Positions 1-64,000 of a DNA stretch of 64,000 bases are shown one piece after another (positions within the stretch are counted from its first letter, which is position 1; every line of letters begins with the position of its first letter). This DNA is from Candidatus Paceibacter sp. (GTDB taxonomy: Bacteria > Patescibacteriota > Minisyncoccia > UBA6257 > JAGOQP01), in the NCBI GenBank assembly GCA_020724905.1, contig DYGB01000001.1, positions 1,866 through 65,865 on the forward strand, in the 5' to 3' direction. The notes under the pieces were generated by a model. It was not told the DNA's origin and made no database searches. It saw only the letters and a list, made by a program, of their open reading frames with translations. A program made the position numbers and the translations under genes.

Positions 1-12
1 ATCGGAGTTGAT

Positions 13-1743
13 ATGAAAAGCTCTGTATACACAGAAGCATTTAGCTCTCTCTACTACGAAAGACAAGATGCTATGCAAGCACTTAAACAAGGTATCTATC
101 TACTCCAGATGTCTGGATCAGGAGACACCTGGTCAGTTCTTGCAGGACTCGCAACAGGAGTGTGTGGAACTGATGATTATGCATGTATGGGGTCTGATAT
201 TGTTGTTGGATTTGTCCCTGTTGTAGGAACGGTAAAAGATGTTGTACAGACAGTCGTATCAACCCTTATTGGGTCAGGAATGAAAGTTGTTTCCTTCTTT
301 AACGGAGATGAGCAAACAAGTCAAAAAGCAGATGAGTATTTTATCTCTGCAGGATTTGCTGCCGTAGGAGTTGTTGGTGTATTTGTAGGAGCGTACTACA
401 TAGATGAGGTAGCCAAAGCTGCAAAGTATGGAAAAGTGATAGCAGAATCTGGTGCTCTCATGAAAAAAGCAGCTACGCTCAACATAGATGACCTTGGTCC
501 TTCAGCAGCAAAGATAGGAACAGCATCTGATAAGCTCAGATTCGTAAAAAAGGAAGCACAAGAACTCATTGATTTCAGAAATGACAAGCTTCCCCTTATC
601 CACTCCAATCAAGGAAATCTTCGAGGAGCGCAGTTTGAGTTTGACATGAAGTTACGAGCTCTTGGAAACACCTTCGAACACTTTGAAACAGCAACTGAAT
701 TTGTAGGAAGATACGGTACGGATGCACCAGAAGTAACACGAGGAATGGATGTGGTGCTCTGGGCAAAGCTCAAACCAAATGCCAAAGGAGCAAGTGTGCT
801 CGACTGGGATTACTCAACGACAAAAATAGGAGTTGGAGCAACGCGCCCATCAGATCTTTCATCGTCATATAAACAACTCACTGATGTGGACATCATACTC
901 AAAGACAAAGAAACTGGAGAATACGCACTCATCTTTGTAAAACGAGGTGATGACACAGAAGCGTTTGCTAAAAATTCAGAACAACTCTACAAAGTAAGAG
1001 AATCCATAGCAATGTCACCAGACATGGAAGTATTTAAAAATTCAGACACCTTCGGTATCGTTGGACCTGATTTAATGATACAGCCAAGCATGGTGGCAAA
1101 AAATTCAACATTCCAACCTCTTGATTCAATATATGTACACAACCTCAAAACAACCCCAGTGTTTGTTGATAGTATCTATTACACAACACAGGGTAATATC
1201 GCTCTTGAATTCCACACGGAAGGAGAAGAGTCAAACAAAGGTATGTATGTATACAGAAGCATCGCAGAAGAAAATGATTTCTCTCTTGTTTCCCCTCTTA
1301 TTGTTGGACATGGAACTGATCAATCGTATCATGAATATCTTTTTACCGATGATGGCATAGTAGAAGGAACAAAGTATCAGTACCTCATTCATCAAATTCA
1401 TAGTGTAGGATTTGAAACATTCATATCCGATACTATCAATTCCCCAACAATAACATCAGTGGAAGAAGAAGTAGAAGTAACCTTCTCTTTGCAACAAAAC
1501 TACCCTAATCCATTTAATCCAGAAACGGTAATTCCATACAGTGTTGCAGAACCAAGTCATGTACGAATAGACATATACAACATACTTGGAGAAAAAATAG
1601 AAACGCTTGAAAATACAAAAAAACAAGCGGGATTACACCAGGTTATATGGAATGCTACTCATATACCATCAGGTATGTATATCTACAACATATATACAGA
1701 CACTGGGTATAAAGAAGCAAAAAAAGCTCTTTTATTGAAATAA
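13..1743 (+). CDS. Secreted/surface protein with a T9SS-type (Por secretion) C-terminal sorting domain. The reading frame is open to the window edge, so the gene may start upstream.
   Basis: The last ~85 aa (FSLQQNYPNPFNPETVIPY...IDIYNILGEKIETL...AGLHQVIWNATHIPSGMYIYNIYTDTGYKEAKKALLLK) match the Por_Secre_tail/T9SS CTD consensus. There is no stop between nt 1 and the first ATG at 13. The N-terminal part could not be classified. Confidence 0.55.
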   Translation: MKSSVYTEAFSSLYYERQDAMQALKQGIYLLQMSGSGDTWSVLAGLATGVCGTDDYACMGSDIVVGFVPVVGTVKDVVQTVVSTLIGSGMKVVSFFNGDEQTSQKADEYFISAGFAAVGVVGVFVGAYYIDEVAKAAKYGKVIAESGALMKKAATLNIDDLGPSAAKIGTASDKLRFVKKEAQELIDFRNDKLPLIHSNQGNLRGAQFEFDMKLRALGNTFEHFETATEFVGRYGTDAPEVTRGMDVVLWAKLKPNAKGASVLDWDYSTTKIGVGATRPSDLSSSYKQLTDVDIILKDKETGEYALIFVKRGDDTEAFAKNSEQLYKVRESIAMSPDMEVFKNSDTFGIVGPDLMIQPSMVAKNSTFQPLDSIYVHNLKTTPVFVDSIYYTTQGNIALEFHTEGEESNKGMYVYRSIAEENDFSLVSPLIVGHGTDQSYHEYLFTDDGIVEGTKYQYLIHQIHSVGFETFISDTINSPTITSVEEEVEVTFSLQQNYPNPFNPETVIPYSVAEPSHVRIDIYNILGEKIETLENTKKQAGLHQVIWNATHIPSGMYIYNIYTDTGYKEAKKALLLK

Positions 1744-1781
1744 TGTTCAAACGCTCTCTTTTTAAGAGAGCGTTTTATTAT

Positions 1782-2618
1782 CTACACATCTCCATTACAA
1801 ATCATATGAGCTTCTCTTTGAGCCTGAAGAAGATCAGATGCTTGTAATGATAATTTCTTTGCTACCTTCTCTACATCAATATGTAATATATCTCTCGCAA
1901 GTAACATACCCTCCTGACTGAGTCTCTCAAGTGCATATAAGGAAAGTGAAGGAAGAATAGTAATAGGATAGAGGCGTTTTGATTCAATCATTGACTCAAG
2001 CCCCCCACCATGTGGATAGCGCCATGCAAAAATAGAAAGCCCAACACACTCAGCATATGAGATAGCCTGAGATGTACATTTTGTATTAGTAACGATCCAT
2101 CCTTCATTGCTAAATGTATCTTTCCTTCCTCGAGCCTGAATAATATCCTCGTACCGGGCCTCTACATACAGAGCAACTTTCAAGTCAGATTTTATCCCTG
2201 CATTATTATGATATTTACACTCAATAAATAATCGTTTATTTCCCTTTGTTGCAACAACATCTATTTCATAAGACACACATTTCCCTGCAATAGTAACACC
2301 AACCTCAGTACTATATCCATCTTCTTGAAGAATACGAGCAACGTACTGTTCAAAGACATACCCTGCAGGACCTAAACGAAAAATAGCTTTTTTCAAAGAA
2401 TACTTCACTGCAGCAGGAGCATCATGAGAGATAAGGAAACGGAGTGCTCGTCGATAAATGTCATCTGAACTCATGCCTTCAAAAACACCTCCTGAAACAA
2501 ATGAGGAGGTATCTTTTGCAACACGAGGTGTTGTACCAGCGCGGAGAAGAGATGTTTTTAATTTCTTTTCAGAAAAACGTTCTTTTTCTCCTGATGATTT
2601 TATAATAAAAGGTTTCAT
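1782..2618 (-). CDS. ATP-cone domain fused to a Mrr-like PD-(D/E)xK restriction-endonuclease domain.
   Basis: The N-terminus (MKPFIIKSSGEKERFSEKKLKTSLLRAG...) resembles an NrdR-type ATP-cone. The central YEIDVVATKGNKRLFIECKYH matches the Mrr_cat D...E-x-K nuclease core. Confidence 0.5.
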   Translation of the reverse strand: MKPFIIKSSGEKERFSEKKLKTSLLRAGTTPRVAKDTSSFVSGGVFEGMSSDDIYRRALRFLISHDAPAAVKYSLKKAIFRLGPAGYVFEQYVARILQEDGYSTEVGVTIAGKCVSYEIDVVATKGNKRLFIECKYHNNAGIKSDLKVALYVEARYEDIIQARGRKDTFSNEGWIVTNTKCTSQAISYAECVGLSIFAWRYPHGGGLESMIESKRLYPITILPSLSLYALERLSQEGMLLARDILHIDVEKVAKKLSLQASDLLQAQREAHMICNGDV

Positions 2619-2632
2619 GAAACAGTACTCTT

Positions 2633-2818
2633 CTAGAGAGATTTGTTCATCTTCTTGATGCAGTCAGTACATGCAAGAACACGCTTGCCTTCAAGCGTCT
2701 TTGCTTTCTGCAAATTAGGATACTTACGCTTCCATTGTGTCGGATTATAATTTCCTCGCAACTTCACACGCTTTCCTCCCATTTGAGAACCTTTTCCGCA
2801 TACATCACATGATTTCAT
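2633..2818 (-). CDS. rpmB: 50S ribosomal protein L28-like. The ORF-track start at 2938 is probably too long; the likely start is MKSCDVCGKG at 2818, with 2887 as an alternative.
   Basis: CDVCGKGSQMGGKRV...NPTQWKRKYPNLQK resembles the L28 N-terminal pattern (CxVTGK...SH..N.TKRRF.PNLQ). The upstream extension is not ribosomal-like. Confidence 0.55.
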   Translation of the reverse strand: MKSCDVCGKGSQMGGKRVKLRGNYNPTQWKRKYPNLQKAKTLEGKRVLACTDCIKKMNKSL

Positions 2819-3022
2819 ATCAGTATAATAGGAATTACTAAATCGGTGAGCCCTACGAACAAAAGACTTCTCCTGGCCAAAAGCCATGTGGGTGGTCGCA
2901 ATTATGTACCACGGCACATAATTATGTAGACCTCCCAAGAGAAATTGTTTGATCCAGAATCTTTTGGTAGGGCTCCCTTTCAGTATACCCTCAAAAACAT
3001 CCTCTCGTCAAACCATCCTTTT

Positions 3023-3616
3023 TTAAGCCTCTTTTTTCCATTCAATATCATACAACACTGCATCACGAGCATTTCGGTATGAGACAAGCTCACTCTCATC
3101 AAACCATAGTTTCAATTCATACTCAGCCTCAAATTCATTTGATGAGGCGTGTACAAGGTTTCGAACAGCACGACCATCAATATCAGCAATCTGATATGAA
3201 TCAACGGTAAAGTCTCCTCGAATTGTCCCCACATCAGAACTCAGCGGTTCTGTTGAACCAACAAGTTTTCGTACAATTTTTATCGCCTGATGGCCCTCAA
3301 TAGCAATTGCAACAACAGGACCAGAGGTAAGGAAAGAAACAAGTCCATGAATAATCTTTTCTCCTAGTGCGCGAGGATCTTCTCCTGTAGTATCCATTCC
3401 TGATTTCTTTTTCCCTTCAATAGATCGTTCTCCAAGCGCAGTTATTTCTTCTTCATTTTTTACATAGTGTGTATAAGCTCGCTTCTCATCAGGAACGATA
3501 AACTTCAACCCAACAATCTTTAACCCAACACGTTCAAAACGACTAATAATCTCTCCCACTAAACTTCTCTGTACTGCATCTGGTTTTAACAACACAAGTG
3601 TTCGTTCTTTTTTCAT
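3023..3616 (-). CDS. ndk: Nucleoside diphosphate kinase, a long form with a ~45-aa internal insertion.
   Basis: The NDK N-terminal motif is present (ERTLVLLKPDAVQRSLVGEIISRFERVGLKIVGLKFI), and the C-terminal region is conserved. Confidence 0.75.
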   Translation of the reverse strand: MKKERTLVLLKPDAVQRSLVGEIISRFERVGLKIVGLKFIVPDEKRAYTHYVKNEEEITALGERSIEGKKKSGMDTTGEDPRALGEKIIHGLVSFLTSGPVVAIAIEGHQAIKIVRKLVGSTEPLSSDVGTIRGDFTVDSYQIADIDGRAVRNLVHASSNEFEAEYELKLWFDESELVSYRNARDAVLYDIEWKKEA

Positions 3617-3624
3617 ATATATGA

Positions 3625-5034
3625 TTAGTTATCTTTTTTCTTCTCCACCGCTATATGGAGTTCGTTAAGTTGTTCCTGTGAAATAGGTGCTGGAGCATCC
3701 ATTAACAGATCACGCCCATCTCCTGTCTTTGGAAACGCAATAACTTCACGAATGTTTGGCTCACCTAACAAAAGTGAAATCAAACGATCAAGTCCCCATG
3801 CAATACCTCCATGTGGAGGAATTCCCAAAGAGAATGCCTTAAGCATATGTCCAAAGTGAGTCTCAATCTCCTCATCACTGTATCCAATGATAGAAAGAAC
3901 ACTTCGAAGTACATGTGGCTGATGAGCTCGAATACTTCCACCCCCTATTTCAAATCCGTTAAGAACAACATCATACTGTGTGGTAAGGATAGTATCAATA
4001 TCTCTCTTTTCTAAAATAGCATCAACATATTCCTTTTGAGGAGCTGAAAATGGATTGTGGGTAAAAGTCCATCCCCCACCATCAGTTTTCTCAAAAAATG
4101 GAAAATCAACAATCCATCCAAATGCTAATTCATGTGGATCACTTGTATCTTTACGAAGATCAGGTCGATCAGTTCCATACGTCTCCATTGCCTCCTTGTA
4201 GGTCAAGCGAGGAAATGGACGTTGAGAAATATGTTTTTGAGGAAACAGTGTTTCCACAAGATGCACAAGAAGCTCTTCATTTAACTGCATCACATCTTCT
4301 CGATCAACAAACGAAACCTCTAAATCCATCTGTGTAAATTCAGGTTGACGATCTCCTCGTGTATCCTCATCACGGAAACATCGAGCAATTTGAAAATAGC
4401 GCTCAACACCAGAAGCCATTAATAACTGCTTGTATTGCTGAGGAGCCTGAGGAAGTGCATAGAAAGATCCTTGATGTAATCGTGAAGGTACTACATAGTC
4501 ACGAGCTCCTTCTGGGGTAGAACGAGTAAGAATAGGTGTCTCAACTTCAAAGAATCCTTTTTGATCAAGCCATTGTCGAATTGTATGAATAATACGATGA
4601 CGCATACCAAGCATCGATGTAAGTCGCTTCCTTCGAAGATCAAGATATCGATACTTCATTCGCAATTCTTCTTTCACTTCATACCCATCACTCTCATGGA
4701 TATCAAATGGAGGAGTATCTGCTTCATTTAAAACTTCAATGCGATGGATATCAATTTCAATCTGTCCTGTTGGCAGGGCATCATTCACCATGTTATCAGG
4801 ACGCTTCTTTACTTCACCCTCAATACGAACAACCCACTCAGAACGAAGTGTGCTTGCAACAACATAGACAGACGCATCGGTCCATGGACCACAAACGGTC
4901 TGACATATACCACTTCTGTCACGAAGATCAAGAAAGATAATCTTTCCATGATCACGCCTGTTAGAAATCCACCCCTCAAGAACAACTGAAGATCCAACAT
5001 GATTAACACTTTCCCCTATCCACATCTGTTTCAT
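3625..5034 (-). CDS. aspS: Aspartyl-tRNA synthetase, class IIb, of the short archaeal/eukaryal type and possibly non-discriminating.
   Basis: An N-terminal OB-fold anticodon-binding region (GWISNRRDHGKIIFLDLRDRSG) is followed by class II motifs (FQIARCFRDEDTRGDRQPEFTQMD; GGGSIRAH). Confidence 0.8.
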   Translation of the reverse strand: MKQMWIGESVNHVGSSVVLEGWISNRRDHGKIIFLDLRDRSGICQTVCGPWTDASVYVVASTLRSEWVVRIEGEVKKRPDNMVNDALPTGQIEIDIHRIEVLNEADTPPFDIHESDGYEVKEELRMKYRYLDLRRKRLTSMLGMRHRIIHTIRQWLDQKGFFEVETPILTRSTPEGARDYVVPSRLHQGSFYALPQAPQQYKQLLMASGVERYFQIARCFRDEDTRGDRQPEFTQMDLEVSFVDREDVMQLNEELLVHLVETLFPQKHISQRPFPRLTYKEAMETYGTDRPDLRKDTSDPHELAFGWIVDFPFFEKTDGGGWTFTHNPFSAPQKEYVDAILEKRDIDTILTTQYDVVLNGFEIGGGSIRAHQPHVLRSVLSIIGYSDEEIETHFGHMLKAFSLGIPPHGGIAWGLDRLISLLLGEPNIREVIAFPKTGDGRDLLMDAPAPISQEQLNELHIAVEKKKDN

Positions 5035-5071
5035 ATACCACTTATCATACGAAAAAAGCAGAAAAACACAA

Positions 5072-5887
5072 CTATCGTTCTGTTATAACACGCAACTCAT
5101 CACCTTCCCACCACACAGATATTGTCCCATCACGATCAGTTCGAAATAACACCGAACCAATCTCCCCTACAATATCTTCTACATACGCGGCAGGATGCCC
5201 ATACGAATTCTCCCCCACACTCACCACCGATACCTGAGGAGAAACAGCTTTCAAAAACAGTGGAGAAGAAGAATATGCAGAACCATGATGAGGAATTTTA
5301 AGGACATGAGAAAAGAGTCGCTCCCCATACAGTTCCACCAACTCCTCCTCAACTGAGGCGGTAATATCACCGGTAAATAGTATACGCAGATTTCCAAGTG
5401 TTACATGAAGCACAAGAGATGCTTCATTAAGATCACGCATCACATCTTCTCCTGGAGGCCACAAAACACGAATACTCATATTCTCACCCTCTATACGATC
5501 ACCTTGAGAAAGAACAACACACGCAATAGAGTGCATACGACATAAGCTTTTCATCTCAGCCAAAGGAGGAGAAGAAAATGCGATAAAACCAATAGGAAAT
5601 GTTCTGATGATACGTGTCAGTCCTCCCATGTGATCATACTGATTGTGTGAGATAAAAATACCATCAATAAAACGAACCCCCTCTATCATCTCATTGATGT
5701 ATGAAAATACATGGTCATCTTTCCCTACATCAATAAGGAATCGTCTCCCCTGATAGGTAAGATACGCACCATCTCCCTGTCCCACTGAAATAAAATACAC
5801 TCCCTCTTCTTTTTCAAAAGAACCATCCCACACAAGAACAGCAGAGAAAAAAACACACACCACAATAAAAACATACCAATACCTCAT
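5072..5887 (-). CDS. comEC: Metallo-beta-lactamase domain of ComEC/Rec2, encoded as a separate ORF.
   Basis: ComEC-type MBL motifs are present (ISHNQYDHMGGL, IPHHGS). Its start overlaps the stop of the upstream membrane ORF by 4 nt. Confidence 0.75.
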   Translation of the reverse strand: MRYWYVFIVVCVFFSAVLVWDGSFEKEEGVYFISVGQGDGAYLTYQGRRFLIDVGKDDHVFSYINEMIEGVRFIDGIFISHNQYDHMGGLTRIIRTFPIGFIAFSSPPLAEMKSLCRMHSIACVVLSQGDRIEGENMSIRVLWPPGEDVMRDLNEASLVLHVTLGNLRILFTGDITASVEEELVELYGERLFSHVLKIPHHGSAYSSSPLFLKAVSPQVSVVSVGENSYGHPAAYVEDIVGEIGSVLFRTDRDGTISVWWEGDELRVITER

Positions 5888-7374
5888 GAAATAATTCGTG
5901 TATATAGAGATGATCGAGTATACCGACCAATGATATATACAATACTTATGTAATAGGCGACCACTCCAATAAATGGAAATGAAACATCTATTGTTCCAAT
6001 AGAGGAGAACACATTACTCACCCACAAACTCATATCAAGTAACACTGAAAGAAGTTTTACCCCCACAGAGGAAATCCCCCAAGAAACAATTCCCCCTACC
6101 CCAACAATTCCTGCTCCAAGCATAATAAAAGGAATAAGAGGAAGAATAAATATATTGGCAATAAGTCCTCCAAAAGAAACAGAAGAAAAGAAAAAGAGAA
6201 GAATTGGTAATGCTCCAATCTGAGCAGATACTGTTTCAACAAAAATTTTCCAAAGGGTATAGAGAAATGGAGATGATAACGACACAATTCCCACAAGACG
6301 AGGAGCACAATACAAAATACCCCACAAAGCAGAAAACGAAAGAAGAAATCCAACATCATATACAAGAAGGGAAGGACGGAACAAAACCATTCCAACAGCA
6401 ACACACACCATGACATACCAATGCCACTGAGGACGAGAAAAGAGAGTTCCGATAAGTACGACAGACGCCATAGCAGCAGCACGCACCACTGATGCCTCTG
6501 CCCCAACAAGAACAACAAAGACCCATACACACAATAAACTCATCCCCACACTCCATCGTCGAGAAAGAAAGAGACGAAAGAGTATCGCAATAATAAACAC
6601 TACAATTGATACATTATATCCAGACAGAGCAACAACATGAATAATGCCACTCCCAATAAGCTTCTCAACAAGATCATCGGAAAAAGAAACACTGTCTCTT
6701 CCAATAATAGTCCCTGCAGCAAATGAAGCCTCATCAAAAGGAAGAACTCTACGAAGAGATGATACAATAGACTCCCGAAACGCATATAGACTCCTCAACA
6801 CACTTCCCTCCCCCTCAAAGATAGAAAGGTTAGAGGGAAAAAATGAAACATACTCCACACCACGAGCTTTCAAATACATCGTATCAGAAGAAAGGGGCTC
6901 AAGGTCATCGTGTAATACAACTCTATCACCATACGAGACACCACTATCAAGAGAATGAAGTACTCCAATAGACATACCACTCTCATCTTCAATAATAAAA
7001 AATTGGTACGAATCATACAGCCGTGGAGAAGAAGAAACTCTTCCTTCATAGACACCATCAAGAGCGCTCTGAGAAACTGTATGCATGTGCTCATACCACA
7101 TCCCATACCCCTGCCCTATCCCCACAAACACACACCCAAAAATAAAGACCAACACATACCGACGATAGGAAGGAATAATAAAAAAAATACTTGCACCTGC
7201 AAGTAATACTGATCCACTATATGAAATCCCCACCCCTCCATAGACATAAAACAAAGCGACACCCCCAAGAAAACAGCAGAGGAGGATAAATACAATCCCT
7301 CCCCCTCCCTGCCTAGAAATCAAACCCTCTCTGTGCTGAGCTCCCCTCATCATAATGATGGAACACAGAGTCAA
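5884..7374 (-). CDS. comEC: Transmembrane part of ComEC/Rec2 (DUF4131 plus Competence domain). The start is uncertain, because the annotated start overlaps the CobO-like gene by ~60 nt.
   Basis: A polytopic membrane protein with the Competence-domain pattern, sitting directly upstream of the MBL ORF. Confidence 0.7.
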   Translation of the reverse strand: MTLCSIIMMRGAQHREGLISRQGGGGIVFILLCCFLGGVALFYVYGGVGISYSGSVLLAGASIFFIIPSYRRYVLVFIFGCVFVGIGQGYGMWYEHMHTVSQSALDGVYEGRVSSSPRLYDSYQFFIIEDESGMSIGVLHSLDSGVSYGDRVVLHDDLEPLSSDTMYLKARGVEYVSFFPSNLSIFEGEGSVLRSLYAFRESIVSSLRRVLPFDEASFAAGTIIGRDSVSFSDDLVEKLIGSGIIHVVALSGYNVSIVVFIIAILFRLFLSRRWSVGMSLLCVWVFVVLVGAEASVVRAAAMASVVLIGTLFSRPQWHWYVMVCVAVGMVLFRPSLLVYDVGFLLSFSALWGILYCAPRLVGIVSLSSPFLYTLWKIFVETVSAQIGALPILLFFFSSVSFGGLIANIFILPLIPFIMLGAGIVGVGGIVSWGISSVGVKLLSVLLDMSLWVSNVFSSIGTIDVSFPFIGVVAYYISIVYIIGRYTRSSLYTRIIS

Positions 7375-7843
7375 TACGACTCACTACATCAGCGCGATCG
7401 ACAATCGCACTTGGTGCATTACGTCCACTTGTAATGCAGATCATATCCTCAGGCACCTTTTCTAATACACTAATAACTCCTTCTTCACTAACGAGCCCTA
7501 AAGACAGCGCAACATGTACCTCATCAAGAATAACCATATCCCACTGCCCTGAAGTAATTGCCTTCTCTGCCTCCCTAAGAGTATCAAGAGCAGCAGCACT
7601 GTGCTCTGCAAAAGGAATCATGTCTCCTTTTATACCAACAAACCCTTTCCCTCCTCGGATAATAGAAAAATTCTTCTGTTGCTCTTTAGAAAGCATCTCT
7701 ACATAGAGATGTTCTCCAGATATCCAAGGACCTTTGATAAACTGAACCATACATGCTTTCTTTCCCTGTCCAACAGCACGGACCATATGTCCAAGACATG
7801 ATGTTGTTTTCCCTTTCCCATCTCCGGTAATAACAAATAACAT
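7313..7843 (-). CDS. CobO/CobA/BtuR-like P-loop protein (cob(I)yrinic acid a,c-diamide adenosyltransferase family).
   Basis: The N-terminal MLFVITGDGKGKTTSCLGH and later ...ILDEV fit the CobA/CobO fold family. Confidence 0.6.
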   Translation of the reverse strand: MLFVITGDGKGKTTSCLGHMVRAVGQGKKACMVQFIKGPWISGEHLYVEMLSKEQQKNFSIIRGGKGFVGIKGDMIPFAEHSAAALDTLREAEKAITSGQWDMVILDEVHVALSLGLVSEEGVISVLEKVPEDMICITSGRNAPSAIVDRADVVSRIDSVFHHYDEGSSAQRGFDF

Positions 7844-7846
7844 AGA

Positions 7847-9019
7847 CTAGACAATAAACCCCTGTTGCATAGACTTTACAATACGATCCTCAAGCACATC
7901 ATATCCATGATAGTATCCATACCATTCATTCCAGAGCGCCTCATACTGATGATAGGTATACATAGTGTCACGATGCACCACCACTGACATAGACACGTCC
8001 ATAATGTTAAAACTGTACCGTTTTTCTCCCTCAACATATCCCATCCACGAGGTATCATCCCACAGTGATGCTGATAAAAAAGAATGTTTCTGTGCAAATG
8101 AAAAGAATGACCTCTCAGCTTTGTACCAATGAAGCGCTTCAGGATTTACATGAGGAAATGAAAGACGCCAATCATTACTTCCTTCTTTTGAAAGATACCG
8201 CTGTACGATAAGAATATCTGTATCAGACACCTTTTCTCTTTCCTCTATAACGTCCCCTCGTAAAAGTGAACTCAACACACCACCAAAATCCTCATCCTCT
8301 TTGTGATGTTCAAATAATCGTGTATAAAATAACACCTCGTAGATATAGTGAAATAACAACAATACTGTTCGAAGTAACTGTCCTTCAAAAACTCGTGTGG
8401 TAGGAATAACAAAGATAAGACCGAGTTCTTTAAGATGGCTCACATTGTGATACTTCTTCTTGATAAATGTATCTGCATGAACAGCATACGTTTCAGAGAG
8501 CACATGAAGATGTAATGCTCGATATTCAAAATCAGAAAAAGAGAGTTTCTCATATAAAGGAAAAAATGATTCATGTAACCATGTCTTTTCTTCTAAGAAA
8601 CGAAGTCCTGCAGCAATATCATACAAAGACTCTTTTGAGATAAGTTCTTCAACAGAGCCATACCCCAACGCAGCAAGCGTCCCTACAGGAGGACAGGTAT
8701 ATAAAAGGCGTTCAAATACTTTCCATGAAAGTACCCACCCATGAGGAGAAGCAAGTTCAGTTACAACTTCTTTAAACACGGGAGAAAATGCATCAGGAGA
8801 AATCTGTGGAGAAGAAAAGTACTTTTCAAGATCTTTGTTAAGGTCTGAAACAAGAGAAAATAAATGAGTATTATCAGAAAAAGACTTTTTCTTTAACAAA
8901 AGTCTCTGATACATATCCTCAATACCCCCTCCTTTAGAAGAAAAAAGCGTATCAATACGTTCTACCTCTTCTTTTGGAAGGGAAAGCGCATCACAAAGCC
9001 ATTGGTATGCATCACTCAT
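7847..9019 (-). CDS. Hypothetical protein of ~390 aa with no recognisable domain. The start at MSDAYQ (9019) is preferred over 9055.
   Basis: A long open frame with coding-like composition. ATG at 9019 overlaps the PfkB stop by 2 nt, whereas 9055 would overlap by 40 nt. Confidence 0.4.
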   Translation of the reverse strand: MSDAYQWLCDALSLPKEEVERIDTLFSSKGGGIEDMYQRLLLKKKSFSDNTHLFSLVSDLNKDLEKYFSSPQISPDAFSPVFKEVVTELASPHGWVLSWKVFERLLYTCPPVGTLAALGYGSVEELISKESLYDIAAGLRFLEEKTWLHESFFPLYEKLSFSDFEYRALHLHVLSETYAVHADTFIKKKYHNVSHLKELGLIFVIPTTRVFEGQLLRTVLLLFHYIYEVLFYTRLFEHHKEDEDFGGVLSSLLRGDVIEEREKVSDTDILIVQRYLSKEGSNDWRLSFPHVNPEALHWYKAERSFFSFAQKHSFLSASLWDDTSWMGYVEGEKRYSFNIMDVSMSVVVHRDTMYTYHQYEALWNEWYGYYHGYDVLEDRIVKSMQQGFIV

Positions 9020-10011
9020 GATAGTGGTGTTACCTGTATTGGGAATTCCTTCCAACGAGGAGAAGAAAACGCATCTTTCTTTAACGCTCCCTCAGAAGCT
9101 CCTTTGTGTTCCACAATTGATGTTGCATTCGCACTCCCCCTACGAAGTGCTTCCTGTATCACATCTACATCAAACGTATCGTGCCCAAGAAGTGTAGAAA
9201 TAAATCCAGAACCAAACCCATCACCAGCCCCTGTTCTGTCAACAAGTTTCTCTTCAGGAAACGATCCAGCCTCGTATCGATATGATCCATCAGAAACAAT
9301 TACTCCTTTTTTTCCTCGTGTCACCACAACAATACCTGCAACTTGTTTATCTAATACTGCAAATACTTTCTCTGGAGTATCAAAGGAAATACCGGTAATT
9401 ATAGCAGCCTCATGTTCATTAACAAATAACACATCAACAAAAGGAAGGTGTTCCCATAACTCTTTAGATCCTTCTTTGATGTGTACACTACTTGGGTTAA
9501 GGGCAACACGAATACCCTCTTTTTTTGCATGGGAAAGAAGACGATCAAATGTCTTGTATGAATAACCCGGAAGAGATACATACCACCACTGTGCAGCAAG
9601 TTTTTCTCCAACAATAGCATCAAGAGAAAACTGATCAAGCGCTCCGTGATGTGTGATAATACTTCTCTCACCATCTTGTAAAAGCACCACTGCCTGTCCT
9701 GTAGCACCCTCAACACGTTCAACCATATCATGAGAAACTCCTTCACGATCCAACCGTTCATATAACAAATTGGCAAACACATCATTCCCCACAGCACTCA
9801 CTAGTGCGGTAGAGTATCCTTGCCGTGAAAATGTAATTGCTGCATTAACAGCATTTCCTCCAGTCGTACTATACACTCCCTCAGATGCATGTTTTTCTCC
9901 AAACGGAATAGCTAGCGCTTTTCCACTTGGGTTCTCCCAAGTAACATAAGGAAAAGAAACATTCCAGAATGAATCAATAGTACTTGAACCAATACAGATA
10001 ACATCTTTCAT
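9016..10011 (-). CDS. PfkB-family carbohydrate kinase (ribokinase-like).
   Basis: The C-terminal DTTGAGDGFGSGFISTLL motif and an N-terminal ICIGSSTID-like glycine-rich region. Confidence 0.75.
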   Translation of the reverse strand: MKDVICIGSSTIDSFWNVSFPYVTWENPSGKALAIPFGEKHASEGVYSTTGGNAVNAAITFSRQGYSTALVSAVGNDVFANLLYERLDREGVSHDMVERVEGATGQAVVLLQDGERSIITHHGALDQFSLDAIVGEKLAAQWWYVSLPGYSYKTFDRLLSHAKKEGIRVALNPSSVHIKEGSKELWEHLPFVDVLFVNEHEAAIITGISFDTPEKVFAVLDKQVAGIVVVTRGKKGVIVSDGSYRYEAGSFPEEKLVDRTGAGDGFGSGFISTLLGHDTFDVDVIQEALRRGSANATSIVEHKGASEGALKKDAFSSPRWKEFPIQVTPLS

Positions 10012-10013
10012 AC

Positions 10014-11012
10014 CTAACTACGTTTTCTTTTTATAACTTTTTGAGTAGCAATAATAATATCAGAAGAAAGAAGTTTGTACTGTTTGTACAATTCATACCC
10101 AGTACCTGATTGACCAAATTGTCCATCAACACCAATAAACTCCATAGGAACAGGATTCTTTTTTGAAAGTAGTTCTGAAATTGCAGATCCAATTCCTCCA
10201 TAGATAGAATGTTCTTCAACACTCACCACAGCCCCCGCTCGAGCTACCCATGAGAGAATCTCTTTGGTATCAAGAGGAACAATTGAAGGAACGTTAATAA
10301 CGACACTATGAATCTTTTTCTTTTCAAGATCACGAGCTGCCTTAAGAGCTTCATGAAGTACCGGTCCTGCGCCAATCAACACAACATCAACACGTTTTGT
10401 TTTAGGAATCCAGAGTGGATAGGCTCTCCCTATCTGAAATGGTGTATCTTTTGTTGTGATAACAGGTGTTTTCTCTCTTTGTAAACGAATATATACAGGA
10501 CCCCTCACTCCTGCTGCAGCAACAGTAGCTCGTTGTGCCTCAAGCGCATCAAGAGGAACAAGAACTCTCATATTTGCCATAGAACGCATCAGTGCAATAT
10601 CTTCAAGACTCTGATGTGTTGCTCCATCAGGACCAGTTAACAGCCCCGCATGATGTCCTGCTATTTTGACATTCGAATCGTTATACGCACACAACGTACG
10701 AATCTGTTCCCAGTTTCTTCCAGGAGAAAATGTTGCATACGAGTTAATAAAAGGAATCTTTCCAGAAATACCCATCCCTGCAGCAACAGCTGCCATATTC
10801 TGCTCAGCAACACCAACATCAAAGAATCGATCAGGATAGAGACGAGAAAACCAGTGACATCGAGTTGATTCTTCCAAATCAGCGGTAATAACAACAACGT
10901 TTTCATTTTCTCCAGCTTCTAAAAGACCCCTCCCATACCCATCTCGAAGAGCCTGCATGTCTTCATGCCCTGAAAAAAGTGTGTGTGAAAGTGAAAGCGC
11001 TTTGTGTATCAT
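10014..11012 (-). CDS. tkt: Transketolase C-terminal subunit (pyrimidine-binding and C-terminal domains).
   Basis: FDVGVAEQNMAAVAAGMGISGKIPF and the transketolase C-terminal region. Confidence 0.8.
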   Translation of the reverse strand: MIHKALSLSHTLFSGHEDMQALRDGYGRGLLEAGENENVVVITADLEESTRCHWFSRLYPDRFFDVGVAEQNMAAVAAGMGISGKIPFINSYATFSPGRNWEQIRTLCAYNDSNVKIAGHHAGLLTGPDGATHQSLEDIALMRSMANMRVLVPLDALEAQRATVAAAGVRGPVYIRLQREKTPVITTKDTPFQIGRAYPLWIPKTKRVDVVLIGAGPVLHEALKAARDLEKKKIHSVVINVPSIVPLDTKEILSWVARAGAVVSVEEHSIYGGIGSAISELLSKKNPVPMEFIGVDGQFGQSGTGYELYKQYKLLSSDIIIATQKVIKRKRS

Positions 11013-11347
11013 GCTTCTTCTTTACCTAAACGAATAATACGAACGTGAAACCAAAAGAGTGGTAACCCTACAAGAATAAACGCAAGTGACTGAGAAAGTT
11101 CTCTGTGAGTACGAGCTGTTTGTTCTTTTTGTTGATATTCCTCTAACTGTTGTTGATCTATATCTTTCTCTCCATCAGGTGTTTCAAGCCGCATAGGGTA
11201 TGCATAGTATGAATCAGCATCGGTAAATACAAATGAGCGAAATCCAAGATCAATCATCTGCACAGATCCAATAACTAAAATAATGAGCCCAACTGATGCA
11301 AAGATATACAGATACAATGTTCGAATGAATGTAGATTGAAGTGCCAT
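11009..11347 (-). CDS. Small membrane protein wedged between the two transketolase subunit genes.
   Basis: Two hydrophobic segments flank a charged middle. Its stop overlaps the tkt-C start by 4 nt. Confidence 0.4.
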   Translation of the reverse strand: MALQSTFIRTLYLYIFASVGLIILVIGSVQMIDLGFRSFVFTDADSYYAYPMRLETPDGEKDIDQQQLEEYQQKEQTARTHRELSQSLAFILVGLPLFWFHVRIIRLGKEEA

Positions 11348-11362
11348 AGTTATATATATTAC

Positions 11363-12220
11363 TTATTCCTCCTCACTTTTAATTTTTCCCCCAAGCTTTC
11401 GAAGCTGTCGCAGTGCTTCTCGTGCTTGTTTCTTGTTTGGTGGCATCCCATGCCACACATATTCTCGTTCCATAAAATCAACTCCTTTCCCTGGTATGGT
11501 ATGAGCAATAATAACGGTTGGTTTCTCATAGACTGCCTTTGCTTCGAATACTGCGCCGATAAATTCCTCAATATTATGTCCATCAACATCAATAACGTTC
11601 CATCCACATGCTTCATATTTATCTCGAAGTGGCTCTAAAGGAAGTACATCCTCTGTATACCCATCAATCTGAATATTGTTCCGATCAATAACAGCGGTAA
11701 GGTTGTTGAGACGATATTTCCCTGCAAGCATAATAGCTTCCCAGGTATTTCCTTCTCCATGCTCTCCATCAGAAAGAACAACATAGGTTCGAAACTTCTT
11801 CTTGTCTAGTCGCGCACTCAATGCAACACCAATTCCCTGAGAGAGTCCTGATCCAAGAGGACCTGATGTTGTTTCAATTCCAGGAAGTGAAAGGCGGTGA
11901 GGATGTCCTTGTAGAGGAGAGGCAAATGAACGAAGTGTTTTTAACTTTCGGAGAGGAAAATATCCAGAACGTGCAAGCGCTGCATATTGGATAGGACAAA
12001 TATGCCCATTAGAAAGGATAAGCCGATCCCTCTCATCATATGAGGGATCCTTTGGATCATGGTTAAGAATATAAAAATAAAATGCACTCATTATATCTGC
12101 CATACCAAGAGGTCCTGCAGAATGCCCTGATCCTGCACTCTCAAGCATCCCAATAACATCTTGGCGTAATTGATTTGCAGTACTGTACAATTCTTTTATA
12201 CGTGCATGTGAGATATACAT
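11363..12220 (-). CDS. tkt: Transketolase N-terminal subunit (TPP-binding).
   Basis: GHSAGPLGMADIMSAFYF and VLSDGEHGEGNTWEA match the TPP-binding motifs. Confidence 0.8.
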   Translation of the reverse strand: MYISHARIKELYSTANQLRQDVIGMLESAGSGHSAGPLGMADIMSAFYFYILNHDPKDPSYDERDRLILSNGHICPIQYAALARSGYFPLRKLKTLRSFASPLQGHPHRLSLPGIETTSGPLGSGLSQGIGVALSARLDKKKFRTYVVLSDGEHGEGNTWEAIMLAGKYRLNNLTAVIDRNNIQIDGYTEDVLPLEPLRDKYEACGWNVIDVDGHNIEEFIGAVFEAKAVYEKPTVIIAHTIPGKGVDFMEREYVWHGMPPNKKQAREALRQLRKLGGKIKSEEE

Positions 12221-12221
12221 A

Positions 12222-12848
12222 TCAAAGTGATATAAGTTGACGATACGCTAATGATGGATCGTTATGCTGCCAAATAAAGGATGCGGAGATAATTCGTTCA
12301 ATTCCTTTCCCTCGTAAATGCAGTGCTGCTTCCGGTTCTATTCCTCCATCAACACTCAGTATACCATGCGCAGATACCTGCCTCAACGTTGTTATATGAG
12401 CATCAATCATATGAGAAAATGATTGTCCAGATGCACCAGGACTCACTGCGAGAAGTAATGTATGAGAAGCAACATGGGAAGAAAAAAATGAACGGATAGT
12501 TTCCTCTGTATCATGAATATCAAACACAGGAACACTTTTCTGATACTCCCACAGTGTATCATCTTTTACCGCTCGAGGATGAAAATATAGATAAGAAAAA
12601 AGATCGTCCTCCAAAAGATCTGCAACATCTTTACACGAATGCACCTCTCTCATCACATGTGCCTCATAGGTAAAAGACGGATACTGAGCCATCACCGCTC
12701 TGTCCCAATATGAATCTTGAGAAGAAAATGGTTTTTGAGATATATCAATATGTAGTGCTGAAGGAAATGGAGAAAAATGACTCACCGCCTCAAGACGCTC
12801 TGAGAAACATTCAGGAGAGGAACAATTAAGAGCAGGGATAACTATCAT
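12222..12848 (-). CDS. Ribulose-phosphate 3-epimerase-like TIM-barrel protein, divergent.
   Basis: The overall pattern is RPE-like (IPALNCSS...ALHIDIS...LLLAVSPGASGQSF...SVDGGIEP...ISASFIW), but the MDGHFVPN metal-binding motif is not conserved. Confidence 0.45.
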   Translation of the reverse strand: MIVIPALNCSSPECFSERLEAVSHFSPFPSALHIDISQKPFSSQDSYWDRAVMAQYPSFTYEAHVMREVHSCKDVADLLEDDLFSYLYFHPRAVKDDTLWEYQKSVPVFDIHDTEETIRSFFSSHVASHTLLLAVSPGASGQSFSHMIDAHITTLRQVSAHGILSVDGGIEPEAALHLRGKGIERIISASFIWQHNDPSLAYRQLISL

Positions 12849-13312
12849 ACAGAACCAAACCCATTACGTGTTTCAATGTCTTTTATATCCTGGATACGTT
12901 TTAGATGTTGAGGATCATTATCAAACGGAGTATCAAGCCATGCAGATACAATTTGAATCGCCTCATCTCGAGAAAGCATATCAGCCCCCAGTGCAAGCAC
13001 ATTCGTATCATCATGTTCCCGAGATACTGCCGCATGCTCAGGAGAAAAACTTAATACACTTCGAATGAAACGAAATTTGTTTGCTACGATATCAACACCA
13101 ACACCAGACCCACAAATAACAATCCCCCGATGATTAAATGGATCTTTACTTACTGCCTCAGCAGTTTTTGCTGCAAACTCTGGATAATCATCATTCTCAT
13201 CGTACTCACTATTCCCACAATCAACAACGTGATACCCTACCGATTTCAGGTAGGTAATAATCTCTTCTTTAAGGGAAAATCCCCTATGATCAGCTCCAAT
13301 ACAAATAACCAT
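12845..13312 (-). CDS. rpiB: Ribose-5-phosphate isomerase B.
   Basis: MVICIGADHRGFSLKEEI...GIVICGSGVGVDIVANK matches the RpiB/LacAB family. Confidence 0.8.
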   Translation of the reverse strand: MVICIGADHRGFSLKEEIITYLKSVGYHVVDCGNSEYDENDDYPEFAAKTAEAVSKDPFNHRGIVICGSGVGVDIVANKFRFIRSVLSFSPEHAAVSREHDDTNVLALGADMLSRDEAIQIVSAWLDTPFDNDPQHLKRIQDIKDIETRNGFGSV

Positions 13313-13338
13313 ATATCTTAGTATACAAAAAAATCTCC

Positions 13339-14316
13339 TTACTGTAACGTGGCAGAACTTGGAGTAATGCTCTGAACCTGATATCGCTCAGAAAGCTTGC
13401 TGTCAAATAACGAGACCGACTCAATTCCTTCCATAGAAACATCAACAATCCCCACCATTCCACGCATGGTTTCATCAGAAAAATACTGATCAAAGATAAA
13501 ATTCCCAAGGCTGTAAAAAATAACTCCTCCCTTGTACCAGGCAACATCTTGAACGACATGGGGATGATGCCCCACAACAATATCAACCCCTGCATCAATA
13601 AGACGATGTGCAAGATTCTCTTGTCGTTGATTAAATACTTCGTATTCCTCTCCCCAGTGCAGTGAAACAACCTGAATATCACTTATCTCCAAAGATTCCC
13701 TTACACGATCAAATACCAAAGGATCATCACACCCAAAAAGTCCAGGAGTATTTCCTGCACGAGCAAACTCTCCAAACACATCACTACAAGCAAAAAAAGA
13801 AACACGTGGATTTTCCCCCACAACAACAATTTCAGATGCTGCCTCCTTATTCTCCCCCACACCAACACTTTCAATACCATGTGCGGACAATATGCTAACA
13901 GTATCTAGTAACGCCTCAGCACCCCAATCATAAATGTGATTATTAGCAAGAGAAAGAACAGAAAAATGACTCTCTAAAAGACCCTCTATGACACGAGGAT
14001 CGGAACGAAAAGAATATACCGAACCCATATCAGTCCCTCTCTCAGAAATAGAAGTCTCTAAATTTCCAAACACAATATCACTATCAGAGAAAAAATCCTT
14101 ACTCACCCCAAAAGGATAGAGCGGATCATCTTCTTCCTTGATAATCTTCCCCACACTACGAGAAAGCATAATATCCCCCACAACTGCAATTGAAACAGAT
14201 TGAGGAGAAGAGTTTTCTTGCATGAGAGACTCATCCCTTTTCTCTTCAGGAGGAAATATAAAAACAAACGAAAGAATAAACAAGCACACAACACCTATCC
14301 ATAAAAATTGTCTCAT
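13339..14316 (-). CDS. CapA/PgsA-family metallophosphatase, with an N-terminal signal/anchor.
   Basis: VVGDIMLSR...NLE...LANNHIYDWG...HWGEEY...GVDIVVGHHPHVVQ. Confidence 0.7.
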   Translation of the reverse strand: MRQFLWIGVVCLFILSFVFIFPPEEKRDESLMQENSSPQSVSIAVVGDIMLSRSVGKIIKEEDDPLYPFGVSKDFFSDSDIVFGNLETSISERGTDMGSVYSFRSDPRVIEGLLESHFSVLSLANNHIYDWGAEALLDTVSILSAHGIESVGVGENKEAASEIVVVGENPRVSFFACSDVFGEFARAGNTPGLFGCDDPLVFDRVRESLEISDIQVVSLHWGEEYEVFNQRQENLAHRLIDAGVDIVVGHHPHVVQDVAWYKGGVIFYSLGNFIFDQYFSDETMRGMVGIVDVSMEGIESVSLFDSKLSERYQVQSITPSSATLQ

Positions 14317-14319
14317 ATA

Positions 14320-15345
14320 CTAGGAACGGTGTTGAGCAATTGCTTCTGCATGAGCACGAAGTGTTGCTACATACCCCCACTCATTGTCATACCATGAAAG
14401 AATCTTTACCAAATCTCCATCAACAACACGGGTATAGGAAAGATCAACAAGAGCTCCATAGGGCATACCAATAACATCTGAAGAAACGATAGGATCATGT
14501 GTCACAGCAAAGGTTCCTCTCCATCGTGGGTCAGAAGCTCCTTTCTCTAAAATACTATTCACTTCCTCAACACTTGTTTTCTTCTTTGATACGAATACAA
14601 CATCAGCAACTGATCCAGCAATAACAGGAACACGAAAGGCAATACCATCAAATGTATCTGCAAATGATGCTTGTGCACGCCCCAGTGCATGAGCAGCTCC
14701 TGTGCTAGAAGGAATAATATTCTGAGCAGCAGCACGTCCTCGTCTCACATCCTTTCCTTTTTGCACTGTATCAACAAGACTCTGTGTTGATGTATACCCA
14801 TGGACCGTACTCAACATTGCCTTTGTAATACCAATTGTTTCAGAAAGAAGCGCAAGTGGAGGAGAAATTGCATTTGTCGTACATGATGCATTCGAAGAAA
14901 TAGAGCAGGTAGCAAGGTCACCCTCATTAACTCCAATGAGGACTGTTTTCCCCCTCTCCCCATCATCATCCTTAGAAGGAGCGCTCATGAGTACATGTGA
15001 AGCTCCTGCGCTCAAATGAGCAGAGGCTTTTTCATAGGTAGTAAATACACCTGTTGATTCGATAACAATATCAACACCTAGTTCTTTCCAGGGAAGCTTA
15101 GTAGGATCAGGTTCATGAAAAAACGGAATGCTTTTATCACCAACGATAATATGATCACCCTGAACTTTTACCGACTCACCAAAGGTACGATATACAGAAT
15201 CGTATGTGAGGAGATAAGCAAGATTATCTATATTACCAAGGTCATTAACCCCAACAATCTCACACCACTCTTGATTATAGACCTGCCTAAAAAATAATCG
15301 TCCGATACGACCAAATCCATTTATTGCAATACGTACTGGTTTCAT
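14320..15345 (-). CDS. gap: Glyceraldehyde-3-phosphate dehydrogenase.
   Basis: VRIAINGFGRIGR Rossmann motif and the active-site SCTTN. Confidence 0.85.
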   Translation of the reverse strand: MKPVRIAINGFGRIGRLFFRQVYNQEWCEIVGVNDLGNIDNLAYLLTYDSVYRTFGESVKVQGDHIIVGDKSIPFFHEPDPTKLPWKELGVDIVIESTGVFTTYEKASAHLSAGASHVLMSAPSKDDDGERGKTVLIGVNEGDLATCSISSNASCTTNAISPPLALLSETIGITKAMLSTVHGYTSTQSLVDTVQKGKDVRRGRAAAQNIIPSSTGAAHALGRAQASFADTFDGIAFRVPVIAGSVADVVFVSKKKTSVEEVNSILEKGASDPRWRGTFAVTHDPIVSSDVIGMPYGALVDLSYTRVVDGDLVKILSWYDNEWGYVATLRAHAEAIAQHRS

Positions 15346-15390
15346 GTTTCTATTTTACCGCATGAAACATGATATATCCAGAAACACCCT

Positions 15391-16575
15391 TTATCGTATC
15401 TCTGCTCCTAACTCTTCTTGAGTTTTTTGAATAATGGTTCCTTGGATATTATTTACCTCATCATTGGTAAGGGTTCTTTCTGGAGAACGATACACGATAC
15501 GAAATGTGTAACTCACTTTCCCAGAACCAAATTTTTCTTTATTTCGATAGGTGTCAGTAAGTTTAACCTCCTCAATAAGATCATCAGCACAATCACGAAC
15601 AATTTCATAATAGTTATTCAAGCTTGTTTCCTCAGGAACAATAAAAGAAATATCTCGATAGGTCATAGGGTACTTACTCACCTCTTCATATACACTATCA
15701 AGACCTCTAAACTGATCTACGATACGAGGATCATCAGACCAAAATACACGGATATCAGGAATCTGCATCTTTGCCATAGCAAGTCGCTCAAGTCCAAATC
15801 CAAATGCCCATCCGTTATATACTTCAGGATCAACTCCCATACGTTTAAGAACTTCAGTGTGCACCACTCCGGCACCAACGACTTCAAGCCATTGTTTCTC
15901 TTCTTTTTCCTCTTCATCATTCCCCTTTCTCATAACTTCAATTTCAATCTGCGTACTTGGATTCGTAAACGGAAAAGTATCTTCTAAAAATCGATAGGTA
16001 ATACCATCTCCATAGATAGCTTTGGTAATAGCGGTTAACACTTCCTGTAGTTCAGGAATTCCAATAATATGTTTTTCTTTTTTGCAGATATAGAGTCCAT
16101 CTACCTGATGGAATACAGGAAAGTGATTCCTGTCTATCTCATCTTTCCGAAATACTTTCCCATGCGCTAAAAGACCCACCTCTCCTTCTTGTTCCAATTC
16201 TTCCATCGTTTCTTTCCGACGAAGATAGTAGGGCCACATCGTTGTCGTATGTGTTCGAAGTACATGAGTATCGTCAACATAATATGTATCAGTTTCATTC
16301 CGACTTGGATGATCTGAGGGTGTGTTTAAAATATCAAAATTATCCTCAACACTGACAATTTCAGGAAAATGCATTACATCAAACTGTGTAAACATATCCA
16401 ATGCAAGCACTGCATCAACAATATATTTGATAGGAGACCTTTCTTTTCGAGACAGATCAGGTAAGTGTAAAAGACGTTGCAAGCGAAGACCCTTAACATC
16501 TTCGCGTGTTTCAACGTCTTTTCTCAGTTTTTCACTGACAGGATCTGTGATATCGATATAATGTCTATCTGTCAT
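15391..16575 (-). CDS. pheS: Phenylalanyl-tRNA synthetase alpha-type catalytic domain fused to a C-terminal FDX-ACB anticodon-binding domain (monomeric, mitochondrial-like architecture). The start is trimmed to MTDRHYIDIT because the longer frame runs into tRNA-Leu.
   Basis: Class II motifs are present (HPSRNETDTYYV; FRKDEIDRNHFPVFHQVDG; GWAFGFGLERLAMAKM). The C-terminal ~95 aa (SKYPMTYRDISFIV...YRSPERTLTNDEVNNIQ...LGAEIR) match the PheT-type FDX-ACB domain. Confidence 0.8.
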   Translation of the reverse strand: MTDRHYIDITDPVSEKLRKDVETREDVKGLRLQRLLHLPDLSRKERSPIKYIVDAVLALDMFTQFDVMHFPEIVSVEDNFDILNTPSDHPSRNETDTYYVDDTHVLRTHTTTMWPYYLRRKETMEELEQEGEVGLLAHGKVFRKDEIDRNHFPVFHQVDGLYICKKEKHIIGIPELQEVLTAITKAIYGDGITYRFLEDTFPFTNPSTQIEIEVMRKGNDEEEKEEKQWLEVVGAGVVHTEVLKRMGVDPEVYNGWAFGFGLERLAMAKMQIPDIRVFWSDDPRIVDQFRGLDSVYEEVSKYPMTYRDISFIVPEETSLNNYYEIVRDCADDLIEEVKLTDTYRNKEKFGSGKVSYTFRIVYRSPERTLTNDEVNNIQGTIIQKTQEELGAEIR

Positions 16576-16649
16576 AATAATCCCAGTGTACTGAAAAAAA
16601 GACTGAAAAACAAATAAAAACACCTCTTTAAAAGAGATGTTTATATCTG

Positions 16650-16735
16650 TGCGCGAGAGAGGACTCGAACCTCCACGGGACGTAATGCCCACTACCACCT
16701 CAAGGTAGCGCGTCTACCAATTCCGCCACCCGCGC
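16650..16735 (-). tRNA. tRNA-Leu(GAG) with a long variable arm.
   Basis: The reverse complement folds as a cloverleaf with acceptor stem GCGCGGG/CTCGCGC. The anticodon loop TTGAGGT gives anticodon GAG. The T-loop is TTCGAGT. CCA is not encoded. Confidence 0.8.
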
Positions 16736-16789
16736 AAAAAGAACACTGCTATTATCAACTAAACGAATACTATTTGCAAGTATACATAT

Positions 16790-16820
16790 AAAAAGAGAGC
16801 TCAGGCGAGCTCTCTTTTTT
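16790..16820. terminator. Bidirectional intrinsic terminator (perfect 9-bp stem AGAGAGCTC/GAGCTCTCT flanked by an A-run and a T-run) abutting the rplS stop.
   Basis: The hairpin and flanking homopolymer runs are seen directly in the sequence. Confidence 0.6.
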
Positions 16821-17145
16821 AGAGTGATACTCCAATCTTCTTTCGAGACATTCTCTTAGAGACTTTTCTAAGATAATAGAGTTTTGCACGACGAACACGT
16901 GTTGGTTCAGTTACCACGGTAACTGATGCAATAAGTGGTGAGTGAAATGGATAAATCTTTTCAACCCCAACACTGTCAACAACACTACGAACGATAAAGG
17001 TAGCATTCTTCTGCGTACCATTCTTTCGTGCAAGCACAATGCCACGAAACGGTGTTGTTCGTTCTTTATCTTTTTCCTTGATACGCTCTTGTACTACAAC
17101 GAGCATTCCAGGTTTAATTTTCTCAATTGCTTCTATTCCAGTCAT
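16819..17145 (-). CDS. rplS: 50S ribosomal protein L19.
   Basis: GVGVEKIYPFHSPLI and RRAKLYYLR are L19 signatures. Confidence 0.85.
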   Translation of the reverse strand: MTGIEAIEKIKPGMLVVVQERIKEKDKERTTPFRGIVLARKNGTQKNATFIVRSVVDSVGVEKIYPFHSPLIASVTVVTEPTRVRRAKLYYLRKVSKRMSRKKIGVSL

Positions 17146-17178
17146 ACGAAACGATACTACCTTAAAGAAGAAAAAATG

Positions 17179-17868
17179 TCAAAGAGAAACAAGCTCATTC
17201 ATATCACTCCACAGAGGAGCCTCAATAGTTCTCCTCTCACCATCAAGATCTAAAAATGAGATAGAAAAAGCATGAAGCAAATGCCGAAGCACAGGAACAT
17301 CCTTATTCTTTTTAGGGCTGTAGAGCTTATCTCCTACGATAGGGTGATTAATGCTATTCATATGTACTCGTATCTGATGCGTTCTTCCCGTACGGGGTGT
17401 TATTTCAAGAAGTGTACAGGTACGTCCTCCCCACTCAAATACTTTAAGGGGATTGTATGAGGTAATCGCCTCTTTCCTCATCTTCTGTCCATGAGTACTT
17501 CTTCGAGTTGACCCTCTCACAAGACCAATGGCAGCATCGATAGTTCCAGGTTCTGTCACCTCTCCATGAACAATCCCTAGATACACTTTATGTACCTGTC
17601 GTTCTAAGAACTGTTTTTTTATATGTATATAAAATTCCTGACTTCGAGCAACAAGAAGTACACCACTTGTTTCACGATCAAGACGATGTATAACACCAGG
17701 ACGATGTATAAGATCATCTCCTACCTCTGCGATTTCAGGGAACATCTCCTGAGCCCATGAAACAACTGTCTCAATTTCACTCTGATGAGAAAAGGTATGC
17801 ACAAGCACACCAGGAGGTTTATTGATAGCAACAACGTGATCGTCTGTATATACAACAGGAATATCCAT
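17179..17868 (-). CDS. RluA-family pseudouridine synthase.
   Basis: HRLDRETSGVLLVAR catalytic motif. Confidence 0.8.
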   Translation of the reverse strand: MDIPVVYTDDHVVAINKPPGVLVHTFSHQSEIETVVSWAQEMFPEIAEVGDDLIHRPGVIHRLDRETSGVLLVARSQEFYIHIKKQFLERQVHKVYLGIVHGEVTEPGTIDAAIGLVRGSTRRSTHGQKMRKEAITSYNPLKVFEWGGRTCTLLEITPRTGRTHQIRVHMNSINHPIVGDKLYSPKKNKDVPVLRHLLHAFSISFLDLDGERRTIEAPLWSDMNELVSL

Positions 17869-17872
17869 TTTG

Positions 17873-17946
17873 TGGGCGATAGAGGACTTGAACCTCTGGC
17901 CTTCACAATGTCAATGTGACGCTCTAACCACCTGAGCTAATCGCCC
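17873..17946 (-). tRNA. tRNA-Val(GAC).
   Basis: The reverse complement reads GGGCGATTAGCTCAGGTGGTTAGAGCG TCACA-TTGACAT-TGTGA ... GGTTCAAGTCC. The anticodon loop TTGACAT gives GAC. Confidence 0.75.
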
Positions 17947-17959
17947 TCTATCTTTTATG

Positions 17960-18031
17960 TGCGTGTGGAAGGAATTGAACCTTCGACCTCTGTCTTATCA
18001 GGACAGCGTTCTACCACTGAACTACACACGC
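17960..18031 (-). tRNA. tRNA-Ile(GAT).
   Basis: The reverse complement reads GCGTGTGTAGTTCAGTGGTAGAAC G CTGTC-CTGATAA-GACAG ... GGTTCAATTCC. The anticodon is GAT. Confidence 0.75.
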
Positions 18032-18072
18032 AAAAACATACTACCCGATTGTATCCACAAATAACTTTTTTT

Positions 18073-18342
18073 TCAAGGTGTCACTGTTGGTTGAGACTCC
18101 CCTATCCCTAAATCAGACAATTCATCAAGATGAAATCCAGCTGATTCCTCCATCGTTGTTGTTTCAATATCAAGTGCAGTATCAATGCGTCCAGCAAGAA
18201 AACTAATTGAAACAACAAACAGAATAAGGACTCCAATGCTCAAAAGAATGCCAACAACAATAAATACCACCTCCTCACGTTGAGAACGAGACTCTGTGAT
18301 ACGTTCAAACCATCCTCGTATACGTACGATAAGTTGTTTCAT
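18073..18342 (-). CDS. Small single-pass membrane protein, hypothetical.
   Basis: The ORF has a central hydrophobic helix. Confidence 0.3.
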   Translation of the reverse strand: MKQLIVRIRGWFERITESRSQREEVVFIVVGILLSIGVLILFVVSISFLAGRIDTALDIETTTMEESAGFHLDELSDLGIGESQPTVTP

Positions 18343-18345
18343 AGG

Positions 18346-18879
18346 CTATTTAAAATACACATACCCATTAAATGATAATCGCATCACATCACTCCGTTCT
18401 TGATTCCTCATATCAAGAGAATCAATACGAATAGAAAAGAACTGTTCTTCAAGATGTTTCATAAATGAAATAAGTTGAGAGGGTCGTCCCTCAGCAGTAG
18501 CAGAAAACGCAATTAAGTTAAGCCCTCCTCCTGCGCCAGGTTCTTCATTTCCAAATGAAAAGGTGAACACAACATCATCACCAGCAGCAACTTCCTTAAG
18601 TCTATTATTGTATTCAACTAAATCATCTTTACTAGGAACAAGAAGAAATACATCATCTTTGTACAAACGAGCTTGATCCCATTGCTTTTTAAGAATAGAA
18701 AGTCCTTCGGTTGATTGAATCAACAACGATCGTTGTGATTGAAGCGTTGCAATAGATTCAGCCTCCTTGTTAATATTCGCTCGAAAAAGAATGAAGAACG
18801 TAACAAAAATAATAATCACAACACCAAGAATAATTAATTCTCGTGTGAGTGCCTTTTTATAGTCAGTGCGAATAATCAT
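18346..18879 (-). CDS. Membrane-anchored protein, hypothetical (weakly PilO/PilN-like topology).
   Basis: An N-terminal TM helix is followed by a coiled-coil-like segment and an alpha/beta region. No motif could be assigned. Confidence 0.3.
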   Translation of the reverse strand: MIIRTDYKKALTRELIILGVVIIIFVTFFILFRANINKEAESIATLQSQRSLLIQSTEGLSILKKQWDQARLYKDDVFLLVPSKDDLVEYNNRLKEVAAGDDVVFTFSFGNEEPGAGGGLNLIAFSATAEGRPSQLISFMKHLEEQFFSIRIDSLDMRNQERSDVMRLSFNGYVYFK

Positions 18880-18939
18880 AACAAAGAGTGGAAATCAATA
18901 TAGAAATGATACACAATAACAGTATACCGCAAAAGAGCT

Positions 18940-19590
18940 ATGCAACTCAATTACACAACACATATTTCTCCTCCACTCTCACATATCCCTCATCCCCCAA
19001 CGCAGCTCTACATACAGGGAACCTACACGCCAACACCCTATGGTGTTGCAGTGGTAGGAACTAGAAACCCTCTTATCTCATCAGAGCAAGAAGCATTTCT
19101 CTTCTCCTATATCTGTGCACAACAGGGCATTACCATTATTAGTGGTCTTGCCTACGGTATCGACGCCGCAGCACACACAGGAGCACTTGCAGCAAAAAAG
19201 CCAACATGGGCAGTTTGTGCTCATGGACTTAATCGCATCTACCCAAAAACACATACTCCCCTTGCCCATGCTATCCTTGAAGGAGGTGGAGCACTGATAT
19301 CAGAATACACACCACATACACCCCCTCTCCCAAAACAGTTTCTCCAGCGAAATAGAATTATTAGTGGTCTTGCAAGTGCTGTTGTTATTATAGAAGCTCC
19401 TCGACGATCAGGAACACTTAATACTGCTCGTCACGCTCTCGAACAAGGACGAGACGTATATGTATTTTCTCCTCTACAAGAACACAAAGAACGCTTCCAA
19501 GGGTCAGCTGACCTTATCGCTGATGGAGCAATTCCTATACGAAGCGCTCAAGACTTTTTATCCCTTCATACCTTCTATCCGTTGACATAA
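18940..19590 (+). CDS. dprA: DNA processing protein DprA/Smf (Rossmann core only).
   Basis: VAVVGTRNP...ISGLAYGIDAAAH...IEAPRRSGTLNTARHALEQGRDVYVF. Confidence 0.8.
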   Translation: MQLNYTTHISPPLSHIPHPPTQLYIQGTYTPTPYGVAVVGTRNPLISSEQEAFLFSYICAQQGITIISGLAYGIDAAAHTGALAAKKPTWAVCAHGLNRIYPKTHTPLAHAILEGGGALISEYTPHTPPLPKQFLQRNRIISGLASAVVIIEAPRRSGTLNTARHALEQGRDVYVFSPLQEHKERFQGSADLIADGAIPIRSAQDFLSLHTFYPLT

Positions 19591-19624
19591 CACAAAAAAC
19601 GCATACACTCAGTGCAATAGACCT

Positions 19625-21817
19625 ATGAAATTACTTATCGTAGAATCCCCAACAAAAGCAAAGACCATAGCACGCTTTATCCCCGATAAAGACCTGAAAG
19701 TTGAAGCAAGTGTGGGGCATATTCGTGATATTCCAAAATCAAACAAAGACGCTATTGATATAGATAATGGCTTTACTCCCCGATACATCATCCCAGAAGA
19801 GAAGAAAAAAGTTGTTGCGCTGTTAAAAAAACAGATTCAAAAAGCTGATAGTGTCTATCTTGCAACTGACCCTGATAGAGAGGGAGAAGCTATCGCATGG
19901 CACATACAAGAAGTCTGTGATATCAAAAACCCTCAACGTGTGGTATTTCATGAAATTACCAAAGAAGCAGTATCAGAAGCACTGGCTCACCCTAGAGAGA
20001 TAGACATGAATCTCAAAAAAGCCCAAGAAGCACGACGTGTACTTGATAGGCTCTTTGGGTATGACCTCAGTGGACTAATCTGGAAAAAAGTACGCTATGG
20101 ACTTTCAGCAGGACGCGTACAATCTCCTGCACTACGTATTATTGTAGAAAAAGAAAAAGAGATACGAGCATTTAATCCAGAAACGTATTGGATTATCGAT
20201 GCTCTTTTTAACACAAAGAAAAAAGAAACACTTCCTGCTACATACGAAAAAACTCTCACAGACGAGAAGGAAAAAGATGAGATCCTTAAACGAATCCCTT
20301 CCGCTTCATGGCACATTGCTGGTATTGAAGAAACACAAGCAACACGAAAACCACGAGCTCCCTTTACCACCTCAACCCTACAACAAAGCGCTTCTTCATT
20401 TTTAGGATACTCCCCAAGTATCACGATGCGACTTGCTCAAAAACTCTATGAAGCAGGACATATCACCTACATGAGAACTGATAGTATCTCTCTGAGTAGT
20501 CAGGCAATTGGGCAGATGGCATCTGTAATAGAAAAGACGTATGGAAAAAACTATCTTGAAGTGCGACATTACAAGACAAAATCAAAAAATGCTCAAGAAG
20601 CTCATGAAGCAATCCGCCCTACCAATAGTGCTATCCCTTCAGCAGGAGCAACTCCTCAAGAAAAAAAGCTCTATGATCTTATACGAACACGAGCTCTCAC
20701 CTCTCAAATGAAAGATGCTCAAATAGAAAAGAAAAAGATTCTCATTACAGATGAAACAGAAACAGATACTTTTGTGAGTAATGGATCTCATATTATCTTT
20801 GATGGATGGCTCAAAGCAGACATCAGAGCAAAGCAAGAAGATGTATTACTTCCTCCATTAGAAAAAGGACAACCCCTTACCCTCGTCTCACATGAGAGCC
20901 AAGAAAAACAAACAGAACCACCACGACGATATTCAGAAGCAGGAATCATTAAAGAACTTGAAAAACGAGGTATTGGACGACCAAGTACCTACGCTACTAT
21001 TATCCAAACACTTCAAAAGAGAGGGTACGTGATAAAAGAGAAACGTTCCCTTATCCCAACAGATACTGGAGAGGTAGTAAGTAATTTTCTCTCACAACAT
21101 TTCTCAACCTATATCAGCGACTCATTTACCGCAGAGATGGAAGATGAACTTGATGAGATTGCACAAGGAGAACGCACCTATAAAAAAACTCTCTCAGATT
21201 TCTATACCTCATTCAAACAAGAGGTTGATAAAAAACAAGATATAGAAAAGCTCACTACGCTTGGGAAAGCTCCTGACACCATAGTCTGCCCTCTTTGTGG
21301 ATCAGGGATGGTACAAAAACTAGGACGAGGGGGAGTATTCCTCAGTTGTGATAGATTTCCAGAATGTCATGGATCACGAACAAAAGATGGAAAAGAAATA
21401 CAACCACCGAAGGATACCGGAAAAACATGTCCACACTGCGAAAAAGGAACATTAGTTGAAAAAGAAGGAAAGTATGGAAAATTCACTGCCTGTAGTAAGT
21501 ATCCAAAATGTACCTATATAGAGAAAAACGAAAAGCAAGAAAAAGAATATCTTGAAAAATATTCAACAGGAATTACCTGCCCTGTCTGTAAAAAAGGTCA
21601 AATGGTTGAAAGAAAAGGACGGTATGGAACATTTTACAGCTGTTCACAATATCCTTCTTGTACCTACACGACAAAAGCAAAGCCTCTTGATAAGATATGT
21701 GGATACACACGAGAAGATGGAACGACATGCCAAGCACTTATGATGGAAGGAACAAAAACAATTCCCCAGCGATGTAGTGATAAGACATGTCCAAACCATA
21801 ACCCTCATAAACTCTAA
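19625..21817 (+). CDS. topA: DNA topoisomerase I with C-terminal zinc-ribbon repeats.
   Basis: The TOPRIM N-terminus (KLLIVESPTKAKTI...DPDREGEAIAWH) and three C4 zinc-ribbon motifs near the C-terminus. Confidence 0.9.
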   Translation: MKLLIVESPTKAKTIARFIPDKDLKVEASVGHIRDIPKSNKDAIDIDNGFTPRYIIPEEKKKVVALLKKQIQKADSVYLATDPDREGEAIAWHIQEVCDIKNPQRVVFHEITKEAVSEALAHPREIDMNLKKAQEARRVLDRLFGYDLSGLIWKKVRYGLSAGRVQSPALRIIVEKEKEIRAFNPETYWIIDALFNTKKKETLPATYEKTLTDEKEKDEILKRIPSASWHIAGIEETQATRKPRAPFTTSTLQQSASSFLGYSPSITMRLAQKLYEAGHITYMRTDSISLSSQAIGQMASVIEKTYGKNYLEVRHYKTKSKNAQEAHEAIRPTNSAIPSAGATPQEKKLYDLIRTRALTSQMKDAQIEKKKILITDETETDTFVSNGSHIIFDGWLKADIRAKQEDVLLPPLEKGQPLTLVSHESQEKQTEPPRRYSEAGIIKELEKRGIGRPSTYATIIQTLQKRGYVIKEKRSLIPTDTGEVVSNFLSQHFSTYISDSFTAEMEDELDEIAQGERTYKKTLSDFYTSFKQEVDKKQDIEKLTTLGKAPDTIVCPLCGSGMVQKLGRGGVFLSCDRFPECHGSRTKDGKEIQPPKDTGKTCPHCEKGTLVEKEGKYGKFTACSKYPKCTYIEKNEKQEKEYLEKYSTGITCPVCKKGQMVERKGRYGTFYSCSQYPSCTYTTKAKPLDKICGYTREDGTTCQALMMEGTKTIPQRCSDKTCPNHNPHKL

Positions 21818-21823
21818 CCATCT

Positions 21824-23524
21824 ATGTCTCTCTCACAAATTCTTGAAACATATCGAACATGGTTTCCTGATGATGCTGATGGCATTGTCCTTATCCAACA
21901 AGCATACCTGTACGCAGAAAAAATACACAAAGGACAAGAACGAGCAAGTGGAGAGGCATACATTACTCACCTCGCACACACAGCCCTGCAACTTGCACAG
22001 TGGAGACTTGATGCGCAAACAATTGCAGCAGGACTTCTCCATGACAGTATTGAGGACAAGCAAATTGCAACAGGAGAAATAGAAAAACGTTTTGGAAAAG
22101 ACGTCCTGTTCCTCATCGAAGGAGTAACAAAACTTTCAAAAATAAAATATAGAGGACAGGAACGAAGTCTTGAGTCCCTGAGGAAAATGATTCTTGCTAT
22201 CAGTAAAGATCTCCGTGTTATTTTTATTAAACTCGCTGATCGTCTTCATAATATGAAGACTCTTGATCACCTTCCCCCTCCAAAACAAAAACGTATTGCA
22301 CTTGAAACAGATGAGGTATACGCACCTCTTGCTTCACGACTCGGTATGCAACATGTATCAGGAGATCTTGAGGACCTTGCGTTCCCCTATCTCTATCCTG
22401 ATAAATACGAATGGATAAAAGAACATGTACAGGAAACCTACGATGCACGAAACAGATATCTTGAATACGTAAAGCCACTTGTTGAAAAACAACTTAAAAA
22501 GATAGGAGTTATTCCCCTCCGTATTGATTATCGAGCAAAACGAATCTCAAGCTTGTATAAAAAACTTCTCAGATATGAAATGAACCTTGAACACATTCAT
22601 GATCTTGTTGCGATGAGAATCATCGTAAAAACAATTGATGATTGTTACCTTGTTCTAGGAGCAATACACCAACTTTGGAGACCACTTCCAGGAAGAATAA
22701 AAGACTATATTGCACTTCCAAAACCAAATGGATACAGAAGTCTTCATACGACCGTATTTTGTTTAGAAAATAGACCAACAGAATTTCAAATACGCACACA
22801 GGAAATGCACGATGAAGCTGAACACGGAGCTGCTGCTCACTGGTTCTATGAATCACACAGAGGCACAAAACAACATAAAAAAGGAATCGGAACAGCAACA
22901 CAACAACACGAAAGCTCTATTGTAAAACAACTAAAAGAATGGCAAGAAGAATTCCCAGGAACAAAAGAATTTGTTGAAGCATTAAAAGTTGATGTGTTCT
23001 CAGATCGCATCTTCGTTCTCACTCCCCAAGGAGAGGTTATCGATCTTCCTCGAGAAGCAACCCCTATCGACTTTGCATACCACATACACAGTGAGGTTGG
23101 AAACTCTTGTATTGGAGCAAAGGTAAATAATAAGATTGTCCCACTCGACTACCAACTTCAATCAGGAGACTATGTAGAAATACTCACTCAGAAAGGAAAA
23201 AAACCATCATCATCATGGCTTGATACCGTACGAACAAATTATGCACGAAAAAAAATACGCCTCTCTCTTAAAAAGAAAATGCTTATCCCTAAAAAAACTG
23301 AATTTAGAATTACCTGTGAATCTCGAGTTGGAATGATAAAAGATATCTCCTCAATATTTTCACGAAACAAAATATCAATAACAAGTCTTCAAACTATTGA
23401 AAATGAAAAGTATCCTCTCATAAAAGCATTGGTTGATGTTGATAACAGAACACGAGCAGAACAAATTCTTCTCAAACTCAAAAAGATAGAGGGAGTAAAA
23501 GAGATATCATACAAACTTATATAA
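21824..23524 (+). CDS. rel: Bifunctional (p)ppGpp synthetase/hydrolase (HD, RelA_SpoT, TGS, ACT).
   Basis: The HD motif (HLAHTA...LLHDSIEDK), the synthetase region (RSLHTTV) and TGS/ACT-like C-terminal segments. Confidence 0.85.
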   Translation: MSLSQILETYRTWFPDDADGIVLIQQAYLYAEKIHKGQERASGEAYITHLAHTALQLAQWRLDAQTIAAGLLHDSIEDKQIATGEIEKRFGKDVLFLIEGVTKLSKIKYRGQERSLESLRKMILAISKDLRVIFIKLADRLHNMKTLDHLPPPKQKRIALETDEVYAPLASRLGMQHVSGDLEDLAFPYLYPDKYEWIKEHVQETYDARNRYLEYVKPLVEKQLKKIGVIPLRIDYRAKRISSLYKKLLRYEMNLEHIHDLVAMRIIVKTIDDCYLVLGAIHQLWRPLPGRIKDYIALPKPNGYRSLHTTVFCLENRPTEFQIRTQEMHDEAEHGAAAHWFYESHRGTKQHKKGIGTATQQHESSIVKQLKEWQEEFPGTKEFVEALKVDVFSDRIFVLTPQGEVIDLPREATPIDFAYHIHSEVGNSCIGAKVNNKIVPLDYQLQSGDYVEILTQKGKKPSSSWLDTVRTNYARKKIRLSLKKKMLIPKKTEFRITCESRVGMIKDISSIFSRNKISITSLQTIENEKYPLIKALVDVDNRTRAEQILLKLKKIEGVKEISYKLI

Positions 23525-23543
23525 ATGTTGTATACTATATACT

Positions 23544-24077
23544 ATGGAGAATGAGAAAAAGAGTATATTATCTTGGTTTAAACTCTTTAAAGAAAAAGGA
23601 GAAAGTGTAGATATTATTGCTTTTATAGCAGGAATTTTTTTCTTTTTCCTTGGAATTAATTTTATAATAAATACCTCAGGAATCATTACTCCTCTTTTAT
23701 TTTTTTCGATAGGATATATGTTTATCAGAGCAGTAAATATTAGAATTCACAGAGATAAAGAAAAGAAAGTAGAAGAGAAAATTCCTGAAATTAAAAAGAG
23801 GTCTTCCTTCACCTTATCAAAGAAACAAGTTGTTCTTGTAATTGTCTTATTACTTGTCAATGTAGTACTAATAGTATTAGAAGCAGGATTATTTACTCCC
23901 CTTATAGTACAGTTACCATTATTAGCACTTGCATTCCCTATCGCATTAGGAGAGATAATAACAGAAACTCCATCCAGGGGATATTTCTATTTCTCTCTGA
24001 TACTCCTTTCTCTATTACTTTTTATTTCACTAAGCATACTTTTATTTTTACTTATAAATGACATTCAATTTCTTTAA
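23544..24077 (+). CDS. Polytopic membrane protein, hypothetical (AT-rich gene).
   Basis: Several hydrophobic helices. No motif could be assigned. Confidence 0.4.
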   Translation: MENEKKSILSWFKLFKEKGESVDIIAFIAGIFFFFLGINFIINTSGIITPLLFFSIGYMFIRAVNIRIHRDKEKKVEEKIPEIKKRSSFTLSKKQVVLVIVLLLVNVVLIVLEAGLFTPLIVQLPLLALAFPIALGEIITETPSRGYFYFSLILLSLLLFISLSILLFLLINDIQFL

Positions 24078-24414
24078 AAACTTCTATAAAGGAAGAATAA
24101 GTTCAACACAATATCTAAAAGCACGTTTTCTGCTAATGATATTGCTCATCATTATAATAATACTAGGTATCGTACTTGGACAAAAAGATGGCAGAATTGC
24201 CGTGGGAATGATAGTTGCCGGAATGGTTCTTTTTATTATATTCGATCAATCTATTTCTGTACGAAGACAACACGATTTAGGAAAAAATGGTAGGAATAAT
24301 ATATTTTTATTTTCCTTCCTGAATAATCTAGAAGATGGGGTGGATGCTGAAAATGAATATGGACCCCCTCCGAAAAAGAGAAACGTATTTAAAGTTATAT
24401 TAAATAAGGATTAG
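24058..24414 (+). CDS. DUF805-like small membrane protein.
   Basis: FYKGRISSTQYLKARFLLMIL... and ...VRRQHDLGKNG match the DUF805 pattern. Confidence 0.45.
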   Translation: MTFNFFKNFYKGRISSTQYLKARFLLMILLIIIIILGIVLGQKDGRIAVGMIVAGMVLFIIFDQSISVRRQHDLGKNGRNNIFLFSFLNNLEDGVDAENEYGPPPKKRNVFKVILNKD

Positions 24415-25644
24415 CTATTCTGATATATGAACCAAACGTTCATACTTTACACTCCTTTCAGGACGAACAGGAGCGCCTGCTTTTATTCCCCAAGCACCAA
24501 TTCCCACTGCAAGGTCTGAAATAAAGGTATCAAGTGTCTCTCCACTTCGATGTGAGGCAACTGCTCTCATTCCATGGGCATACATATATGAAACAACCTC
24601 AAGCACTTCAGTTATCGTCCCTACCTGATTTGGCTTAACGATACATGCATTCACCGCCCCCTGCTTGGATGCCTCTGCTACACGAGGTAATTGTGTCACT
24701 GTTAAATCATCTCCAACAATTAAAAGATCTTCGCTTTTTACCTTTTCAAACAGTTCTGAGAATGAAGCAAAGTCATCTTCATGAAATGGGTCTTCAAGAA
24801 AGAGAAGTGGATAGGTATCGATGATGTGTACATATTCAGATAATAATTCCTCCTTTGATATCTCTTTTCCCTGATACAGATACATACCATCTTTGTAAAA
24901 TTCACTTGCTGCAGCATCAATCCCTATCCCACAAGGATAGTGATATTTCTCAATAAGGTCAGAGAAGATATCAAGTACCATATGAGGAGAATCAAATGGA
25001 GCAGAAAATCCAGCCTCATCTCCCATGGCAATATTTGCATCATCAAAATATGAAGACAACTTTCTTCCTAACTTTGAATACAGCTCCTGGATAAGCCCAA
25101 GCCCAACAGCGACATCGTCAACAAGAGGAATAACATGAAACTCCTGAAATGAAAGTGGAGATACATGAAATTGAGATCTCCATGCAGAAGAAAATGATCC
25201 ATGAGCACCTCCATTTACCAAATTAGCAACAAGATAGGGAGACTTCTTTTGAGCAGAAGGAACGCGAGAAAGAAATTCTTGATGTATATAGTCATACACT
25301 TCCTGTTTTCTTTCCCGTGACATAAGGCGAGCAAACGCAATAGAGAGAGCAAGCATCGTATTAGCCCCAAGCACATGTTTGTCCTCACTCCCATCCCATT
25401 GAGAAAGAAACATGTCAAAATCTTTCTGGGAAGAAAAATCCTCTTGGTACAACTCTTTATGTATTCGATCAAATGATCGTAATGCCTCCTGAAATGGAAG
25501 TGCAACCGCTTCATGAGAACCAGTACTCTTCCCATGAGGAACACTCGCTTTCACAGAAAATCTTCCTGAAGTAAGGACAACTTCAAGTGTTTGTTCCTTT
25601 CGAGAATCAAGAAGTGGACGAAGTTGAGCTGTATGAATATACAT
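24415..25644 (-). CDS. eno: Enolase.
   Basis: SHRSGETLDTFISDLAVG and IKPNQVGT. Confidence 0.85.
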   Translation of the reverse strand: MYIHTAQLRPLLDSRKEQTLEVVLTSGRFSVKASVPHGKSTGSHEAVALPFQEALRSFDRIHKELYQEDFSSQKDFDMFLSQWDGSEDKHVLGANTMLALSIAFARLMSRERKQEVYDYIHQEFLSRVPSAQKKSPYLVANLVNGGAHGSFSSAWRSQFHVSPLSFQEFHVIPLVDDVAVGLGLIQELYSKLGRKLSSYFDDANIAMGDEAGFSAPFDSPHMVLDIFSDLIEKYHYPCGIGIDAAASEFYKDGMYLYQGKEISKEELLSEYVHIIDTYPLLFLEDPFHEDDFASFSELFEKVKSEDLLIVGDDLTVTQLPRVAEASKQGAVNACIVKPNQVGTITEVLEVVSYMYAHGMRAVASHRSGETLDTFISDLAVGIGAWGIKAGAPVRPERSVKYERLVHISE

Positions 25645-25645
25645 A

Positions 25646-28120
25646 CTATGATTTCCTCTTTTTCTTTTTTGCTGACTGGAGATAAGAACGCGTCTTCATA
25701 ACTACATCAGGATTGAGGGACATACTCTCAATTCCCTCATCAACAAGAAACTTGGCAAACGAAGGGATATCAGAGGGAGCTTGTCCACAAATACCAATAT
25801 ACTTCCCTCTCTTCTTGCACACTTGAATAACAGAAGAAACACTTTTCTTAACGGACGGATCAGTTTCATGTGCAATCGTTCGTACTGCACCATGTCCATC
25901 ACGATCAATCCCCAACACAAGCTGGGTAAGGTCATTGGACCCAATGCTCATTCCATCAAATACATCAAGGAATGCATCAGCCTCAATCACATTAGAAGGA
26001 ATCTCACACATCACATATACTTTCAATCCTTTTGAAAGAAGGCCTTTTGATTGGATCAATTTTTTAACTTTTCTTCCTTCTTGAGGAGTACGGCAAAATG
26101 GAACCATCACATGCAGGTTATCAAATCCCATAGCAATACGAACCTTCTCTATTGCATCAAGCTCAAGCATAAATGCATCCTGAAAATCAGGGTGATAGTA
26201 TCGAGAAGCACCTCTCCATCCAAGCATAGGATTTTCTTCTTGTGGCTCAAAGAGTTCTCCTCCAATTAAATTACGATACTCATTTGTTTTAAAATCAGAA
26301 AACCGAACAATAACTTCTTTTGGATAAAATGCTGCAGCAATACGTGCAATACCGTAGGAAAGTCTATCAACATAAAAATCTGTTGGCTTTTCATCCCCAA
26401 TATACGCATCAATACTACGAAGAATTTTCTCTAGTATTTCTTTGCGAGAAGATGATGCTTTTGAAAGTTTCTCATATTCTTTTTTAAGTTCTTTGTAGCG
26501 AACAAGTGCCATAGGATGAATACCGATATCAGAAGCAATAATAAATTCTTCTCGAGCAAGTCCAACACCATCGTTAGGGATAAATGATTTTTCAAATGCG
26601 CTCTGTGGAGTAGCAATATTCATCATAATCTTTACCGGAAGTTTTGCTCCCTCTTTTACTTTCTGACGAGACACGGAAAAAGGAACACGTCCTGCAAGCA
26701 CAACCCCATCACTCCCTGTACTATCAACAGTCACAACATCTCCTGTGTGAATATTTCGAGTAGCAGTTTCTGTTCCTACAATACAGGGAATACCAAGTTC
26801 TCGAGATACGATAGCAGCATGAGATGTTCTCCCTCCTTTATCAGTTACGATAGCTCCTGCTCGTTTCATAATAGGTTCCCAATCAGGATCAGTCATATCA
26901 GTAACCAAAATCTCACCATCTTGAAAAAGATGCATATCTTTTGCATCAAGAATAACACGTGCTTTCCCACTCACAATATAACTCCCTACCGATGCTCCTT
27001 TTACAACAAGCGGAGCATCCCCTTCTCGTGTATAGGTAATGATAGTAGAAAAATCTTTTTGAGATTGTACAGTCTCAGGACGAGCCTGGACAATATAGAG
27101 CTTTCCATCGTTCCCATCTTTTGCCCATTCAATATCCATAGGAGTCCAGGTCCCCCGTCGCTTAGTATAATGATTTTCAATCGTAACAGCAGCTCGTGCT
27201 AACTCAAGTACTTCTGTATCAGAAAGTGTATAGGTACGTCTCTTTTTTTCTTCAACTGTTTCAATACGAGTAGGTTTCTTGTGTTTCTCTCCATACACCA
27301 TACGACGTTCTTTTTTTCCAAGTGATTTATGAATAATAGGAGAAACACCTTTCTTTTCTAAAAATGGTTTAAATACAATATATTCATCAGGGATTACCTC
27401 TCCTTGCACAATCATTTCCCCTAGTCCCCATGCACCATTAATAAGAACAATATCAGGAAATCCACTTTCTGTATCAATGCTAAAAAGAACCCCAGAAGAA
27501 GCCCTATCAGATCGAACCATTTTCTGCACCCCTACTGAAAGCGCAACAGAAAAATGATCAAATCCTTTATCCTGTCTGTATGAGATTGCTCTATCGGTAA
27601 ATAAGGAAGCAAAACAATTTCTCACTGCTTTGATAAGTGCTTCTTCTCCTCGAATATTAAGATAGGTTTCTTGTTGCCCTGCAAATGATGCATCAGGAAG
27701 ATCTTCAGCAGTCGCTGAAGAACGAACCGCAACATCAACCCCTTTCCCATGAAGTTTTTCTAGTTTTTTATACGCATCAGCAATATCAGCAACAATATCT
27801 TCGGGCATATGTGCTCGTTTTATTGCACGACGAACAGCAAGTCCCTTTCTTTTCAAACTTGCAATATTACGAGTGTTCACAGACGCCAATGTTTTTTTAA
27901 TGAAATCACGGAGTGACATCTTCCCCGTTAAGGTAGTAACAATACTTGAGTCAAGAATATGCCAATACGCATCGGCACTCACTGCAAACCCTCCAGGAAC
28001 ACGCACCCCTTCACCCTTTAACGCTGAGATCATTTCTCCTAGTGACGCATTCTTTCCTCCAACACGAGGAATGTCATCAAAAGAAAGATCAGAAAATGGA
28101 ATAACATACTGTTTTTTCAT
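25646..28120 (-). CDS. ppsA: PEP synthase-like pyruvate, water dikinase (PEP-utilizing enzyme family; PPDK not excluded).
   Basis: An ATP-grasp N-terminus, the phosphohistidine domain GGRTSHAAIVSRELGIPCIVG and a C-terminal PEP-utilizers TIM barrel. Confidence 0.8.
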   Translation of the reverse strand: MKKQYVIPFSDLSFDDIPRVGGKNASLGEMISALKGEGVRVPGGFAVSADAYWHILDSSIVTTLTGKMSLRDFIKKTLASVNTRNIASLKRKGLAVRRAIKRAHMPEDIVADIADAYKKLEKLHGKGVDVAVRSSATAEDLPDASFAGQQETYLNIRGEEALIKAVRNCFASLFTDRAISYRQDKGFDHFSVALSVGVQKMVRSDRASSGVLFSIDTESGFPDIVLINGAWGLGEMIVQGEVIPDEYIVFKPFLEKKGVSPIIHKSLGKKERRMVYGEKHKKPTRIETVEEKKRRTYTLSDTEVLELARAAVTIENHYTKRRGTWTPMDIEWAKDGNDGKLYIVQARPETVQSQKDFSTIITYTREGDAPLVVKGASVGSYIVSGKARVILDAKDMHLFQDGEILVTDMTDPDWEPIMKRAGAIVTDKGGRTSHAAIVSRELGIPCIVGTETATRNIHTGDVVTVDSTGSDGVVLAGRVPFSVSRQKVKEGAKLPVKIMMNIATPQSAFEKSFIPNDGVGLAREEFIIASDIGIHPMALVRYKELKKEYEKLSKASSSRKEILEKILRSIDAYIGDEKPTDFYVDRLSYGIARIAAAFYPKEVIVRFSDFKTNEYRNLIGGELFEPQEENPMLGWRGASRYYHPDFQDAFMLELDAIEKVRIAMGFDNLHVMVPFCRTPQEGRKVKKLIQSKGLLSKGLKVYVMCEIPSNVIEADAFLDVFDGMSIGSNDLTQLVLGIDRDGHGAVRTIAHETDPSVKKSVSSVIQVCKKRGKYIGICGQAPSDIPSFAKFLVDEGIESMSLNPDVVMKTRSYLQSAKKKKRKS

Positions 28121-28151
28121 ACAGTATCATTGTAGCATATCTTCTCTTTTC

Positions 28152-29249
28152 TTATGAGCGTGCATCTATAATGCGAGCACCTCCAAGTAACTGTCCCTTT
28201 TTATTATAAAAAACACACGATTGTCCCTGAGCAGGAAATGTCTGGACAGGAGAAGAAAATACAACAGAAAGGCCCTCTCTGTTGACAAGTGTCGCTGCAA
28301 GTGAAGGCTGTCTATATCGAGTCTTCACATACACAGGAACTTCACCTTTTTTTGCAAGCTGATATTCTGTTTGCGTATCTAGTATATTGGAACTCCCCAA
28401 CACTATTTCTGAAGTGTACGTAGAAGTATGATCAAATGGTGCTACATACAATGTGTTAGTGGTATCATTCTTTGAAACAACATATAGTGGCCCTGGACGA
28501 TCATGGGTAAATCCATGCCTCTGTCCAATAGTATACAGATGTGTCCCTTCGTGTACCCCAATAGTTGCTCCTTTCTCATCAATAACAGAACCTTCTTTTG
28601 TACCAAGGTGTTCTTTAAGAAAATCTCGAAAGTTAAACTGTCCTAAAAAACATACTCCCTGAGAATCTTTTTTATCTGCGGTAGGGATAGCATTCTCACG
28701 AGCAATACGACGAATCTTTTCTTTTTTATACTTCCCTATCGGAAACAACAGAGAGGGAAGAACAGCTTTATTAATATCCCACAAAAAATATGTCTGATCT
28801 TTATTCTCATCTTTCCCCTGATAGATACGATGTGTATGACCCCAATGGGTAATACGTGCATAATGGCCAGAAGCGATATACTCAGCCCCTAGTGAAGCTA
28901 TCTGATCATAGAGAAGACCAAACTTAATCTCACGATTACACACAACATCAGGGTTAGGAGTTATTCCTTCCCGATATCCTGTAAGTAAATAATCAACAAC
29001 TCGTTTCTTGTATTCTTTCTCAAAATCAAATACATAAAATGGTATAGAAAGGGTACGAGCAACAGCAGCTGCATCACGTGCATCCCTATCCTGACACCCA
29101 TCAACATTGTATCCTCGTATAAATGCTCCAATAACAGAGTATCCTTTTTTCTTTAAAAGAAGAGCAGCTACAGAAGAATCTACTCCCCCAGAAAGAGCAA
29201 CTAAAACTTTAGGCTTAAGTGTGGTATATCTATTCCAAATACGATTCAT
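28152..29249 (-). CDS. mnmA: tRNA-specific 2-thiouridylase MnmA.
   Basis: VLVALSGGVDSSVAA PP-loop, with the remainder conserved. Confidence 0.85.
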   Translation of the reverse strand: MNRIWNRYTTLKPKVLVALSGGVDSSVAALLLKKKGYSVIGAFIRGYNVDGCQDRDARDAAAVARTLSIPFYVFDFEKEYKKRVVDYLLTGYREGITPNPDVVCNREIKFGLLYDQIASLGAEYIASGHYARITHWGHTHRIYQGKDENKDQTYFLWDINKAVLPSLLFPIGKYKKEKIRRIARENAIPTADKKDSQGVCFLGQFNFRDFLKEHLGTKEGSVIDEKGATIGVHEGTHLYTIGQRHGFTHDRPGPLYVVSKNDTTNTLYVAPFDHTSTYTSEIVLGSSNILDTQTEYQLAKKGEVPVYVKTRYRQPSLAATLVNREGLSVVFSSPVQTFPAQGQSCVFYNKKGQLLGGARIIDARS

Positions 29250-29274
29250 ATTAATCTTATACTAGATACTCGCA

Positions 29275-30180
29275 TTAGTCTGATCGATTTGCACCATCGT
29301 ATATATATTTTTCACTGATTTTCCAAACACCTTTCTCTCGAAACGCTGGAATGTTTTGACGTCGAGCAGCATTAGTCATAGCAGGAGCAGACTTGCTATG
29401 TTTTTTTATATATTCAGACAAAGGAATAATAGGATCACCTCTTAGATAAGTAATTCGTTTATGTAAAGATTCTATGAGAGCAAGAGACACCACCTTTTCC
29501 ATCGTTTTAGTATTTTTATCATCACGATAATCATCAAAAGACCTATAATATTCTTTTTTCTCACTGTCCCGAATAATAATCATTGGAAACCCAAGTCGTT
29601 GAAGCTGAAAACAAATAAGTACACGACCGATACGACCATTCCCATCACAGAATGGATGAACTGTTTCAAAATTCAAATGGAACTTAACAATTTTGTCTAG
29701 AAAGTATGTAGTAAAATCACTCGTATATTCGGTAAGAATAGATTCAATCATGCGCTCAACATGCTCTGGAGCAGGTGCGACATGGGTACCAACTCGAACA
29801 TATTCTCCCTCAGTTCTAAATCGGCCAGCAATATTATCATCAATACCACCGATAAGCATCTGGTGCAAAAGCAAAATAATCTTTTTATTTATTTCTGTCT
29901 CTTGAGATTTGTTACGAACATATCCCATAACACGGGCAAGATTTTTCGCCTCAAACACCTCTCGAACTGAAACGTCTCGAGCAATTTCCATATCTAAAAG
30001 AATTTTTTCTGTTTCCTTTAGGGTGAGTGTAGAATTTTCAATAGCATTAGAATTATAAACACTTTCTGGCACCTCAGCTTCATCAATCATAACCAAAAGT
30101 GATTCTTTGTCTTTGCGGAGTGCATCAAACTCAGCTTTAAGAGCTGTTATTCGATCTTTAATTGGTTTAGTTGTTGCCAT
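29275..30180 (-). CDS. Fic-family protein with canonical HPFCDGNGR and an N-terminal inhibitory (S/T)xxxE(G/N) helix motif (SNAIEN).
   Basis: The Fic motif HPFCDGNGRIGR and the upstream SNAIENSTL motif are seen directly. Confidence 0.8.
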   Translation of the reverse strand: MATTKPIKDRITALKAEFDALRKDKESLLVMIDEAEVPESVYNSNAIENSTLTLKETEKILLDMEIARDVSVREVFEAKNLARVMGYVRNKSQETEINKKIILLLHQMLIGGIDDNIAGRFRTEGEYVRVGTHVAPAPEHVERMIESILTEYTSDFTTYFLDKIVKFHLNFETVHPFCDGNGRIGRVLICFQLQRLGFPMIIIRDSEKKEYYRSFDDYRDDKNTKTMEKVVSLALIESLHKRITYLRGDPIIPLSEYIKKHSKSAPAMTNAARRQNIPAFREKGVWKISEKYIYDGANRSD

Positions 30181-30329
30181 AGACTTTTTTACTACTATGC
30201 ATCTATTATAGTCTATTCACGTAAAAAAGTCAATCTTTAGTGAATGAGAGCCATATATTGCATGCCATTCACTAAAATATGGGCAATTAAAGCCTCTATA
30301 CACTACTCTGCTTAGAAAATAGCCTGTAT

Positions 30330-30902
30330 TTATACTCCTTTCTCTACTCGTTCAACGTATTCTCCCGTTTCTGTATTAACTCGAATAATATCCCCTGTTT
30401 GTATAAAAAATGGAGTATTGACTCGAGCACCTGTCTTTACCGTCACTGCTTTTGACCCTCCTGATGCAGTATCTCCTTTTATACTTGGGGGAGCTTCAAT
30501 AACTTCAAGATCAATTTTTGCAGGAAGCTGAATCCCAACAAAAGTATCATTAAACCAGATTGAAAGAATTTCTGTCTGCTCAACAAGATAATTTTTCTTC
30601 TCTCCAATCTGTTCATCTGAAAGTGAAAACCTGTTTTGAGGATTTCCCACTTCATCAAACCACCACTCTCCTTTACGAGCATACAGGAAACGAGCATTCA
30701 TTCTTTCAAGATCAGCTTCTCCAATATCATCACTTGGCTGAAATGAAAGTTCTTTTACTTTTTGTCCGATAACGTCACGAAGTTTTACCTTCATAACTGG
30801 CTTTCTCTGTTGCATGCGCAAAAAAGAAGCTTCGAGAACTTCATAAAGAGTTTCTTCAAAAACGATAAACATGCCTGGACGAACTTCATTATATGAAATC
30901 AT
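30330..30902 (-). CDS. efp: Elongation factor P.
   Basis: MISYNEVRPGMFIVFEETLYEV... matches the EF-P N-terminal KOW region and OB domains. Confidence 0.85.
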   Translation of the reverse strand: MISYNEVRPGMFIVFEETLYEVLEASFLRMQQRKPVMKVKLRDVIGQKVKELSFQPSDDIGEADLERMNARFLYARKGEWWFDEVGNPQNRFSLSDEQIGEKKNYLVEQTEILSIWFNDTFVGIQLPAKIDLEVIEAPPSIKGDTASGGSKAVTVKTGARVNTPFFIQTGDIIRVNTETGEYVERVEKGV

Positions 30903-30927
30903 AGATAGATGTAGTGTTACGTGTATA

Positions 30928-32379
30928 TTATTTGTCTTTCCCTAATGCCTTTCGAATAACGTCTTTTAACTCTTTGACTGCTGTAGGTTTCTTTTCTCTT
31001 TCCTTGTGAGGTTTTTTCTTCCTCTCATCTTGTTTTAGTGTTTCAGCGAGAGACCGCTCCCCCTGTCGCGCAATCATCTCAGCAACACGCTCATGACTTC
31101 CAGCATATTCTTCCTGAATCTTTTTTTCAACCTCTCCTCGAGGAAGGGTAAACTTGTCACGAGAGTATTCCAAGATAACGTCATAGAGTGATTGTTTGGG
31201 GAGCGGTGGTGGAGGCAGTGTTCGAGCTGAGAAAGGACGAGATGACACCCCATCAATCATCAAACGGATATAGATATAGGTATTAGGAAGATTCACAAAA
31301 TCACTCGCCTCAAATTCCTCAAAGAATTCTTTTTCTAAAAATTCTGCATCATCTGCTCCTACCCGAAATACAATCATTGTTCCCACGTTACCAAAAATAG
31401 CAGATTTCACCCGTTCATTGTCATCAAGCTGATCAATATACTGGTGAGCAAGAATCAAACATAATCGATACTTTCGTGCCTCAGAAAGAATCGTTGCAAA
31501 TGATTCTGTTGCAAAGTTCTGAAACTCATCAACATAGAGATAAAAATCACGTCTCTCTTCTTGAGGAGTATCAACACGAGACATCGCAGCAAGCTGAAGT
31601 TTCGTAATAACCATAGCTCCAAGAAGCGCGGAGTTATCTTCACCAATTTTTCCTTTTGAAAGATTCACCACAAATATTTTCCCCTCATCCATGATACGTC
31701 GTGCATCAAATGATGAGTGTTCTTGTCCGATAATATTTCGAATCAACGGATTGGAGACAAACTGTCCCACCTTGTTCTGGATTGCAGCAACGGCCTCTGT
31801 TTCAAGTCGTTGTGTATAGCGAGCAAACTCATCAGCCCAGAATGAACGAACGATAGGGTCCTGAAGATTATCAACAATATTTTTCCGATACTCTTTATCA
31901 GAAAACATCTTCATAATCCCGAGCAATGTCGAATTAGGATACTCCAGCAATGCAAGAAGCGTATTGTTAAGAATATATTCCATGCGGGCAGACCAGGCAT
32001 CAGGCCATATCTTTTTAAACACAGACATAAGTCCAGAAGCAACCAAATGTCTTTGTTCAAAATCAACACGTTCAAGTGGATTAAATGCGATGGGGTAATT
32101 TGTATCAGCAGGGTTAAAATACACTACATCATTAACCCGCTCTTCAGGAATAAAGTGAAGTACTTCTTCAGCAACCTCACCATGTGGATCAACAATACAG
32201 ACTCCCTTCCCTGCTTTGATATCAGAAAGAACCATATTCAAAAGCAAGGTACTTTTCCCAGTACCTGATTTCCCAATGACATACATATGCTGTCTACGGT
32301 CAGCAGTTTTTACACCAAATATCCGTTCTTCATTTCGAAACGTTGTTTTCCCAAGGTGTAGAATATCTTTTTCATCCAT
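30928..32379 (-). CDS. P-loop ATPase of the FtsK/HerA/TraG superfamily (AAA_10/DUF87-like, T4SS coupling-protein-like).
   Basis: Walker A (YVIGKSGTGKSTLLLN), CIVDPHGE, Walker B (LYVDEFQNF) and ARKYRLCLILAHQYIDQL. Confidence 0.6.
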   Translation of the reverse strand: MDEKDILHLGKTTFRNEERIFGVKTADRRQHMYVIGKSGTGKSTLLLNMVLSDIKAGKGVCIVDPHGEVAEEVLHFIPEERVNDVVYFNPADTNYPIAFNPLERVDFEQRHLVASGLMSVFKKIWPDAWSARMEYILNNTLLALLEYPNSTLLGIMKMFSDKEYRKNIVDNLQDPIVRSFWADEFARYTQRLETEAVAAIQNKVGQFVSNPLIRNIIGQEHSSFDARRIMDEGKIFVVNLSKGKIGEDNSALLGAMVITKLQLAAMSRVDTPQEERRDFYLYVDEFQNFATESFATILSEARKYRLCLILAHQYIDQLDDNERVKSAIFGNVGTMIVFRVGADDAEFLEKEFFEEFEASDFVNLPNTYIYIRLMIDGVSSRPFSARTLPPPPLPKQSLYDVILEYSRDKFTLPRGEVEKKIQEEYAGSHERVAEMIARQGERSLAETLKQDERKKKPHKEREKKPTAVKELKDVIRKALGKDK

Positions 32380-32394
32380 AGCTTCACTATACCA

Positions 32395-33597
32395 CTATTC
32401 AAGTGGCAAATTAACTGGAGGCGTACCTTTACGAGAATCAATCTTTCCAAGACGAGGAGCACGAACTGATGAGAGAGGAAAATGAAACAGTGTTGCCAAC
32501 TCTTCTGAAGAGAGTATAGGGAACGTTTCATCAACCAAACGATTCGTATATCCAAACCGTCGTGTCTTAAGATAATCAAAGAGAATACGTTTTTTCCGTA
32601 ACATCGTTGTTTTCTTTATCTTAGGAAACAACTTCATCTTGATTCCTCCTGCAACAGTAATCAATTTGTCAGGACGAAGACCATTCATGTGCTGTGTATT
32701 GAATTGTTGCAGTGATCCCATAACTGATGAAATGTTAAGAAAGCTAAAACTATCTTTCCGATCAATATAGACGAATCGAAGATTAGCCTGGAACACATGT
32801 TTTGATGCTTTGTTCTCAATTGCTCTTATCACATCCCTATCTCCTCCTGTCATATCAGATTTTCCTTCTTCATCTTTCTTCTTTTCAATAATAGCTTTAA
32901 TTTCTTTTTGGGCGTCATCTTTGATAGAGACACCTGTTGCAGGACCCGTTGGACTTATCAAAAGCTGTATACATACCATCTCATCATCTTTCAGTTTTGA
33001 CATTGCTTCAAACAATGGAGCAAGAGGATCAATACGTTCTTCCTCCTTTGAAAGTTCATGGAAAAAATCATGATACGTACGAATAGGATACACACTGTTT
33101 TTCACAAGGGTAAATCCTGATCCCCAAAGATCATAGGTATCATCAGGAAGTGTTGCGGGAAGATCATCCATGTAGTCTGTTGTCTCAGATATTTCAGCAT
33201 CAGGATATTGGGCATAGAGTGCTGATTCTACAAGATTTCGATAATCTTTTGGTGTACGAACATAAAAAGAAATACCTCCTCCTCGAGCAACCATCTCAAA
33301 AGAAATCCATATGTCTACTTTTCCATCCAGATACTTGTTTAACGCAGGAATTCCAAATGAATAAATACCAAATAAGCTCGCAAATACTTGCTCCATTGAT
33401 TTTGGGCCTCGTGCCTCCCCATGAGGAATACGAATCTGTAATATATTCCATTCAATTCCTTCTATAAACAAATATCGTTTATAAAAAAGCCGCATTTTCC
33501 AACAGAGAACAGCGGCAAAAATAGGAACAACAATCCACAGAGCAACAGAGAGTGCTTTATATACACCGACAATAAGAATATCCTCTAAAAACGGCAT
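32395..33597 (-). CDS. Membrane-anchored hypothetical protein (two N-terminal TM helices plus a ~330-aa soluble domain), the partner of the downstream ATPase.
   Basis: The N-terminal hydrophobic segments are seen directly. The gene is packed tightly between the HTH gene and the ATPase gene. Confidence 0.4.
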   Translation of the reverse strand: MPFLEDILIVGVYKALSVALWIVVPIFAAVLCWKMRLFYKRYLFIEGIEWNILQIRIPHGEARGPKSMEQVFASLFGIYSFGIPALNKYLDGKVDIWISFEMVARGGGISFYVRTPKDYRNLVESALYAQYPDAEISETTDYMDDLPATLPDDTYDLWGSGFTLVKNSVYPIRTYHDFFHELSKEEERIDPLAPLFEAMSKLKDDEMVCIQLLISPTGPATGVSIKDDAQKEIKAIIEKKKDEEGKSDMTGGDRDVIRAIENKASKHVFQANLRFVYIDRKDSFSFLNISSVMGSLQQFNTQHMNGLRPDKLITVAGGIKMKLFPKIKKTTMLRKKRILFDYLKTRRFGYTNRLVDETFPILSSEELATLFHFPLSSVRAPRLGKIDSRKGTPPVNLPLE

Positions 33598-33600
33598 AAA

Positions 33601-34635
33601 TTATGCAAGATGATAGTGTCCCTTATCGTTTTTTTTGAAAAACTTTTTATTCTGCAAATTAAGGAAAATAGTATTGTATTTCAATACACGTTCCTGAGAA
33701 ACAAGACTTACAATATCTTCAAGAGGAAGTGAACCGTGCTTCTTTAAAATACGTTGTAACACTTCACGTGTTGTTCCTGGTTCAACACCAAACTCTCGAA
33801 GAGAATACAGTCCTCGTCCAACCAACACAAATCGCTTATCTTTTATCAATTCATTATGTACTGTTTGAGGATGAGCTTTCTTTGTATCAAATTCAATATC
33901 ATTAATATGTTGTGCAATGTCACGAAAGTGCATTGGTTCTTTTCTTTTCTTCAAAATCAAGTATGACTTGTCACGAACTGTTTTTGGAGTAATCTCAGGC
34001 CATTCTACAAGTCCAAAATCTCCAAATGGATTTACTGAAAACTTCTTTGAGTTTAACAAATAGTTAAGCGCAATAAATTCTTTAATTTTGTGTTGTTTTG
34101 TTGCCTGAGCAAATAACTGATCAAATTCTTTTCTCTCAACCAACATTTCTTTTTTACTCTTAAGAAGTGTTCGTACTTTCTTTACAAATGATTTCAATTC
34201 TTTTACATGCTCTTCTTGGGTATACCAAAATGGATAGAACTCACTATTCTCTCCAAAAATCTGAGGCTTTTTAAAAGTAGCGAATAGTAATGAAACGTAT
34301 GGTTCGCTCACATCATGATCTTTAAAGACGAATTTCAAGTCATCAACTAATAAATCTGCGCGACGAATACCACCAAGAGAGGCGATATGATCAAGTGCCT
34401 TTTCAAGAAATGAAACAGCATCAGCATTATCCTGAGCTTCTCCTCGGATAGATTTAAGTGCTGCGTTTTCAATTTGACGAACTCGTTCTCGGGTAATTCC
34501 ATATTCTTCACCAAGAGAAGCAAGCGTCTGAGGCTCTTTCCCAAGTAATCCGAATCGACGAACAACAATATCTCGCTGTCGTTTTGGGAGCGAGGAAACG
34601 AGAGAATCCAATGTAGAATGTAATGTCATACTCAA
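33601..34635 (-). CDS. DNA-binding protein with an N-terminal sigma-70 region-4-like HTH and a C-terminal HARE-HTH-like domain.
   Basis: The N-terminus (RQRDIVVRRFGLLGKEPQTLASLGEEYGITRERVRQIENAALKSIR) matches the sigma70 r4.2 consensus. The C-terminus (FRDIAQHIND...HPQTVHNELIKDKRFVLVGRGLYSLREFG) matches the HARE-HTH pattern. Confidence 0.5.
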   Translation of the reverse strand: MSMTLHSTLDSLVSSLPKRQRDIVVRRFGLLGKEPQTLASLGEEYGITRERVRQIENAALKSIRGEAQDNADAVSFLEKALDHIASLGGIRRADLLVDDLKFVFKDHDVSEPYVSLLFATFKKPQIFGENSEFYPFWYTQEEHVKELKSFVKKVRTLLKSKKEMLVERKEFDQLFAQATKQHKIKEFIALNYLLNSKKFSVNPFGDFGLVEWPEITPKTVRDKSYLILKKRKEPMHFRDIAQHINDIEFDTKKAHPQTVHNELIKDKRFVLVGRGLYSLREFGVEPGTTREVLQRILKKHGSLPLEDIVSLVSQERVLKYNTIFLNLQNKKFFKKNDKGHYHLA

Positions 34636-34686
34636 TAAAATTATACCACTAATTATACTGTAGTTTTCAGGTAGTGTCTATATACC

Positions 34687-35583
34687 TTACTTACTTTTAC
34701 CAGATTTGTACCAAAGAGTCAATAGGGGGCTGGCAACACAGATCGATGAATAGGTTCCCACCAATGTCCCGATCAATACAATTAAGACAAAGAAGTTCAA
34801 ACTCACTGCTCCAAAGAACAGTAGTGCAAGCAGGACAAGGATAAGGGTAAGTGAGGTATTAATAGAACGAACCAATGTCTGAGAGATACTCTCCCCTACC
34901 TTTTCTTCAAAAACATCTCCCTTTTTCATATGTCCAATATTCTCACGAATACGGTCAAAGACCACAATCGTATCATGTACAGAAAATCCCATGATAAAGA
35001 GGATTGCAACAATAAAGTTGCTATCAAGCTCAATCCCATTGAGGTTCCCTAAAAATGCAAGTAGTCCAGCAGGGATAATAACATCATGAAAAAGTGTGAC
35101 CAAAGTGACAACCCCATATTTCCATGAAGTTATTGGGTAAGAAACCTTTCGAAATGCAAACGCGATATACAAAGAAACAGCAACAAGAACAAGTATCACT
35201 GCCCAGATAGCACGAGAACGAAGTTCTTCCCCCACCGTAGGACCAATAAATTCGAATCGTAACTCTTCAAATGCCCCCGCAGATTCTTCAAGTGCAGCTT
35301 CAAGAACTGGCTTTTCATCTTGGCTCAACTCTTTCATCTTTATCAACAAAAGTCCTTCTTCAGACAAGTCTTCAAAAGCTGATACATCAACAGCTCCTGC
35401 ATCCTGCAAGATACGCACTACCTCATCTTTAGAAACCTCCTCTTCAAAAGAAAGTCTCCAGAGCACTCCTCCAGTAAAATCAGTTCCTGGACGAAATCCA
35501 AAGACAGCGATACTCACAACACCAGCAAGAACTAACAATGCTGAAATACTCAAAAATATTTTTTTATATCGAATAACAAACAT
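34687..35583 (-). CDS. secF: Protein translocase subunit SecF.
   Basis: SecF TM topology and conserved N-terminal region. Confidence 0.85.
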   Translation of the reverse strand: MFVIRYKKIFLSISALLVLAGVVSIAVFGFRPGTDFTGGVLWRLSFEEEVSKDEVVRILQDAGAVDVSAFEDLSEEGLLLIKMKELSQDEKPVLEAALEESAGAFEELRFEFIGPTVGEELRSRAIWAVILVLVAVSLYIAFAFRKVSYPITSWKYGVVTLVTLFHDVIIPAGLLAFLGNLNGIELDSNFIVAILFIMGFSVHDTIVVFDRIRENIGHMKKGDVFEEKVGESISQTLVRSINTSLTLILVLLALLFFGAVSLNFFVLIVLIGTLVGTYSSICVASPLLTLWYKSGKSK

Positions 35584-35584
35584 A

Positions 35585-36823
35585 CTATTTTTTATTACGA
35601 GAAAATACGATCATAAGGTTTCGCGTTACGACAATAGCGGTAAACATGCTGATGAGCACTCCTAAAAGAAGTGTTAGAGCAAGTCCTTTCACAAAACTTG
35701 AAGTGAACTGGAAAAGAATCAGCGCGGTAATCATAGTAGTAATATTCGAATCTCGAATTGATGGCCACGCACGAGTAAATCCTTCAGATACTGCAGCCAA
35801 ATACGATGAACCTTTTTTAAGTTCTTCTTTAGTTCTCTCAAAGATAAGAATATTAGCATCCACTGCCATACCCACAGAAAGAAGAAATCCTGCAATTCCT
35901 GCAAGGGTAAGGGTCACAAATAATTTAAATACTGAAAGCGTTAAAATAACATAGATAAGCAAAGCAATCGTAGCAAGTACACCTCTCCCACGATAGTAGA
36001 TAATCATAAAGAGTGCGACTGCTAAGGTACCCAACATACCAGCAAATACAGATGCATCGAGTGCATCTTTTCCAATATCAGCACCAACGTTCTGCTGACT
36101 GATACGTTCGATAGGAGCTGGAAGCGCTCCCGCATTAAAGCGTGAAACAAGTTCTTTGGCTTCATCTAAATTAAAGACTCCACTAATCACTGCTTCGCCA
36201 CTTGGGATATGTTCATTCACCCGAGGTTCACTAATTGGTTCTCCATCAAGGAAAATACCAACAATGTTTCCAATGTTTCTCTTTGTAACATCACTAAAAA
36301 TACCAGACCCTTCAGAGGTGAATGAAATAGTCACCTGTGGTTCTCCTGTTGTAGGATTAAATGAAAGCTGAGCTCCTTTAACATATCGTCCATCAAGTTC
36401 AGTAGGAATATATCCAACCGTTCCATCCTCAAGTTCTGTTAATTCACGAAAATCAAGAAATGGTGTTTCTCCAATTTGACGAACTGCTTCATCAATATCA
36501 GAAACTCCAGCAAGTTCAACGATAAGACGATATTCATCTCCACTTTGGGAGATAGAAACCTGAGGTTCTTTTACCCCAAACAGGTTCACTCGTCGTTCAA
36601 TAACATCTCGAAGTCCAGAAAGCGTGGTAGAAACATCATCTCCAGAGAGATGAGATGTGTCAACGTTGTACTCAAGTCGAGTACCACCGACTAAATCAAG
36701 TCCAAGCTTCCAATCAGTGCTGTTATACAACCATGAGGTATAAGGGGTTGGGTAAATAAAAAATGCCCCCACAATACTCAAGGCAACAACTCCTAAAAGA
36801 AACCATAGTGCCTGCTTTTTCAT
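35585..36823 (-). CDS. secD: Protein translocase subunit SecD. The start is trimmed to MKKQALWFLL because the longer frame overlaps the glycerate kinase gene.
   Basis: A SecD periplasmic domain plus a C-terminal 6-TM bundle. ATG at 36823 gives a signal-anchor N-terminus. Confidence 0.85.
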   Translation of the reverse strand: MKKQALWFLLGVVALSIVGAFFIYPTPYTSWLYNSTDWKLGLDLVGGTRLEYNVDTSHLSGDDVSTTLSGLRDVIERRVNLFGVKEPQVSISQSGDEYRLIVELAGVSDIDEAVRQIGETPFLDFRELTELEDGTVGYIPTELDGRYVKGAQLSFNPTTGEPQVTISFTSEGSGIFSDVTKRNIGNIVGIFLDGEPISEPRVNEHIPSGEAVISGVFNLDEAKELVSRFNAGALPAPIERISQQNVGADIGKDALDASVFAGMLGTLAVALFMIIYYRGRGVLATIALLIYVILTLSVFKLFVTLTLAGIAGFLLSVGMAVDANILIFERTKEELKKGSSYLAAVSEGFTRAWPSIRDSNITTMITALILFQFTSSFVKGLALTLLLGVLISMFTAIVVTRNLMIVFSRNKK

Positions 36824-36866
36824 ACAAGGGATATGATACCACAAAAGAGAAGAAGAGCAAAGAACA

Positions 36867-38144
36867 TTACTTCCGTGCAACAACAATTAAATCAGACACA
36901 TTAAGACATTTCTGTTTAATAGTAACATGACCACCTCGTTCTTTAAAAAAGTGGTATGAATTATGAGATTTTACATATGAAGGATCAATATCCTTTGCAT
37001 CAGCACTACATCCAATCGCTCCTGCAACAGGAACATTATCTTTCCCATCAGAAGCAATACTCCCCACACAGATATCTCCTTTAAGAGACTGTTTGGAAAG
37101 TTCAGAAAGTGCTCCTAGTACTACCTCCTGATTTCTTCCCCCTTCTCCACCTATGCATCCTGATACTAAGCTCTCCCCTCCAAATAGATACATTTCTCCT
37201 GGACGAATTGTAGTGAGGTATGGAGAAAGAAGCTTCGATGCCTCCCCCTGAAATGCAGTAGAGATAATTTTTGTTTGAAATCCTTCTTCTCTTCCCTTCT
37301 CAAGCATCGCAACAAGAGCATCTTCATTACATGCTAATAACAATGCACGAGATCTTTCAAAAATACGTTCATCTTTTACTGTTTCTTGTAAAAAAGGAAT
37401 CGCATCATGACATTCATATTTCTCAAGAATCGCCACCGCATCTTCTTTTCGTGACGCATCAAAGACGCTTGGACCAGAAGCAACAGTCCCTAAATCATTT
37501 CCACAGACATCTGAAACAACAAGGGATAGTATTGTTGCAGGATACGCAGCTTTGGCAAGACCACCTCCTTTCACAGAAGAAAGGTGTTTTCTGACAATAT
37601 TAATTTCTCTAATCTGAGCCCCTTTGTTGGTAAGTCGTTTAAATAAATCGCTCCCTACATCTTTTTCTTTTTCATCTCCACAGAGAAGAGAAGATCCTCC
37701 ACCAAGGATAAGAAAAATAACTAAATCATCCTCACTACATGTTTCAAGAACAGTAATAATGTGTTGTGTTGCCTTAATATTAACATCAGAAGGATGAGGA
37801 TGTGTTCCCTCATACACCTGAACCATCTCATGAGTAGAGATACTAGAAGCATATCCCTTTACATCAAGTGCGTAAGCTTCATCTACCCCCTCAACGTGGC
37901 CAGAAAAAAGAGAAACAACTCCCCGAGCACCCTTCCCAACCCCTACCACAACAACTCGTTTAAAATATTTTGTATCGTAGATATGATCGTCCCCTTTAAT
38001 AGAAAAAGAATGGTCACGAACATGAATCTTTTGAGGAATAATATGCTCCATATCAATCGCCTCAAGTCCAGCATCAAAAACACGAATAACCGATGATCGT
38101 AAATCATCTTCCCTTACTCCTTCCCTCTCTATAATATAGGACAT
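36867..38144 (-). CDS. Glycerate kinase of the MOFRL family (DUF4147 plus MOFRL).
   Basis: VVVGVGKGARGVV, LLCGDE..., and glycine-rich C-terminal motifs typical of MOFRL glycerate 2-kinases. Confidence 0.65.
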   Translation of the reverse strand: MSYIIEREGVREDDLRSSVIRVFDAGLEAIDMEHIIPQKIHVRDHSFSIKGDDHIYDTKYFKRVVVVGVGKGARGVVSLFSGHVEGVDEAYALDVKGYASSISTHEMVQVYEGTHPHPSDVNIKATQHIITVLETCSEDDLVIFLILGGGSSLLCGDEKEKDVGSDLFKRLTNKGAQIREINIVRKHLSSVKGGGLAKAAYPATILSLVVSDVCGNDLGTVASGPSVFDASRKEDAVAILEKYECHDAIPFLQETVKDERIFERSRALLLACNEDALVAMLEKGREEGFQTKIISTAFQGEASKLLSPYLTTIRPGEMYLFGGESLVSGCIGGEGGRNQEVVLGALSELSKQSLKGDICVGSIASDGKDNVPVAGAIGCSADAKDIDPSYVKSHNSYHFFKERGGHVTIKQKCLNVSDLIVVARK

Positions 38145-38145
38145 A

Positions 38146-41100
38146 TTATTTCTTTACCCCTATTGTCATCGATGTTCCTCTCAACGAAAGTTCTTTTTTG
38201 GCATCAACAGACGTGCCTGGTTCATACACAAATGCAACTGCATGAACTTCTTTTTTAAGTATACGCTCATGATTCTTCAAAAACGAGATAACATCATGGT
38301 GCCCCTGTATATGAAGGGTAATCTCATCATGAAATGCATATCCTGCATCTTGTCGAAGTCCTTGTACGAAACGAATAAATTCACGAATATCTCCTTCATC
38401 TTTAAGGTCTTCACTTAATGTCGTATCAAGAACGAAGTCTTCTTCTTGAGATACTCCAAAAACAATGCGCTTCACATTCACCTCATCTTGGAGAAGCGTA
38501 ATAAGTTGTGATGCATAGGTACCAGTCAATTTCTTTCGTTTACATGAAAGTGTTGCAAGTGGTTGACGCACCTTTATCTGAGCGCTTGCTCGTTGTGCAA
38601 GCACTTCACTTGCAGCATCCCTAACCCACTGCATATCAGCGATAAGTTTTTTGTAACGTGTATCAAAGCCATGTTCTGGCCATCCTTCAAGGTGAACTGA
38701 ATCAGCTCCTTTGATGGTGTAGAGATTTTTAAGTGACTGATAGAGCGCCTCTGAGAAAAATGGAATAAAAGGAGCGGTAAGTTTACTCAATGAAAGTAAT
38801 ACATAACCAAGTACTGAGGATGTCATCTCCCATTCTTTCTTTGTCTCAGGTTTTTGTAATCGTCGTCGAGAACGACGGATATACCATCGAGACATGTCAT
38901 CAACAAATGTTTCAACAGCAGATGAGGCACGGGTAATATCATACTCATCCATAGCATCTTTTACGATCTGCTCTGTCTCTCCCAATCGTGCCAAAATCCA
39001 TACATCAAGCACATGCTCACTTTCAGGTGCAGCGGAAAGAGAAAGTTTCTTCTTTCCATATAGTTCAAGGAATGAAAATGAGTTGTACATAACAAGCAAG
39101 AATCGTCTCAAGATATTCCCCACATCAGCTTCATCAAAATTCTTTGGTTCTCCTGGAGCATTGATAGTAAAGAAATACCAACGAATTGCATCGATACCAT
39201 ACTTTTCAATAAGTGCCCATGGGTCAACAACATTTCCTTTTGACTTAGACATTTTCTGTCCATTCTTATCAAGCACCAATCCAAGAGACACCACATTTTT
39301 GTATGGTGTTCCTAGTCCCAATAGAACTGCTGTTGCCATAAGGGTATAGAACCATCCACGTGTTTGATCAATTCCCTCAGAAATAAAGTCTGCAGGAAAT
39401 CCATGTGGCTTTTTACCCTCTGCCTTAAAAGGAAAGTGGGTACTTCCATACGGCATTGAACCAGAATCAAACCACACATCAGCAACATCAGGAACTCGTT
39501 TCATTACCTCTCCAGAATCAGAACGTAGGAAAACCTCATCAACATAAGGACGATGCATATCAATCATACCAAGCGCATCAATAGGGAGGTTATCAGAAAC
39601 ACAAGATACATATCCTCCCGTAGGAATAAAGTGTTTCTTTTCTTTCTTTATCATTTCCTCCATTGATAGATGTTCCATGACAGCACGAAACATACGAAGC
39701 GTATCTCCATGACTTACCACTGCAATGGTCTTGTCTGGATATTTCCTCTGCATCTCTTTGTAAAATTCTGTTACCCGTACACGAACATCATGTAGTGATT
39801 CAGCTCCCTCAGGAGCATCCATAACAGGATCGATATCTTTTTGAGAAAAGAATCCATAAAATTCAGAAATAGCTTTATGTGCATATATTCCTGCTTCTCG
39901 TTCTTTAATACGCTCATCAACAATGACACGCTTTACCCCAAGTTCCCGAGAAAGAAGCTCAGCTGTTTGTTTCGTTCGAGTATAAGGAGAAGAGACGATA
40001 ATATCAACATTCTCTTGTACAAGCTTTTTGGCTAAATGAGCAACTTCTTCTTTTCCTTTCTCGGTAAGACGGGAGGTATATTCTTTTGTTTCCTTCCCTG
40101 AAGCCCACCATCCTTCAACATTGGCACGAGCTTCTCCATGACGAATAAGAAGGAAGGTATTACTATGAGCACGATATGTCGTGAGATCTTCTAAGCTCTT
40201 TACCACCCGAATTTCTCCTGTATCAGATTTCCAGATAGGAAGTGGCGTACCCCAGTATCGTTCACGTGAAATTGCCCAATCTTTTGCCTGCGCAATCCAT
40301 TCTCCAAAACGCCCCTCTTTAATATGTGCAGGAACCCATGATACTCCTTTATTTGCTTTAAGAAGTTCTTTACGAAGTGAAGACACTTCAAAAAACCATG
40401 CTCGACGAGCCCAATAGATAAGAGGTGAAGAACAACGCCAACAAAATGGATATTCATGATCGCCGTGACCTCCCTTAAGAAGCAATCCCTTTTCTTCAAG
40501 GTATGCACTAATAACACTATCAGCCTCCTTTATCGGCTTTCCTTCTCCAATGCATCCTTCTGCTACTTTCCCATCAGCGGTAATGGTCTGAGGAAGTATA
40601 TGTTCTTCCTTAAGACCATCAGGAAATACAAGTGAAAAATCATCCTCTCCAAAACTTGGAGCAATATGAACAAGACCAGTCCCCTCATCGGTAGAAACAA
40701 AGTCAGCGCCACGAACATAATAGCGATCAAATGGTAAAGATACCTCTCCTTCATACGGAACAGCGGGAAGATACTCCCATCCAACCATCTCGCTTCCTTT
40801 CTTTTTTACCTTACTTGTTTCTTCATATCCTTCAGGAAGCTTATGAGCCCATACCTTCTTTCCTTCAAGAGAAAACTGATGATATATCACCTTTGGATCA
40901 AGGGCGATAGCAACGTTTGCAGAAAGTGTCCATGGTGTTGTCGTCCACACTAATAAAAATTCATTCTTCTTCCCCTTGAGAGGAAAAAGTACGTAGACCG
41001 AAGGATCACTCACCGTTTGATATACTCCTGGTTGTCCTAACTCATGGTTTGCAAGTGCTGTTTGACAGCGATAACAATACGGAGTCACTTTATATGATTC

Positions 41101-41616
41101 TTTTAAATACCCTCTTTCTGCGATACGAGAAAACACCCACCACAGACTCTCTATATATTCAGGAGCATAGGTAACATATGCATTATCAAGATCAAGCCAG
41201 TATCCAATGCGTTCGGTAAGTTTCTCCCACTCATCTTTGTAGCGAAAGATAGATTCTCGTGCTTTGTTATTAAACGTATCAATACCAATACGCTCAATGT
41301 CTTTTTTTGTTTGTATCCCAAGGCTTTTTTCAGTTTCTATCTCAATAGGGAGTCCATGTGTATCCCACCCTCCCTTTCGAGGAACACGGTACCCTTGCAT
41401 TGTTTTGTACCGAAGAAAGACATCTTTCATAGCACGAGCAAGAATATGGTGTATTCCAGGACGTCCATTCGCATACGGAGGACCTTCCCAAAAATAAAAT
41501 TCCTCTCCCTCTGTATTGTGAGAAAGGCTTTTTTCAAAAATCTTTTTCTTCTTCCATAACGAAAGAATGTTTTCTTCTACTTCCGATGCATTAAATGCTT
41601 TAAGTTTTTCTAACAT
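38146..41616 (-). CDS. ileS: Isoleucyl-tRNA synthetase with a complete histidine-phosphatase (PGAM-like, RHG) domain inserted between the WxISRxRYWGxP motif and the KMSKS region.
   Basis: HIGH region (PPYANGRPGIHH), GWDTHGLPIE, the editing domain (TTTPWT...GTGLVHIAPSFGEDD) and KMSKS. The ~190-aa insert is LLIRHGEARAN...SHGDTLRM. Confidence 0.9.
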   Translation of the reverse strand: MLEKLKAFNASEVEENILSLWKKKKIFEKSLSHNTEGEEFYFWEGPPYANGRPGIHHILARAMKDVFLRYKTMQGYRVPRKGGWDTHGLPIEIETEKSLGIQTKKDIERIGIDTFNNKARESIFRYKDEWEKLTERIGYWLDLDNAYVTYAPEYIESLWWVFSRIAERGYLKESYKVTPYCYRCQTALANHELGQPGVYQTVSDPSVYVLFPLKGKKNEFLLVWTTTPWTLSANVAIALDPKVIYHQFSLEGKKVWAHKLPEGYEETSKVKKKGSEMVGWEYLPAVPYEGEVSLPFDRYYVRGADFVSTDEGTGLVHIAPSFGEDDFSLVFPDGLKEEHILPQTITADGKVAEGCIGEGKPIKEADSVISAYLEEKGLLLKGGHGDHEYPFCWRCSSPLIYWARRAWFFEVSSLRKELLKANKGVSWVPAHIKEGRFGEWIAQAKDWAISRERYWGTPLPIWKSDTGEIRVVKSLEDLTTYRAHSNTFLLIRHGEARANVEGWWASGKETKEYTSRLTEKGKEEVAHLAKKLVQENVDIIVSSPYTRTKQTAELLSRELGVKRVIVDERIKEREAGIYAHKAISEFYGFFSQKDIDPVMDAPEGAESLHDVRVRVTEFYKEMQRKYPDKTIAVVSHGDTLRMFRAVMEHLSMEEMIKKEKKHFIPTGGYVSCVSDNLPIDALGMIDMHRPYVDEVFLRSDSGEVMKRVPDVADVWFDSGSMPYGSTHFPFKAEGKKPHGFPADFISEGIDQTRGWFYTLMATAVLLGLGTPYKNVVSLGLVLDKNGQKMSKSKGNVVDPWALIEKYGIDAIRWYFFTINAPGEPKNFDEADVGNILRRFLLVMYNSFSFLELYGKKKLSLSAAPESEHVLDVWILARLGETEQIVKDAMDEYDITRASSAVETFVDDMSRWYIRRSRRRLQKPETKKEWEMTSSVLGYVLLSLSKLTAPFIPFFSEALYQSLKNLYTIKGADSVHLEGWPEHGFDTRYKKLIADMQWVRDAASEVLAQRASAQIKVRQPLATLSCKRKKLTGTYASQLITLLQDEVNVKRIVFGVSQEEDFVLDTTLSEDLKDEGDIREFIRFVQGLRQDAGYAFHDEITLHIQGHHDVISFLKNHERILKKEVHAVAFVYEPGTSVDAKKELSLRGTSMTIGVKK

Positions 41617-41665
41617 ACTGCTATCTCTCTACACTATCAAAAAAAAGAGAATAAAAAAAGAACGA

Positions 41666-41694
41666 TTGTAAGAATAGAAAAAGTACCATACAAT
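41666..41694 (+). promoter_or_regulatory. Sigma-70-like promoter (TTGTAA, 17 bp spacer, TACAAT) ending ~7 nt before the smpB ATG, implying a leaderless or near-leaderless transcript.
   Basis: The hexamers and spacing are read directly. No SD sequence fits before the ATG at 41702. Confidence 0.45.
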
Positions 41695-41701
41695 TCCTAG
41701 T

Positions 41702-42142
41702 ATGAGCTTTGCAGACAATAAAAAAGCATATCATGACTATCACATCCTCTCAGAATATGAAGCGGGCATTCTTTTATCTGGACAAGAAGTAAAATCCCTC
41801 AGAAACAAGAGGGGATCACTTCAAGGAGCATACGTTAAAATCTATGGAGGTGAACCATGGCTCCTTAACATGCACATTCCACCCTATCAAGAAAAAAATG
41901 CACCTCCTCAATATGCCCCGGATCAGCCCAGAAAACTTCTTCTTCACAAAAAAGAACTTGATGAACTCCGTGGGCAAAGTGATCAAAAAGGATTGACAAT
42001 TATTCCTCTTTCATTGTATAGTAAGGGTCGTTACATCAAAGCAAAGATAGGAATCGGACGAGGAAAGAAGAAAGCAGATAAGCGAGAAACAATAAAGAAA
42101 CGAGATGTAGAAAGAAAGATACGACGAACACTACAACACTAG
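41702..42142 (+). CDS. smpB: SsrA-binding protein SmpB.
   Basis: YHDYHILSEYEAGILLSGQEVKSLR...IPPY matches the SmpB family. Confidence 0.85.
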   Translation: MSFADNKKAYHDYHILSEYEAGILLSGQEVKSLRNKRGSLQGAYVKIYGGEPWLLNMHIPPYQEKNAPPQYAPDQPRKLLLHKKELDELRGQSDQKGLTIIPLSLYSKGRYIKAKIGIGRGKKKADKRETIKKRDVERKIRRTLQH

Positions 42143-42477
42143 GGGGGCGTCAGTTTCGACAAATGCACTCCTTAAAAAATTGCGAGTTGAGTTGAACATC
42201 TCATAAATCTGTTCACCATTTTATCTGCAAACAAAACTGCAGCTCCAGCACTTGCGTACGCGTAAGTGTTGGCTCTCGACATAAGCTCGAGACATCAGCC
42301 CTCAATGTCTGATGCGAGGATTACTGGTGTTATATATCTCAGACCCTCCTACGGAACTGGATAAGCCGTAGTACAGGTAAACTATCCACCTATTGAGGTG
42401 TCAGACGACATTCTGACTATGCTCGTAGATTGTTTTTTAAGATGTTTTTGGACGGGAGTTCAATCTCCCCGCCTCCA
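42143..42477 (+). ncRNA. ssrA: tmRNA (ssrA), with a putative tag reading frame GCA AAC AAA ACT GCA GCT CCA GCA CTT GCG TAC GCG TAA (ANKTAAPALAYA).
   Basis: It starts GGGGGCGTCAGTTTCGACA immediately after the smpB stop. The 3' end GGACGGGAGTTCAATCTCCCCGCCTCCA forms a T-arm and a tRNA-Ala-like acceptor stem. An intrinsic terminator follows. Confidence 0.8.
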
Positions 42478-42482
42478 CAAGA

Positions 42483-42508
42483 AAACAAGCACTCTTGCTT
42501 GTTTTTTT
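42483..42508 (+). terminator. Intrinsic terminator of ssrA (AACAAGCA-CTCT-TGCTTGTT followed by a T-run).
   Basis: Hairpin and T-run seen directly. Confidence 0.6.
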
Positions 42509-42570
42509 ATTTCATGTTTCAGTATAGCCAGTTACTTAAAATTACTTCAAACCAATACAAGGAGCTTCCC

Positions 42571-42843
42571 ATGGAAAAGCACGTTCTTCTCATTATCTCT
42601 GATAAACCCATAACACCCCCAAAAGACATGGAAGGAGTACAACACTTCATCCATGAAATACTCCCTATCAAGCCAGGACCCCACCAAGGTATAGGGATAG
42701 AAAAATCTGCCCCCCAACACATGCTAGATAGATCTAACTACGCTGTATGGGGAGAAGGCACCCATGTTTCGGGAGCCATAACAGACTGGTTACACAACCT
42801 AGTAAATGTTATGGGATACCAACCGCATTACAAAAAACAATAA
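42571..42843 (+). CDS. Hypothetical 90-aa protein immediately downstream of tmRNA. The start is trimmed to MEKHVLLI because the longer frame overlaps ssrA.
   Basis: ATG at 42571 is preceded by AAGGAG at about -8. A terminator hairpin (AAGGAGTC...GGCTCCTT plus T-run, ~42856-42880) follows. Confidence 0.4.
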   Translation: MEKHVLLIISDKPITPPKDMEGVQHFIHEILPIKPGPHQGIGIEKSAPQHMLDRSNYAVWGEGTHVSGAITDWLHNLVNVMGYQPHYKKQ

Positions 42844-42896
42844 TAGTTATATATAAAGGAGTCTTTGGGGCTCCTTTTCTATTACTCTCCTTCTAT

Positions 42897-42926
42897 TTGA
42901 CAATACACAACAAAGAATGGTAATCT
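42897..42926 (+). promoter_or_regulatory. Candidate sigma-70 promoter for the infC-rpmI-rplT operon (TTGACA, 18 bp spacer, TAATCT).
   Basis: A -35 consensus hexamer and a 4/6 -10 hexamer lie upstream of infC. Confidence 0.4.
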
Positions 42927-43016
42927 GTGTATGAAAAGCACGGTATGTGTTTTTCTTTTTTCAAAAGTAATTAGTTATATCTGAAGATAAAACGGCGACG
43001 GCCACAACAAAGAAAA

Positions 43017-43538
43017 ATTCCTCTGAATCGAAAGTTCGTTATCAACGAACGAATCCGAGCTTCATCCTTGCGCGTTATTGATGCAGAAGGAGAAAATAGA
43101 GGGGTCTGCACAAGAGAAGAAGCTCTTGCGCTCGCACAAGAACAAGGAAAAGATCTCATCATTATTAGTGATCAGGTTGATCCTCCTGTTGCCCGTATTA
43201 CAGACTTTGACAAATTCAGATATCAACACGAAAAACAGGAAAAAGAAAAGAAAAAGCAGCAAGCACAAAAAGGAGCAGGAGAAGTAAAACATATTCGCTT
43301 CTCAGGACGTGCTGCTGAAAATGATTTAAAAACAAAAATACGCCAAGTAGAGAAGTTTCTAGAACATGGAGCAAAAGTAGAGCTCATGCTCGTTTTAAGG
43401 GGAAGAGAGAAGGCAAATAAGACATGGGCATATGAACGACTTGACCATTTCCTCTCATTAATAGAAACTGAGTACAAAATAGTATCACCAGCGAAAAAAG
43501 GAGGACGAGGAATCATCGCACAGATAGTAAAAAAATAG
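43017..43538 (+). CDS. infC: Translation initiation factor IF-3. The start is probably non-AUG (ATT at 43017 or ATA at 42987). The ORF track begins at TTG 43068 and truncates the conserved N-terminus.
   Basis: The in-frame upstream sequence ...NRKFVINERIRASSLRVIDAEGENRGV matches the IF-3 N-terminal region. There is no in-frame ATG between the stop at 42972 and 43068. Confidence 0.75.
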   Translation: MPLNRKFVINERIRASSLRVIDAEGENRGVCTREEALALAQEQGKDLIIISDQVDPPVARITDFDKFRYQHEKQEKEKKKQQAQKGAGEVKHIRFSGRAAENDLKTKIRQVEKFLEHGAKVELMLVLRGREKANKTWAYERLDHFLSLIETEYKIVSPAKKGGRGIIAQIVKK

Positions 43539-43539
43539 T

Positions 43540-43722
43540 ATGAAAAAATCAGTCACCACACGTATCAAAATAACAAAGAACCAGAAGGGACTTCGTCGTA
43601 ACATGGCACAGTGCCACTTTCGTGCGAAAAAATCATCACTCCAATTACAACGAACTGCTGGAAAGAAAAGTGTCCCTGCAACGTTGATAAAACGAGTCAT
43701 TAAAAAACAAGGTGAACTATAA
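43540..43722 (+). CDS. rpmI: 50S ribosomal protein L35.
   Basis: A small, very basic protein in the canonical position between infC and rplT. Confidence 0.75.
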   Translation: MKKSVTTRIKITKNQKGLRRNMAQCHFRAKKSSLQLQRTAGKKSVPATLIKRVIKKQGEL

Positions 43723-43734
43723 TAATTTAGATCT

Positions 43735-44082
43735 ATGCCACGAGTAAAACGAGGAACCAGTGCAAATAAGAAACGAGCACGCGTTCTTAAAAAAACAAAA
43801 GGGTTTATGTGGGGACGAAAGTCCAAAGAACGAGCTGCAAAAGAAGCTCTTCTTCACGCACAATCACATGCCTTTAAAGGACGAAAAGAAAAGAAACGAG
43901 TATTTCGTCGTCTTTGGCAGACACGACTCAATGCAGCAGTACGAGCACGAGGAACAAACTATAGTACATTCATCGCAAAAGCAAAAGAAAAGAGCGTACT
44001 CCTTGATAGAAAGATACTTTCAAATCTTGCAAAAGATGATCCAAAAGCATTTGATGCAGTCTACGAGACTGTGATGAAATAA
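43735..44082 (+). CDS. rplT: 50S ribosomal protein L20.
   Basis: MPRVKRGTSANKKRARVLKKTKGF...RRLWQTRLNAAVRARG. Confidence 0.9.
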   Translation: MPRVKRGTSANKKRARVLKKTKGFMWGRKSKERAAKEALLHAQSHAFKGRKEKKRVFRRLWQTRLNAAVRARGTNYSTFIAKAKEKSVLLDRKILSNLAKDDPKAFDAVYETVMK

Positions 44083-44108
44083 AAATCTGCCTTAGGCAGA
44101 TTTTTTTT
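44083..44108. terminator. Bidirectional intrinsic terminator (AAATCTGCC-TTAG-GGCAGATTT plus an 8-T run) after rplT. It overlaps the 3' codons of the convergent NUDIX gene.
   Basis: A perfect 9-bp stem and T-run are read directly. Confidence 0.6.
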
Positions 44109-44589
44109 GATCATTCCCCTCCTTCCTTTTCTTGTGTTTCTTTTTCAAAAATCCATACGCTTGGCGTAACACCTTCCTATTCTCCTTATTCTTCTCTCCA
44201 GAAAAAATACGAAGTGCTTCTCGATATACAAACCATCCATATCCTTCAAAGTCTGGTTCGAGACGAACATTCTTTCCCTTTGTTTCTCCAAGATAAAATA
44301 TCACTGTCTTTGATATCCGTTGTCTATGTTTCGTAAAGACCCAATGCTCATACGCCTTAAACCCATTAATAATAGAAAAATCAGATCGTGACAGTCCTGT
44401 TTCTTCACGTGTCTCACGTAGTGCTGCTTCAAAACTCCTCTCTTCATTCTCTATCTTTCCCCGTGGAAAGGTCCAGTGAGACTTTCCTCTATACAGTATT
44501 AAAAAAAGCGGCTCTTTTTTTTCAAGCCGAAAGATGATAACACCAGAAGAAATTTCTTTCTTGTCTGTTTGTTTCTTTTGCATTTCCAT
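44092..44589 (-). CDS. NUDIX hydrolase.
   Basis: Nudix box GKIENEERSFEAALRETREETGL. Confidence 0.8.
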   Translation of the reverse strand: MEMQKKQTDKKEISSGVIIFRLEKKEPLFLILYRGKSHWTFPRGKIENEERSFEAALRETREETGLSRSDFSIINGFKAYEHWVFTKHRQRISKTVIFYLGETKGKNVRLEPDFEGYGWFVYREALRIFSGEKNKENRKVLRQAYGFLKKKHKKRKEGNDQKKSA

Positions 44590-44592
44590 ATA

Positions 44593-45738
44593 CTACAATT
44601 GATCTCTCTTAATACGACTTAAAATACCATCGATCTCCTCAGAGGAATAAAAATGAATGATAATCTTTCCTCCCTTTTTACTCTGTTCAACTCGTACAGG
44701 AGCTCCTAGTGTTTCAGACAATTCTCTTTCAAGTCGATGGAGTCGGACATCCCCTACCGATGTCACATGAGACACATGGTCTTCTTTTTCTTCGACAACA
44801 TCCCTTCTCTCAAGAGACTTCATATATCGTTTTAATTCACGAACACTCATCGTATCATTCCGAGCACGAAGGAATAATTCCTTTTGTATCTGTGGGTCTG
44901 ATACTTGTAATAGGAGCCGTGCACTACTCTCACTAATTTCACTTTTCAGAAGTGCATCTTGGATGTCACTAGGTAAAGAAAGTAAACGAAGTGTATTTGC
45001 AACAGATTCTCTACTCTTTCCCAGCTTTGCTGCAATTTCCCTCTGTGTCATACCAAATTCATCTGAGAGTCGTGCATATGCTCGTGCTGTTTCAATACTA
45101 CTTAACTCTTGTCTTTGAATGTTCTCAACGATAGCCATTTCAAGAGAATGAGATTCTTCTCCTTTCTTTCGAACAATCGCAGGAACAGTTTTAAGACCAG
45201 CTTTCTTTGCCCCAAGAAGTCGTCGATGCCCTGCAACAAGCTGATATGAAACTCGTGTCCCTAGTTCAGTTTCTCGCTCTTTTTTCTCAACCACAAGAGG
45301 TTGAAGAATACCATATTCACGAATTGATACTGCAAGTTCACTAATTGCCTGTTCATCAAATGTTTTTCGAGGTTGATACGGGTTAGCAACAATCTTTTCT
45401 ATCTCTATCTGAAATACAGGACCCATCTCATGGAGCTTTTCTTCTTCCTGTTCATATACAGGAGGGGGTGAAGAAGGAATGTGAGAAAAAGAAGGTGTTT
45501 CTTCTTCTTGTCTTTCATATGAAGGAGTATAGGTATGAGTACTTCTTTCATGAGAAGGCTCAAATCTTTCTTCTGGTTGCTCAGAAGAAAGATCGGAAAG
45601 AACGCCAAGTCCTTCGCGTTCTTCTCGTACTATTTCTTCCTCATCCTGAGAAGTTATATCATCATCAAACAGAGCGTCATCATCCGCCCTCTGAATATCT
45701 CTTCTAGGGATAAGTGATTCAAGTCCTTTTCCTGACAT
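44593..45738 (-). CDS. parB: ParB/Spo0J partition protein with a ~110-aa acidic N-terminal extension.
   Basis: ParB box (IVANPYQPRK...LQPLVV...YQLVAGHRRLLGAKKAGLKTVPAIV) and an HTH region. Confidence 0.85.
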   Translation of the reverse strand: MSGKGLESLIPRRDIQRADDDALFDDDITSQDEEEIVREEREGLGVLSDLSSEQPEERFEPSHERSTHTYTPSYERQEEETPSFSHIPSSPPPVYEQEEEKLHEMGPVFQIEIEKIVANPYQPRKTFDEQAISELAVSIREYGILQPLVVEKKERETELGTRVSYQLVAGHRRLLGAKKAGLKTVPAIVRKKGEESHSLEMAIVENIQRQELSSIETARAYARLSDEFGMTQREIAAKLGKSRESVANTLRLLSLPSDIQDALLKSEISESSARLLLQVSDPQIQKELFLRARNDTMSVRELKRYMKSLERRDVVEEKEDHVSHVTSVGDVRLHRLERELSETLGAPVRVEQSKKGGKIIIHFYSSEEIDGILSRIKRDQL

Positions 45739-45775
45739 ACAATATCACCATTATGACAAAAAATACTCTAAAACG

Positions 45776-46573
45776 CTACCACGCAACAAAATTATGTGCC
45801 TGAGGTTTATTCTGTTCATCAGCGATAATCTCACGAGCAAGCGATTCATAGGCACGAGCACCTTGTGATGAACGGTTGTGTAGGATAATAGGTTTTTTAA
45901 AGCTTGGAGATTCTGCAAGTGAAACAGAACGAGGGATAACGGTATTAAACACTCGATGAGGGAAATGTCTTCGTACTTCCTTTGCTACTTCACGACTCAA
46001 CACCTCTCTTCTGTTATACATAGTAAGAAGCGCTCCTCCGATTTTAAGGTTGGTCTTGAGGTTTGTGTTAATAAGGGTAATAGTTCGAAGTAATTCCCCT
46101 AGTCCCTGAAGACTGTAGTATTCAGTCTGTATAGGGATAAGTACTTCATCAGAAGCAACTAACCCATTAAGAGTTAGTAAGCTTAAACTAGGAGGAAGAT
46201 CGATAAATACATAGGCGTATTGATGACGTACACGAGAAAGAAGTCGGCGCAAAAGAAACTCTCTATCCCCTACATCAATAAGCTCTACAAGAGCTCCAGC
46301 TAAATCTGAATTTGCGGGCAAGATATCAAGGTGTGGTATTTCTGTTTTTCTCACAGACACATCAAAAGGAACATCCCCTAAAAAAGAATGATACACACTG
46401 TACTGTAATGTATGTGGAGTAATACCAAGTCCTGATGTTGCATTCCCCTGAGGATCAAAATCAACGATAAGAGATTTCTTCCCAAGCGTCGCTAAATACG
46501 CAGCCAAATTTATAGTTGTTGTTGTTTTCCCTACTCCTCCTTTTTGATTACAAACGGAAAATACACGAGCCAT
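45776..46573 (-). CDS. parA: ParA/Soj partition ATPase. The start is trimmed to MARVFSV because the ORF-track N-terminal extension is the antisense of tRNA-Leu.
   Basis: Deviant Walker A NQKGGVGKTTTTINLA. ATG at 46573. Confidence 0.85.
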   Translation of the reverse strand: MARVFSVCNQKGGVGKTTTTINLAAYLATLGKKSLIVDFDPQGNATSGLGITPHTLQYSVYHSFLGDVPFDVSVRKTEIPHLDILPANSDLAGALVELIDVGDREFLLRRLLSRVRHQYAYVFIDLPPSLSLLTLNGLVASDEVLIPIQTEYYSLQGLGELLRTITLINTNLKTNLKIGGALLTMYNRREVLSREVAKEVRRHFPHRVFNTVIPRSVSLAESPSFKKPIILHNRSSQGARAYESLAREIIADEQNKPQAHNFVAW

Positions 46574-46623
46574 AACTAAATTGATTTTATCCCAAATCAG
46601 TGATAGTATCAACGAGAAATCAT

Positions 46624-46707
46624 GGGCGAGTGTCGGAATTGGTAGACGAGCACGACTCAAAATCGTGTGGCCTAGTTGCCGTGAGGGTTCGATTCCCTCC
46701 TCGCCCA
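46624..46707 (+). tRNA. tRNA-Leu(CAA) with a long variable arm.
   Basis: GGGCGAG...CACGA-CTCAAAA-TCGTG...GGTTCGATTCC...CTCGCCCA. The anticodon is CAA. CCA is not encoded. Confidence 0.8.
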
Positions 46708-46786
46708 CATAGAATATCTTTACAAAATATACATATTGTGATTTTATAATATTAGTATTCTAAAACTAATAAAAAAGAGGCGTCCC

Positions 46787-47176
46787 GTGAAACAAACACT
46801 ATATTTCTATGGATATCATGGAAATGAACAAGTACGATGTGGTGCAGATACACACGTTATATCAGAAATCCGCATCCCTCAAGATCAAAGATTTTATCCT
46901 CCATTTACCATTGATTTCACCGATGCGAACAAATTACTAAGGATTGGTGAAGTGGCAGATATAGTAGTAGGAGATATGGGGCTTCTAAAGAAGGCTACAC
47001 GTCTTGGGATTAGGGAAAATCCCCCTCCTCACATACCTCAAGAAGAAACAGCACAGAACACGTACGATCCATACGATCCAAATGAATTCAAGCAGGTATT
47101 CAGATGGAAAAAGAAACGTGTTTGGATTGTTGAAAATTTTTCATGTCTCTTAAGGCATAAAGTAGGATCAAAATGA
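46787..47176 (+). CDS. Hypothetical 129-aa protein.
   Basis: The ORF has coding-like composition but no recognisable motif. Confidence 0.35.
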   Translation: MKQTLYFYGYHGNEQVRCGADTHVISEIRIPQDQRFYPPFTIDFTDANKLLRIGEVADIVVGDMGLLKKATRLGIRENPPPHIPQEETAQNTYDPYDPNEFKQVFRWKKKRVWIVENFSCLLRHKVGSK

Positions 47177-47209
47177 CTTCATATTACAATACGAAAGGAG
47201 GTGAGTATT

Positions 47210-47347
47210 ATGGGAAAGGGACAAGGAAGAAGTAGTAATAGGGGAACCCCTCGTGGTCGCAGACATCCAGGCCAAGGCGGAGGACCAAAGAGAAAACCGA
47301 AGCCAAAGCCAAAACGTAAGAAAATGGGTCCACGAAGAAAAGCTTAA
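47210..47347 (+). CDS. Small (45 aa) extremely basic Gly/Pro/Lys/Arg-rich protein. It is absent from the ORF track, which has a 60-aa minimum.
   Basis: AAAGGAGGTGA lies 8 nt upstream of the ATG. The product is MGKGQGRSSNRGTPRGRRHPGQGGGPKRKPKPKPKRKKMGPRRKA. It is followed by a hairpin plus T-run terminator at ~47362-47390. Confidence 0.35.
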   Translation: MGKGQGRSSNRGTPRGRRHPGQGGGPKRKPKPKPKRKKMGPRRKA

Positions 47348-47388
47348 CCTCTATGAATGCAGAGCCAGAGATATTTCTCCGGCTTTTT

Positions 47389-48549
47389 TTATTCAAACCT
47401 TTTCACCACCACCCTTCTTAAATGTTGTGGTATATGGATAAGTACCTCATAAGGTATACACCCACATACACGAGCAAGAGAAGACACTGAACAGGGACTC
47501 TCCTCTTTTTCACTAATAATAACCACCTCATCTTCTCTTTTCACTCCCTTAATATCAGTAACATCACAAGATGTAATATTCATACTTACCCTTCCAAGAA
47601 GAGGAGCTTTTTTACCATGAACAAGAAAAGATCCTGTATTTGAAAGTCTTCGATCAACTCCCTCAAAGTATCCAACAGGAACAGTCGCAATCTTCATCTC
47701 TTTGTCTGTAGTAAATGTTCCTCCATACCCTACAGACTCACCAGGACCAAGTGTTCGTATCTCACTTATCCGAGACACCATGCGAAGTGCAGGAACAAGT
47801 GGCTCTACTATCGTACCAGGATTAATTCCATAGAGCCCAATACCAGCACGGGCACAGTTCGCATCAATAAGTTTGTGATGTGCAATCCCCCCAGAATTGG
47901 CGATATGGTAATAGGTGATAGAAGGAATACGTTTCTTACACACGCCAACAATTTGATTCCATACATTAATCTGATGCCTACTCAAAGGGAGAGTAATATC
48001 TTCAGATGCGGCAAAATGTGACATTACTCCCTCAAGAGAAAGCGATGAGGAAGTAATGATATCAAGTGCAGCAGCAAGATCTTTTGGAGCGATACCCTGT
48101 CGATGCATCCCCGTATCAATTTTAAGATGAATAGAGCTAGAACTTTCCTGTATCTCAGATAATTGCTCTAAAGAAGTAATTACAAATGAAACATGCTGTA
48201 ATGAATTATTCTCAATGACACTCCGTGGTGTATACCCCATTACAAGAAGTGGCGTTTTAATACCTTCCATACGAAGTGTCTCTGCTTCAAAGTAAGAATC
48301 AACGCAAAAAAAAGGAGATCCCCCCTCCTTTTCAAATAACAAAGCAACAAGGTTTAACCCATGCCCATATGCATTACTCTTTAATACAGGAGCAATACTC
48401 CATTCAGGAGCAGTCTTGCGCAAAGAAGCAAGATTTCCTAGTAACGCATCTTCACTCACCTGTATCATCACAACCGATTCCCTCTGTGTGAACCGTTTTC
48501 GGATACTTCGAATACGTCGTATAAGAGAACGAATCATACGCACAAGCAT
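47389..48549 (-). CDS. alr: Alanine racemase (the start may be the internal MIQVSEDALL at ~48468).
   Basis: PLP-binding region VLKSNAYGHG, with the remainder conserved. Confidence 0.8.
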   Translation of the reverse strand: MLVRMIRSLIRRIRSIRKRFTQRESVVMIQVSEDALLGNLASLRKTAPEWSIAPVLKSNAYGHGLNLVALLFEKEGGSPFFCVDSYFEAETLRMEGIKTPLLVMGYTPRSVIENNSLQHVSFVITSLEQLSEIQESSSSIHLKIDTGMHRQGIAPKDLAAALDIITSSSLSLEGVMSHFAASEDITLPLSRHQINVWNQIVGVCKKRIPSITYYHIANSGGIAHHKLIDANCARAGIGLYGINPGTIVEPLVPALRMVSRISEIRTLGPGESVGYGGTFTTDKEMKIATVPVGYFEGVDRRLSNTGSFLVHGKKAPLLGRVSMNITSCDVTDIKGVKREDEVVIISEKEESPCSVSSLARVCGCIPYEVLIHIPQHLRRVVVKRFE

Positions 48550-48561
48550 AAAAACATACTA

Positions 48562-49044
48562 CTAATCAGCCTTTATCTTTAACTTTTTGCTTTCTTTTTT
48601 GTTGAGCTTTGGAAGTACAATTTTAAGAACACCATTTTTCAATGAGGCTTTTGCCTTGTCAGGGTCTATCTCTTCAGGAAGTACCACGGAACGAGAGAAT
48701 GTTCCCCAAAAACATTCTTGATACAAGAAATCATCTTCCTGTATTTTTTCTTTTCGCTGTCGCTCTCCTCGAATAGAAACAGACTCAGCGTTAATAGAGA
48801 TATCAAGATTGTCACTTTCAACACCTGCAACCGTTGATTCAACCACAATACTGTCCCCATCTTCATAGACATCAATGGTAAGGTGTCCCTCAGCTTCTTC
48901 ATCTGAGTCCTCTTTCACGTTTAACGCAACATCTTCCTTTGCTGAGGCTGATGCTTTCATAAGTTCAGGATCATAGGATTCATCAGATGATGCATCACTC
49001 CCATAGGATCCCGTTAAATGATCAAAAAAATCCTTGTTGGTCAT
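48562..49044 (-). CDS. Hsp20/alpha-crystallin small heat shock protein.
   Basis: Alpha-crystallin domain (...SFSRSVVLPEEIDPDKAKASLKNGVLKIVLPK). Confidence 0.8.
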   Translation of the reverse strand: MTNKDFFDHLTGSYGSDASSDESYDPELMKASASAKEDVALNVKEDSDEEAEGHLTIDVYEDGDSIVVESTVAGVESDNLDISINAESVSIRGERQRKEKIQEDDFLYQECFWGTFSRSVVLPEEIDPDKAKASLKNGVLKIVLPKLNKKESKKLKIKAD

Positions 49045-49081
49045 ATATATTCAGTATAGCGTACTTAAAAAGAAAACAAAA

Positions 49082-49759
49082 CTATTCAGAAAAACCCTTT
49101 AAATCCTCAAAATCATACAATACAAAGAATCCAACGAGTATTAAAAAGACGACAGGATAGATAAGAAAGTTGTTAAACTCAGTAATAAGAATATTAAAGA
49201 GAGTATGTACAAGTGATGCAACAATAATACCCGCTACGACAAATCGCCCCTCAAGACCCAGCTTTATCCCCCGAGCCCAATAGTGTCCAATAATACCAGC
49301 ACTCAATGCATGTAGTAATGTTGCCCCAATAAAGCGAAGTACAATTGTTCCCACAACATCTCCTCCAGACTGAAGGGCGATAAACACATCTTCAACGGTA
49401 GCAAATCCAAGGGCTCCGGTAATCATATAGATCATCGCATCAATAGGCTCATCAAAGTATTTACTCTTCCTCACAACAATATAGACGAGTAAAAACTTTG
49501 AGATCTCTTCAATAAATGCAAAGGAAAGAAAGGGAGCAATATTTTCTTCATATAAACGAGGAAGTTCAAAGACTATCCCTTGGACAATATCATTGAGAAA
49601 GTACTGGGCAAAAAAAGCAACGAATGCAGAAACAGCTCCCATCGCATAGGTGAGTGCAATCATTTTTCGAGGCTCAGGATGAGAATCTTCACGAAGGAAA
49701 AAAGCCAACCAAAGCAGAGAAGGAATAAGTCCTAGTGCCAGTGCGATAACCGTATCCAT
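49082..49759 (-). CDS. PrsW-family intramembrane protease-like membrane protein.
   Basis: EExxK (FIEEISKF), FxxxE (FATVEDVF) and HxxxA (HALSAG) motifs in a polytopic membrane protein. Confidence 0.55.
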   Translation of the reverse strand: MDTVIALALGLIPSLLWLAFFLREDSHPEPRKMIALTYAMGAVSAFVAFFAQYFLNDIVQGIVFELPRLYEENIAPFLSFAFIEEISKFLLVYIVVRKSKYFDEPIDAMIYMITGALGFATVEDVFIALQSGGDVVGTIVLRFIGATLLHALSAGIIGHYWARGIKLGLEGRFVVAGIIVASLVHTLFNILITEFNNFLIYPVVFLILVGFFVLYDFEDLKGFSE

Positions 49760-49771
49760 ATATATACTATA

Positions 49772-51163
49772 CTATACATCTATGTGTTTTCGAATCAGAT
49801 CAGAAAACACATCTCCTCGATGAAATTCATTTTGGAACTTCTCAAAGCTTGAACCCCCAGGAGAAAAGACAATACGCGTATATCCTTTCTGAACGATGGC
49901 AATAACAATAGCTTCAAGAGACTCGTAAGTAGACTTCCCCTTATACGCCTCATATGAAGAAAGTTCCCCTAAGAGTTTTTCTGTTCCACTCCCCTCAAGG
50001 AAAAATACATCATCTGGAGAAACACGCTCTCCAAGAACAGATGCAAGTCCACTCATATCAAGCCCTTTATCTGTCCCTCCAATAACAAAGGCGGTTCCTG
50101 GTACATAAAATCGCTCTAAGGCAGCAATAACAGCATCAGGGCTAGTTGCAGCACCATCATTAACAACAAGATACTTCTCATTCTCAACAATCTTCTCCTG
50201 ACGCAAAGGAATGCTTGGAAGCGTAGCAATACGCTCAAAGAGACCCTCCCAGGACCCTTTAAAGAGATACGAAGCTAAAAGAGAAGCAAGGAGATTATAT
50301 TTCATATGACGCCCCATATCAGAAGGCACTATCCCCACTCTATACTCACCCTTCTCATCTCGGAATCGAATGGTTTCATCTTCAAGATACAGCCCCTTCT
50401 TTTCTTGAGGAAGTAAGCTAAGAGAGATACACCATTGTTGAGACTGATACGAAAGTGTCTTGAAAAATGAATACCCTGGATCATCTGCATTAAAAATCAC
50501 ATGATCATCTTTACCCTGATACAATGCGATACGAGCCTTAATTGATCCATACACCTCCATTGTCTTATGACGATTAATATGATCAACGAATAGATTTGTA
50601 AGGACAGCAACATGAGGAGCAGGAAGTGTCTCATCCATATATTCAAGTTGAAACGATGAAGTCTCAACAACAAGAGGATCACCTTCTCCTTCCTCGACTC
50701 TCTCTGCAAGCCAGAAAAACCCTCTCTGAGGCATATTTCCCCCATACAAAGAAGACCCTAGTATATGAGCAATCCACTGTGTTGTGGTTGTCTTTCCCCG
50801 AGTTCCCGTAACAGCAATATAGGGAGTGATGCGATCACCATACTCTTTTAAGAAAAAAGATAGGTCATTATATACAGGAGCATACTGCTGAGCACACTTC
50901 ACCCACTGACTATCCTGAGGAACAGCAGGACTACAAATAACAGCATCAGACCCGATAAAGTCCTCTTTCTCGTGTCCTCCACAATGGAATGTTATTCCTT
51001 CTTTTCCTAGGAATTGATCAAGGGAATCTTTTAGTTCTTCCTTACTCTTTTGATCAGTAACATGAACCGCTATCCCCCTCTTTAAGAAATAAGAAATAGC
51101 AGCAAGTGATCCCCCCAGTCGTCCAAGCCCCATGATAGTAACTTTCTGTATCGGTATATGCAT
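49772..51163 (-). CDS. murD: UDP-N-acetylmuramoylalanine--D-glutamate ligase.
   Basis: N-terminal MGLGRLGGS...VTD and the Mur ligase P-loop IAVTGTRGKTTTT. Confidence 0.8.
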   Translation of the reverse strand: MHIPIQKVTIMGLGRLGGSLAAISYFLKRGIAVHVTDQKSKEELKDSLDQFLGKEGITFHCGGHEKEDFIGSDAVICSPAVPQDSQWVKCAQQYAPVYNDLSFFLKEYGDRITPYIAVTGTRGKTTTTQWIAHILGSSLYGGNMPQRGFFWLAERVEEGEGDPLVVETSSFQLEYMDETLPAPHVAVLTNLFVDHINRHKTMEVYGSIKARIALYQGKDDHVIFNADDPGYSFFKTLSYQSQQWCISLSLLPQEKKGLYLEDETIRFRDEKGEYRVGIVPSDMGRHMKYNLLASLLASYLFKGSWEGLFERIATLPSIPLRQEKIVENEKYLVVNDGAATSPDAVIAALERFYVPGTAFVIGGTDKGLDMSGLASVLGERVSPDDVFFLEGSGTEKLLGELSSYEAYKGKSTYESLEAIVIAIVQKGYTRIVFSPGGSSFEKFQNEFHRGDVFSDLIRKHIDV

Positions 51164-51183
51164 GCATATACTCTATCAAAAAA

Positions 51184-51217
51184 GAAAACCGGCATAAAGC
51201 CGGTTTTATCATTTTTT
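51184..51217. terminator. Bidirectional intrinsic terminator (AAAACCGGC-ATAAA-GCCGGTTTT with flanking T/A runs).
   Basis: A perfect 9-bp stem seen directly. Coordinates are approximate. Confidence 0.55.
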
Positions 51218-51694
51218 TGAAAATCGTTCTAGGAAAAGATCATTCCCTCGAGAACGAAATTCTCGGATTCTTTTTAGCACCTTTTTAAAAAAGGCGATGA
51301 GAACGTCATGCTCTTTTTTGACGACCCTGTCAGTTTCACTATATATGTGATAGACAGTGTCAATATTTTGAACATAAAGTTCTGCAAATATATCCTCAAG
51401 AGCATCAAGCTCTCTTCCTATATAATCATAAAAGAAAAAGAAGTCATCATCCCCATAAAACATATGAGAACGAATATGTTCTTCAAATATTGTAATATCA
51501 TACAGATGCTCTGCAAGGGTTTTTTCAAAGTAGTTCCGCGCCCATCCATCTGTCCATACAAGATATAAATCTGACATACTTAACGAAAATGGATCAGATG
51601 TAGTACTTCTCATTTGGACACTTTCTCGGACCAATGTCCCCTGAGGCGTCACTGCAGACACCCCAAGCTCTTTCTTTTTTACAATCCCAGACAT
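51209..51694 (-). CDS. Hypothetical 161-aa protein, acidic and aromatic-rich.
   Basis: ORF only, with no recognisable motif. Confidence 0.35.
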   Translation of the reverse strand: MSGIVKKKELGVSAVTPQGTLVRESVQMRSTTSDPFSLSMSDLYLVWTDGWARNYFEKTLAEHLYDITIFEEHIRSHMFYGDDDFFFFYDYIGRELDALEDIFAELYVQNIDTVYHIYSETDRVVKKEHDVLIAFFKKVLKRIREFRSRGNDLFLERFSKK

Positions 51695-51706
51695 TTTTCC
51701 TCCTTT

Positions 51707-51937
51707 TTATAACGCAAGAAGATGTTGAGCGAAATAAGAAACATCTTCTAGGAGTTTCTTATCAATTTCCATGTGGTGAGCAATGTGCTCAACCACTTCT
51801 TTGGCAAAACCTTGATCAATGTAGTCAGGGTTTGCGATAACCTCAATAAAACCCTTTATTACTTCCTCATCAGAAAAATTTTCTGGAGGAGGGGTTCCAT
51901 GAACCCGTGTGTAGGCTTCTTTAACTAGAGAATCCAT
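51707..51937 (-). CDS. Hypothetical 76-aa protein, likely co-transcribed with the 161-aa ORF.
   Basis: ORF only. Confidence 0.3.
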   Translation of the reverse strand: MDSLVKEAYTRVHGTPPPENFSDEEVIKGFIEVIANPDYIDQGFAKEVVEHIAHHMEIDKKLLEDVSYFAQHLLAL

Positions 51938-52017
51938 AATTGTACCTCCTTATATTATTAATGTGCGTAAATCTATTATACCCTAAAAAGTTTTCCTTGT
52001 CACTACCATGTTATGGT

Positions 52018-52933
52018 TCAATAGCTTTGCAACACCTGTGTGTGATACAACCATAGATATATGCCATATACGTCAAATCCTCATATACCAGAGGTACGCA
52101 GACAAGCAGTTATGCATGTACGCTCTGGATGGTCGATGCGCATGACCGCTCGTCACTTTGGAGTCCAGCCCAGTACTATTTCTCGATGGGTGAAACGAAT
52201 GCCCTCTCATGGAAGGAGTGTCATTCAAACCCTTTCTTCACGCCCTCTGGGACATCCTCGAGCACTACCTCCTGATGTGGTGCGTGCTATCATCTCATAC
52301 CGAGAGCGGTATCATCGTTGTGCAGACGTGATTCACTGGCATCTGAAAAACGATGGCTATCACCTCTCCCTCTCGTCAGTGAAACGAACCTTGAGAAGAA
52401 ATCATCTCACCTATCCTTCTCTCTGGAAGAAATGGTATCACTCCACTCCTCGCCCCGTCCCTCAATCCCCTGGAAAACTCATTGAAATTGATACCATTAT
52501 GGACGGTCCTGTACACGGGAGAATCTATATCTACACACTTCTGGATGTGTGTTCTCGCTGGGCATATGCAGCTCCTTCACTGCATGCTCGAGCAGGCATC
52601 AGTGTGCAGATGCTCCGTTCTGCACAGACAGCCTCTCCATTTCGATTTGAAACAATTCAATCAGATCATGGAAGTGAGTTCTCACGCTACTTCACCAAGG
52701 GATGTGACACCCTTCATATGATCCATCGTCACAGCAGAGTGAGAACCCCTACCGACAACGCCCATCTGGAACGATTTAACAGAACCATACAACATGAGTG
52801 TCTTTCCCATGTTCCTCGGAGATTATCGATCTATACCAAAGAAATTTATGACTATATCCACTATTACAATTATGAACGTCCTCATATGTCGCTGGGGATG
52901 AAAACGCCTATGGAAGTGTTGCGAAGCTATTGA
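52018..52933 (+). mobile_element. IS481-family insertion sequence, ~0.9 kb, with 18-bp imperfect terminal inverted repeats (17/18 identical) and a visibly more GC-rich composition than its flanks.
   Basis: Left end TCAATAGCTTTGCAACAC at ~52018-52035. Right end GTGTTGCGAAGCTATTGA at ~52916-52933, whose reverse complement is TCAATAGCTTCGCAACAC. A DDE transposase ORF lies inside, and its 3' end lies within the right IR. Confidence 0.7.
52061..52933 (+). CDS. IS481-family DDE transposase (HTH plus rve integrase core).
   Basis: N-terminal HTH (ARHFGVQPSTISRWVKR) and rve core (...IEIDTIMDGPVHGRIYIYTLLDVCSRWA...QSDHGSEF...HSRVRTPTDNAHLERFNRT). Confidence 0.8.
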   Translation: MPYTSNPHIPEVRRQAVMHVRSGWSMRMTARHFGVQPSTISRWVKRMPSHGRSVIQTLSSRPLGHPRALPPDVVRAIISYRERYHRCADVIHWHLKNDGYHLSLSSVKRTLRRNHLTYPSLWKKWYHSTPRPVPQSPGKLIEIDTIMDGPVHGRIYIYTLLDVCSRWAYAAPSLHARAGISVQMLRSAQTASPFRFETIQSDHGSEFSRYFTKGCDTLHMIHRHSRVRTPTDNAHLERFNRTIQHECLSHVPRRLSIYTKEIYDYIHYYNYERPHMSLGMKTPMEVLRSY

Positions 52934-52936
52934 GTT

Positions 52937-55117
52937 TTATACATACCACTCTTCAGCAATCAATGCAGACTTCTTCTTGTCAGGAAGCCGTTGATAAATA
53001 GCTTCTGTCACAAATGGCATAAACGGATGTAACATCACAAGTGATTCTAATAACAACATAAACAGTACCTTCCGAGCAGATGCCTGTACTAAGAGTTCCT
53101 CTGAAGAAAGATCCTCTTTAAACAGAATGTCTTTCTTTGCCTCAATAAGCTCATCAGCAAGAACATGCCATACATAGTGGTAGGCATCCTCAGCAGCTTG
53201 AGAGAAACGATACTGATCCATCTGTTCTGCTACACGTTGCTTTGTCTTTATACATGTTTCATACAGCACTCTATCTTCATCAGTTACAACGCTCTCCTCA
53301 AGAGCTCCTCCCTTCTCTACATGAGTAATAATAAAACGAGCAATATTCCACAATTTGTTTGAAAAATTTCGGTATCCTTTTATCTTCTCCTCAGAAATCA
53401 CTACATCTTGTCCTGGAGAATTTCCTACAATCAGCGCCATACGTAATGCATCAGCACCATACTGATCAACAATACCCAACGGATCAATAACATTTCCTTT
53501 AGACTTAGACATCTTCTTTTTATCTTTGTCTCTCACTAGTCCATGCAAATATACTGTCTTAAATGGTATCTTTCCTGTGGTATAAATCCCCAGCATCACC
53601 ATACGAGCAACCCAGAAGAAAAGAATATCATAGGCTGTCTCCATAACACTGGTTGGATAGAATGTATCAAAATCTCCTTCCCCTGTTGTCTGAAGTGTCG
53701 CAAAAGGCCACTGCCCTGATGAAAACCATGTATCAAAGACATCAGTTTCTTTTCTAAATGATGTCCCAGAACATTTCTTACATACACTAGGAGCTTTCCC
53801 ATCAATACACACCTCCTCTTTTTCACACGATTCACAGTAATAGACTGGGATAGGAATACCCCAGACAATTTGTCGTGAAATATTCCAATCTCGTATATTC
53901 TCAAGCCAATGGAAAAATATTTTCTTTTGAAAATCAGGAATAATAGTAATATCTCCACGCGTTACCGCATCAATTGCAGGTTGTACGATCTTCTCTTTCC
54001 CCTTATCTGTTAAATCAACAAACCATTGAGAAAGTATCATCGGCTCAATAACCCGACGACACTTGTAACAGACACCAACCTGATGTGTGTAGGATTCTCG
54101 TTTCTCAAGTAGTCCCTTCTCCTCAAGAATCTCAATGGCTTTCTTTCGAGCATCAGAAATATTCATCCCTTCAAGTTCTCCTGCATTGCTATTCATCTTC
54201 CCAAAGAAATCTATCGTCTCGATAGTAGCAAGATGGTGTCGCTTTCCAATCTCAAAATCCAATGCATCATGTGCAGGGGTAATTTTAAGAGCACCTGTAG
54301 CAAATGATTGTTCAACCGCCTCATCAGCAACAACAGGAATACTTTCTCCAGAAAGAGGATTGAGGACCTTTTTGCCAATCCAGTTAGAGTACCGTGGATC
54401 ATCAGGATGCACTGCAACCGCAACATCTCCATAGATGGTCTCCGGACGTGTTGTTGCCACAGAAAGAGACCCTTCTCCATCTTCACAACGGTACGTAACA
54501 TAAAAAAGCTCGTCATCCTTCTCCTCCCATGACACCTCAAGGTCAGAAAGTGCTGTTTGATGTTTTGAACACCAATGCACCGTACGCTTGTCACGATACA
54601 CAAGCCCATCATCATAGAGCTTCTGAAATGTCCTGTATACCACCTCAATGACGTCAGGATCAAGGGTAAAGGTAGAACGGGACCAATCACAAGAGGCACC
54701 TAGTTCTTGCACCTGTCCCTCCATATGCTTCTTGTTCTCCTGGGTAAATGCAAAGATACGCTCATAGAGCTTCTCTCTTCCTCCCTCTTCTTTTAACACT
54801 TCAAATCTACTTGTTCCCTCTTTTTCTAGCTTTTTTTCAAATACCACCTGTGTTTCGAATCCTGCATGATCAGCAGCAGGAAGCCACAGAGCTCGTTTCC
54901 CTCTCATGCGAGCAAAACGCGTCATCATATCCTCTATGGTAATACCAACTGCATGCCCCACATGTAATGATCCATTCGCATTAGGAGGAGGCATGATAAT
55001 ACAGAACGGTTCCTTTGTTTCATCGCTATCAGGAGCAAAAAATCCACCCTCTTCCCAGAGCGTGTAGATGCTTTTTTCTTGTGAATGGTTGTAGGGTTGT
55101 AGGAAATCCTCGTGCAT
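52937..55117 (-). CDS. valS: Valyl-tRNA synthetase, a short form of 727 aa. The start is trimmed to MHEDFL because the longer frame overlaps the PAP2 gene.
   Basis: HIGH region PPPNANGSLHVGHA, KMSKSKGNVIDP and an editing-domain region. Confidence 0.85.
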   Translation of the reverse strand: MHEDFLQPYNHSQEKSIYTLWEEGGFFAPDSDETKEPFCIIMPPPNANGSLHVGHAVGITIEDMMTRFARMRGKRALWLPAADHAGFETQVVFEKKLEKEGTSRFEVLKEEGGREKLYERIFAFTQENKKHMEGQVQELGASCDWSRSTFTLDPDVIEVVYRTFQKLYDDGLVYRDKRTVHWCSKHQTALSDLEVSWEEKDDELFYVTYRCEDGEGSLSVATTRPETIYGDVAVAVHPDDPRYSNWIGKKVLNPLSGESIPVVADEAVEQSFATGALKITPAHDALDFEIGKRHHLATIETIDFFGKMNSNAGELEGMNISDARKKAIEILEEKGLLEKRESYTHQVGVCYKCRRVIEPMILSQWFVDLTDKGKEKIVQPAIDAVTRGDITIIPDFQKKIFFHWLENIRDWNISRQIVWGIPIPVYYCESCEKEEVCIDGKAPSVCKKCSGTSFRKETDVFDTWFSSGQWPFATLQTTGEGDFDTFYPTSVMETAYDILFFWVARMVMLGIYTTGKIPFKTVYLHGLVRDKDKKKMSKSKGNVIDPLGIVDQYGADALRMALIVGNSPGQDVVISEEKIKGYRNFSNKLWNIARFIITHVEKGGALEESVVTDEDRVLYETCIKTKQRVAEQMDQYRFSQAAEDAYHYVWHVLADELIEAKKDILFKEDLSSEELLVQASARKVLFMLLLESLVMLHPFMPFVTEAIYQRLPDKKKSALIAEEWYV

Positions 55118-55173
55118 AACTACCCTGTATTCTATATGAAAAAGAAGTCTTTGCAAAATAAAAAAAGTATGTC

Positions 55174-55734
55174 CTACATACTTTTTTCTTCTTCTCTGGG
55201 AATCTTTTTCCACATATCCTTCCCCCAGAGTTGCCAGAGTATATACACAACTCCAATAGCAATAACGGTTCCTCCAACAATATCCCCAAACCAATGAACT
55301 CCTGAAATGACTCGGGAAAGCGCAGAGAGAAGTGCAAGCGCTCCAGCCCACAGTCCTGTTTTTTTATGTATTAAAAAGATAACCGCAGCGATACCAAACA
55401 TGGTAACAGTATGCCCAGAAGGAAACGCCGCAGTATGAGAAAGGGTGTAAAAAAGAGGTTCAAAGGAAAGCGCAGAAAAAGGACGAATTCGTGCAGTAAA
55501 ATACGAAAGACTCTGAGTAATAAGCCCCCATGAAATAATAAACTGGAACAATAAAAAAAGAACAAAAAATAACCGTTCTTTTATCGATACCCTATATCGT
55601 GCAATAACGATAAGAAACAAGATAATGAGTATGTATATCACCAATCGTGCTAAAAGCACCCACATCCAAGAAAAAGACCCTCCAGAACCAAGGGAAAACA
55701 ACCATTCAGATATAGCACTATCAAATGCGTTCAT
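55174..55734 (-). CDS. PAP2-superfamily membrane phosphatase.
   Basis: FPSGHTV and SRVISGVHW...D motifs in a polytopic membrane protein. Confidence 0.6.
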   Translation of the reverse strand: MNAFDSAISEWLFSLGSGGSFSWMWVLLARLVIYILIILFLIVIARYRVSIKERLFFVLFLLFQFIISWGLITQSLSYFTARIRPFSALSFEPLFYTLSHTAAFPSGHTVTMFGIAAVIFLIHKKTGLWAGALALLSALSRVISGVHWFGDIVGGTVIAIGVVYILWQLWGKDMWKKIPREEEKSM

Positions 55735-55737
55735 ATG

Positions 55738-55947
55738 TTATTTCTTCACAAACGAGAGAAACCCCATAAATCGAGCCCTCTTGATTGCTTGAGCTAACAT
55801 GCGTTGATGCTTTGCGCAGGTCCCTGTGTGACGAGGATCAACAATTTTTCCCTGTCCAGAGATAAAGCGACGAAGAAGCATTACGTCTTTATAGTCAACC
55901 TGTTTTACATTTTGTGAACAGAAAAAACACTGCTTCATTTCATTCAT
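55738..55947 (-). CDS. rpsR: 30S ribosomal protein S18.
   Basis: [29 protein letters not shown]... Confidence 0.85.
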
Positions 55948-55957
55948 ACGATATAAG

Positions 55958-56413
55958 TTAAAATGGTAAATCTTCTGGTTTTATTTCATCATCAACAGAC
56001 ACTTCAGGGACATTGTCTTCAAGAGAATCATCAAATCCAGAATCTTCTTTCTTTGATGATGCACTTGGTGAAGAGCCTCCTCCACTTGAGCGAGGACCAA
56101 ACTGGATTCGTTCACACACGACTTCAGTAGTTTTTCGTGTCTGATCATCTTTATCCTTCCAGCTTCGTGTCTGTAAACGTCCCTCAATCATAACCAGTGA
56201 TCCTTTTGAGAGGAACTGTGATGCAAGTTCAGCCTGACGACCCCATACGACAATATTATGAAATTCAGTATCTTCTTGCTTGGCACCAGATTTATCAACC
56301 CAGTTTCGATTAGTAGCAATACTAAAATTAGCAACAGACTGACTTGTTGCGGTAGATTTTACCTCAATATCAGCTGTCACACGACCAATAAGAATAACTT
56401 TGTTTAAATTCAT
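55958..56413 (-). CDS. ssb: Single-stranded DNA-binding protein (start at [11 protein letters not shown]).
   Basis: An OB-fold SSB N-terminus and an acidic C-terminal tail ...[11 protein letters not shown]. Confidence 0.85.
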
Positions 56414-56450
56414 ATATAGGTATGCTACCACAGAATATATGAGAGCACAA

Positions 56451-56855
56451 TTACTCTAAAATATCCTGTAATGTCTTTTCTAAATCCTCATTTGTTACCT
56501 CAGAAGCACTCTTTGTAGGGGTCGTCTCGCTAGAAAATGACCGCTCCTCTCGTTCCTGTCTTTGTACAGGAGCTGGATTACTCACAACAAGTGTTCGAAG
56601 AACAGATTCTTTTTCAAGCTCTGTTTGACGAAGTATCTTTGGAACAGCTGTACTCTGAGCAGAAAAATGAATAAAACCAAATAATGCACTTGTCTGTTTC
56701 TCGATAGGATAAGCTAAAGACATCTGCTTAAGAGGAGATTCATATAAAATCTCTGCCTCTTGTTCTGCAAGAAGACGCTTAATAAATGAAAGCCCCTCTT
56801 CATTTCGAAGAAGAAACCCTATCTCATATGTAGTTGTATCTTTTATTTCTTCCAT
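56451..56855 (-). CDS. rpsF: 30S ribosomal protein S6 (start at MEEIKD).
   Basis: YEIGFLL...EQEAEILYESPLKQMSLAYPI. Confidence 0.8.
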   Translation of the reverse strand: MEEIKDTTTYEIGFLLRNEEGLSFIKRLLAEQEAEILYESPLKQMSLAYPIEKQTSALFGFIHFSAQSTAVPKILRQTELEKESVLRTLVVSNPAPVQRQEREERSFSSETTPTKSASEVTNEDLEKTLQDILE

Positions 56856-56900
56856 AAATATACTCAAGCAAACTACCACACCTCTTCTAAAAACACAATA

Positions 56901-59900
56901 CTATTCCTCAGTTTCCTCACTTCTCTTCCCTGCCTTCATCTCTTGATGTATTTTGAGCCCCGTTCCTGCAGGAATAAACCGTCCAATGATAACATTTTCC
57001 TTAAGGCCACGAAGGTGATCAACACGACATTCTGTTGCTGCATTCACCAATACACGAGCTGTTTCTTGGAATGATGCTGCTGAAAGGAAACTTTCTGTAG
57101 AAAGCGATACACGACTGATACCAAGGAGTAACTGCTTTGCCTTCGCAGGAGTCTTTCCTTTTGTACGAAGTTTTCGATTTACTTCCTGAAGTTGTGACTT
57201 TTCAACTGTCTGTCCAACAACAAAGTTACTATCTCCAGGTTCTTTAATCATAACTCGAGAAAACATCTGTTTTGCAATGATTTCAATATGCTTGTCACTG
57301 ATGATACTTCCGTTTGAAACGTAAATCTTTTGAACTTCGTTAATAACATACTTCTCAACAGCTTCTTTTCCTTTCAATTGGAAGAGTTCCTTAAGATCAA
57401 GACTTCCTTCATAGAGCTGTTGTCCCTTTTCAATAACATCTCCTTCTTTTACATAGATAGAAACGTTTCGAGGAACTGGGTATTCAGAAACATCCTTCTT
57501 GCTTCCTTTCTTTCCTGCTTTCTTTCCTGTTTCACGAAGTGTGATAACACGAATACCTTTCTTGTCTTCAATACTCTCAACAACACTCTCTTCTTTTGAA
57601 AGTGCAGCTTTTCCTTTTGGAGGACGTGCCTCAAAAATTTCTTCAATACGAGGAAGCCCTGAGGTAATGTCTTTTTCAGCAACACCTCCACTGTGAAAGG
57701 TTCGCAGGGTAAGCTGTGTTCCTGGCTCTCCAATAGACTGAGCAGCCACGATACCAACAGCCTCACCCCTCTCAATTGGAGCTAATCGTCCAAGATCAAG
57801 TCCGTAACACTTTGAACACACTCCATATAATGACTTACAGGTTAATGGAGAACGAACCATAACCTCACTCACATCAGCTGTATCAATCTTTTCTGAAAGA
57901 TCTCGATCAACAATATCACCAGATCGAGCAACAACCTTTCGTCCATCTTTTACATCTTGAGCAAGTGTACGTCCAAAAAGACGTGTTCCAAAATTAAATC
58001 CATATTCATTCCCTACCGATCGCTCAACAAGAACTCCTTCGGTAGTACGACAATCTTCTTTGTTAATGGTCATTGATTGACATACATCAACCATACGACG
58101 AGTAAGGTATCCAGCTGATGCCGTTTTAAGAGCAGTATCGGTAAGTCCTTTTCGAGCACCATGGGTTCCGATAAAGAACTCAAGCACAGAAAGTCCCTCC
58201 TTGTATGAAGAAATAACAGGAAGCTCAATTGTATCTCCCTGGGGATTGTTAACAAGCCCCTTCATTCCCGTCATCTGAATTGCCTGAGACCATGATCCTC
58301 GAGCTCCTGACTGAATAATATCAAAAATAGGATTTGTCTTATCTTTACTCAAGGTAGCAGGGACAACATCAGATACTTGTTTCTTAGCCTTGTCCCAAAT
58401 ACGAATAATTTGAATTTTCTTTTCTTCTTCATCAAAGTATCCATCTTCATACTGTTCATGTACCTTTTCGACCGCTTTTCGTGCAGCTTCAATAATTGCT
58501 TTCTTTTCTTTTGGAATATCAAGGTCAAAGATACTCCAGGTAATTCCTGAAAGAGCAGCCCATTCAAATCCAAGTCGTTTTACGTTATCAAGAAATATCC
58601 ATGTGCGTTCTATACCAAAGATATCAATATGACGAGAAACAAGTTTCTGAAGATTCTTCTTGTCCATCTCTTCATTAATGTATCCAAACTCTTTAGGTAA
58701 GATAGTATTGAAGATAATTCTCCCACATGATGTTACTTCATCAGTTATTGACCCTACGCGAATTGGTTCATTCACCTTAATCTGTCTAAATTCAAATGCG
58801 ATAAGGACCTCATCAACATCACTGAAGTTTCGAAGTGCCTTCTCATCCTTAAGCGCCTCTTCAAGATGAGGAATCTTGGTAAGGTAGTATGCTCCAAGCA
58901 CAATATCCTGAGATGGTGTTGCAATAGGATCACCATTTGAAGGACGAATAATATTCAATGAAGAAAGCATACGTGTCTTTGCTTCATGTTGTGCATCATC
59001 AGAAAGTGGAAGATGGACCGCCATCTGATCACCATCAAAGTCAGCGTTAAACGCACTACATACCATTGGAGGAATACGGAGCGCAAGATCTTCAATAAGG
59101 ACAGGATAAAATGCCTGCACACCAAGCCTGTGAAGCGTAGGAGCACGGTTCAATAGAACTGTTTTGTCCTGAATAACTTCTTCTAAAATCTCCCATACCT
59201 CAGGAATACCCTGTTCAATAAGACGATTTGCATTCTTGATATTGTGAGCCATTCCTCGCTCAAGAATCTGATTAATAACAAATGGTTTAAACAACTCAAG
59301 AGCCATCTTCTTTGGAATACCACACTGGTTTAAACGAAGTTCAGGACCAACAACGATAACTGAACGTCCAGAATAATCAACACGTTTCCCCAATAGGTTC
59401 TGACGGAATCGTCCCTGTTTCCCCTTCAAAATATCTGCAAGAGATTTCAATGGTCGATTCTGAGCTGACATCTGTTGTCGTCCAAATCGAGCACTGTTAT
59501 CAATTAACGCATCAACAGCTTCCTGAAGCATACGCTTCTCGTTGGTGATAATAATCTCAGGAGCATGCAAGTCCATCAACTTCTTAAGACGATTATTTCT
59601 GTTAATAACTCGTCGATACAAATCATTCAAATCAGAACTCGCGAATCGGTTTCCATCAAGTGCAACCATAGGACGAAGATCTGGAGGAAGTACAGGAATA
59701 ACAGTTAAAATCATCCATTCAGGACGAATATTATTTTTCAAAAATGTCTTTAACACTCGAAGACGAGCTCCTAGTTTTTTCTCTGCAATAGAATCTTTTC
59801 TTTTCTTCAATGCATCAATCTTCTTTTCAGTATCGGTAATCTCTTTTTTAAGATTGAGATTCTCAAGAATATTTCGAAGTGCCTCTGCACCAGAACCAGC

Positions 59901-60518
59901 TTGAAATACATCACCAAATCGACGAGACAAATCAAAGTATTCAGCTTCTCCAAGCACCATACCAATATGAAGATCCTGGAGAAATTGTCGTGTACGAGAA
60001 TATACAGTCTCAAGTTCAGCAAGCATCTCTTCGTCAGCTAACTGTTTCTTCTTATCATTGTATTCAGCTTTTAGATTCTCCAATGCAGCACTGCGATTAT
60101 CCTCATCAACATGGCTCACCATGTAGGCAGCATAGTAAACAACTTTTTCTATCTTGCTAATAGGAGCATCAAAGAAGAGTCCCAAACGTGACGTTCCAGT
60201 TTTTAAGAACCAAATGTGAGTAACAGGAGTTGCAAGACTGATATGTCCCATACGTTCACGACGAACAATGGCACGAGTTACCTCAACACCACACTTATCA
60301 CAGATAGTTCCTTTATATCGAATACCCTTAAACTTTCCACAGTAACAACGATAATCTTTTGTAGGACCAAAAATACGTTCAGAGAACAATCCATCTTTCT
60401 CAGCACGTTGGGTACGGTAGTTTATTGTTTCAGGCTTGGTTACCTCTCCATATGAAGATGTTAACACTTCTTCAGGTGAAGGAATTTTAAGCCGTAAAAA
60501 ATCAAAATCAAATGCCAT
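56901..60518 (-). CDS. rpoC: DNA-directed RNA polymerase subunit beta'.
   Basis: The zinc-binding N-terminus (CYCGKFKGIRYKGTICDKCGVEV), the catalytic NADFDGDQM motif and other conserved blocks. Confidence 0.95.
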   Translation of the reverse strand: MAFDFDFLRLKIPSPEEVLTSSYGEVTKPETINYRTQRAEKDGLFSERIFGPTKDYRCYCGKFKGIRYKGTICDKCGVEVTRAIVRRERMGHISLATPVTHIWFLKTGTSRLGLFFDAPISKIEKVVYYAAYMVSHVDEDNRSAALENLKAEYNDKKKQLADEEMLAELETVYSRTRQFLQDLHIGMVLGEAEYFDLSRRFGDVFQAGSGAEALRNILENLNLKKEITDTEKKIDALKKRKDSIAEKKLGARLRVLKTFLKNNIRPEWMILTVIPVLPPDLRPMVALDGNRFASSDLNDLYRRVINRNNRLKKLMDLHAPEIIITNEKRMLQEAVDALIDNSARFGRQQMSAQNRPLKSLADILKGKQGRFRQNLLGKRVDYSGRSVIVVGPELRLNQCGIPKKMALELFKPFVINQILERGMAHNIKNANRLIEQGIPEVWEILEEVIQDKTVLLNRAPTLHRLGVQAFYPVLIEDLALRIPPMVCSAFNADFDGDQMAVHLPLSDDAQHEAKTRMLSSLNIIRPSNGDPIATPSQDIVLGAYYLTKIPHLEEALKDEKALRNFSDVDEVLIAFEFRQIKVNEPIRVGSITDEVTSCGRIIFNTILPKEFGYINEEMDKKNLQKLVSRHIDIFGIERTWIFLDNVKRLGFEWAALSGITWSIFDLDIPKEKKAIIEAARKAVEKVHEQYEDGYFDEEEKKIQIIRIWDKAKKQVSDVVPATLSKDKTNPIFDIIQSGARGSWSQAIQMTGMKGLVNNPQGDTIELPVISSYKEGLSVLEFFIGTHGARKGLTDTALKTASAGYLTRRMVDVCQSMTINKEDCRTTEGVLVERSVGNEYGFNFGTRLFGRTLAQDVKDGRKVVARSGDIVDRDLSEKIDTADVSEVMVRSPLTCKSLYGVCSKCYGLDLGRLAPIERGEAVGIVAAQSIGEPGTQLTLRTFHSGGVAEKDITSGLPRIEEIFEARPPKGKAALSKEESVVESIEDKKGIRVITLRETGKKAGKKGSKKDVSEYPVPRNVSIYVKEGDVIEKGQQLYEGSLDLKELFQLKGKEAVEKYVINEVQKIYVSNGSIISDKHIEIIAKQMFSRVMIKEPGDSNFVVGQTVEKSQLQEVNRKLRTKGKTPAKAKQLLLGISRVSLSTESFLSAASFQETARVLVNAATECRVDHLRGLKENVIIGRFIPAGTGLKIHQEMKAGKRSEETEE

Positions 60519-60532
60519 ATATCACAATTTAA

Positions 60533-63500
60533 TTACATCTCATCCTCAGACAAATCTTCTTCATGAATAGGATCCATCTTAAGTCCGAGGGCGTTAATTT
60601 CATTCGTCAACACATTAAAGGCTGACGGATTGTTCGACGTTTTAATAGTTTCTCCTTTCACAATCGCTTCAAATACTGATGCTCGTCCAAGGACATCGTC
60701 GGATTTTACCGTGAGCATTTCCTGCAATGTATGCGCAGCACCATATCCTTCCAATGCCCACACCTCCATTTCTCCAAATCTCTGTCCACCAAATTGAGCT
60801 TTTCCTCCAAGTGGCTGTTGTGTTACCAGTGAGTATGGTCCAATAGAACGCATGTGAATCTTATCCTCAACAAGGTGAGACAATTTCAACATATAAATAT
60901 ATCCAACTGTTGCATCCTGCCCTAGCTGTTTTCCTGTTCGTCCATCATAGACTGTCAATTTTCCATTATCGTTATACCCAGCTTTCTGTAATTCTCTTTT
61001 AATGTCATCTTCTTTTGCTCCGGTAAAGACAGGAGTAACCGCACGATACCCTTGCTTAAGAGCAGCAAGGCCCAAATGCGTTTCAAGAATCTGCCCTAAG
61101 TTCATACGAGACGCAACACCAAGTGGATTTAACACAATATCAACTGGAGTTCCATCTTCAAGGTATGGCATGTCTTCAACAGGACGAATCTGTGAGATAA
61201 CACCCTTGTTTCCATGTCGTCCTGCAAGCTTGTCACCCGCACGAACACGTCGCAATTGAGCAACTTCAATTTGTATACGTTTAATAACACCTGGTTCAAG
61301 CTTGTCACCTCGTTCACGAGAAAATATTTTAATACCAACAACCCGTCCCCATTTTCCATGAGAGAGATAAAGAGACGTATCTTTCACATCACGAGCTTTT
61401 TCTCCAAAAATAGAACGAAGTAGTTTTTCCTCAGCAGTTAATTCAGTTTCTCCTTTTGGAGAAATCTTTCCTACCAATATATCTCCAGAACGAACTTCAG
61501 CACCAATACGGATAATACCCTCTTCATCAAGGTTACGAAGTTTCTCTTCAGAGACGTTTGGAATATCAGATGTTGTTACCTCAGGTCCTAATTTTGTATC
61601 ACGAACATCACACACAAAGTCTTCTATGTGAACTGATGTAAATCGATCTTCTTGAGCCACTCTCTCAGAAAGCACAATAGCGTCTTCAAAGTTTCCTCCA
61701 AAGAATGGAATAAAGGCAACAAGAAGGTTTTGACCAAGAGCCAACACTCCATGATCAGTAGAAGGTCCATCAACAAGAACATCTCCCTTCTTCACTTTCT
61801 GTCCTACATTTACTAATACTTTTTGGTTAATAGCTGAATACTGGTTTGATCGTTTAAACTTACTCAAACGATATGTTTTTGATCCAAGTTTCTTGTATGA
61901 AAGAGTAATTGAGTTTGCGTCAGCTTTCTTCACCTCCCCTGCATCTTCAGCCACGATAACACGTCCAGAATCACGAGCAACATATTCTTCATTTCCAGTA
62001 CCAACAAGTGGCATCTGTGGGTTAATAGAGGGAACAGCCTGACGTTGCATGTTTGATCCCATAAGTGCACGGTTTGCATCATCGTGTTCAAGAAATGGAA
62101 TCAAGCTTGTTGCACTACTGATAACCTGCACAGGAGATACATCGATAAGGTTCACGTCTTTTCGAGAACAGAGTCCAGGTTCTCCATTAATACGAGCTTC
62201 AATAATATCATCAAGCAATCTTCCTTTCTCATCGAAGTTAACTCCTCCTTCTGCAATATTGTGTTTCACCTCTTCAGCAGCATCCATCCATACAATCTCA
62301 CTTGTGACCACACCGTTTTTCACACGTGCATAGGGGGTCTCTAAGAATCCAAGTTCATTAACTCGAGCAAATGTCGCTAAATGGTTAATAAGACCAATGT
62401 TTGGTCCTTCTGGAGTTTCAATAGGACAAATACGTCCATAGTGAGATGCGTGAACATCTCGCACTTCAAACCCTGCTCTTTCTCGAGTAAGTCCCCCCGG
62501 ACCCATCGCAGAAAGACGTCGTTTATGTTCTAGTTCTGCAAGAGGATTTACCTGATCCATGAACTGAGACAACTGAGATGATACCAAAAATTCTCTCACT
62601 ACAGATGAAAGTGGTTTTGGATTAATTAAATGAACAGGAGTCAATAATTCTGGCTCTGTTGTTGACATACGATCCTGTACAATACGACGAATACGAGCAA
62701 ATCCAACACGCATACGATTCTGCAAAAGCTCTCCAACAGAACGGACTCGTCGATTTGAAAGACTATCAATATCATCAGCTCGTCCATGAGGATCATTATT
62801 CAAACGAATAACTTCTTTTATAATCTCAACGAGATCTTCTTTTCGAAGTAGATGTGTATCAACTGAATCACTAATACCAAGTCGTTTATTTAACTTGTAT
62901 CGTCCTACATCAGAAAGACTAAATCGATCTTTCCTTTGAAACATCCCATCGATAAGACTTTTAGCATTCTCAACACTTGCCAAATCTCCTGGGCGAAGTC
63001 GCTTATATATCTCAATATATGACTCATCCACGCTATGAGCGCCATCTTTTTTAAGTGTTGTTTCAATGTGTTGTATCTCCCCCGTATCAACATCAGCAAA
63101 TGCTGCGCGAATCTCATCATCGCTCTTAAATCCAAACACTCGCAACACATCACTTACCGCTACTTTTCTATGTTTATCGATCTTTACCCCGATAAATCCA
63201 TCATTTTCAGTCTCAATTTCCATCCAACTCCCTCGATCAGGAATAATCTTTGCTCCAAACTGTCTTTTTCCTTTTAATATTCGTGAGGTAAAGTTAACCC
63301 CTGAAGAACGAATAAACTGTGATACCACAACTCTCTCAACACCGTTGATAATAAATGTTCCCCGATCAGTCATGATAGGATACTCACCAAGATACACTTC
63401 TTGTTCTACTTCTTTCTTTGTCTTAAGGTGAACCAATCGTACCTTCGCTCGCAACGATGCCTCATAGGTAGCATCACGCTCCCATGATTCTTCCTCGCTA

Positions 63501-63736
63501 AATTTAGGCTCATCAAATGAATGTCCTAGAAAATATAATTCAAATTCTTCTCCTGTATAATCAGAAATAGGAGAGATCTCTTTGAAGAGATCTTTAATTC
63601 CTTTTTGCACAAACCATCTCCATGACTGAAGCTGGATCTCAGCTAAAAATGGTCGAGGGGTAAGGTCCCCTGAATGTTTTGAAAACGAACGAACCTCAAG
63701 TGTATGCATAAATATAGGGATGTTAGTGTAACACAA
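60533..63736 (-). CDS. rpoB: DNA-directed RNA polymerase subunit beta (the alternative start MHTLEV is at 63709).
   Basis: Conserved blocks are present throughout, including the rifampicin-cluster region and the C-terminal GGQRFGEMEVWALEGYGAA. Confidence 0.95.
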   Translation of the reverse strand: MCYTNIPIFMHTLEVRSFSKHSGDLTPRPFLAEIQLQSWRWFVQKGIKDLFKEISPISDYTGEEFELYFLGHSFDEPKFSEEESWERDATYEASLRAKVRLVHLKTKKEVEQEVYLGEYPIMTDRGTFIINGVERVVVSQFIRSSGVNFTSRILKGKRQFGAKIIPDRGSWMEIETENDGFIGVKIDKHRKVAVSDVLRVFGFKSDDEIRAAFADVDTGEIQHIETTLKKDGAHSVDESYIEIYKRLRPGDLASVENAKSLIDGMFQRKDRFSLSDVGRYKLNKRLGISDSVDTHLLRKEDLVEIIKEVIRLNNDPHGRADDIDSLSNRRVRSVGELLQNRMRVGFARIRRIVQDRMSTTEPELLTPVHLINPKPLSSVVREFLVSSQLSQFMDQVNPLAELEHKRRLSAMGPGGLTRERAGFEVRDVHASHYGRICPIETPEGPNIGLINHLATFARVNELGFLETPYARVKNGVVTSEIVWMDAAEEVKHNIAEGGVNFDEKGRLLDDIIEARINGEPGLCSRKDVNLIDVSPVQVISSATSLIPFLEHDDANRALMGSNMQRQAVPSINPQMPLVGTGNEEYVARDSGRVIVAEDAGEVKKADANSITLSYKKLGSKTYRLSKFKRSNQYSAINQKVLVNVGQKVKKGDVLVDGPSTDHGVLALGQNLLVAFIPFFGGNFEDAIVLSERVAQEDRFTSVHIEDFVCDVRDTKLGPEVTTSDIPNVSEEKLRNLDEEGIIRIGAEVRSGDILVGKISPKGETELTAEEKLLRSIFGEKARDVKDTSLYLSHGKWGRVVGIKIFSRERGDKLEPGVIKRIQIEVAQLRRVRAGDKLAGRHGNKGVISQIRPVEDMPYLEDGTPVDIVLNPLGVASRMNLGQILETHLGLAALKQGYRAVTPVFTGAKEDDIKRELQKAGYNDNGKLTVYDGRTGKQLGQDATVGYIYMLKLSHLVEDKIHMRSIGPYSLVTQQPLGGKAQFGGQRFGEMEVWALEGYGAAHTLQEMLTVKSDDVLGRASVFEAIVKGETIKTSNNPSAFNVLTNEINALGLKMDPIHEEDLSEDEM

Positions 63737-63888
63737 ACAAAAAAAGGCCCACTCCTTGCGGAGGTTTCTTTATGTGTTGTAATTAGTTATATACTTGCTT
63801 CGCTACGCACAATAGTAGTAGTGAATGCTCTGATTTATAAAACCTAAGTCTCAGAGTTACATGTGATGAAAAAAAAGTCAAGAGCGTT

Positions 63889-64000
63889 CTCGTATGTTCT
63901 GAACATCAGCAAAGACTGCACCAACAAACCCTACAAGAATCATTCCCCCAACAGCCCACCACAATACAGAGACTGGGACGATAAGTAACGACTCATGAAC
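63889..64000 (-). CDS. C-terminal fragment of a hydrophobic (membrane) protein running off the window edge.
   Basis: The minus-strand frame reads ...LLIVPVSVLWWAVGGMILVGFVGAVFADVQNIRERS* ending at ~63889. Only ~37 codons are visible. Confidence 0.25.

What the first reader, a model, noticed from the sequence alone, without database searches (positions are those of the whole stretch)
1480..1743. T9SS-type C-terminal sorting domain on a large secreted protein in a genome with CPR-like features
The C-terminal ~85 aa match the Por_Secre_tail (T9SS CTD) consensus almost motif for motif (QNYPNPFNP...V.IDIYNILGEKIETL...AGLHQVIWNA...PSGMYIY.I......KKALLLK). This domain is characteristic of Bacteroidota/FCB-group type IX secretion. 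The window's other features point to a minimal-genome, Gram-positive-like Patescibacteria-type organism, where T9SS machinery is not expected. Either the CTD is being used by a different export or attachment route, or the gene was acquired horizontally (for example from a Bacteroidota host or neighbour), or the lineage assignment is wrong.
Basis: partly seen in the sequence, partly recalled or inferred. Interest (0 to 1): 0.55.

Follow-up and report, generated by a model that had tools for sequence, protein, structure and literature searches.

The report
T9SS-type sorting tail in a CPR bacterium
A large exported surface protein of a tiny Parcubacteria-type bacterium ends in a real copy of the "type IX secretion" sorting tail, although this lineage is thought to have no outer membrane and the 64 kb read here has no type IX genes, so the tail probably does a different job there.

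Summary
Window 1501-1740 (+) encodes a C-terminal domain that passes the curated cut-offs of Pfam PF18962 (38.2 bits, cut-off 27) and TIGR04183 (34.9, cut-off 23). A profile of it finds solved T9SS cargo tails first in the PDB.

The ORF runs off the window. An identical independent contig gives the whole gene: 1157 aa, with a signal peptide, CARDB and He_PIG/Big_9 Ig domains, an orphan middle region, an FN3-like domain, a linker and the tail.

The host is a Patescibacteria (Paceibacterota/Parcubacteria) bacterium: every named RpoC neighbour, at 61-71% identity, is one. Three other assemblies join the gene to the same housekeeping genes. Its base composition and strand skew are native. The 64 kb window holds no T9SS gene.

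Only five relatives turned up among 1.8 billion protein representatives. All share the full architecture, including the tail. One lies in a close relative of Parcubacteria LiPW_41 as a clean presence/absence insertion. In one orthologous pair the protein body is saturated with change, while the tail DNA is 95% identical.

Best reading: an old FCB-derived tail kept as a conserved C-terminal surface or docking module without T9SS. The mechanism is inferred, not shown. Absence of T9SS from the whole genome was not testable.

The parts
1..1743 (+). 3' half of the gene (aa 578-1157 of a 1157-aa protein, plus the stop codon). The 5' 1731 nt lie outside the window.
   Evidence: ORF list and translation. 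Full gene on L001 3815-7288(-), identical to the window over the overlap. The exact 1157-aa protein is on record from NCBI and Logan; the record lists a 181-kb longest contig.
130..426 (+). Conserved glycine-rich hydrophobic segment (window aa 44-142; motif TGVCxxDDYxC...VGFxPVxGTxKD...FVGAYYxDE). It may interact with a membrane. Function unknown.
   Evidence: Invariant columns T52 G53 C55 D59 C62 V69 G70 P73 K79 D80 Q83 across the 6 family members. Kyte-Doolittle maxima of 1.5-2.0, borderline for a membrane helix and absent in P0154. No Pfam hit. Low-confidence helices in the AF2 model.
553..1065 (+). Orphan alpha/beta domain (window aa 185-355). Weak resemblance to the restriction-endonuclease-like (PD-(D/E)xK) fold. 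The catalytic triad is not conserved.
   Evidence: AF2 pLDDT 60-86 in this stretch only. The best Foldseek PDB hits are nearly all PD-(D/E)xK nucleases, but none is significant (best E 0.11). The motif DVDIILKDKETGEYALIFVK has F where the acidic residue is expected, and this position varies in the family. One member hits DUF4365 at E 0.05.
1159..1440 (+). FN3-like beta-sandwich domain just before the tail (window aa 387-480).
   Evidence: AF2 model m4ecdf8b1ac7f, strands E8-E101, pLDDT about 75-80. Foldseek PDB hits are tandem FNIII pairs. It aligns with the matching module of P0001 and P0002.
1441..1500 (+). Flexible linker between the FN3-like domain and the tail.
   Evidence: pLDDT below 50 for model residues 108-124. 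This is the same Ig-domain / unstructured linker / tail layout described for RgpB (PMC4804311).
1501..1743 (+). T9SS type-A C-terminal domain (Por_Secre_tail) up to the stop codon. Motifs: YPNPFNP, LGxxI, AG, SGxY and KKALLLK at the very end.
   Evidence: PF18962 at 38.2 bits (cut-off 27) and TIGR04183 at 34.9 bits (cut-off 23). AF2 gives a six-strand beta sandwich with pLDDT 85-92. Motif alignment. PDB profile hits to 8glk_D and 8glj_D.
1749..1785 (+). Intrinsic-terminator-like hairpin between the gene and the convergent neighbour at 1782-2618(-).
   Evidence: 12-bp stem with a T-rich tail; 1 found against 0.0 expected in shuffles.

Best explanation
The window carries the last 580 codons of a native, strain-variable gene of a Parcubacteria/Paceibacterota (CPR) bacterium. 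It encodes a 1157-aa protein with the look of a surface adhesin: a Sec signal peptide, an N-terminal domain, CARDB, a He_PIG/Big_9 Ig domain, further beta domains, an orphan middle region, an FN3-like domain, a flexible linker and a genuine homologue of the T9SS type-A C-terminal domain (CTD). Shown here: the domain identity, the full architecture, the CPR host, the physical linkage to CPR housekeeping genes, the absence of T9SS genes in 64 kb, and a six-member family that all keep the tail. Inferred: the tail, or the whole gene, came long ago from FCB-type bacteria, where this 'QNYPNPFNP' tail type is common, and has been kept under constraint. The Sec pathway alone would put the protein outside a cell that has no outer membrane. 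[quoted passage not shown] It most likely serves as a conserved C-terminal Ig-like module that holds the protein on the cell envelope or docks it to a partner protein. Solved CTDs dimerise by swapping their last strand, and this one may too. The fast-changing N-terminal body would then make the contacts with the outside world or a host.
For: - Domain identity.
- Full-length protein with signal peptide and ribosome-binding site.
- CPR host: the named RpoC neighbours are Patescibacteria, apart from one labelled only 'bacterium'. Gene content fits (ComEC, DprA, split transketolase, VirD4-like ATPase + DUF8128, PrsW, SecDF).
- Linkage: L001, L002 and L003 from three sequencing runs are identical to the window apart from contig-end artefacts, and all bridge the gene to the Mrr-like gene, NDK and AspRS.
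- Native composition: GC 0.405 against 0.397 +/- 0.028. GC3 skew is -0.32, like the other + strand genes (-0.12 to -0.49) and unlike the - strand genes (+0.35).
- No T9SS or outer-membrane biogenesis family among the window's genes, and no second CTD.
- Family: an exhaustive HMMER search of 1.84 billion representatives found only P0150-P0154. All are 1033-1204 aa and homologous end to end, and all carry a Por_Secre_tail match (four of five above Pfam's cut-off of 27 bits; P0151 at 26.7).
- P0152 sits beside CCA-enzyme and EamA genes that are 96.7% and 94.3% identical to those of Parcubacteria LiPW_41. It is a clean 3.7-kb presence/absence difference.
- Constraint on the tail: in the syntenic pair P0150/P0151 the body has pS 0.63-0.75 and 31-54% aa identity, and the similarity block starts at aa 1036, the tail boundary. 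The tail is 94% identical in protein and 95.3% in DNA, with pS 0.107. Flanking genes have pS 0.52-0.65.
- Literature: T9SS is described as confined to Bacteroidota or the FCB group (PMC11205867; PMC10202324). The outer membrane may have been lost on the CPR/Chloroflexota stem (PMC12329446).
Against: - Only 64 kb of the genome was searched, so T9SS genes elsewhere are not excluded.
- Nothing here shows where the protein ends up, or whether the tail is cleaved.
- The lineage of four of the six family members (L013, L018, L019, L020) could not be determined, so the family may be mainly non-CPR.
- The very low synonymous divergence of the P0150/P0151 tail points to recent recombination or gene conversion at least as much as to purifying selection (dN/dS 0.27 on few changes).
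- Tails within the family are no more alike (35-48%) than they are to FCB tails (30-46%), so there is no CPR-specific tail signature.
- The signal peptide was judged by eye; no predictor was run.
Confidence: 0.55

Rival explanations
1. Vestigial tail. The gene or its C-terminal module was captured from an FCB bacterium, and the CTD persists as a neutral Ig-like spacer with no sorting or anchoring role in the CPR cell.
For: The nearest relatives outside the family look like FCB T9SS cargo; the one with an organism name is from Cloacimonadota. No CPR-specific tail signature was seen. The gene is accessory: it is absent at the same site in LiPW_41. It has its own Shine-Dalgarno motif, unlike most of its neighbours.
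Against: The tail keeps its motifs and its strictly terminal position in all six members, although they share only 25-39% identity overall. It is the best-conserved part in the one orthologous pair. The composition is fully ameliorated, so there has been ample time for a useless tail to decay.
Confidence: 0.18
2. Host-directed mimicry. The CPR cell exports the protein by Sec. The tail then binds the T9SS surface components (the PorV shuttle or the attachment complex) of an FCB host cell, fixing the symbiont or its protein to the host.
For: The tail is of the same sequence type as those of co-occurring FCB-type bacteria, with intact terminal strands. The body is hypervariable and the tail conserved, as expected if the tail must fit a conserved external partner. 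CPR bacteria are described as episymbionts (PMC7906910, abstract).
Against: No host is known for this organism. There is no direct evidence of binding. T9SS components meet CTDs as they emerge from the translocon, not from outside the cell. The idea rests on inference alone.
Confidence: 0.08
3. Conventional T9SS cargo. The organism, or this CPR sublineage, has an outer layer and a complete T9SS encoded outside the window.
For: The domain passes every sequence test for a type-A CTD. Only 64 kb of the genome was inspected.
Against: The host is a Patescibacteria bacterium. Reviews describe T9SS as limited to Bacteroidota or the FCB group. The outer membrane is thought to have been lost on the CPR stem. 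No T9SS, Bam, Lpt or Lpx family is present in the window.
Confidence: 0.04
4. Assembly or binning artefact. A fragment of an FCB genome was joined to a CPR contig.
For: The JGI contig Ga0246236_1000055 appears to end inside the gene, near window position 1456 (coordinates derived). This shows that assemblers can break there.
Against: Three other assemblies from different runs cross the junction with 100% identity. GC, GC3 and the strand-specific skew match the replicon. The terminator is shared with the convergent CPR gene. A second family member lies inside Parcubacteria synteny.
Confidence: 0.02

Closest known systems
T9SS type-A CTD cargo proteins of FCB-group bacteria (TIGR04183 / PF18962), e.g. 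Cloacimonadota MASR2M64_12800 (P0002), Flavobacterium cargo tails in PDB 8glj/8glk, and gingipain RgpB
   Same: N-terminal Sec signal plus a tail of about 80 aa at the extreme C-terminus. The same motifs (YPNPFNP, SGxY, KxxLLK). An Ig-like sandwich preceded by another Ig-like domain and a flexible linker. Scores above the curated cut-offs.
   Different: The host is a Patescibacteria bacterium, with no T9SS gene in 64 kb and, by lineage, probably no outer membrane. The passenger is not an enzyme but an orphan multi-domain protein known from only six sequences.
[quoted passage not shown] 2021, PMC8286594)
   Same: A long multi-Ig 'stalk' protein (CARDB, He_PIG/Big_9/cadherin-like, FN3-like) with a Por_Secre_tail at the C-terminus, where that study treats the domain as a cell anchor.
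   Different: That survey found such proteins 'mostly in Bacteroidetes'. Here the organism is CPR. The protein also carries a conserved hydrophobic segment and an alpha/beta domain between the stalk and the tail.
FlgD Ig-like domain (PF13860)
   Same: A weak sequence resemblance of the same beta sandwich (E 0.0017 for the window protein; PDB FlgD chains at E 0.007-0.01).
   Different: The score is below Pfam's cut-off (18.7 against 27), while Por_Secre_tail is above its own. The terminal position and the KxxLLK ending are those of a CTD, not of FlgD.
Polymorphic-toxin layout (pre-toxin TG segment followed by a nuclease-fold toxin)
   Same: From my own knowledge, the VGFxPVVGTxKD glycine-rich segment followed by a possible PD-(D/E)xK-fold domain recalls it.
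   Different: There is no Pfam PT-TG or toxin hit. The putative catalytic residues are not conserved. The domain is not C-terminal. The downstream gene is convergent, so it is not placed like an immunity gene.

Membership tests
T9SS type-A C-terminal domain (TIGR04183 / Pfam PF18962), the domain family | Profile-HMM score above the curated cut-off | tested here: met
   PF18962 at 38.2 bits (cut-off 27) and TIGR04183 at 34.9 bits (cut-off 23). Four of the five relatives also pass Pfam's cut-off, and P0151 scores 26.7.
T9SS type-A C-terminal domain (TIGR04183 / Pfam PF18962), the domain family | Located at the extreme C-terminus of a protein that also has an N-terminal Sec signal peptide | tested here: met
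   The domain ends 5 aa before the stop codon. The N-terminus is MLHQKNAWITLLFFFLFSTLYAQ on the full gene. The signal peptide was judged by eye; no predictor was available.
T9SS type-A C-terminal domain (TIGR04183 / Pfam PF18962), the domain family | Ig-like beta sandwich (seven strands in RgpB), typically after another Ig-like domain and a flexible linker, with conserved last two strands | tested here: inconclusive
T9SS type-A C-terminal domain (TIGR04183 / Pfam PF18962), the domain family | Sequence relationship to experimentally established T9SS cargo tails | tested here: met
   A profile of 10 tails hits 8glk_D (E 2.6e-4) and 8glj_D (E 6.3e-4) over the full domain, then the gingipain CTDs and PorU.
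Functional T9SS cargo (a substrate of a type IX secretion system) | T9SS core genes (PorK/L/M/N or GldK-N, SprA/Sov, PorT, PorU, PorV) in the same genome | tested here: inconclusive
   None is present among the genes of the 64-kb window. The rest of the genome could not be read with the tools and caps available.
Functional T9SS cargo (a substrate of a type IX secretion system) | A two-membrane envelope whose outer membrane the cargo must cross | not testable with these tools
   [quoted passage not shown] No Bam, Lpt or Lpx genes in the window.
Functional T9SS cargo (a substrate of a type IX secretion system) | Tail removed by PorU and cargo attached to anionic LPS or released | not testable with these tools
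   Needs proteomics or biochemistry.
Patescibacteria (CPR), class-level Paceibacteria/Parcubacteria genome | Core information-processing genes closest to those of Patescibacteria | tested here: met
   RpoC: the best hits that carry an organism name (61-71% identity) are Paceibacterota, Patescibacteria group, Parcubacteria, Wolfebacteria and Nealsonbacteria, plus one labelled only 'bacterium'. The unnamed best hits reach 74%.
Polymorphic toxin (PT-TG pre-toxin segment + C-terminal toxin + immunity gene) | Recognised pre-toxin or toxin domain, toxin at the C-terminal end, and an adjacent co-directional immunity gene | tested here: not met
   No Pfam hit in the middle region for any of the 6 members at E <= 10, apart from stray single hits. 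The C-terminus is the CTD. The neighbouring gene is convergent.
PD-(D/E)xK nuclease fold (middle alpha/beta domain) | Significant structural match and a conserved D...(D/E)xK catalytic motif | tested here: not met
   Best Foldseek E is 0.11, with none at or below 0.001. The acidic residue of the (D/E)xK motif is F in the target and varies (Q, Q, F, E, Q) in the family; the lysine is lost in two members.

The most novel reading that the evidence does not exclude
The tail is not a leftover. It is a working signal used outside T9SS cells: a Parcubacteria symbiont exports a hypervariable adhesin by Sec alone and uses the conserved T9SS-type tail as a key that fits the T9SS surface machinery (PorV shuttle or attachment complex) of an FCB-group host, so that a secretion signal has become a host-recognition ligand. 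A milder version, also not excluded, is a new T9SS-independent C-terminal sorting or anchoring route in single-membrane CPR cells that reads the same tail.
Probability: 0.1. Interest if true: 0.85.

Novelty: new variant of a known kind. Interest (0 to 1): 0.45.

Why it matters
The T9SS C-terminal domain is treated in the literature as a signal that has meaning only together with the outer-membrane T9SS machine of Bacteroidota and the FCB group. Here an intact tail is found in a Parcubacteria genome, inside a small family whose bodies diverge beyond recognition while the tail stays nearly unchanged. That suggests the domain can be useful without the machine, as an envelope anchor, a docking module or a ligand for a host.

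CPR bacteria are thought to live attached to other cells, and almost nothing is known about how their surface proteins are held or how hosts are recognised. A conserved, easily recognised tail on a hypervariable surface protein is an experimentally tractable handle on that question. If the tail proves to be a relic, the case is still a dated example of gene flow from FCB bacteria into CPR genomes.

Tried and rejected
1. A genome-contig scan with the full protein returned only three Rhodothermales loci matching the Ig domain at 26% identity.
2. Both metagenome-contig scans (a conserved-segment alignment and the full protein) found nothing. The upstream neighbours of the gene therefore remain unknown; only 92 nt are available on L001.
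3. The word-based homologue search with the 580-aa query was probably swamped by tail-bearing proteins (5 hits). With the middle region alone it found nothing. Only the exhaustive HMMER search found the family.
4. Codon usage looked foreign at first (z = -2). I rejected this as a sign of transfer, because the deviation is the strand-specific third-position skew shared by all + strand genes.
6. The polymorphic-toxin and nuclease idea for the middle region was considered but is not supported.
7. A membrane-helix reading of the hydrophobic segment is borderline only, and one member lacks it.
8. The lineage of L013, L018, L019 and L020 could not be assigned. Cluster look-ups gave no organism names. 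MnmA of L018 is only 37% identical to the window's MnmA. Use of Shine-Dalgarno motifs does not discriminate.
9. Literature searches found no paper that discusses T9SS tails in CPR or Patescibacteria. A search by sample accession numbers returned only noise.
Full report
**The observation.** Frame 1 of window 1-1743 is an open reading frame that runs off the 5' end of the window.
- Pfam PF18962 (Por_Secre_tail) matches aa 501-575 of the 580 encoded residues at 38.2 bits (gathering score 27, E 1.8e-9), covering 71 of 75 profile positions.
- NCBIfam TIGR04183 scores 34.9 bits against a cut-off of 23.
- The related FlgD_ig and CHU_C models stay below their cut-offs.
- The domain stops five residues before the stop codon. 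A terminator-like hairpin follows at 1749-1775.
- A profile built from this tail and nine others finds, as its best PDB matches, the cargo tails in the T9SS entries 8glk and 8glj (E 2.6e-4 and 6.3e-4, full domain length). FlgD Ig domains, gingipain tails and PorU follow.

**The whole protein.** Looking up the neighbouring gene by exact sequence returned Logan contig L001, which carries the complete gene (3815-7288, minus strand).
- L001, L002 and L003 come from three sequencing runs. They are identical to the window over 5.5, 5.1 and 4.5 kb, apart from a few bases at contig ends.
- The exact 1157-aa protein is on record from NCBI and Logan, and that record lists a 181-kb longest contig.
- It starts MLHQKNAWITLLFFFLFSTLYAQ behind a GGGAGG ribosome-binding site. 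I read this as a Sec signal peptide, by eye.
- Pfam finds CARDB (179-279) and a He_PIG/Big_9/PKD-type Ig domain (288-373).
- The part encoded in the window has four pieces:
  - a conserved glycine-rich hydrophobic segment;
  - an orphan alpha/beta domain;
  - an FN3-like sandwich followed by a linker of low predicted order;
  - the tail, modelled as a six-strand sandwich at pLDDT 85-92.
- The Ig-domain / flexible linker / tail layout is the one solved for gingipain RgpB (PMC4804311).

**The host.** RpoC from the window has 120 listed relatives.
- Every one that carries an organism name is Paceibacterota, Patescibacteria group, Parcubacteria, Wolfebacteria or Nealsonbacteria (61-71% identity), apart from one labelled only 'bacterium'. 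The unnamed best hits reach 74%.
- Gene content fits: ComEC, DprA, split transketolase, a VirD4-like ATPase with DUF8128, PrsW, SecDF, and glycolysis and pentose-phosphate enzymes.
- The lineage assignment is therefore right.
- The gene is not a chimera. Four assemblies agree on the junction. GC is 0.405 against 0.397 +/- 0.028 for the other genes.
- Its odd codon score (z = -2) is explained by strand. Its GC3 skew is -0.32, like the other + strand genes (-0.12 to -0.49). Genes on the - strand average +0.35. A gene that has taken on the strand-specific mutational skew has been in place for a long time.

**T9SS machinery.** Pfam and NCBIfam assignments now cover essentially all genes of the window.
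- None is a T9SS component or an outer-membrane biogenesis protein.
- No second tail is encoded in the window or in any CPR locus I fetched.
- This is 64 kb only. The rest of the genome was out of reach.
- Reviews describe T9SS as confined to Bacteroidota or the FCB group. The outer membrane may have been lost on the stem leading to CPR.
- I found no paper that discusses T9SS tails in CPR.

**Relatives.** The FN3-like + tail module has its nearest relatives outside the family, at 32-37% identity, in what look like FCB-type T9SS cargo.
- These are a Cloacimonadota protein, M14-type peptidases with the same tail, and a protein beside GH92/GH125 glycosidases on a 58% GC contig.
- The middle region had no word-based hits.
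- An exhaustive HMMER search of 1.84 billion representatives found exactly five relatives, P0150-P0154.
- All five are 1033-1204 aa. All align with the target from signal peptide to tail (25-39% identity) and all carry a Por_Secre_tail match.
- Tails within the family are no closer to each other (35-48%) than to FCB tails (30-46%).
- The tail is therefore an ordinary member of the 'QNYPNPFNP' tail type, and it was present in the family's ancestor.

**Where the relatives live.**
- P0152 lies on contig L014 next to a CCA-adding enzyme and an EamA protein. These are 96.7% and 94.3% identical to those of 'Parcubacteria group bacterium LiPW_41'.
- In LiPW_41 itself the CCA terminator is followed after 22 bp by sequence that in L014 resumes only after the 3.7-kb P0152 gene. 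The gene is a clean presence/absence difference between close relatives.
- It sits beside tRNA-Ala and tRNA-Pro genes and a duplicated 25-nt tRNA-end fragment.
- At least two of the six members are thus in Parcubacteria.
- The other four contigs (GC 0.34-0.46) could not be placed.

**Constraint on the tail.** P0150 and P0151 are orthologues in the same gene neighbourhood (DUF1761 and DoxX upstream, a Zincin_1 gene downstream).
- Flanking genes are 88-93% identical in protein, with pS 0.52-0.65.
- The body of the gene has only 31-54% protein identity, with synonymous sites saturated (pS 0.63-0.75).
- DNA similarity resumes at L013 position 5628, which is aa 1036, the start of the tail.
- The tail is 94% identical in protein and 95.3% in DNA, with pS 0.107.
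- About 6 synonymous differences were seen where about 31 are expected from the flanks (roughly 60 synonymous sites assumed; binomial P about 1e-11).
- The body is therefore hypervariable or exchanged as old alleles. The tail has been kept, and apparently recently homogenised by recombination.
- This shows the tail is treated differently from the rest of the protein. It does not by itself prove purifying selection.

**What it most likely does.** Shown: a Sec-type signal, an adhesin-like chain of Ig domains, a true T9SS-type tail, a CPR host, no T9SS genes nearby, a family-wide conserved tail on a fast-changing body, and strain-variable presence.
- Inferred: in a cell without an outer membrane, Sec export alone puts the protein outside. 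[quoted passage not shown]
- I favour the reading that it is a conserved C-terminal Ig-like module that holds the protein at the envelope or docks it to a partner.
- My confidence in the package as a whole is about 0.55. It is much higher for domain identity and host, and lower for the role of the tail.

| Rival reading | Confidence |
|---|---|
| Vestigial relic of an old transfer | 0.18 |
| Ligand for the T9SS surface machinery of an FCB host | 0.08 |
| Complete T9SS elsewhere in the genome | 0.04 |
| Assembly artefact | 0.02 |

**The middle region.**
- The segment TGVCxxDDYxC...VGFxPVxGTxKD recalls, from my own knowledge, the pre-toxin TG segment of polymorphic toxins.
- The following domain has a strand order, and weak Foldseek neighbours, of the restriction-endonuclease-like fold.
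- No profile supports either idea. No structural match is significant. The would-be catalytic residues vary. I leave this as a lead.

**Verdict.** The lineage is CPR, the tail is genuine, and transfer, if any, is old.
- The tail annotation itself is already visible in precomputed Pfam hits. What is new is the context and the family-level pattern.
- I rate it a new variant of a known kind, of moderate interest.

Noticed in passing
window 15391-16698 (-): A 435-aa PheRS-like protein combines the class II core (tRNA-synt_2d) with a C-terminal FDX-ACB anticodon-binding domain in one chain. From my own knowledge, this is the layout of the monomeric mitochondrial-type PheRS rather than the bacterial alpha2beta2 enzyme. 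No beta-subunit gene is adjacent.
   Followed up: no
window 38146-41616 (-): The IleRS is 1156 aa long and has a histidine-phosphatase (His_Phos_1) hit between two tRNA-synt_1 stretches, which suggests an inserted domain.
   Followed up: no
window 33601-34635 (-): A 344-aa protein has sigma-70 region 4 at its N-terminus (aa 3-69) and a HARE-HTH / RNA-polymerase-delta-like domain at aa 223-281. This is an unusual combination.
   Followed up: no
window 30928-33597 (-): A VirD4/TrwB-like DUF87 ATPase lies next to a DUF8128 protein. This may be part of a DNA or protein transfer apparatus in this CPR genome.
   Followed up: no
window 52061-52933 (+): An rve-family transposase has GC 0.474 and the most atypical codon usage in the window. 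It is a likely recent insertion beside LeuRS.
   Followed up: no
window, whole: Gene orientation is extremely biased (nearly all genes are on the - strand). Third-position GC skew is strongly strand-specific: +0.35 for - strand genes and -0.12 to -0.49 for + strand genes. This can mimic a 'foreign' codon signature.
   Followed up: yes
L013 5628-5890 vs L019 4278-4540: The tail DNA of the orthologues P0150 and P0151 is 95.3% identical (pS 0.107), while flanking genes have pS 0.52-0.65 and the gene body is saturated. The similarity block starts exactly at the tail boundary. This suggests recent recombination or gene conversion limited to the tail.
   Followed up: yes
L014 3584-7316 vs L015 3713-3735: The family member P0152 is a clean 3.7-kb presence/absence difference between two close Parcubacteria relatives. 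It lies next to tRNA-Ala and tRNA-Pro genes and a duplicated 25-nt tRNA-end fragment that looks like an integration scar.
   Followed up: partly
L001, L013, L014, L018, L019, L020 gene starts: Every family gene is preceded by a Shine-Dalgarno-like motif, whereas most neighbouring genes in the same loci are not.
   Followed up: partly
window 1782-2618 (-): The convergent neighbour is a 278-aa protein with weak Mrr_cat / AF1548-like restriction-endonuclease-fold hits and a faint ATP-cone hit. It shares the terminator hairpin with the target gene.
   Followed up: no
L015/L016 12984-13710 (LiPW_41): A 1679-aa protein with no Pfam hit at all begins near the end of the fetched LiPW_41 locus. It is another very large orphan protein in a Parcubacteria genome.
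   Followed up: no

Follow-up and report, generated by a model that had tools for sequence, protein, structure and literature searches.

In the textbook view, bacterial phenylalanyl-tRNA synthetase (PheRS) is an (alpha-beta)2 heterotetramer whose beta subunit contains the proofreading site, and monomeric PheRS is a speciality of organelles. A gene located in a 64-kb stretch of Paceibacteria DNA (hereafter the window, analysed over its whole length) raises the question of whether a bacterium could instead charge tRNA-Phe with a single chain of the mitochondrial type. We favor a positive answer: with a probability of roughly 80%, this gene encodes the housekeeping PheRS of its Paceibacteria (Wolfebacteria-like) host, in a single-chain, mitochondrial-type form. 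A full-text literature search found no description of single-chain PheRS in CPR bacteria.

Gene and neighborhood

The ORF listing and its translation place the coding sequence at positions 15391..16575 of the minus strand, where it encodes 394 aa followed by a stop codon. The ATG start codon is at 16575 and the stop codon at 15391-15393. The listing also holds a longer version of the ORF that starts with GTG and reaches 16698. Because this extension overlaps the tRNA-Leu(GAG) gene identified by ARAGORN directly upstream (16649..16735, minus strand), the ATG at 16575 is the reasonable choice of start codon. A terminator-like hairpin composed of an 11-bp stem followed by a T-run, detected by a consensus scan as a pattern match only, occupies the interval between tRNA-Leu and the start codon (16618..16642, minus strand). 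The gap gene lies directly downstream (14320-15345). Hence, both neighbors are those named in the preliminary description, with gap downstream and tRNA-Leu(GAG) upstream.

The order rluD-like, rplS, tRNA-Leu, PheRS, gap is common to the window and to a complete genome of 562 kb, and tRNA-Leu(GAG) also precedes the PheRS gene in the loci of closer relatives (L004, L011-L018 and L024). Other genes of the window include rpoB, rpoC, topA, the tmRNA gene and genes for competence and type IV secretion. Neither the window nor any of 60 related loci yielded a tRNA-Phe gene. Public contigs (145 kb and 181 kb) encode a protein, P0001, that is identical to the window PheRS.

Domain architecture and predicted fold

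Pfam recognized only two domains in the window PheRS, PF01409 (tRNA-synt_2d) and PF03147 (FDX-ACB), both far above their gathering scores. The class II PheS-type catalytic domain covers aa 43-289 (15709..16449, minus strand; E 2.9e-58). The C-terminal block, which had been assigned to the FDX-ACB fold from the sequence, indeed matches PF03147 at aa 300-394 (15394..15678, minus strand; E 3.4e-25) over profile positions 1-94 of 94, and constitutes an anticodon-binding domain of the PheT-B8 type. No other PheT domain was found by Pfam within the chain. Between the two Pfam envelopes lies a linker or hinge (aa 290-299; 15679..15708, minus strand) that aligns with the region of human mitochondrial PheRS (mtPheRS) surrounding its hinge residues Ser322-Lys323 (PMC7540514).

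The N-terminal helical region (aa 1-42; 16450..16575, minus strand) has no Pfam match. In particular, the PheS coiled coil PF02912 was not recognized by Pfam in the window PheRS, whereas it is present in the nearest canonical PheS proteins, encoded in a Firmicute-like locus (L009) and a Bacteroidota-like locus (L010). In the AF2 model, this region is predicted to form helices at aa 12-23 and 27-37 (pLDDT ~90). A Lys/Glu-rich surface insertion of about 14 aa, VMRKGNDEEEKEEK (15895..15936, minus strand), occurs only in some family members, most homologues being gapped at this position in the family alignment, and is modelled with a lower pLDDT of 67-71.

Comparison with the canonical enzyme shows which parts are shared. 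The catalytic core is homologous to canonical PheS (TIGR00468) and is 36% identical to the E. coli protein over 243 aa, and the C-terminal domain has its homologue in the B8 domain of canonical PheT (TIGR00472; E 1e-9 against PheT chains of the PDB). In contrast, PF02912, B1, B3/B4 (editing), B5 and B6/B7 of the (alpha-beta)2 enzyme are all missing from the window PheRS, and the anticodon-binding domain, which the canonical enzyme carries on beta, is located in cis on the catalytic chain.

The best sequence matches in the PDB were the human mtPheRS entries 3cmq and 5mgu, which aligned over both domains (E ~3e-54); the best bacterial PheS matched over the core only (E 9e-41). The AF2 model of the window PheRS reached a pLDDT of 84.6 and a pTM of 0.83. 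Foldseek ranked 3cmq and 5mgh highest (E ~6e-31, TM 0.75, rmsd 3.2 A, 400 columns), while bacterial PheS chains spanned only half of the model. As modelled, the predicted fold is superposable on the closed form of human mtPheRS. Pfam, PDB sequence matches and predicted fold therefore agree with the layout originally proposed, a PheS core and an FDX-ACB domain united in one chain as in the monomeric mitochondrial enzyme. The order of core followed by FDX-ACB is that of mtPheRS (human FARS2, yeast MSF1; TIGR00469; 3CMQ, 3TUP), which also resembles the window PheRS in its Phe-pocket motifs, in the four positions that recognize G34 and in having no editing domain in the chain. Unlike mtPheRS, the window PheRS belongs to a bacterial host and has no targeting peptide. 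An insertion that interrupts the catalytic domain of many eukaryotic sequences is also absent from it.

Catalytic and anticodon-contact residues

The class II PheS motifs claimed in the preliminary description are readable in the translated sequence. Motif 2, GKVFRKDEIDRNHFPVFHQVDG, begins at aa 139 and motif 3, GWAFGFGLERL, at aa 255, and they are accompanied by DHPSR at aa 88, LRTHTT at aa 106, FPFTNPS at aa 201 and GAGVVH at aa 234. R143 of motif 2, F201-P202-F203, A257 and R264 of motif 3 do not vary among 22 family members, and all of them align with E. coli PheS, A257 corresponding to Ala294 of the E. coli protein. Judged by sequence, the window PheRS has a canonical Phe pocket and canonical ATP-binding motifs.

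In human mtPheRS, the anticodon base G34 is contacted by Asp364, Phe366, Ser375 and Arg414 (PMC7540514). These residues align to D341, Y343, S355 and R394 of the window PheRS, and all four positions are invariant in the family. The human enzyme stacks a Phe on G34, whereas the window PheRS has a Tyr at this position, like the Thermus beta subunit.

Distribution of the family and the search for pheT

Relatives of the window PheRS are encoded by at least 525 GTDB species genomes of the Paceibacteria/Parcubacteria, covering Wolfe-, Nealson-, Harrison-, Staskawicz-, Yanofsky-, Lipton-, Giovannoni-, Nomura- and Zambryskibacteria. The PF01409 plus PF03147 layout is common to all of the more than 120 protein clusters retrieved at 60-94% identity, and complete genomes (562 kb and 626 kb) carry the single-chain gene. 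A relative also occurs in Gracilibacteria, in a code-25 version, and another in one Oligoflexia MAG. Compared with four relatives, the window PheRS is 66-72% identical, versus 59-61% for GAPDH, 55-57% for L19, 58-62% for RelA and 42-61% for TopA.

The preliminary description had reported that no pheT adjoins the gene. This observation extends to the entire window: PheT was not found among its ORFs of at least 480 aa, and tblastn with E. coli PheT matched only the C-terminal part of the PheRS ORF. A larger tblastn search with E. coli and Firmicute PheT, which covered the window and 86 related loci (1.44 Mb) and has no statistical power, likewise left B1, B3/B4 and B5 unmatched. We discarded this search as evidence because RpoB, RpoC, LeuRS and IleRS, used as single-copy controls, were equally rare, being present in only 0-3 of 82 loci.

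At the scale of whole genomes, a published marker table gives a count of 1 for 'Phenylalanyl tRNA synthetase alpha' in five 99.9%-complete genomes that carry the single-chain PheRS, a count that assumes that the pipeline behind the table scored the single-chain protein as 'PheRS alpha'.

Family models and relation to SrmL

The window PheRS falls between existing NCBIfam models. It narrowly misses the cut-off of the mitochondrial model TIGR00469 pheS_mito (252.1 bits vs 258.35), which two relatives pass, P0121 (264.3) and a Harrisonbacteria protein (265.4; locus L034), while nine other Paceibacteria members score 224-256. Its score of 185.4 bits for TIGR00468 pheS is below the cut-off of 237.45. 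The top-scoring NCBIfam model is NF051887, 'PheS-related mystery ligase SrmL', with 255.8 bits vs a cut-off of 300. As the protein remains below the curated cut-offs of all three models, it is labelled 'hypothetical protein' in NCBI records; the JGI pipeline names proteins of this type PheRS alpha.

The first rank of the SrmL model is one reason to consider that the gene could be an accessory PheS-like paralogue, either of the SrmL kind or a regulatory or otherwise non-translational ligase, that stands beside a normal pheS-pheT pair elsewhere in the genome. The relative found in an Oligoflexia MAG points the same way, ordinary PheST being expected in that lineage. SrmL is similar to the window PheRS in two-domain layout and length. 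However, true SrmL members score far higher (P0205, 415; P0235, 402) than the window PheRS or ten other Paceibacteria members (229-268), and every canonical residue that SrmL changes is kept in the window PheRS. The SrmL pocket reads HPYT, NNISR/DSISR and LECG/LEAG where the window PheRS has FPFT, DHPSR and GAG, and SrmL lacks three of the four G34 contacts (the aromatic residue, Ser and Arg), all of which the window PheRS retains. Gene context differs as well: the window gene sits among rplS, tRNA-Leu and gap, whereas one SrmL gene (L091) is surrounded by a reverse transcriptase gene and large unannotated genes rather than by translation genes. Based on score, motifs and gene context, we rejected membership of the window PheRS in SrmL.

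The broader possibility of an accessory paralogue also conflicts with the marker table, according to which each of the five near-complete genomes holds a single PheS-type gene if the counting is as assumed above. Furthermore, it is unlikely that genomes of 0.56-0.63 Mb would conserve a redundant synthetase better than L19. We therefore regard an accessory role as very unlikely, and a housekeeping role as the better account of the gene.

Regarding SrmL itself, a full-text literature search returned nothing, and PADLOC gave only generic reverse-transcriptase matches in the L091 neighborhood.

B2-like proteins associated with PheRS

In three loci (L064, L073 and L081), a PheT-B2-like tRNA_bind protein of 137-145 aa is encoded directly upstream of PheRS, and in a fourth (L070) a B2-like domain is fused to the N-terminus of PheRS, yielding a protein of 507 aa. 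The small B2-like proteins belong to a family with 684 matches for which the JGI name is 'PheRS beta chain', and mini proteins of 140 aa saturated a search made with the B2-like domain. Such additions fit a tRNA-charging enzyme that keeps pieces of a dismantled beta subunit.

The same proteins, placed upstream or fused in some lineages, could mean that the housekeeping chain needs a partner, be it a small stand-alone mini-beta, a factor that edits in trans or a leftover piece of beta; or else the chain could dimerize like other class II synthetases. We consider such a requirement unlikely for the window PheRS, since a B2-like gene neither adjoins the PheRS gene nor occurs anywhere else in the 64-kb window, and only 4 of 80 loci have a B2-like domain or protein. 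Moreover, human mtPheRS, which has the same two-domain build, is an active monomer (PMC7540514; PMC3275996).

Position in the PheRS tree

We computed a neighbor-joining tree from 208 alignment columns, using Kimura-corrected distances and 200 bootstraps. All single-chain enzymes grouped in one clade. The CPR family and its near relatives formed a clade of their own (183/200), which was sister to, and not nested inside, a clade combining the eukaryotic organellar enzymes with a set of compact forms (193/200). The compact forms are single-chain enzymes of 340-380 aa encoded on virus-like contigs and by a 635-kb huge phage. Unlike the window PheRS, they pass the TIGR00469 cut-off, and they group with the eukaryotic organellar clade rather than with the CPR clade. 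They also reside in mobile or viral-looking DNA, whereas the CPR gene lies on the chromosome and keeps its synteny in close relatives. For one of the virus-like contigs (L008), PHROGs gave a single weak match, to a family of unknown function. Nucleocytoviruses carry organelle-like PheRS too (PMC11304981); like the CPR enzyme, theirs consists of a single-chain core plus FDX-ACB and lies within the overall single-chain clade.

Since human mtPheRS is the best match in the PDB, a recent acquisition of eukaryotic FARS2, or contamination of the contig with eukaryotic DNA, deserves consideration. We deem it extremely improbable. The gene content of the window is plainly bacterial, from rpoB and rpoC to tmRNA, competence, type IV secretion and topA, and the local gene order recurs in the complete 562-kb genome. 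The family is found in at least 525 species, the CPR clade is placed beside the organellar-plus-compact clade and not within it, and the eukaryotic catalytic domain is split by an insertion that the CPR PheRS does not have. Gene context, distribution and tree position accordingly led us to reject both eukaryotic contamination and recent transfer from eukaryotes.

The fusion of the two domains would be old, as it is common to Paceibacteria and Gracilibacteria and sister to the organellar clade. More speculatively, a single PheS-B8 fusion event could be ancestral to large parts of the CPR, with organellar, giant-virus and huge-phage PheRS all descending from it and mitochondria having obtained theirs from a CPR-like episymbiont or from a virus. 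We regard this scenario as a doubtful, though conceivable, history. The CPR parts concerned would be the Paceibacteria, Doudnabacteria-like lineages and Gracilibacteria, in which the fusion would have taken the place of the (alpha-beta)2 enzyme, editing site included. Such a scenario sets aside an alphaproteobacterial ancestor or an independent eukaryotic fusion as the source of mitochondrial PheRS.

Discussion

If the gene is the housekeeping PheRS, the catalytic core would make Phe-AMP and then transfer Phe to A76, and the anticodon-binding domain would swing open on its hinge and dock on G34 of tRNA-Phe(GAA), as in the mitochondrial enzyme. From homology, we infer that the chain is monomeric, active and lacking in editing. 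In this lineage, the single-chain PheRS would replace the bacterial (alpha-beta)2 enzyme. There being no B3/B4 editing site in that case, it would fall to the active site or to trans factors to discriminate against Tyr and meta-Tyr. The preliminary description had suggested that the organism may depend on a single-chain PheRS with no editing subunit. The occurrence in at least 525 genomes, the degree of conservation, the Phe and G34 residues and the marker count, given its counting assumption, are indirect indications that it may indeed do so.

The family also exposes an annotation gap. Lying between three NCBIfam models, a synthetase that is likely essential is left as a 'hypothetical protein', which can bias completeness estimates and any marker-gene set built on the presence of both PheS and PheT.

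The finding gives monomeric PheRS a bacterial home in a very large radiation (at least 525 species genomes in a single scan), in which it is apparently the only PheRS. It also provides mitochondrial PheRS with a bacterial sister group, which makes the question of its origin testable. Finally, it predicts that translation in these organisms would proceed without cis-editing of Tyr- and meta-Tyr-tRNA-Phe, a prediction that bears on fidelity in ultra-small symbionts.

A PheS core and an FDX-ACB domain in one chain

The ORF at 15391..16575 on the reverse strand of the window encodes, from ATG to stop, a protein of 394 aa. The ATG is the sensible start because a longer ORF, beginning at a GTG, would run into tRNA-Leu(GAG) (16649-16735). 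Pfam assigned aa 43-289 to tRNA-synt_2d (PF01409, E = 2.9e-58) and aa 300-394 to FDX-ACB (PF03147, E = 3.4e-25, over the whole 94-position profile), and returned no third domain. These two matches bear out the preliminary description, which had proposed that a PheS catalytic core and a C-terminal FDX-ACB domain share a single chain. The class II PheS motifs that it named are all present in the translated ORF, which contains DHPSR, LRTHTT, motif 2 GKVFRKDEIDRNHFPVFHQVDG, FPFTNPS, GAGVVH and motif 3 GWAFGFGLERL.

The gene is followed by gap (14320-15345), as had been stated, and is separated from the upstream tRNA-Leu(GAG) by a terminator-like hairpin (16618-16642), with rplS and a pseudouridine synthase gene located farther upstream. 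The order pseudouridine synthase, rplS, tRNA-Leu(GAG), PheRS, then gap nearby is common to the window and AP024682.1, and tRNA-Leu(GAG) lies upstream of the PheRS gene in most of the closest loci. No PheT was found among window ORFs of at least 480 aa, and the sole tblastn match of E. coli PheT in the window was the C-terminus of the PheRS ORF itself, confirming for the window the earlier claim that no pheT adjoins this gene.

Elsewhere in the window, a 1156-aa IleRS-like class I synthetase (38146-41616, reverse strand) has its synthetase core split into two halves by a histidine-phosphatase/phosphoglycerate-mutase-type domain at aa 489-655 (PF00300, E = 2e-32), an insertion that is unusual for an aminoacyl-tRNA synthetase. 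This small-genome bacterium also encodes a protein of 576 aa that ends in a Por/T9SS-type secretion sorting domain (PF18962; 13-1743, forward strand) and a TrwB/TraG-like type IV secretion coupling protein (30928-32379, reverse strand).

Likeness to human mitochondrial PheRS

Among solved structures, the closest relatives by sequence were those of human mitochondrial PheRS (3cmq, 5mgu and others), which matched both domains with E-values of about 3e-54. The best bacterial PheS matched the core only (9e-41), and PheT chains matched only aa 295-394 (E = 1e-9 or weaker). An AlphaFold2 model built from an alignment of 22 homologues (pLDDT 84.6, pTM 0.83) was compared with the PDB using Foldseek. 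Closed-form human mtPheRS ranked first (TM 0.75, rmsd of about 3.2 Å over 400 columns), and bacterial PheS chains covered only half of the model. Hence, the mitochondrial-like architecture suggested earlier holds for both sequence and predicted fold.

The canonical catalytic residues R143 (motif 2 Arg), F201-P202-F203, A257, which aligns with Ala294 of E. coli PheS, and R264 (motif 3 Arg) are invariant across the family alignment. In human mtPheRS, anticodon base G34 is contacted by Asp364, Phe366, Ser375 and Arg414, and the D364G substitution abolishes activity (PMC7540514). That numbering is the chain numbering of 3cmq, as confirmed via the hinge residues Ser322-Lys323. The four contacts align (HMMER) with D341, Y343, S355 and R394 of the window protein, all four of which are invariant in the family. 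Judging from these alignments, the catalytic residues and G34 contacts together make up the full residue set expected of a tRNA-Phe(GAA)-specific synthetase.

Distinction from the PheS-related mystery ligase

Against the NCBIfam models, the window protein scored 255.8 for SrmL (NF051887, 'PheS-related mystery ligase'; cut-off 300), 252.1 for pheS_mito (TIGR00469; 258.35) and 185.4 for pheS (TIGR00468; 237.45). Ten divergent Paceibacteria members likewise fell between models, with one of the ten above the pheS_mito cut-off. Because the family lies below these three cut-offs, its members are labeled 'hypothetical protein' at NCBI; at JGI they are labeled 'phenylalanyl-tRNA synthetase alpha chain'.

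True SrmL members score far higher (P0205, 415 bits; P0235, 402 bits) and differ in sequence: they carry HPYT, NNISR or DSISR, and LECG or LEAG, whereas the window protein has FPFT, DHPSR and GAG, and in SrmL the aromatic, Ser and Arg residues that would contact G34 are absent. The gene for P0235 (HPYT, NNISR) occupies 605-1741 of locus L091; its downstream neighbors, up to 9741, encode two proteins of about 740 aa that have no annotation, a reverse transcriptase and a PLD-like product. This single SrmL context looks like an accessory or defence island. The score below 300, the pocket and G34-contact motifs and the gene context therefore rule out that the window gene encodes an SrmL.

Distribution and conservation

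Public contigs (145 kb and 181 kb) encode a protein identical to the window PheRS, and both Pfam domains recur in more than 120 protein clusters with 60-94% identity (named sources: Wolfebacteria, Paceibacterota, Parcubacteria and 'Patescibacteria group'). When one genome per GTDB species was scanned, at least 525 genomes proved to encode a relative. The best 80 of these (47-72% identity) belong to Wolfe-, Nealson-, Harrison-, Staskawicz-, Yanofsky-, Lipton-, Niyogi-, Giovannoni-, Nomura- and Zambryskibacteria and Spechtbacterales. Two complete genomes carry the gene, AP024682.1 (561,860 bp) and OZ246412.1 (626,281 bp). In a comparison with four relatives, the window PheRS showed 66-72% identity, above GAPDH (59-61%), L19 (55-57%), RelA/SpoT (58-62%) and TopA (42-61%), a degree of sequence conservation that would be expected of an essential enzyme.

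In P0126 (L093, 8001-9371), another single-chain PheRS related to this family, in-frame TGA codons fall at conserved Gly positions, an indication of genetic code 25. Since the relatives of P0126 that bear a name are Candidatus Gracilibacteria, this type of enzyme is also present in a second class of CPR bacteria.

In OZ246412.1, the PheRS gene adjoins a cluster (L006, 1694-8626, reverse strand) comprising a short AlaRS-like gene (640 aa, tRNA-synt_2c and tRNA_SAD), 308-aa and 273-aa genes each without a Pfam match, a radical SAM gene, and a 657-aa gene that faintly matches a lantibiotic-dehydratase N-domain. This may be a tRNA-dependent peptide-modification cluster.

A probable stand-alone housekeeping enzyme

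In 1.44 Mb of flanking sequence, we found no match to the PheT domains B1, B3/B4 or B5, but RpoB, RpoC, LeuRS and IleRS were also scarce (0-3 of 82 loci), so this result carries no weight. Copy number was instead read indirectly from the single-copy-gene table of Anantharaman et al. 2016 (PMC5079060, Supplementary Data 4), which covers 43 genes, without a column for PheRS beta. Five genomes listed as 99.9% complete carry the single-chain gene: Wolfebacteria RIFCSPHIGHO2_01_FULL_48_22 (P0009), Giovannonibacteria RIFOXYD1_FULL_48_21 (L083), Nealsonbacteria RIFOXYB1_FULL_40_15 (L033), Yanofskybacteria RIFCSPLOWO2_01_FULL_42_49 (L043) and Liptonbacteria RIFCSPLOWO2_01_FULL_53_13 (L052). 'Phenylalanyl tRNA synthetase alpha' is counted exactly once in all five (PMC5079060), a figure read here on the assumption that the single-chain protein was tallied as 'alpha', as the JGI pipeline does. 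Should the counted gene be the single-chain form, a beta subunit would have no alpha subunit as its partner. We consider it likely, with a probability of about 0.8, that the window gene encodes a housekeeping, stand-alone PheRS.

Relation to organellar and compact forms

Of 1.84 billion cluster representatives searched, 352 matched with an E-value no higher than 1e-30. Single-chain forms (core plus ACB) make up most of the top 150, with canonical PheS appearing only from about rank 84. The top 150 include named eukaryotic organellar enzymes (chytrid, fern, locust, mite) and many compact forms of 340-380 aa above the TIGR00469 cut-off.

A neighbor-joining tree of the catalytic domain was built from 54 sequences (208 columns, Kimura distances, 200 bootstraps). 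With a thin outgroup that lacks Alphaproteobacteria and canonical CPR PheS, all single-chain forms were set apart from the canonical PheS in the sample (200/200). The Paceibacteria family formed one clade with the related protein P0121, a protein from Oligoflexia and the form found in Gracilibacteria (183/200), and eukaryotic plus compact forms made up its sister clade (193/200), a placement obtained by neighbor-joining only. This tree, in which the CPR family has its own clade, thus argues against a recent transfer from eukaryotes. The topology would fit one origin for the PheS-FDX-ACB fusion.

Compact single-chain PheRS of about 350 aa, above the mitochondrial-type cut-off, also occur on mobile-looking DNA and group with the eukaryotic organellar clade in the same tree. 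One lies at 10001-11065 of L008, a 160-kb contig of densely packed, co-directional and mostly unannotated genes, and a full-length relative is found at 613851-614798 of LR745206.1, a 634,780-bp 'uncultured phage' record. Nucleocytovirus PheRS has been placed with organellar sequences (PMC11304981).

Possible remnants of the beta subunit and proposed mechanism

Some relatives carry a PheT-B2-like tRNA_bind domain (PF01588). In one Patescibacteria sub-lineage, it is fused to the N-terminus of a 507-aa PheRS (L070, 9581-11104). At locus L064, a separate ORF of about 137 aa with this domain (9537-9950) lies directly upstream of the PheRS gene (9962-11182), as do similar ORFs of about 137 aa at L073 and L081. 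This mini protein family has 684 matches, each of about 140 aa with PF01588 only; Doudnabacteria are among the named sources, and the JGI label is 'PheRS beta chain'. These variants suggest that, in single-chain lineages, the beta subunit was taken apart until only pieces that bind tRNA remained: the B8 piece would be fused to alpha everywhere, the B2 piece would be retained in some lineages as a mini protein or fusion, and the editing and scaffold domains would be gone.

Architecture, fold, conserved substrate and anticodon contacts, breadth of distribution and strength of conservation all have direct support. By analogy with the mitochondrial enzyme, the single-chain PheRS would act as a monomer, its core making Phe-AMP and then passing Phe to tRNA-Phe. 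The anticodon-binding domain would rotate about a linker (aa 290-299) from a closed state, the one adopted by the AlphaFold2 model, to an open state that would dock G34. Domain content suggests the absence of cis-editing, such that the active site or trans factors would have to ensure accuracy against Tyr and meta-Tyr.

We found no description of single-chain PheRS in CPR bacteria in the full-text literature. The enzyme type has a mitochondrial precedent, and its sequences are already deposited in databases; the bacterial member is what is new. Over a very large radiation, it is at odds with what textbooks state for bacterial PheRS. It also supplies a sister group with which to trace where mitochondrial PheRS came from, and reveals an annotation gap for an essential gene.

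Follow-up and report, generated by a model that had tools for sequence, protein, structure and literature searches.

What an ATPase of the conjugative coupling-protein type does among the housekeeping genes of a patescibacterium is the question raised by three genes on the minus strand of the window (the whole 64-kb stretch of DNA analysed). In transcription order they encode an HTH DNA-binding protein of 344 aa (33601-34635; the start as called is TTG, and the likely ATG start is at 34629), a 400-aa membrane protein whose homologues carry the DUF8128 domain (PF26449; 32395-33597), and a 483-aa ATPase (30928-32379). Gaps of only 3 and 15 nt separate them, bearing out the tightly packed triplet described in a first-pass annotation. 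The 51-nt spacer between secF and the HTH gene contains, just 5' of the HTH start, a sigma-70-type promoter-like site on the minus strand (34652-34680, TAGACA-17-TATAAT, 11/12), and 26 of 49 related loci carry a TTGACA-17-TATAxT site scoring at least 10/12 in the corresponding spacer, as against 4% of shuffled spacers. The first-pass annotation had allowed that the arrangement might be missing from relatives; its order and strand are shared, far beyond chance, by 62 of the 68 related loci with sufficient flanking sequence on both sides, all of them in Patescibacteria. The ATPase gene lies downstream of the DUF8128 gene in 69 of 75 related loci, and the flanks vary more than the triplet does (SecF upstream in 47/67, EF-P downstream in 25/58). 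The most stable link at the locus is that between the first two genes, the HTH gene being directly upstream of the DUF8128 gene in 72 of the 74 related loci with room for it. Three loci (L064, L067 and L077) have the order LeuRS-HTH-DUF8128-YceG, in which both flanks and the ATPase gene have moved and the HTH-DUF8128 pair has been kept.

The domain content of the first gene product agrees with the original call of a sigma-region-4 and HARE-HTH protein. A sigma-70 region 4 domain at residues 14-64 (34444-34596, minus strand; Pfam PF04545, Sigma70_r4, E 1.7e-14) includes the motif TLxxIGxxYGITRERVRQIE, and the family profile matches region 4 of RpoD/SigA when compared with structures (E 1e-18). 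A HARE-HTH winged helix occupies residues 219-282 (33790-33981; PF05066, E 5e-8), and conservation in the family alignment marks a second winged-helix-like unit at the C-terminus (33604-33783). Sigma region 2 is absent, which rules the protein out as a sigma factor. It could nevertheless be a general RNA polymerase-associated or transcription factor, or a regulator of the operon, that shares a transcription unit with a machine made of the DUF8128 protein and the ATPase only. Region 4 of the primary-sigma type contacts the -35 element and the RNA polymerase beta-flap, the delta subunit of RNA polymerase likewise binds DNA with a HARE-HTH fold (TIGR04567, 34 bits), many operons carry the gene of their own regulator in first place, and the fused paralogue described below has no HTH neighbour. 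We hold this interpretation to be possible but somewhat doubtful, since the adjacency of the HTH and DUF8128 genes outlasts the displacement of both flanks and of the ATPase gene, and in the window the stop codon of the one and the start codon of the other lie 3 nt apart.

The DUF8128 protein appears to be a membrane anchor or scaffold. Hydropathy identifies a single N-terminal transmembrane (TM) helix at residues 15-33 (33499-33555, minus strand), and an AF2 model (pLDDT 87, pTM 0.83) has one continuous helix at residues 2-47, rather than the two TM helices first proposed. The K/R-rich stretch that follows the TM segment predicts, by the positive-inside rule, an N-out/C-in topology with the soluble domain in the cytoplasm. 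This domain, at residues ~48-377 (32467-33456), is modelled as an alpha/beta domain with a fold resembling the N-terminal domain (NTD) of VirB4. Foldseek ranks TrwK chains first, with modest TM-scores (about 0.4), and hhalign of DUF8128 against TrwK and TrsD found nothing; the likeness seen in the model is at the level of fold only. Where VirB4 has been characterised, its NTD embeds it in the membrane, dimerises and binds VirB3/VirB8 (PMC12857230). The protein ends in a tail of invariant alignment columns at residues 362-400 (32398-32514, ...SSEELATLFHFP..APRL...PPVNLPLE; family consensus EELAT.H.P...AP.L...PP..LP), within which lies the C-terminal motif that had been noted earlier. AF2 leaves this tail disordered (pLDDT <50) when the protein is modelled on its own, and the tail motif is kept where the ATPase gene is not adjacent.

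The third gene encodes a soluble ATPase of the T4CP type (TrwB/VirD4-like). It exceeds the cut-offs of PF10412 (54.7 bits) and PF02534 (49.5 bits), and the Pfam families matched (TrwB_AAD_bind, T4SS-DNA_transf, DUF87 and TraG-D_C) uphold the initial assignment to the coupling-protein/HerA superfamily. Its sole sequence match in the PDB is TrwB, with 24% identity over 307 aa by BLASTP (E 5e-13) spanning the nucleotide-binding domain (NBD) and the all-alpha region; TrwK gave no BLASTP match, and all 83 ATPase ORFs in related loci are matched by TrwB and none by TrwK. Scores are below the cut-offs for FtsK (PF01580, 18.3 against 24 bits) and TIGR00929 (14.5 against 643 bits), and far under those of the NCBIfam equivalogs. 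Every motif listed in the first-pass annotation is present: Walker A (GKSGTGKST, residues 36-44, 32248-32274), which aligns with that of TrwB; CIVDPHGE (61-68); Walker B (YVDEFQNF, 282-289, 31513-31536), in a region that aligns with TrwB LFIDELAS...KGRKAGL...GLQS; and, 3' of Walker B, ARKYRL (301-306, 31462-31479) and AHQ (311-313, 31438-31449), all on the minus strand. Judged by sequence, the catalytic motifs are intact. An all-alpha insertion at residues ~95-225 (31705-32097) corresponds in position to the all-alpha domain of T4CPs; the BLAST alignment there covers TrwB residues 177-300, and the TrwB_AAD_bind match spans it. As first reported, the ATPase lacks a TM segment by hydropathy. Its variable C-terminal tail (residues ~440-483, 30931-31062) is lysine-rich, and in 8 orthologues this tail bears a treble-clef zinc finger (PF23477). 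These two kinds of tail, together with the sigma-region-4 and HARE-HTH domains of the partner protein, are features that link the locus to nucleic acids.

That a separate upstream protein anchors the TM-less ATPase had been surmised in the first-pass annotation, and this is now strongly backed by conserved adjacency, natural gene fusions and structure models. Single chains of about 830-890 aa that combine PF26449 with T4CP domains number at least 120 among the matches listed, and fused and split forms coexist in single genomes (L052 and L039, for example). Aligned with one such fusion, P0241, the two window proteins run collinearly and without a break (residues 92-398 of the DUF8128 protein with 114-408, and 7-423 of the ATPase with 412-833), so that the two polypeptides reproduce the single-chain order of TM, VirB4 NTD and ATPase. 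In the AF2 model of the fused chain, the segment equivalent to the tail (residues 381-411) has a pLDDT of 80-90, and an all-helical block (residues 512-626) occupies the position of the ATPase all-alpha insertion. On the basis of these models we propose that the invariant tail is the element on which the ATPase docks. No HTH gene adjoins the fused paralogue, and for this reason the HTH protein is not needed by the motor architecture as such.

The family comprises 3475 cluster representatives, with relatives in at least 573 species genomes, and its setting is that of a housekeeping locus. The neighbours are secDF, efp, mnmA and aminoacyl-tRNA synthetase genes, with the division and cell-wall genes ftsW and yceG near the triplet in some loci. 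GC content and composition are unremarkable and match the flanks, and median identity across 72 loci is 62% for the ATPase, 52% for SecD and 46% for EF-P. None of the 81 related loci has T4SS genes, a relaxase, an integrase, VirB4 or VirB6 within 10 kb, no nuclease or mobile-element genes were found near the triplet, and a search of 2.9 million viral contigs found only one chimeric fragment. The triplet resembles neither a conjugative element nor a defence island; the first-pass annotation had foreseen that clear matches might place all three genes in a characterised T4SS or defence family, and the neighbours include neither a T4SS nor a PADLOC partner. A decayed integrated conjugative element, reduced to an orphaned coupling protein and an accessory DNA-binding protein, would explain the T4CP Pfam matches, the NCBI name of the homologues ('conjugative DNA transfer family protein') and a DNA-binding protein-then-T4CP gene order like that of trwA-trwB. 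The absence of conjugation genes at the 81 loci, the native composition, the vertically inherited synteny, a purifying selection stronger than that on SecD and the preservation of every catalytic motif leave this explanation close to refuted.

The HerA-type defence role suggested at first, here widened to an anti-phage or anti-plasmid module of HerA, DndH or MADS (mad8) type, fares little better against the same setting. The ATPase does match PADLOC mad8 (E 7.8e-19), with weaker matches to HerA and DndH, and HARE-HTH and sigma4 (MzaA) domains are known from defence systems; however, DUF8128 has no PADLOC match, an effector (nuclease, Sir2 or NurA) is absent, and among the 4 proteins scanned the other MADS families went unmatched, mad6 and mad7 being mandatory for MADS. 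Defence islands are patchy, variable and mobile, whereas this module is a near-universal, highly conserved part of the core genome in a fixed position, and is not found on viral contigs. A Fic gene lies about 750 bp from the triplet, not immediately upstream as first stated but on the downstream side of the transcription unit, separated from the ATPase gene by efp (30330-30902); a Fic homologue occurs within 10 kb at only 1 of 81 related loci and is not a conserved companion. We consider a defence function very improbable. ComEC (as two ORFs, 5072-7374) and DprA (18940-19590) are present as had been noted, but the only backing for the suggested role alongside them is the shared 64-kb window, in which they are 12-24 kb from the triplet. 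Finally, the presence of secD-secF directly upstream in 47 of 67 loci, and the fact that T4CPs also recruit protein substrates, could suggest an ATPase for protein export or membrane-protein quality control that works with SecDF/SecYEG. Such a role is improbable, given that a conserved promoter between secF and the HTH gene serves the triplet, which persists in the 30% of loci where the secDF link is lost and includes partner domains of the nucleic-acid-binding kind.

The chromosomal T4SS gene cluster of the phylum usually lacks a coupling protein. In S. epibionticum, for instance, the cluster has no recognisable one (PMC10633639). The t4cp homologue of this species was reported to be non-essential, and its T4SS genes essential. 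Quinonero-Coronel et al. 2025 (PMC12102498) count VirD4-type T4CP homologues in 2918 of 3035 Patescibacteria genomes, 5713 in total and only 148 of them virB4-proximal, with a bona fide VirB4 encoded elsewhere in the genomes; the average of about two per genome fits one split and one fused copy. T4CP homologues are present in 96% of genomes and VirB4 in 80%, and therefore at least some of the homologues must act without a T4SS. The ATPases of the triplet and of the fusions are almost certainly these 'orphan' T4CP homologues. The first-pass statement that none of the three proteins matches a named system thus needs amending, in that the ATPases have been catalogued as orphan T4CPs and the membrane protein belongs to Pfam DUF8128. 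The available text of PMC12102498 describes no DUF8128 partner or fusion, VirB4-NTD-like fold, split and fused forms, sigma4/HARE-HTH partner or operon, and our literature search found no paper on the HTH partner, on the anchor's VirB4-NTD-like fold or on the pairing of DUF8128 with the ATPase. With the conserved operon, the orphan coupling proteins known from almost all Patescibacteria genomes acquire an anatomy.

We favour, with a probability of about 0.6, the reading that the triplet is one conserved chromosomal operon for a translocation ATPase of the VirB4/VirD4 class, made of two parts and tethered to the membrane, and for a nucleic-acid-binding partner. The DUF8128 protein would insert its single N-terminal helix in the membrane and display a cytoplasmic VirB4-NTD-like scaffold, and its invariant tail would hold the soluble T4CP-type motor. 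The HTH protein, with its region 4, HARE-HTH and second winged helix, would be co-transcribed from the operon's own promoter; it most likely serves the motor as a DNA-binding adaptor or specificity factor, comparable to TrwA, TraM and PcfF with plasmid T4CPs or to the FtsK gamma domain, and may also autoregulate the operon. The motor would act as an ATP-driven coupling or translocation ATPase on DNA or nucleoprotein at the membrane, and would dock through the VirB4-NTD-like module onto the chromosomally encoded VirB4-type T4SS of the phylum, of which the split module may be the missing coupling ATPase. The binding through the tail, the oligomeric state, the nucleic-acid substrate and the direction of transport, like the T4SS link, are what we infer. 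The higher frequency of the module than of VirB4 and the absence of T4SS genes nearby also accord with a DNA pump that works by itself, in effect a translocase like FtsK or TraB divided among three genes, for an anchor (DUF8128), a motor (the ATPase) and a sequence-reading winged helix (the HTH protein). It would function without any T4SS, in segregating or clearing the chromosome at division or in importing DNA or nucleotides. The extreme conservation of the ATPase, expected of a housekeeping function, the winged-helix partner and zinc-finger tails, the proximity of ftsW and yceG in some loci, and the need of Patescibacteria for a nucleotide source other than competence (PMC11665869) suit such a pump. 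We nonetheless think it rather unlikely: with one TM helix per anchor there is no obvious channel, the ATPase sequence is TrwB-like and not FtsK-like, the fused paralogue lacks an HTH partner, and FtsK is mentioned in the available text of transcriptome studies of Saccharibacteria TM7x.

Among the known systems compared with the proposed two-part ATPase, EccE-EccC of ESX type VII secretion is only weakly similar; the EccC ATPase is membrane-embedded and has three NBDs, and other ESX components are absent. Unlike FtsK, SpoIIIE and Streptomyces TraB, the triplet distributes its modules over separate proteins of different folds, has neither a multi-pass membrane domain nor a gamma domain, and falls below the FtsK Pfam threshold. 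With VirB4 (TrwK/TraC/TrsE) it shares the order of membrane element, NTD and RecA-like ATPase and, in the model, the fold of the TrwK NTD, and pSK41/pGO1 provide a precedent for the split, the NTD-like trsD lying directly upstream of the ATPase gene trsE. DUF8128, however, resembles neither the TrwK NTD nor TrsD in sequence, the ATPase is T4CP-like and not VirB4-like by sequence, and the anchor has its own TM helix and does not rely on VirB3. T4CPs (VirD4/TrwB/TraD) resemble the ATPase in passing both Pfam thresholds, in alignment to TrwB across the NBD and all-alpha regions, in the Walker A, Walker B, arginine-containing ARKYRL and AHQ segments and, for trwA-trwB, in a preceding gene for a DNA-binding protein. 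In contrast to T4CPs, the ATPase has no N-terminal TM domain and is served by a separate anchor of unrelated fold, the fused paralogues carry one TM helix and a VirB4-NTD-like domain, and the triplet, with no relaxase or mating-pair-formation genes near it, lies on the chromosome, is inherited vertically and occurs almost throughout a phylum.

The three minus-strand genes lie exactly where the first-pass annotation had placed them, in the transcription order HTH protein (33601-34635; 344 aa from a TTG, with the likelier start an ATG two codons in, at 34629), membrane protein (32395-33597; 400 aa) and ATPase (30928-32379; 483 aa), and are separated by spacers of 3 nt and 15 nt. The GC content and skew of the triplet are the same as those of its flanks. 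It is preceded in the window by dprA, topA, relA/spoT, eno, a gene for a PEP-utilising enzyme, mnmA, fic and efp, and followed by secF, secD, a gene for a DUF4147/MOFRL protein, ileS, the tmRNA gene, parAB, alr, murD and leuS; overall, this is an unremarkable stretch of core chromosome from a Patescibacterium with relatives among Wolfebacteria and Paceibacteria. A near-consensus promoter, TAGACA-17-TATAAT, is present in the secF-HTH spacer of the window, and a site scoring at least 10/12 occurs in this spacer in 26 of 49 loci, as opposed to 4% of shuffled spacers. The conservation of this promoter indicates that the triplet is a transcription unit of its own rather than an extension of secDF.

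The arrangement is retained in relatives, a point that the first-pass annotation had proposed as a check. Scanning a single genome for each species turned up relatives of the membrane protein, almost certainly a DUF8128 member, in at least 573 genomes; all are Patescibacteria by title save three MAGs labelled 'uncultured Gammaproteobacteria', and 80 loci (31-55% identity) were kept. The ORFs of related loci were scored with the window proteins, and adjacency was counted among loci with room for the neighbor in question. The HTH gene lies directly upstream of DUF8128 in 72 of 74 loci and the ATPase gene directly downstream in 69 of 75, and the whole triplet is kept in 62 of 68, with median spacers of 33 nt and 22 nt. 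SecF is encoded upstream of the HTH gene in 47/67 loci, and EF-P follows the ATPase in 25/58, on the same strand in 13. Across loci, identity to the window proteins has a median of 62% for the ATPase, 52% for SecD, 46% each for SecF, EF-P and MnmA, 39% for the HTH protein and 35% for the DUF8128 protein. One sublineage (loci L064, L067 and L077) has the order LeuRS-HTH-DUF8128-YceG with no adjoining ATPase, despite which the DUF8128 tail motif is retained. The triplet is a conserved operon, and it belongs to the vertically inherited core.

The ATPase carries all of the motifs that had been read from its sequence: Walker A (36-44), CIVDPHGE (61-68), the YVDEFQNF Walker B (282-289) and ARKYRL...AHQ (301-313). 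It is also, as had been proposed, devoid of a TM segment and a HAS-barrel, with no hydrophobic segment in its 483 aa and no N-terminal domain before Walker A. Its Pfam matches are TrwB_AAD_bind, T4SS-DNA_transf, DUF87 and TraG-D_C, and it passes the coupling protein (T4CP) models PF10412 (54.7 bits, cut-off 20.5) and PF02534 (49.5 bits, cut-off 20.1). TrwB, the T4CP of R388, is the sole PDB sequence match (E 2.8e-7); by BLASTP, the two share 24% identity over 307 residues (E 5e-13) spanning the NBD and the all-alpha-domain region, and no match to TrwK, the R388 VirB4, was obtained. Likewise, all 83 of the related ATPase ORFs from the fetched loci are matched by TrwB, and none by TrwK. An all-alpha domain appears to be inserted in the NBD, the ATPase alignment covering TrwB 177-300. 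More than 8000 homologues exist; the best 120 of these are 62-94% identical (at most 76% except for one near-identical match) and are labelled by NCBI 'type IV secretory system conjugative DNA transfer family protein'. As judged from sequence, the ATPase is a soluble T4CP-type motor whose catalytic motifs are all intact. Its tail is lysine-rich. Eight orthologues end, within this variable tail, in a treble-clef zinc finger (PF23477, motif CxxC...VPFKPDxxRPVYCxxC), among them L040:11351-12991, L057:11235-12959 and L035:3576-5327; the zinc-finger and lysine-rich tails hint, as a second pointer, at nucleic-acid handling. In the genome of L035 the soluble ATPase occurs in tandem, the copy at 3576-5327 being followed by another at 5563-6999.

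The window membrane protein had no match in NCBIfam, PADLOC or a local Pfam copy lacking the PF26449 (DUF8128) model, in which P0241, a fused homologue of about 850 aa, likewise had no PF26449 match. Its membership of PF26449 is nearly certain by proxy, since P0001, a homologue 96% identical to it, and nearly all of the 120 homologues listed carry precomputed PF26449 assignments. The 1309 homologues are all from Patescibacteria wherever the source names them, and when 1.84 billion cluster representatives were searched with a profile, 3475 members were returned, 1086 of them at E <=1e-30. An alignment of 32 members ends in an invariant C-terminal tail, EELAT.H.P...AP.L...PP..LP. The two TM helices originally assigned to this protein are in fact one, at residues 15-33 by hydropathy and within a single helix (2-47) in an AF2 model (pLDDT 87, pTM 0.83) in which a compact alpha/beta domain follows the long N-terminal helix and the tail (378-400) is disordered. 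From the K/R-rich stretch directly behind the TM helix, the topology is predicted to be N-out/C-in, and the domain would then lie in the cytoplasm. When the model was searched with Foldseek, TrwK chains ranked first (E about 1e-5, probability 1.00), and P-loop ATPases were absent from both fold-search lists; a fold search that includes an ATPase domain is dominated by VirB4 CTD, TrwB and HerA. The match is therefore to the N-terminal domain (NTD) of VirB4, whose fold the modeled DUF8128 domain shares. hhalign comparisons of DUF8128 with TrwK and with TrsD of pSK41 were negative, and the modeled likeness is at the level of fold only. In VirB4, this N-terminal domain is embedded in the membrane, links the protomers within each dimer and makes contact with VirB3 and VirB8 (PMC12857230). 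The anchor encoded by the operon is a single-pass protein whose fold resembles that of the VirB4 NTD.

Natural fusions tie this anchor to the motor. Single ORFs that join a TM helix, DUF8128 with the same tail motif and a T4CP ATPase occur at L052:81-2543 and L039:19361-21259, in each case as a second copy beside the split triplet of the same genome, and further members are found at L085:10001-12541 and L086:10001-12565. At least 120 members of this family are listed, mostly of 830-890 aa with a few shorter or partial; they are 55-77% identical, the query's own record and one partial match excepted, all carry PF26449 and T4CP domains, and some lie on contigs of 0.85-0.9 Mb. DUF8128 residues 92-398 align to P0241 114-408 (E 1e-20) and ATPase residues 7-423 to P0241 412-833 (46% identity), so that the two window proteins map onto P0241 in collinear order, with no gap. 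Sequence evidence of this kind, a classic Rosetta stone, indicates that the two act as one unit. An AF2 model of the fused protein, built from 45 natural fusions, gave pLDDT 84 and pTM 0.70. In this model the tail segment (381-411) reaches pLDDT 80-90, versus below 50 in the isolated anchor, and a predicted all-helical block (512-626) lies where T4CPs carry the all-alpha domain. The fused genes occur in other housekeeping surroundings, and no HTH gene was found near them. Directly upstream of the fusion lies a gene for a conserved protein of about 175 aa with no Pfam match (L085:9472-9996, L086:9153-9695), which bears the C-terminal motif IPGVNKFFLEQEAKIK; across 96 aa, the L085 and L086 copies share 42% identity. 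It may serve the fused form as the equivalent of a partner protein.

The head of the operon encodes a sigma4/HARE-HTH DNA-binding protein, in which the two domains recognized earlier were recovered with Pfam: Sigma70_r4 (14-64) and HARE-HTH (219-282). The N-terminus is a region 4 of the primary-sigma type (profile E 1e-18 against RpoD/SigA region-4 structures); beyond a middle part that varies lie the HARE-HTH and then another conserved unit resembling a winged helix. The protein is not a sigma-70 family sigma factor, as region 4 is present without region 2 and all NCBIfam sigma models fall far below their cut-offs. Nor is it the RNAP delta subunit (RpoE, TIGR04567; 34 bits, cut-off 42), from which it differs in having a central rather than N-terminal HARE-HTH and no acidic tail. 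No other adjacency measured is as stable as HTH-DUF8128, and this speaks for a functional connection; the HTH protein may be a substrate adaptor, a regulator, or both.

Two readings of the triplet, as part of a defence island or as the remnant of a conjugative system, were weighed against its surroundings. The HerA-type defence module suggested in the first-pass annotation is not supported: the ATPase has mad8, HerA and DndH-type PADLOC matches without any PADLOC partner. The annotated parts of the 64-kb window contain no relaxase or mating-pair-formation genes (VirB4, VirB6 and others), and phmmer searches with R388 and pSK41 references, which are of limited sensitivity, found no relaxase, integrase or VirB-type genes within 10 kb in 81 related loci. 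Among 2.9 million viral contigs searched, the single hit was a chimeric edge fragment. With no PADLOC partner, no such neighbors and virtually no viral copies, a defence island or conjugative remnant is unlikely.

PADLOC matches to unrelated families were returned for the HTH protein (MzaA, PDC-S48) and for the Fic-domain protein encoded at 29275-30180 (-) (PDC-S04, E 4e-35; SoFic, E 2e-27; and others). The fic gene, previously described as adjoining the triplet on its upstream side, is separated from the ATPase gene by efp and lies downstream in the direction of transcription. It has its own near-consensus promoter (30205-30233) and, among 81 related loci, occurs near the triplet in just 1, which suggests that it was inserted independently between efp and mnmA. 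The sole mobile-element gene among the annotated window ORFs encodes an IS-type transposase (HTH and rve integrase core; 52061-52933, +) and adjoins leuS. The presence of ComEC and DprA (18940-19590) in the window was borne out. ComEC is encoded by two minus-strand ORFs (5072-5887 and 5884-7374) that overlap by 4 nt and contain a metallo-beta-lactamase domain (271 aa) and a Competence domain (496 aa), which could reflect a genuine split or a frameshift. The isoleucyl-tRNA synthetase (38146-41616, -; 1156 aa) has an unusual insertion of a histidine-phosphatase domain (His_Phos_1, PGAM-like) at 489-655 (E 2e-32) that splits its catalytic domain mid-way. A 435-aa protein (15391-16698, -; also L001:10799-11935) combines a PheRS alpha-type catalytic core with an FDX-ACB anticodon-binding domain, which is the architecture of the monomeric mitochondrial-type PheRS. 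Additionally, a 576-aa protein (13-1743, +) ends in a Por_Secre_tail (T9SS sorting domain; E 2e-9), unexpected in a Patescibacterium, and a 278-aa protein (1782-2618, -) joins an ATP-cone, an Mrr-type restriction endonuclease catalytic domain and an AF1548-like C-terminal domain.

Patescibacteria (CPR) account for a very large share of bacterial diversity and live off host cells by means that are poorly understood. The survey of Quinonero-Coronel et al. 2025 (PMC12102498) reports 5713 VirD4-type T4CP homologues in 2918 of 3035 Patescibacteria genomes (96%), of which only 148 lie near virB4, and VirB4 itself in 2417 genomes; the role of the T4CP homologues is left open there. About two T4CP copies per genome, on these figures, fits one split and one fused form. 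The one Patescibacteria T4SS studied genetically, that of S. epibionticum, is essential and has no recognizable coupling protein or relaxase (Wang et al. 2023; PMC10633639). We found no mention of DUF8128 or PF26449 in the literature searched.

The architecture of the module and the DUF8128-ATPase partnership are well supported. As to its cellular role, in the mechanism that we propose, the DUF8128 tail would dock the motor, the assembly would be oligomeric at the membrane, and DNA or nucleoprotein would be the substrate, recruited by the HTH protein. The VirB4-NTD-like module might, in turn, enable docking onto the VirB4 T4SS of the phylum. The main alternative is that the three parts constitute an autonomous FtsK-like DNA pump. 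The ATPase matches DUF87 (32.7 bits, cut-off 23.2), a generic central-domain model; it has neither the HAS-barrel of HerA nor the alpha/beta/gamma architecture of FtsK, FtsK_SpoIIIE (PF01580) reaching 18.3 bits against a cut-off of 24 and no domain lying N-terminal to Walker A.

The triplet belongs with the VirB4/VirD4 secretion ATPases and is widespread and unexplained. The DUF8128/T4CP module, split with an HTH adaptor or fused, would on our boldest reading, to which we give roughly one chance in five, be a third phylum-wide branch of these ATPases and a housekeeping machine of Patescibacteria. Such a branch could be the long-sought coupling motor of the essential, relaxase-less T4SS, docking by mimicry of the VirB4 NTD, in which case host-derived DNA or nucleoprotein fed through the T4SS would account for the competence-independent, as yet unexplained route of nucleotide acquisition; or it could act alone as a DNA pump. 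In both versions, its architecture would stand as a living intermediate between those of VirB4 and VirD4, and a possible evolutionary link from one to the other. The analysis shows that orphan T4CP ATPases come with a dedicated VirB4-NTD-like anchor, either fused or encoded directly upstream. What had been a puzzle of annotation becomes a defined machine of three components whose contacts can be tested, namely the tail peptide, docking of NTD to NTD, and DNA binding by the HTH protein. Even if the function proves ordinary, 'DUF8128' and thousands of CPR 'conjugative DNA transfer family' annotations could be reinterpreted as one core module, and the latter could cease to count as evidence of conjugation.

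Among known systems, the published MADS model makes mad6, mad7 and mad8 all mandatory; this defence system was rejected, mad8 alone being matched, by the ATPase (E 7.8e-19), with mad6 and mad7 unmatched. T4CPs such as VirD4, TrwB and TraD carry an N-terminal TM domain in the same chain, whereas the window ATPase lacks it and has Walker A from residue 36; nor does it reach the NCBIfam T4CP equivalogs (TraD, VirD4-like CD1115), the best of them, NF045973, scoring 52.7 bits where 250 are required. The CTD ATPase of VirB4 is recognized by VirB4 sequence models, a test that the window ATPase fails. Finally, VirB4 combines its NTD and CTD in one polypeptide, whereas the window encodes the two parts in separate genes, and they are fused only in the paralogous family of about 850 aa.
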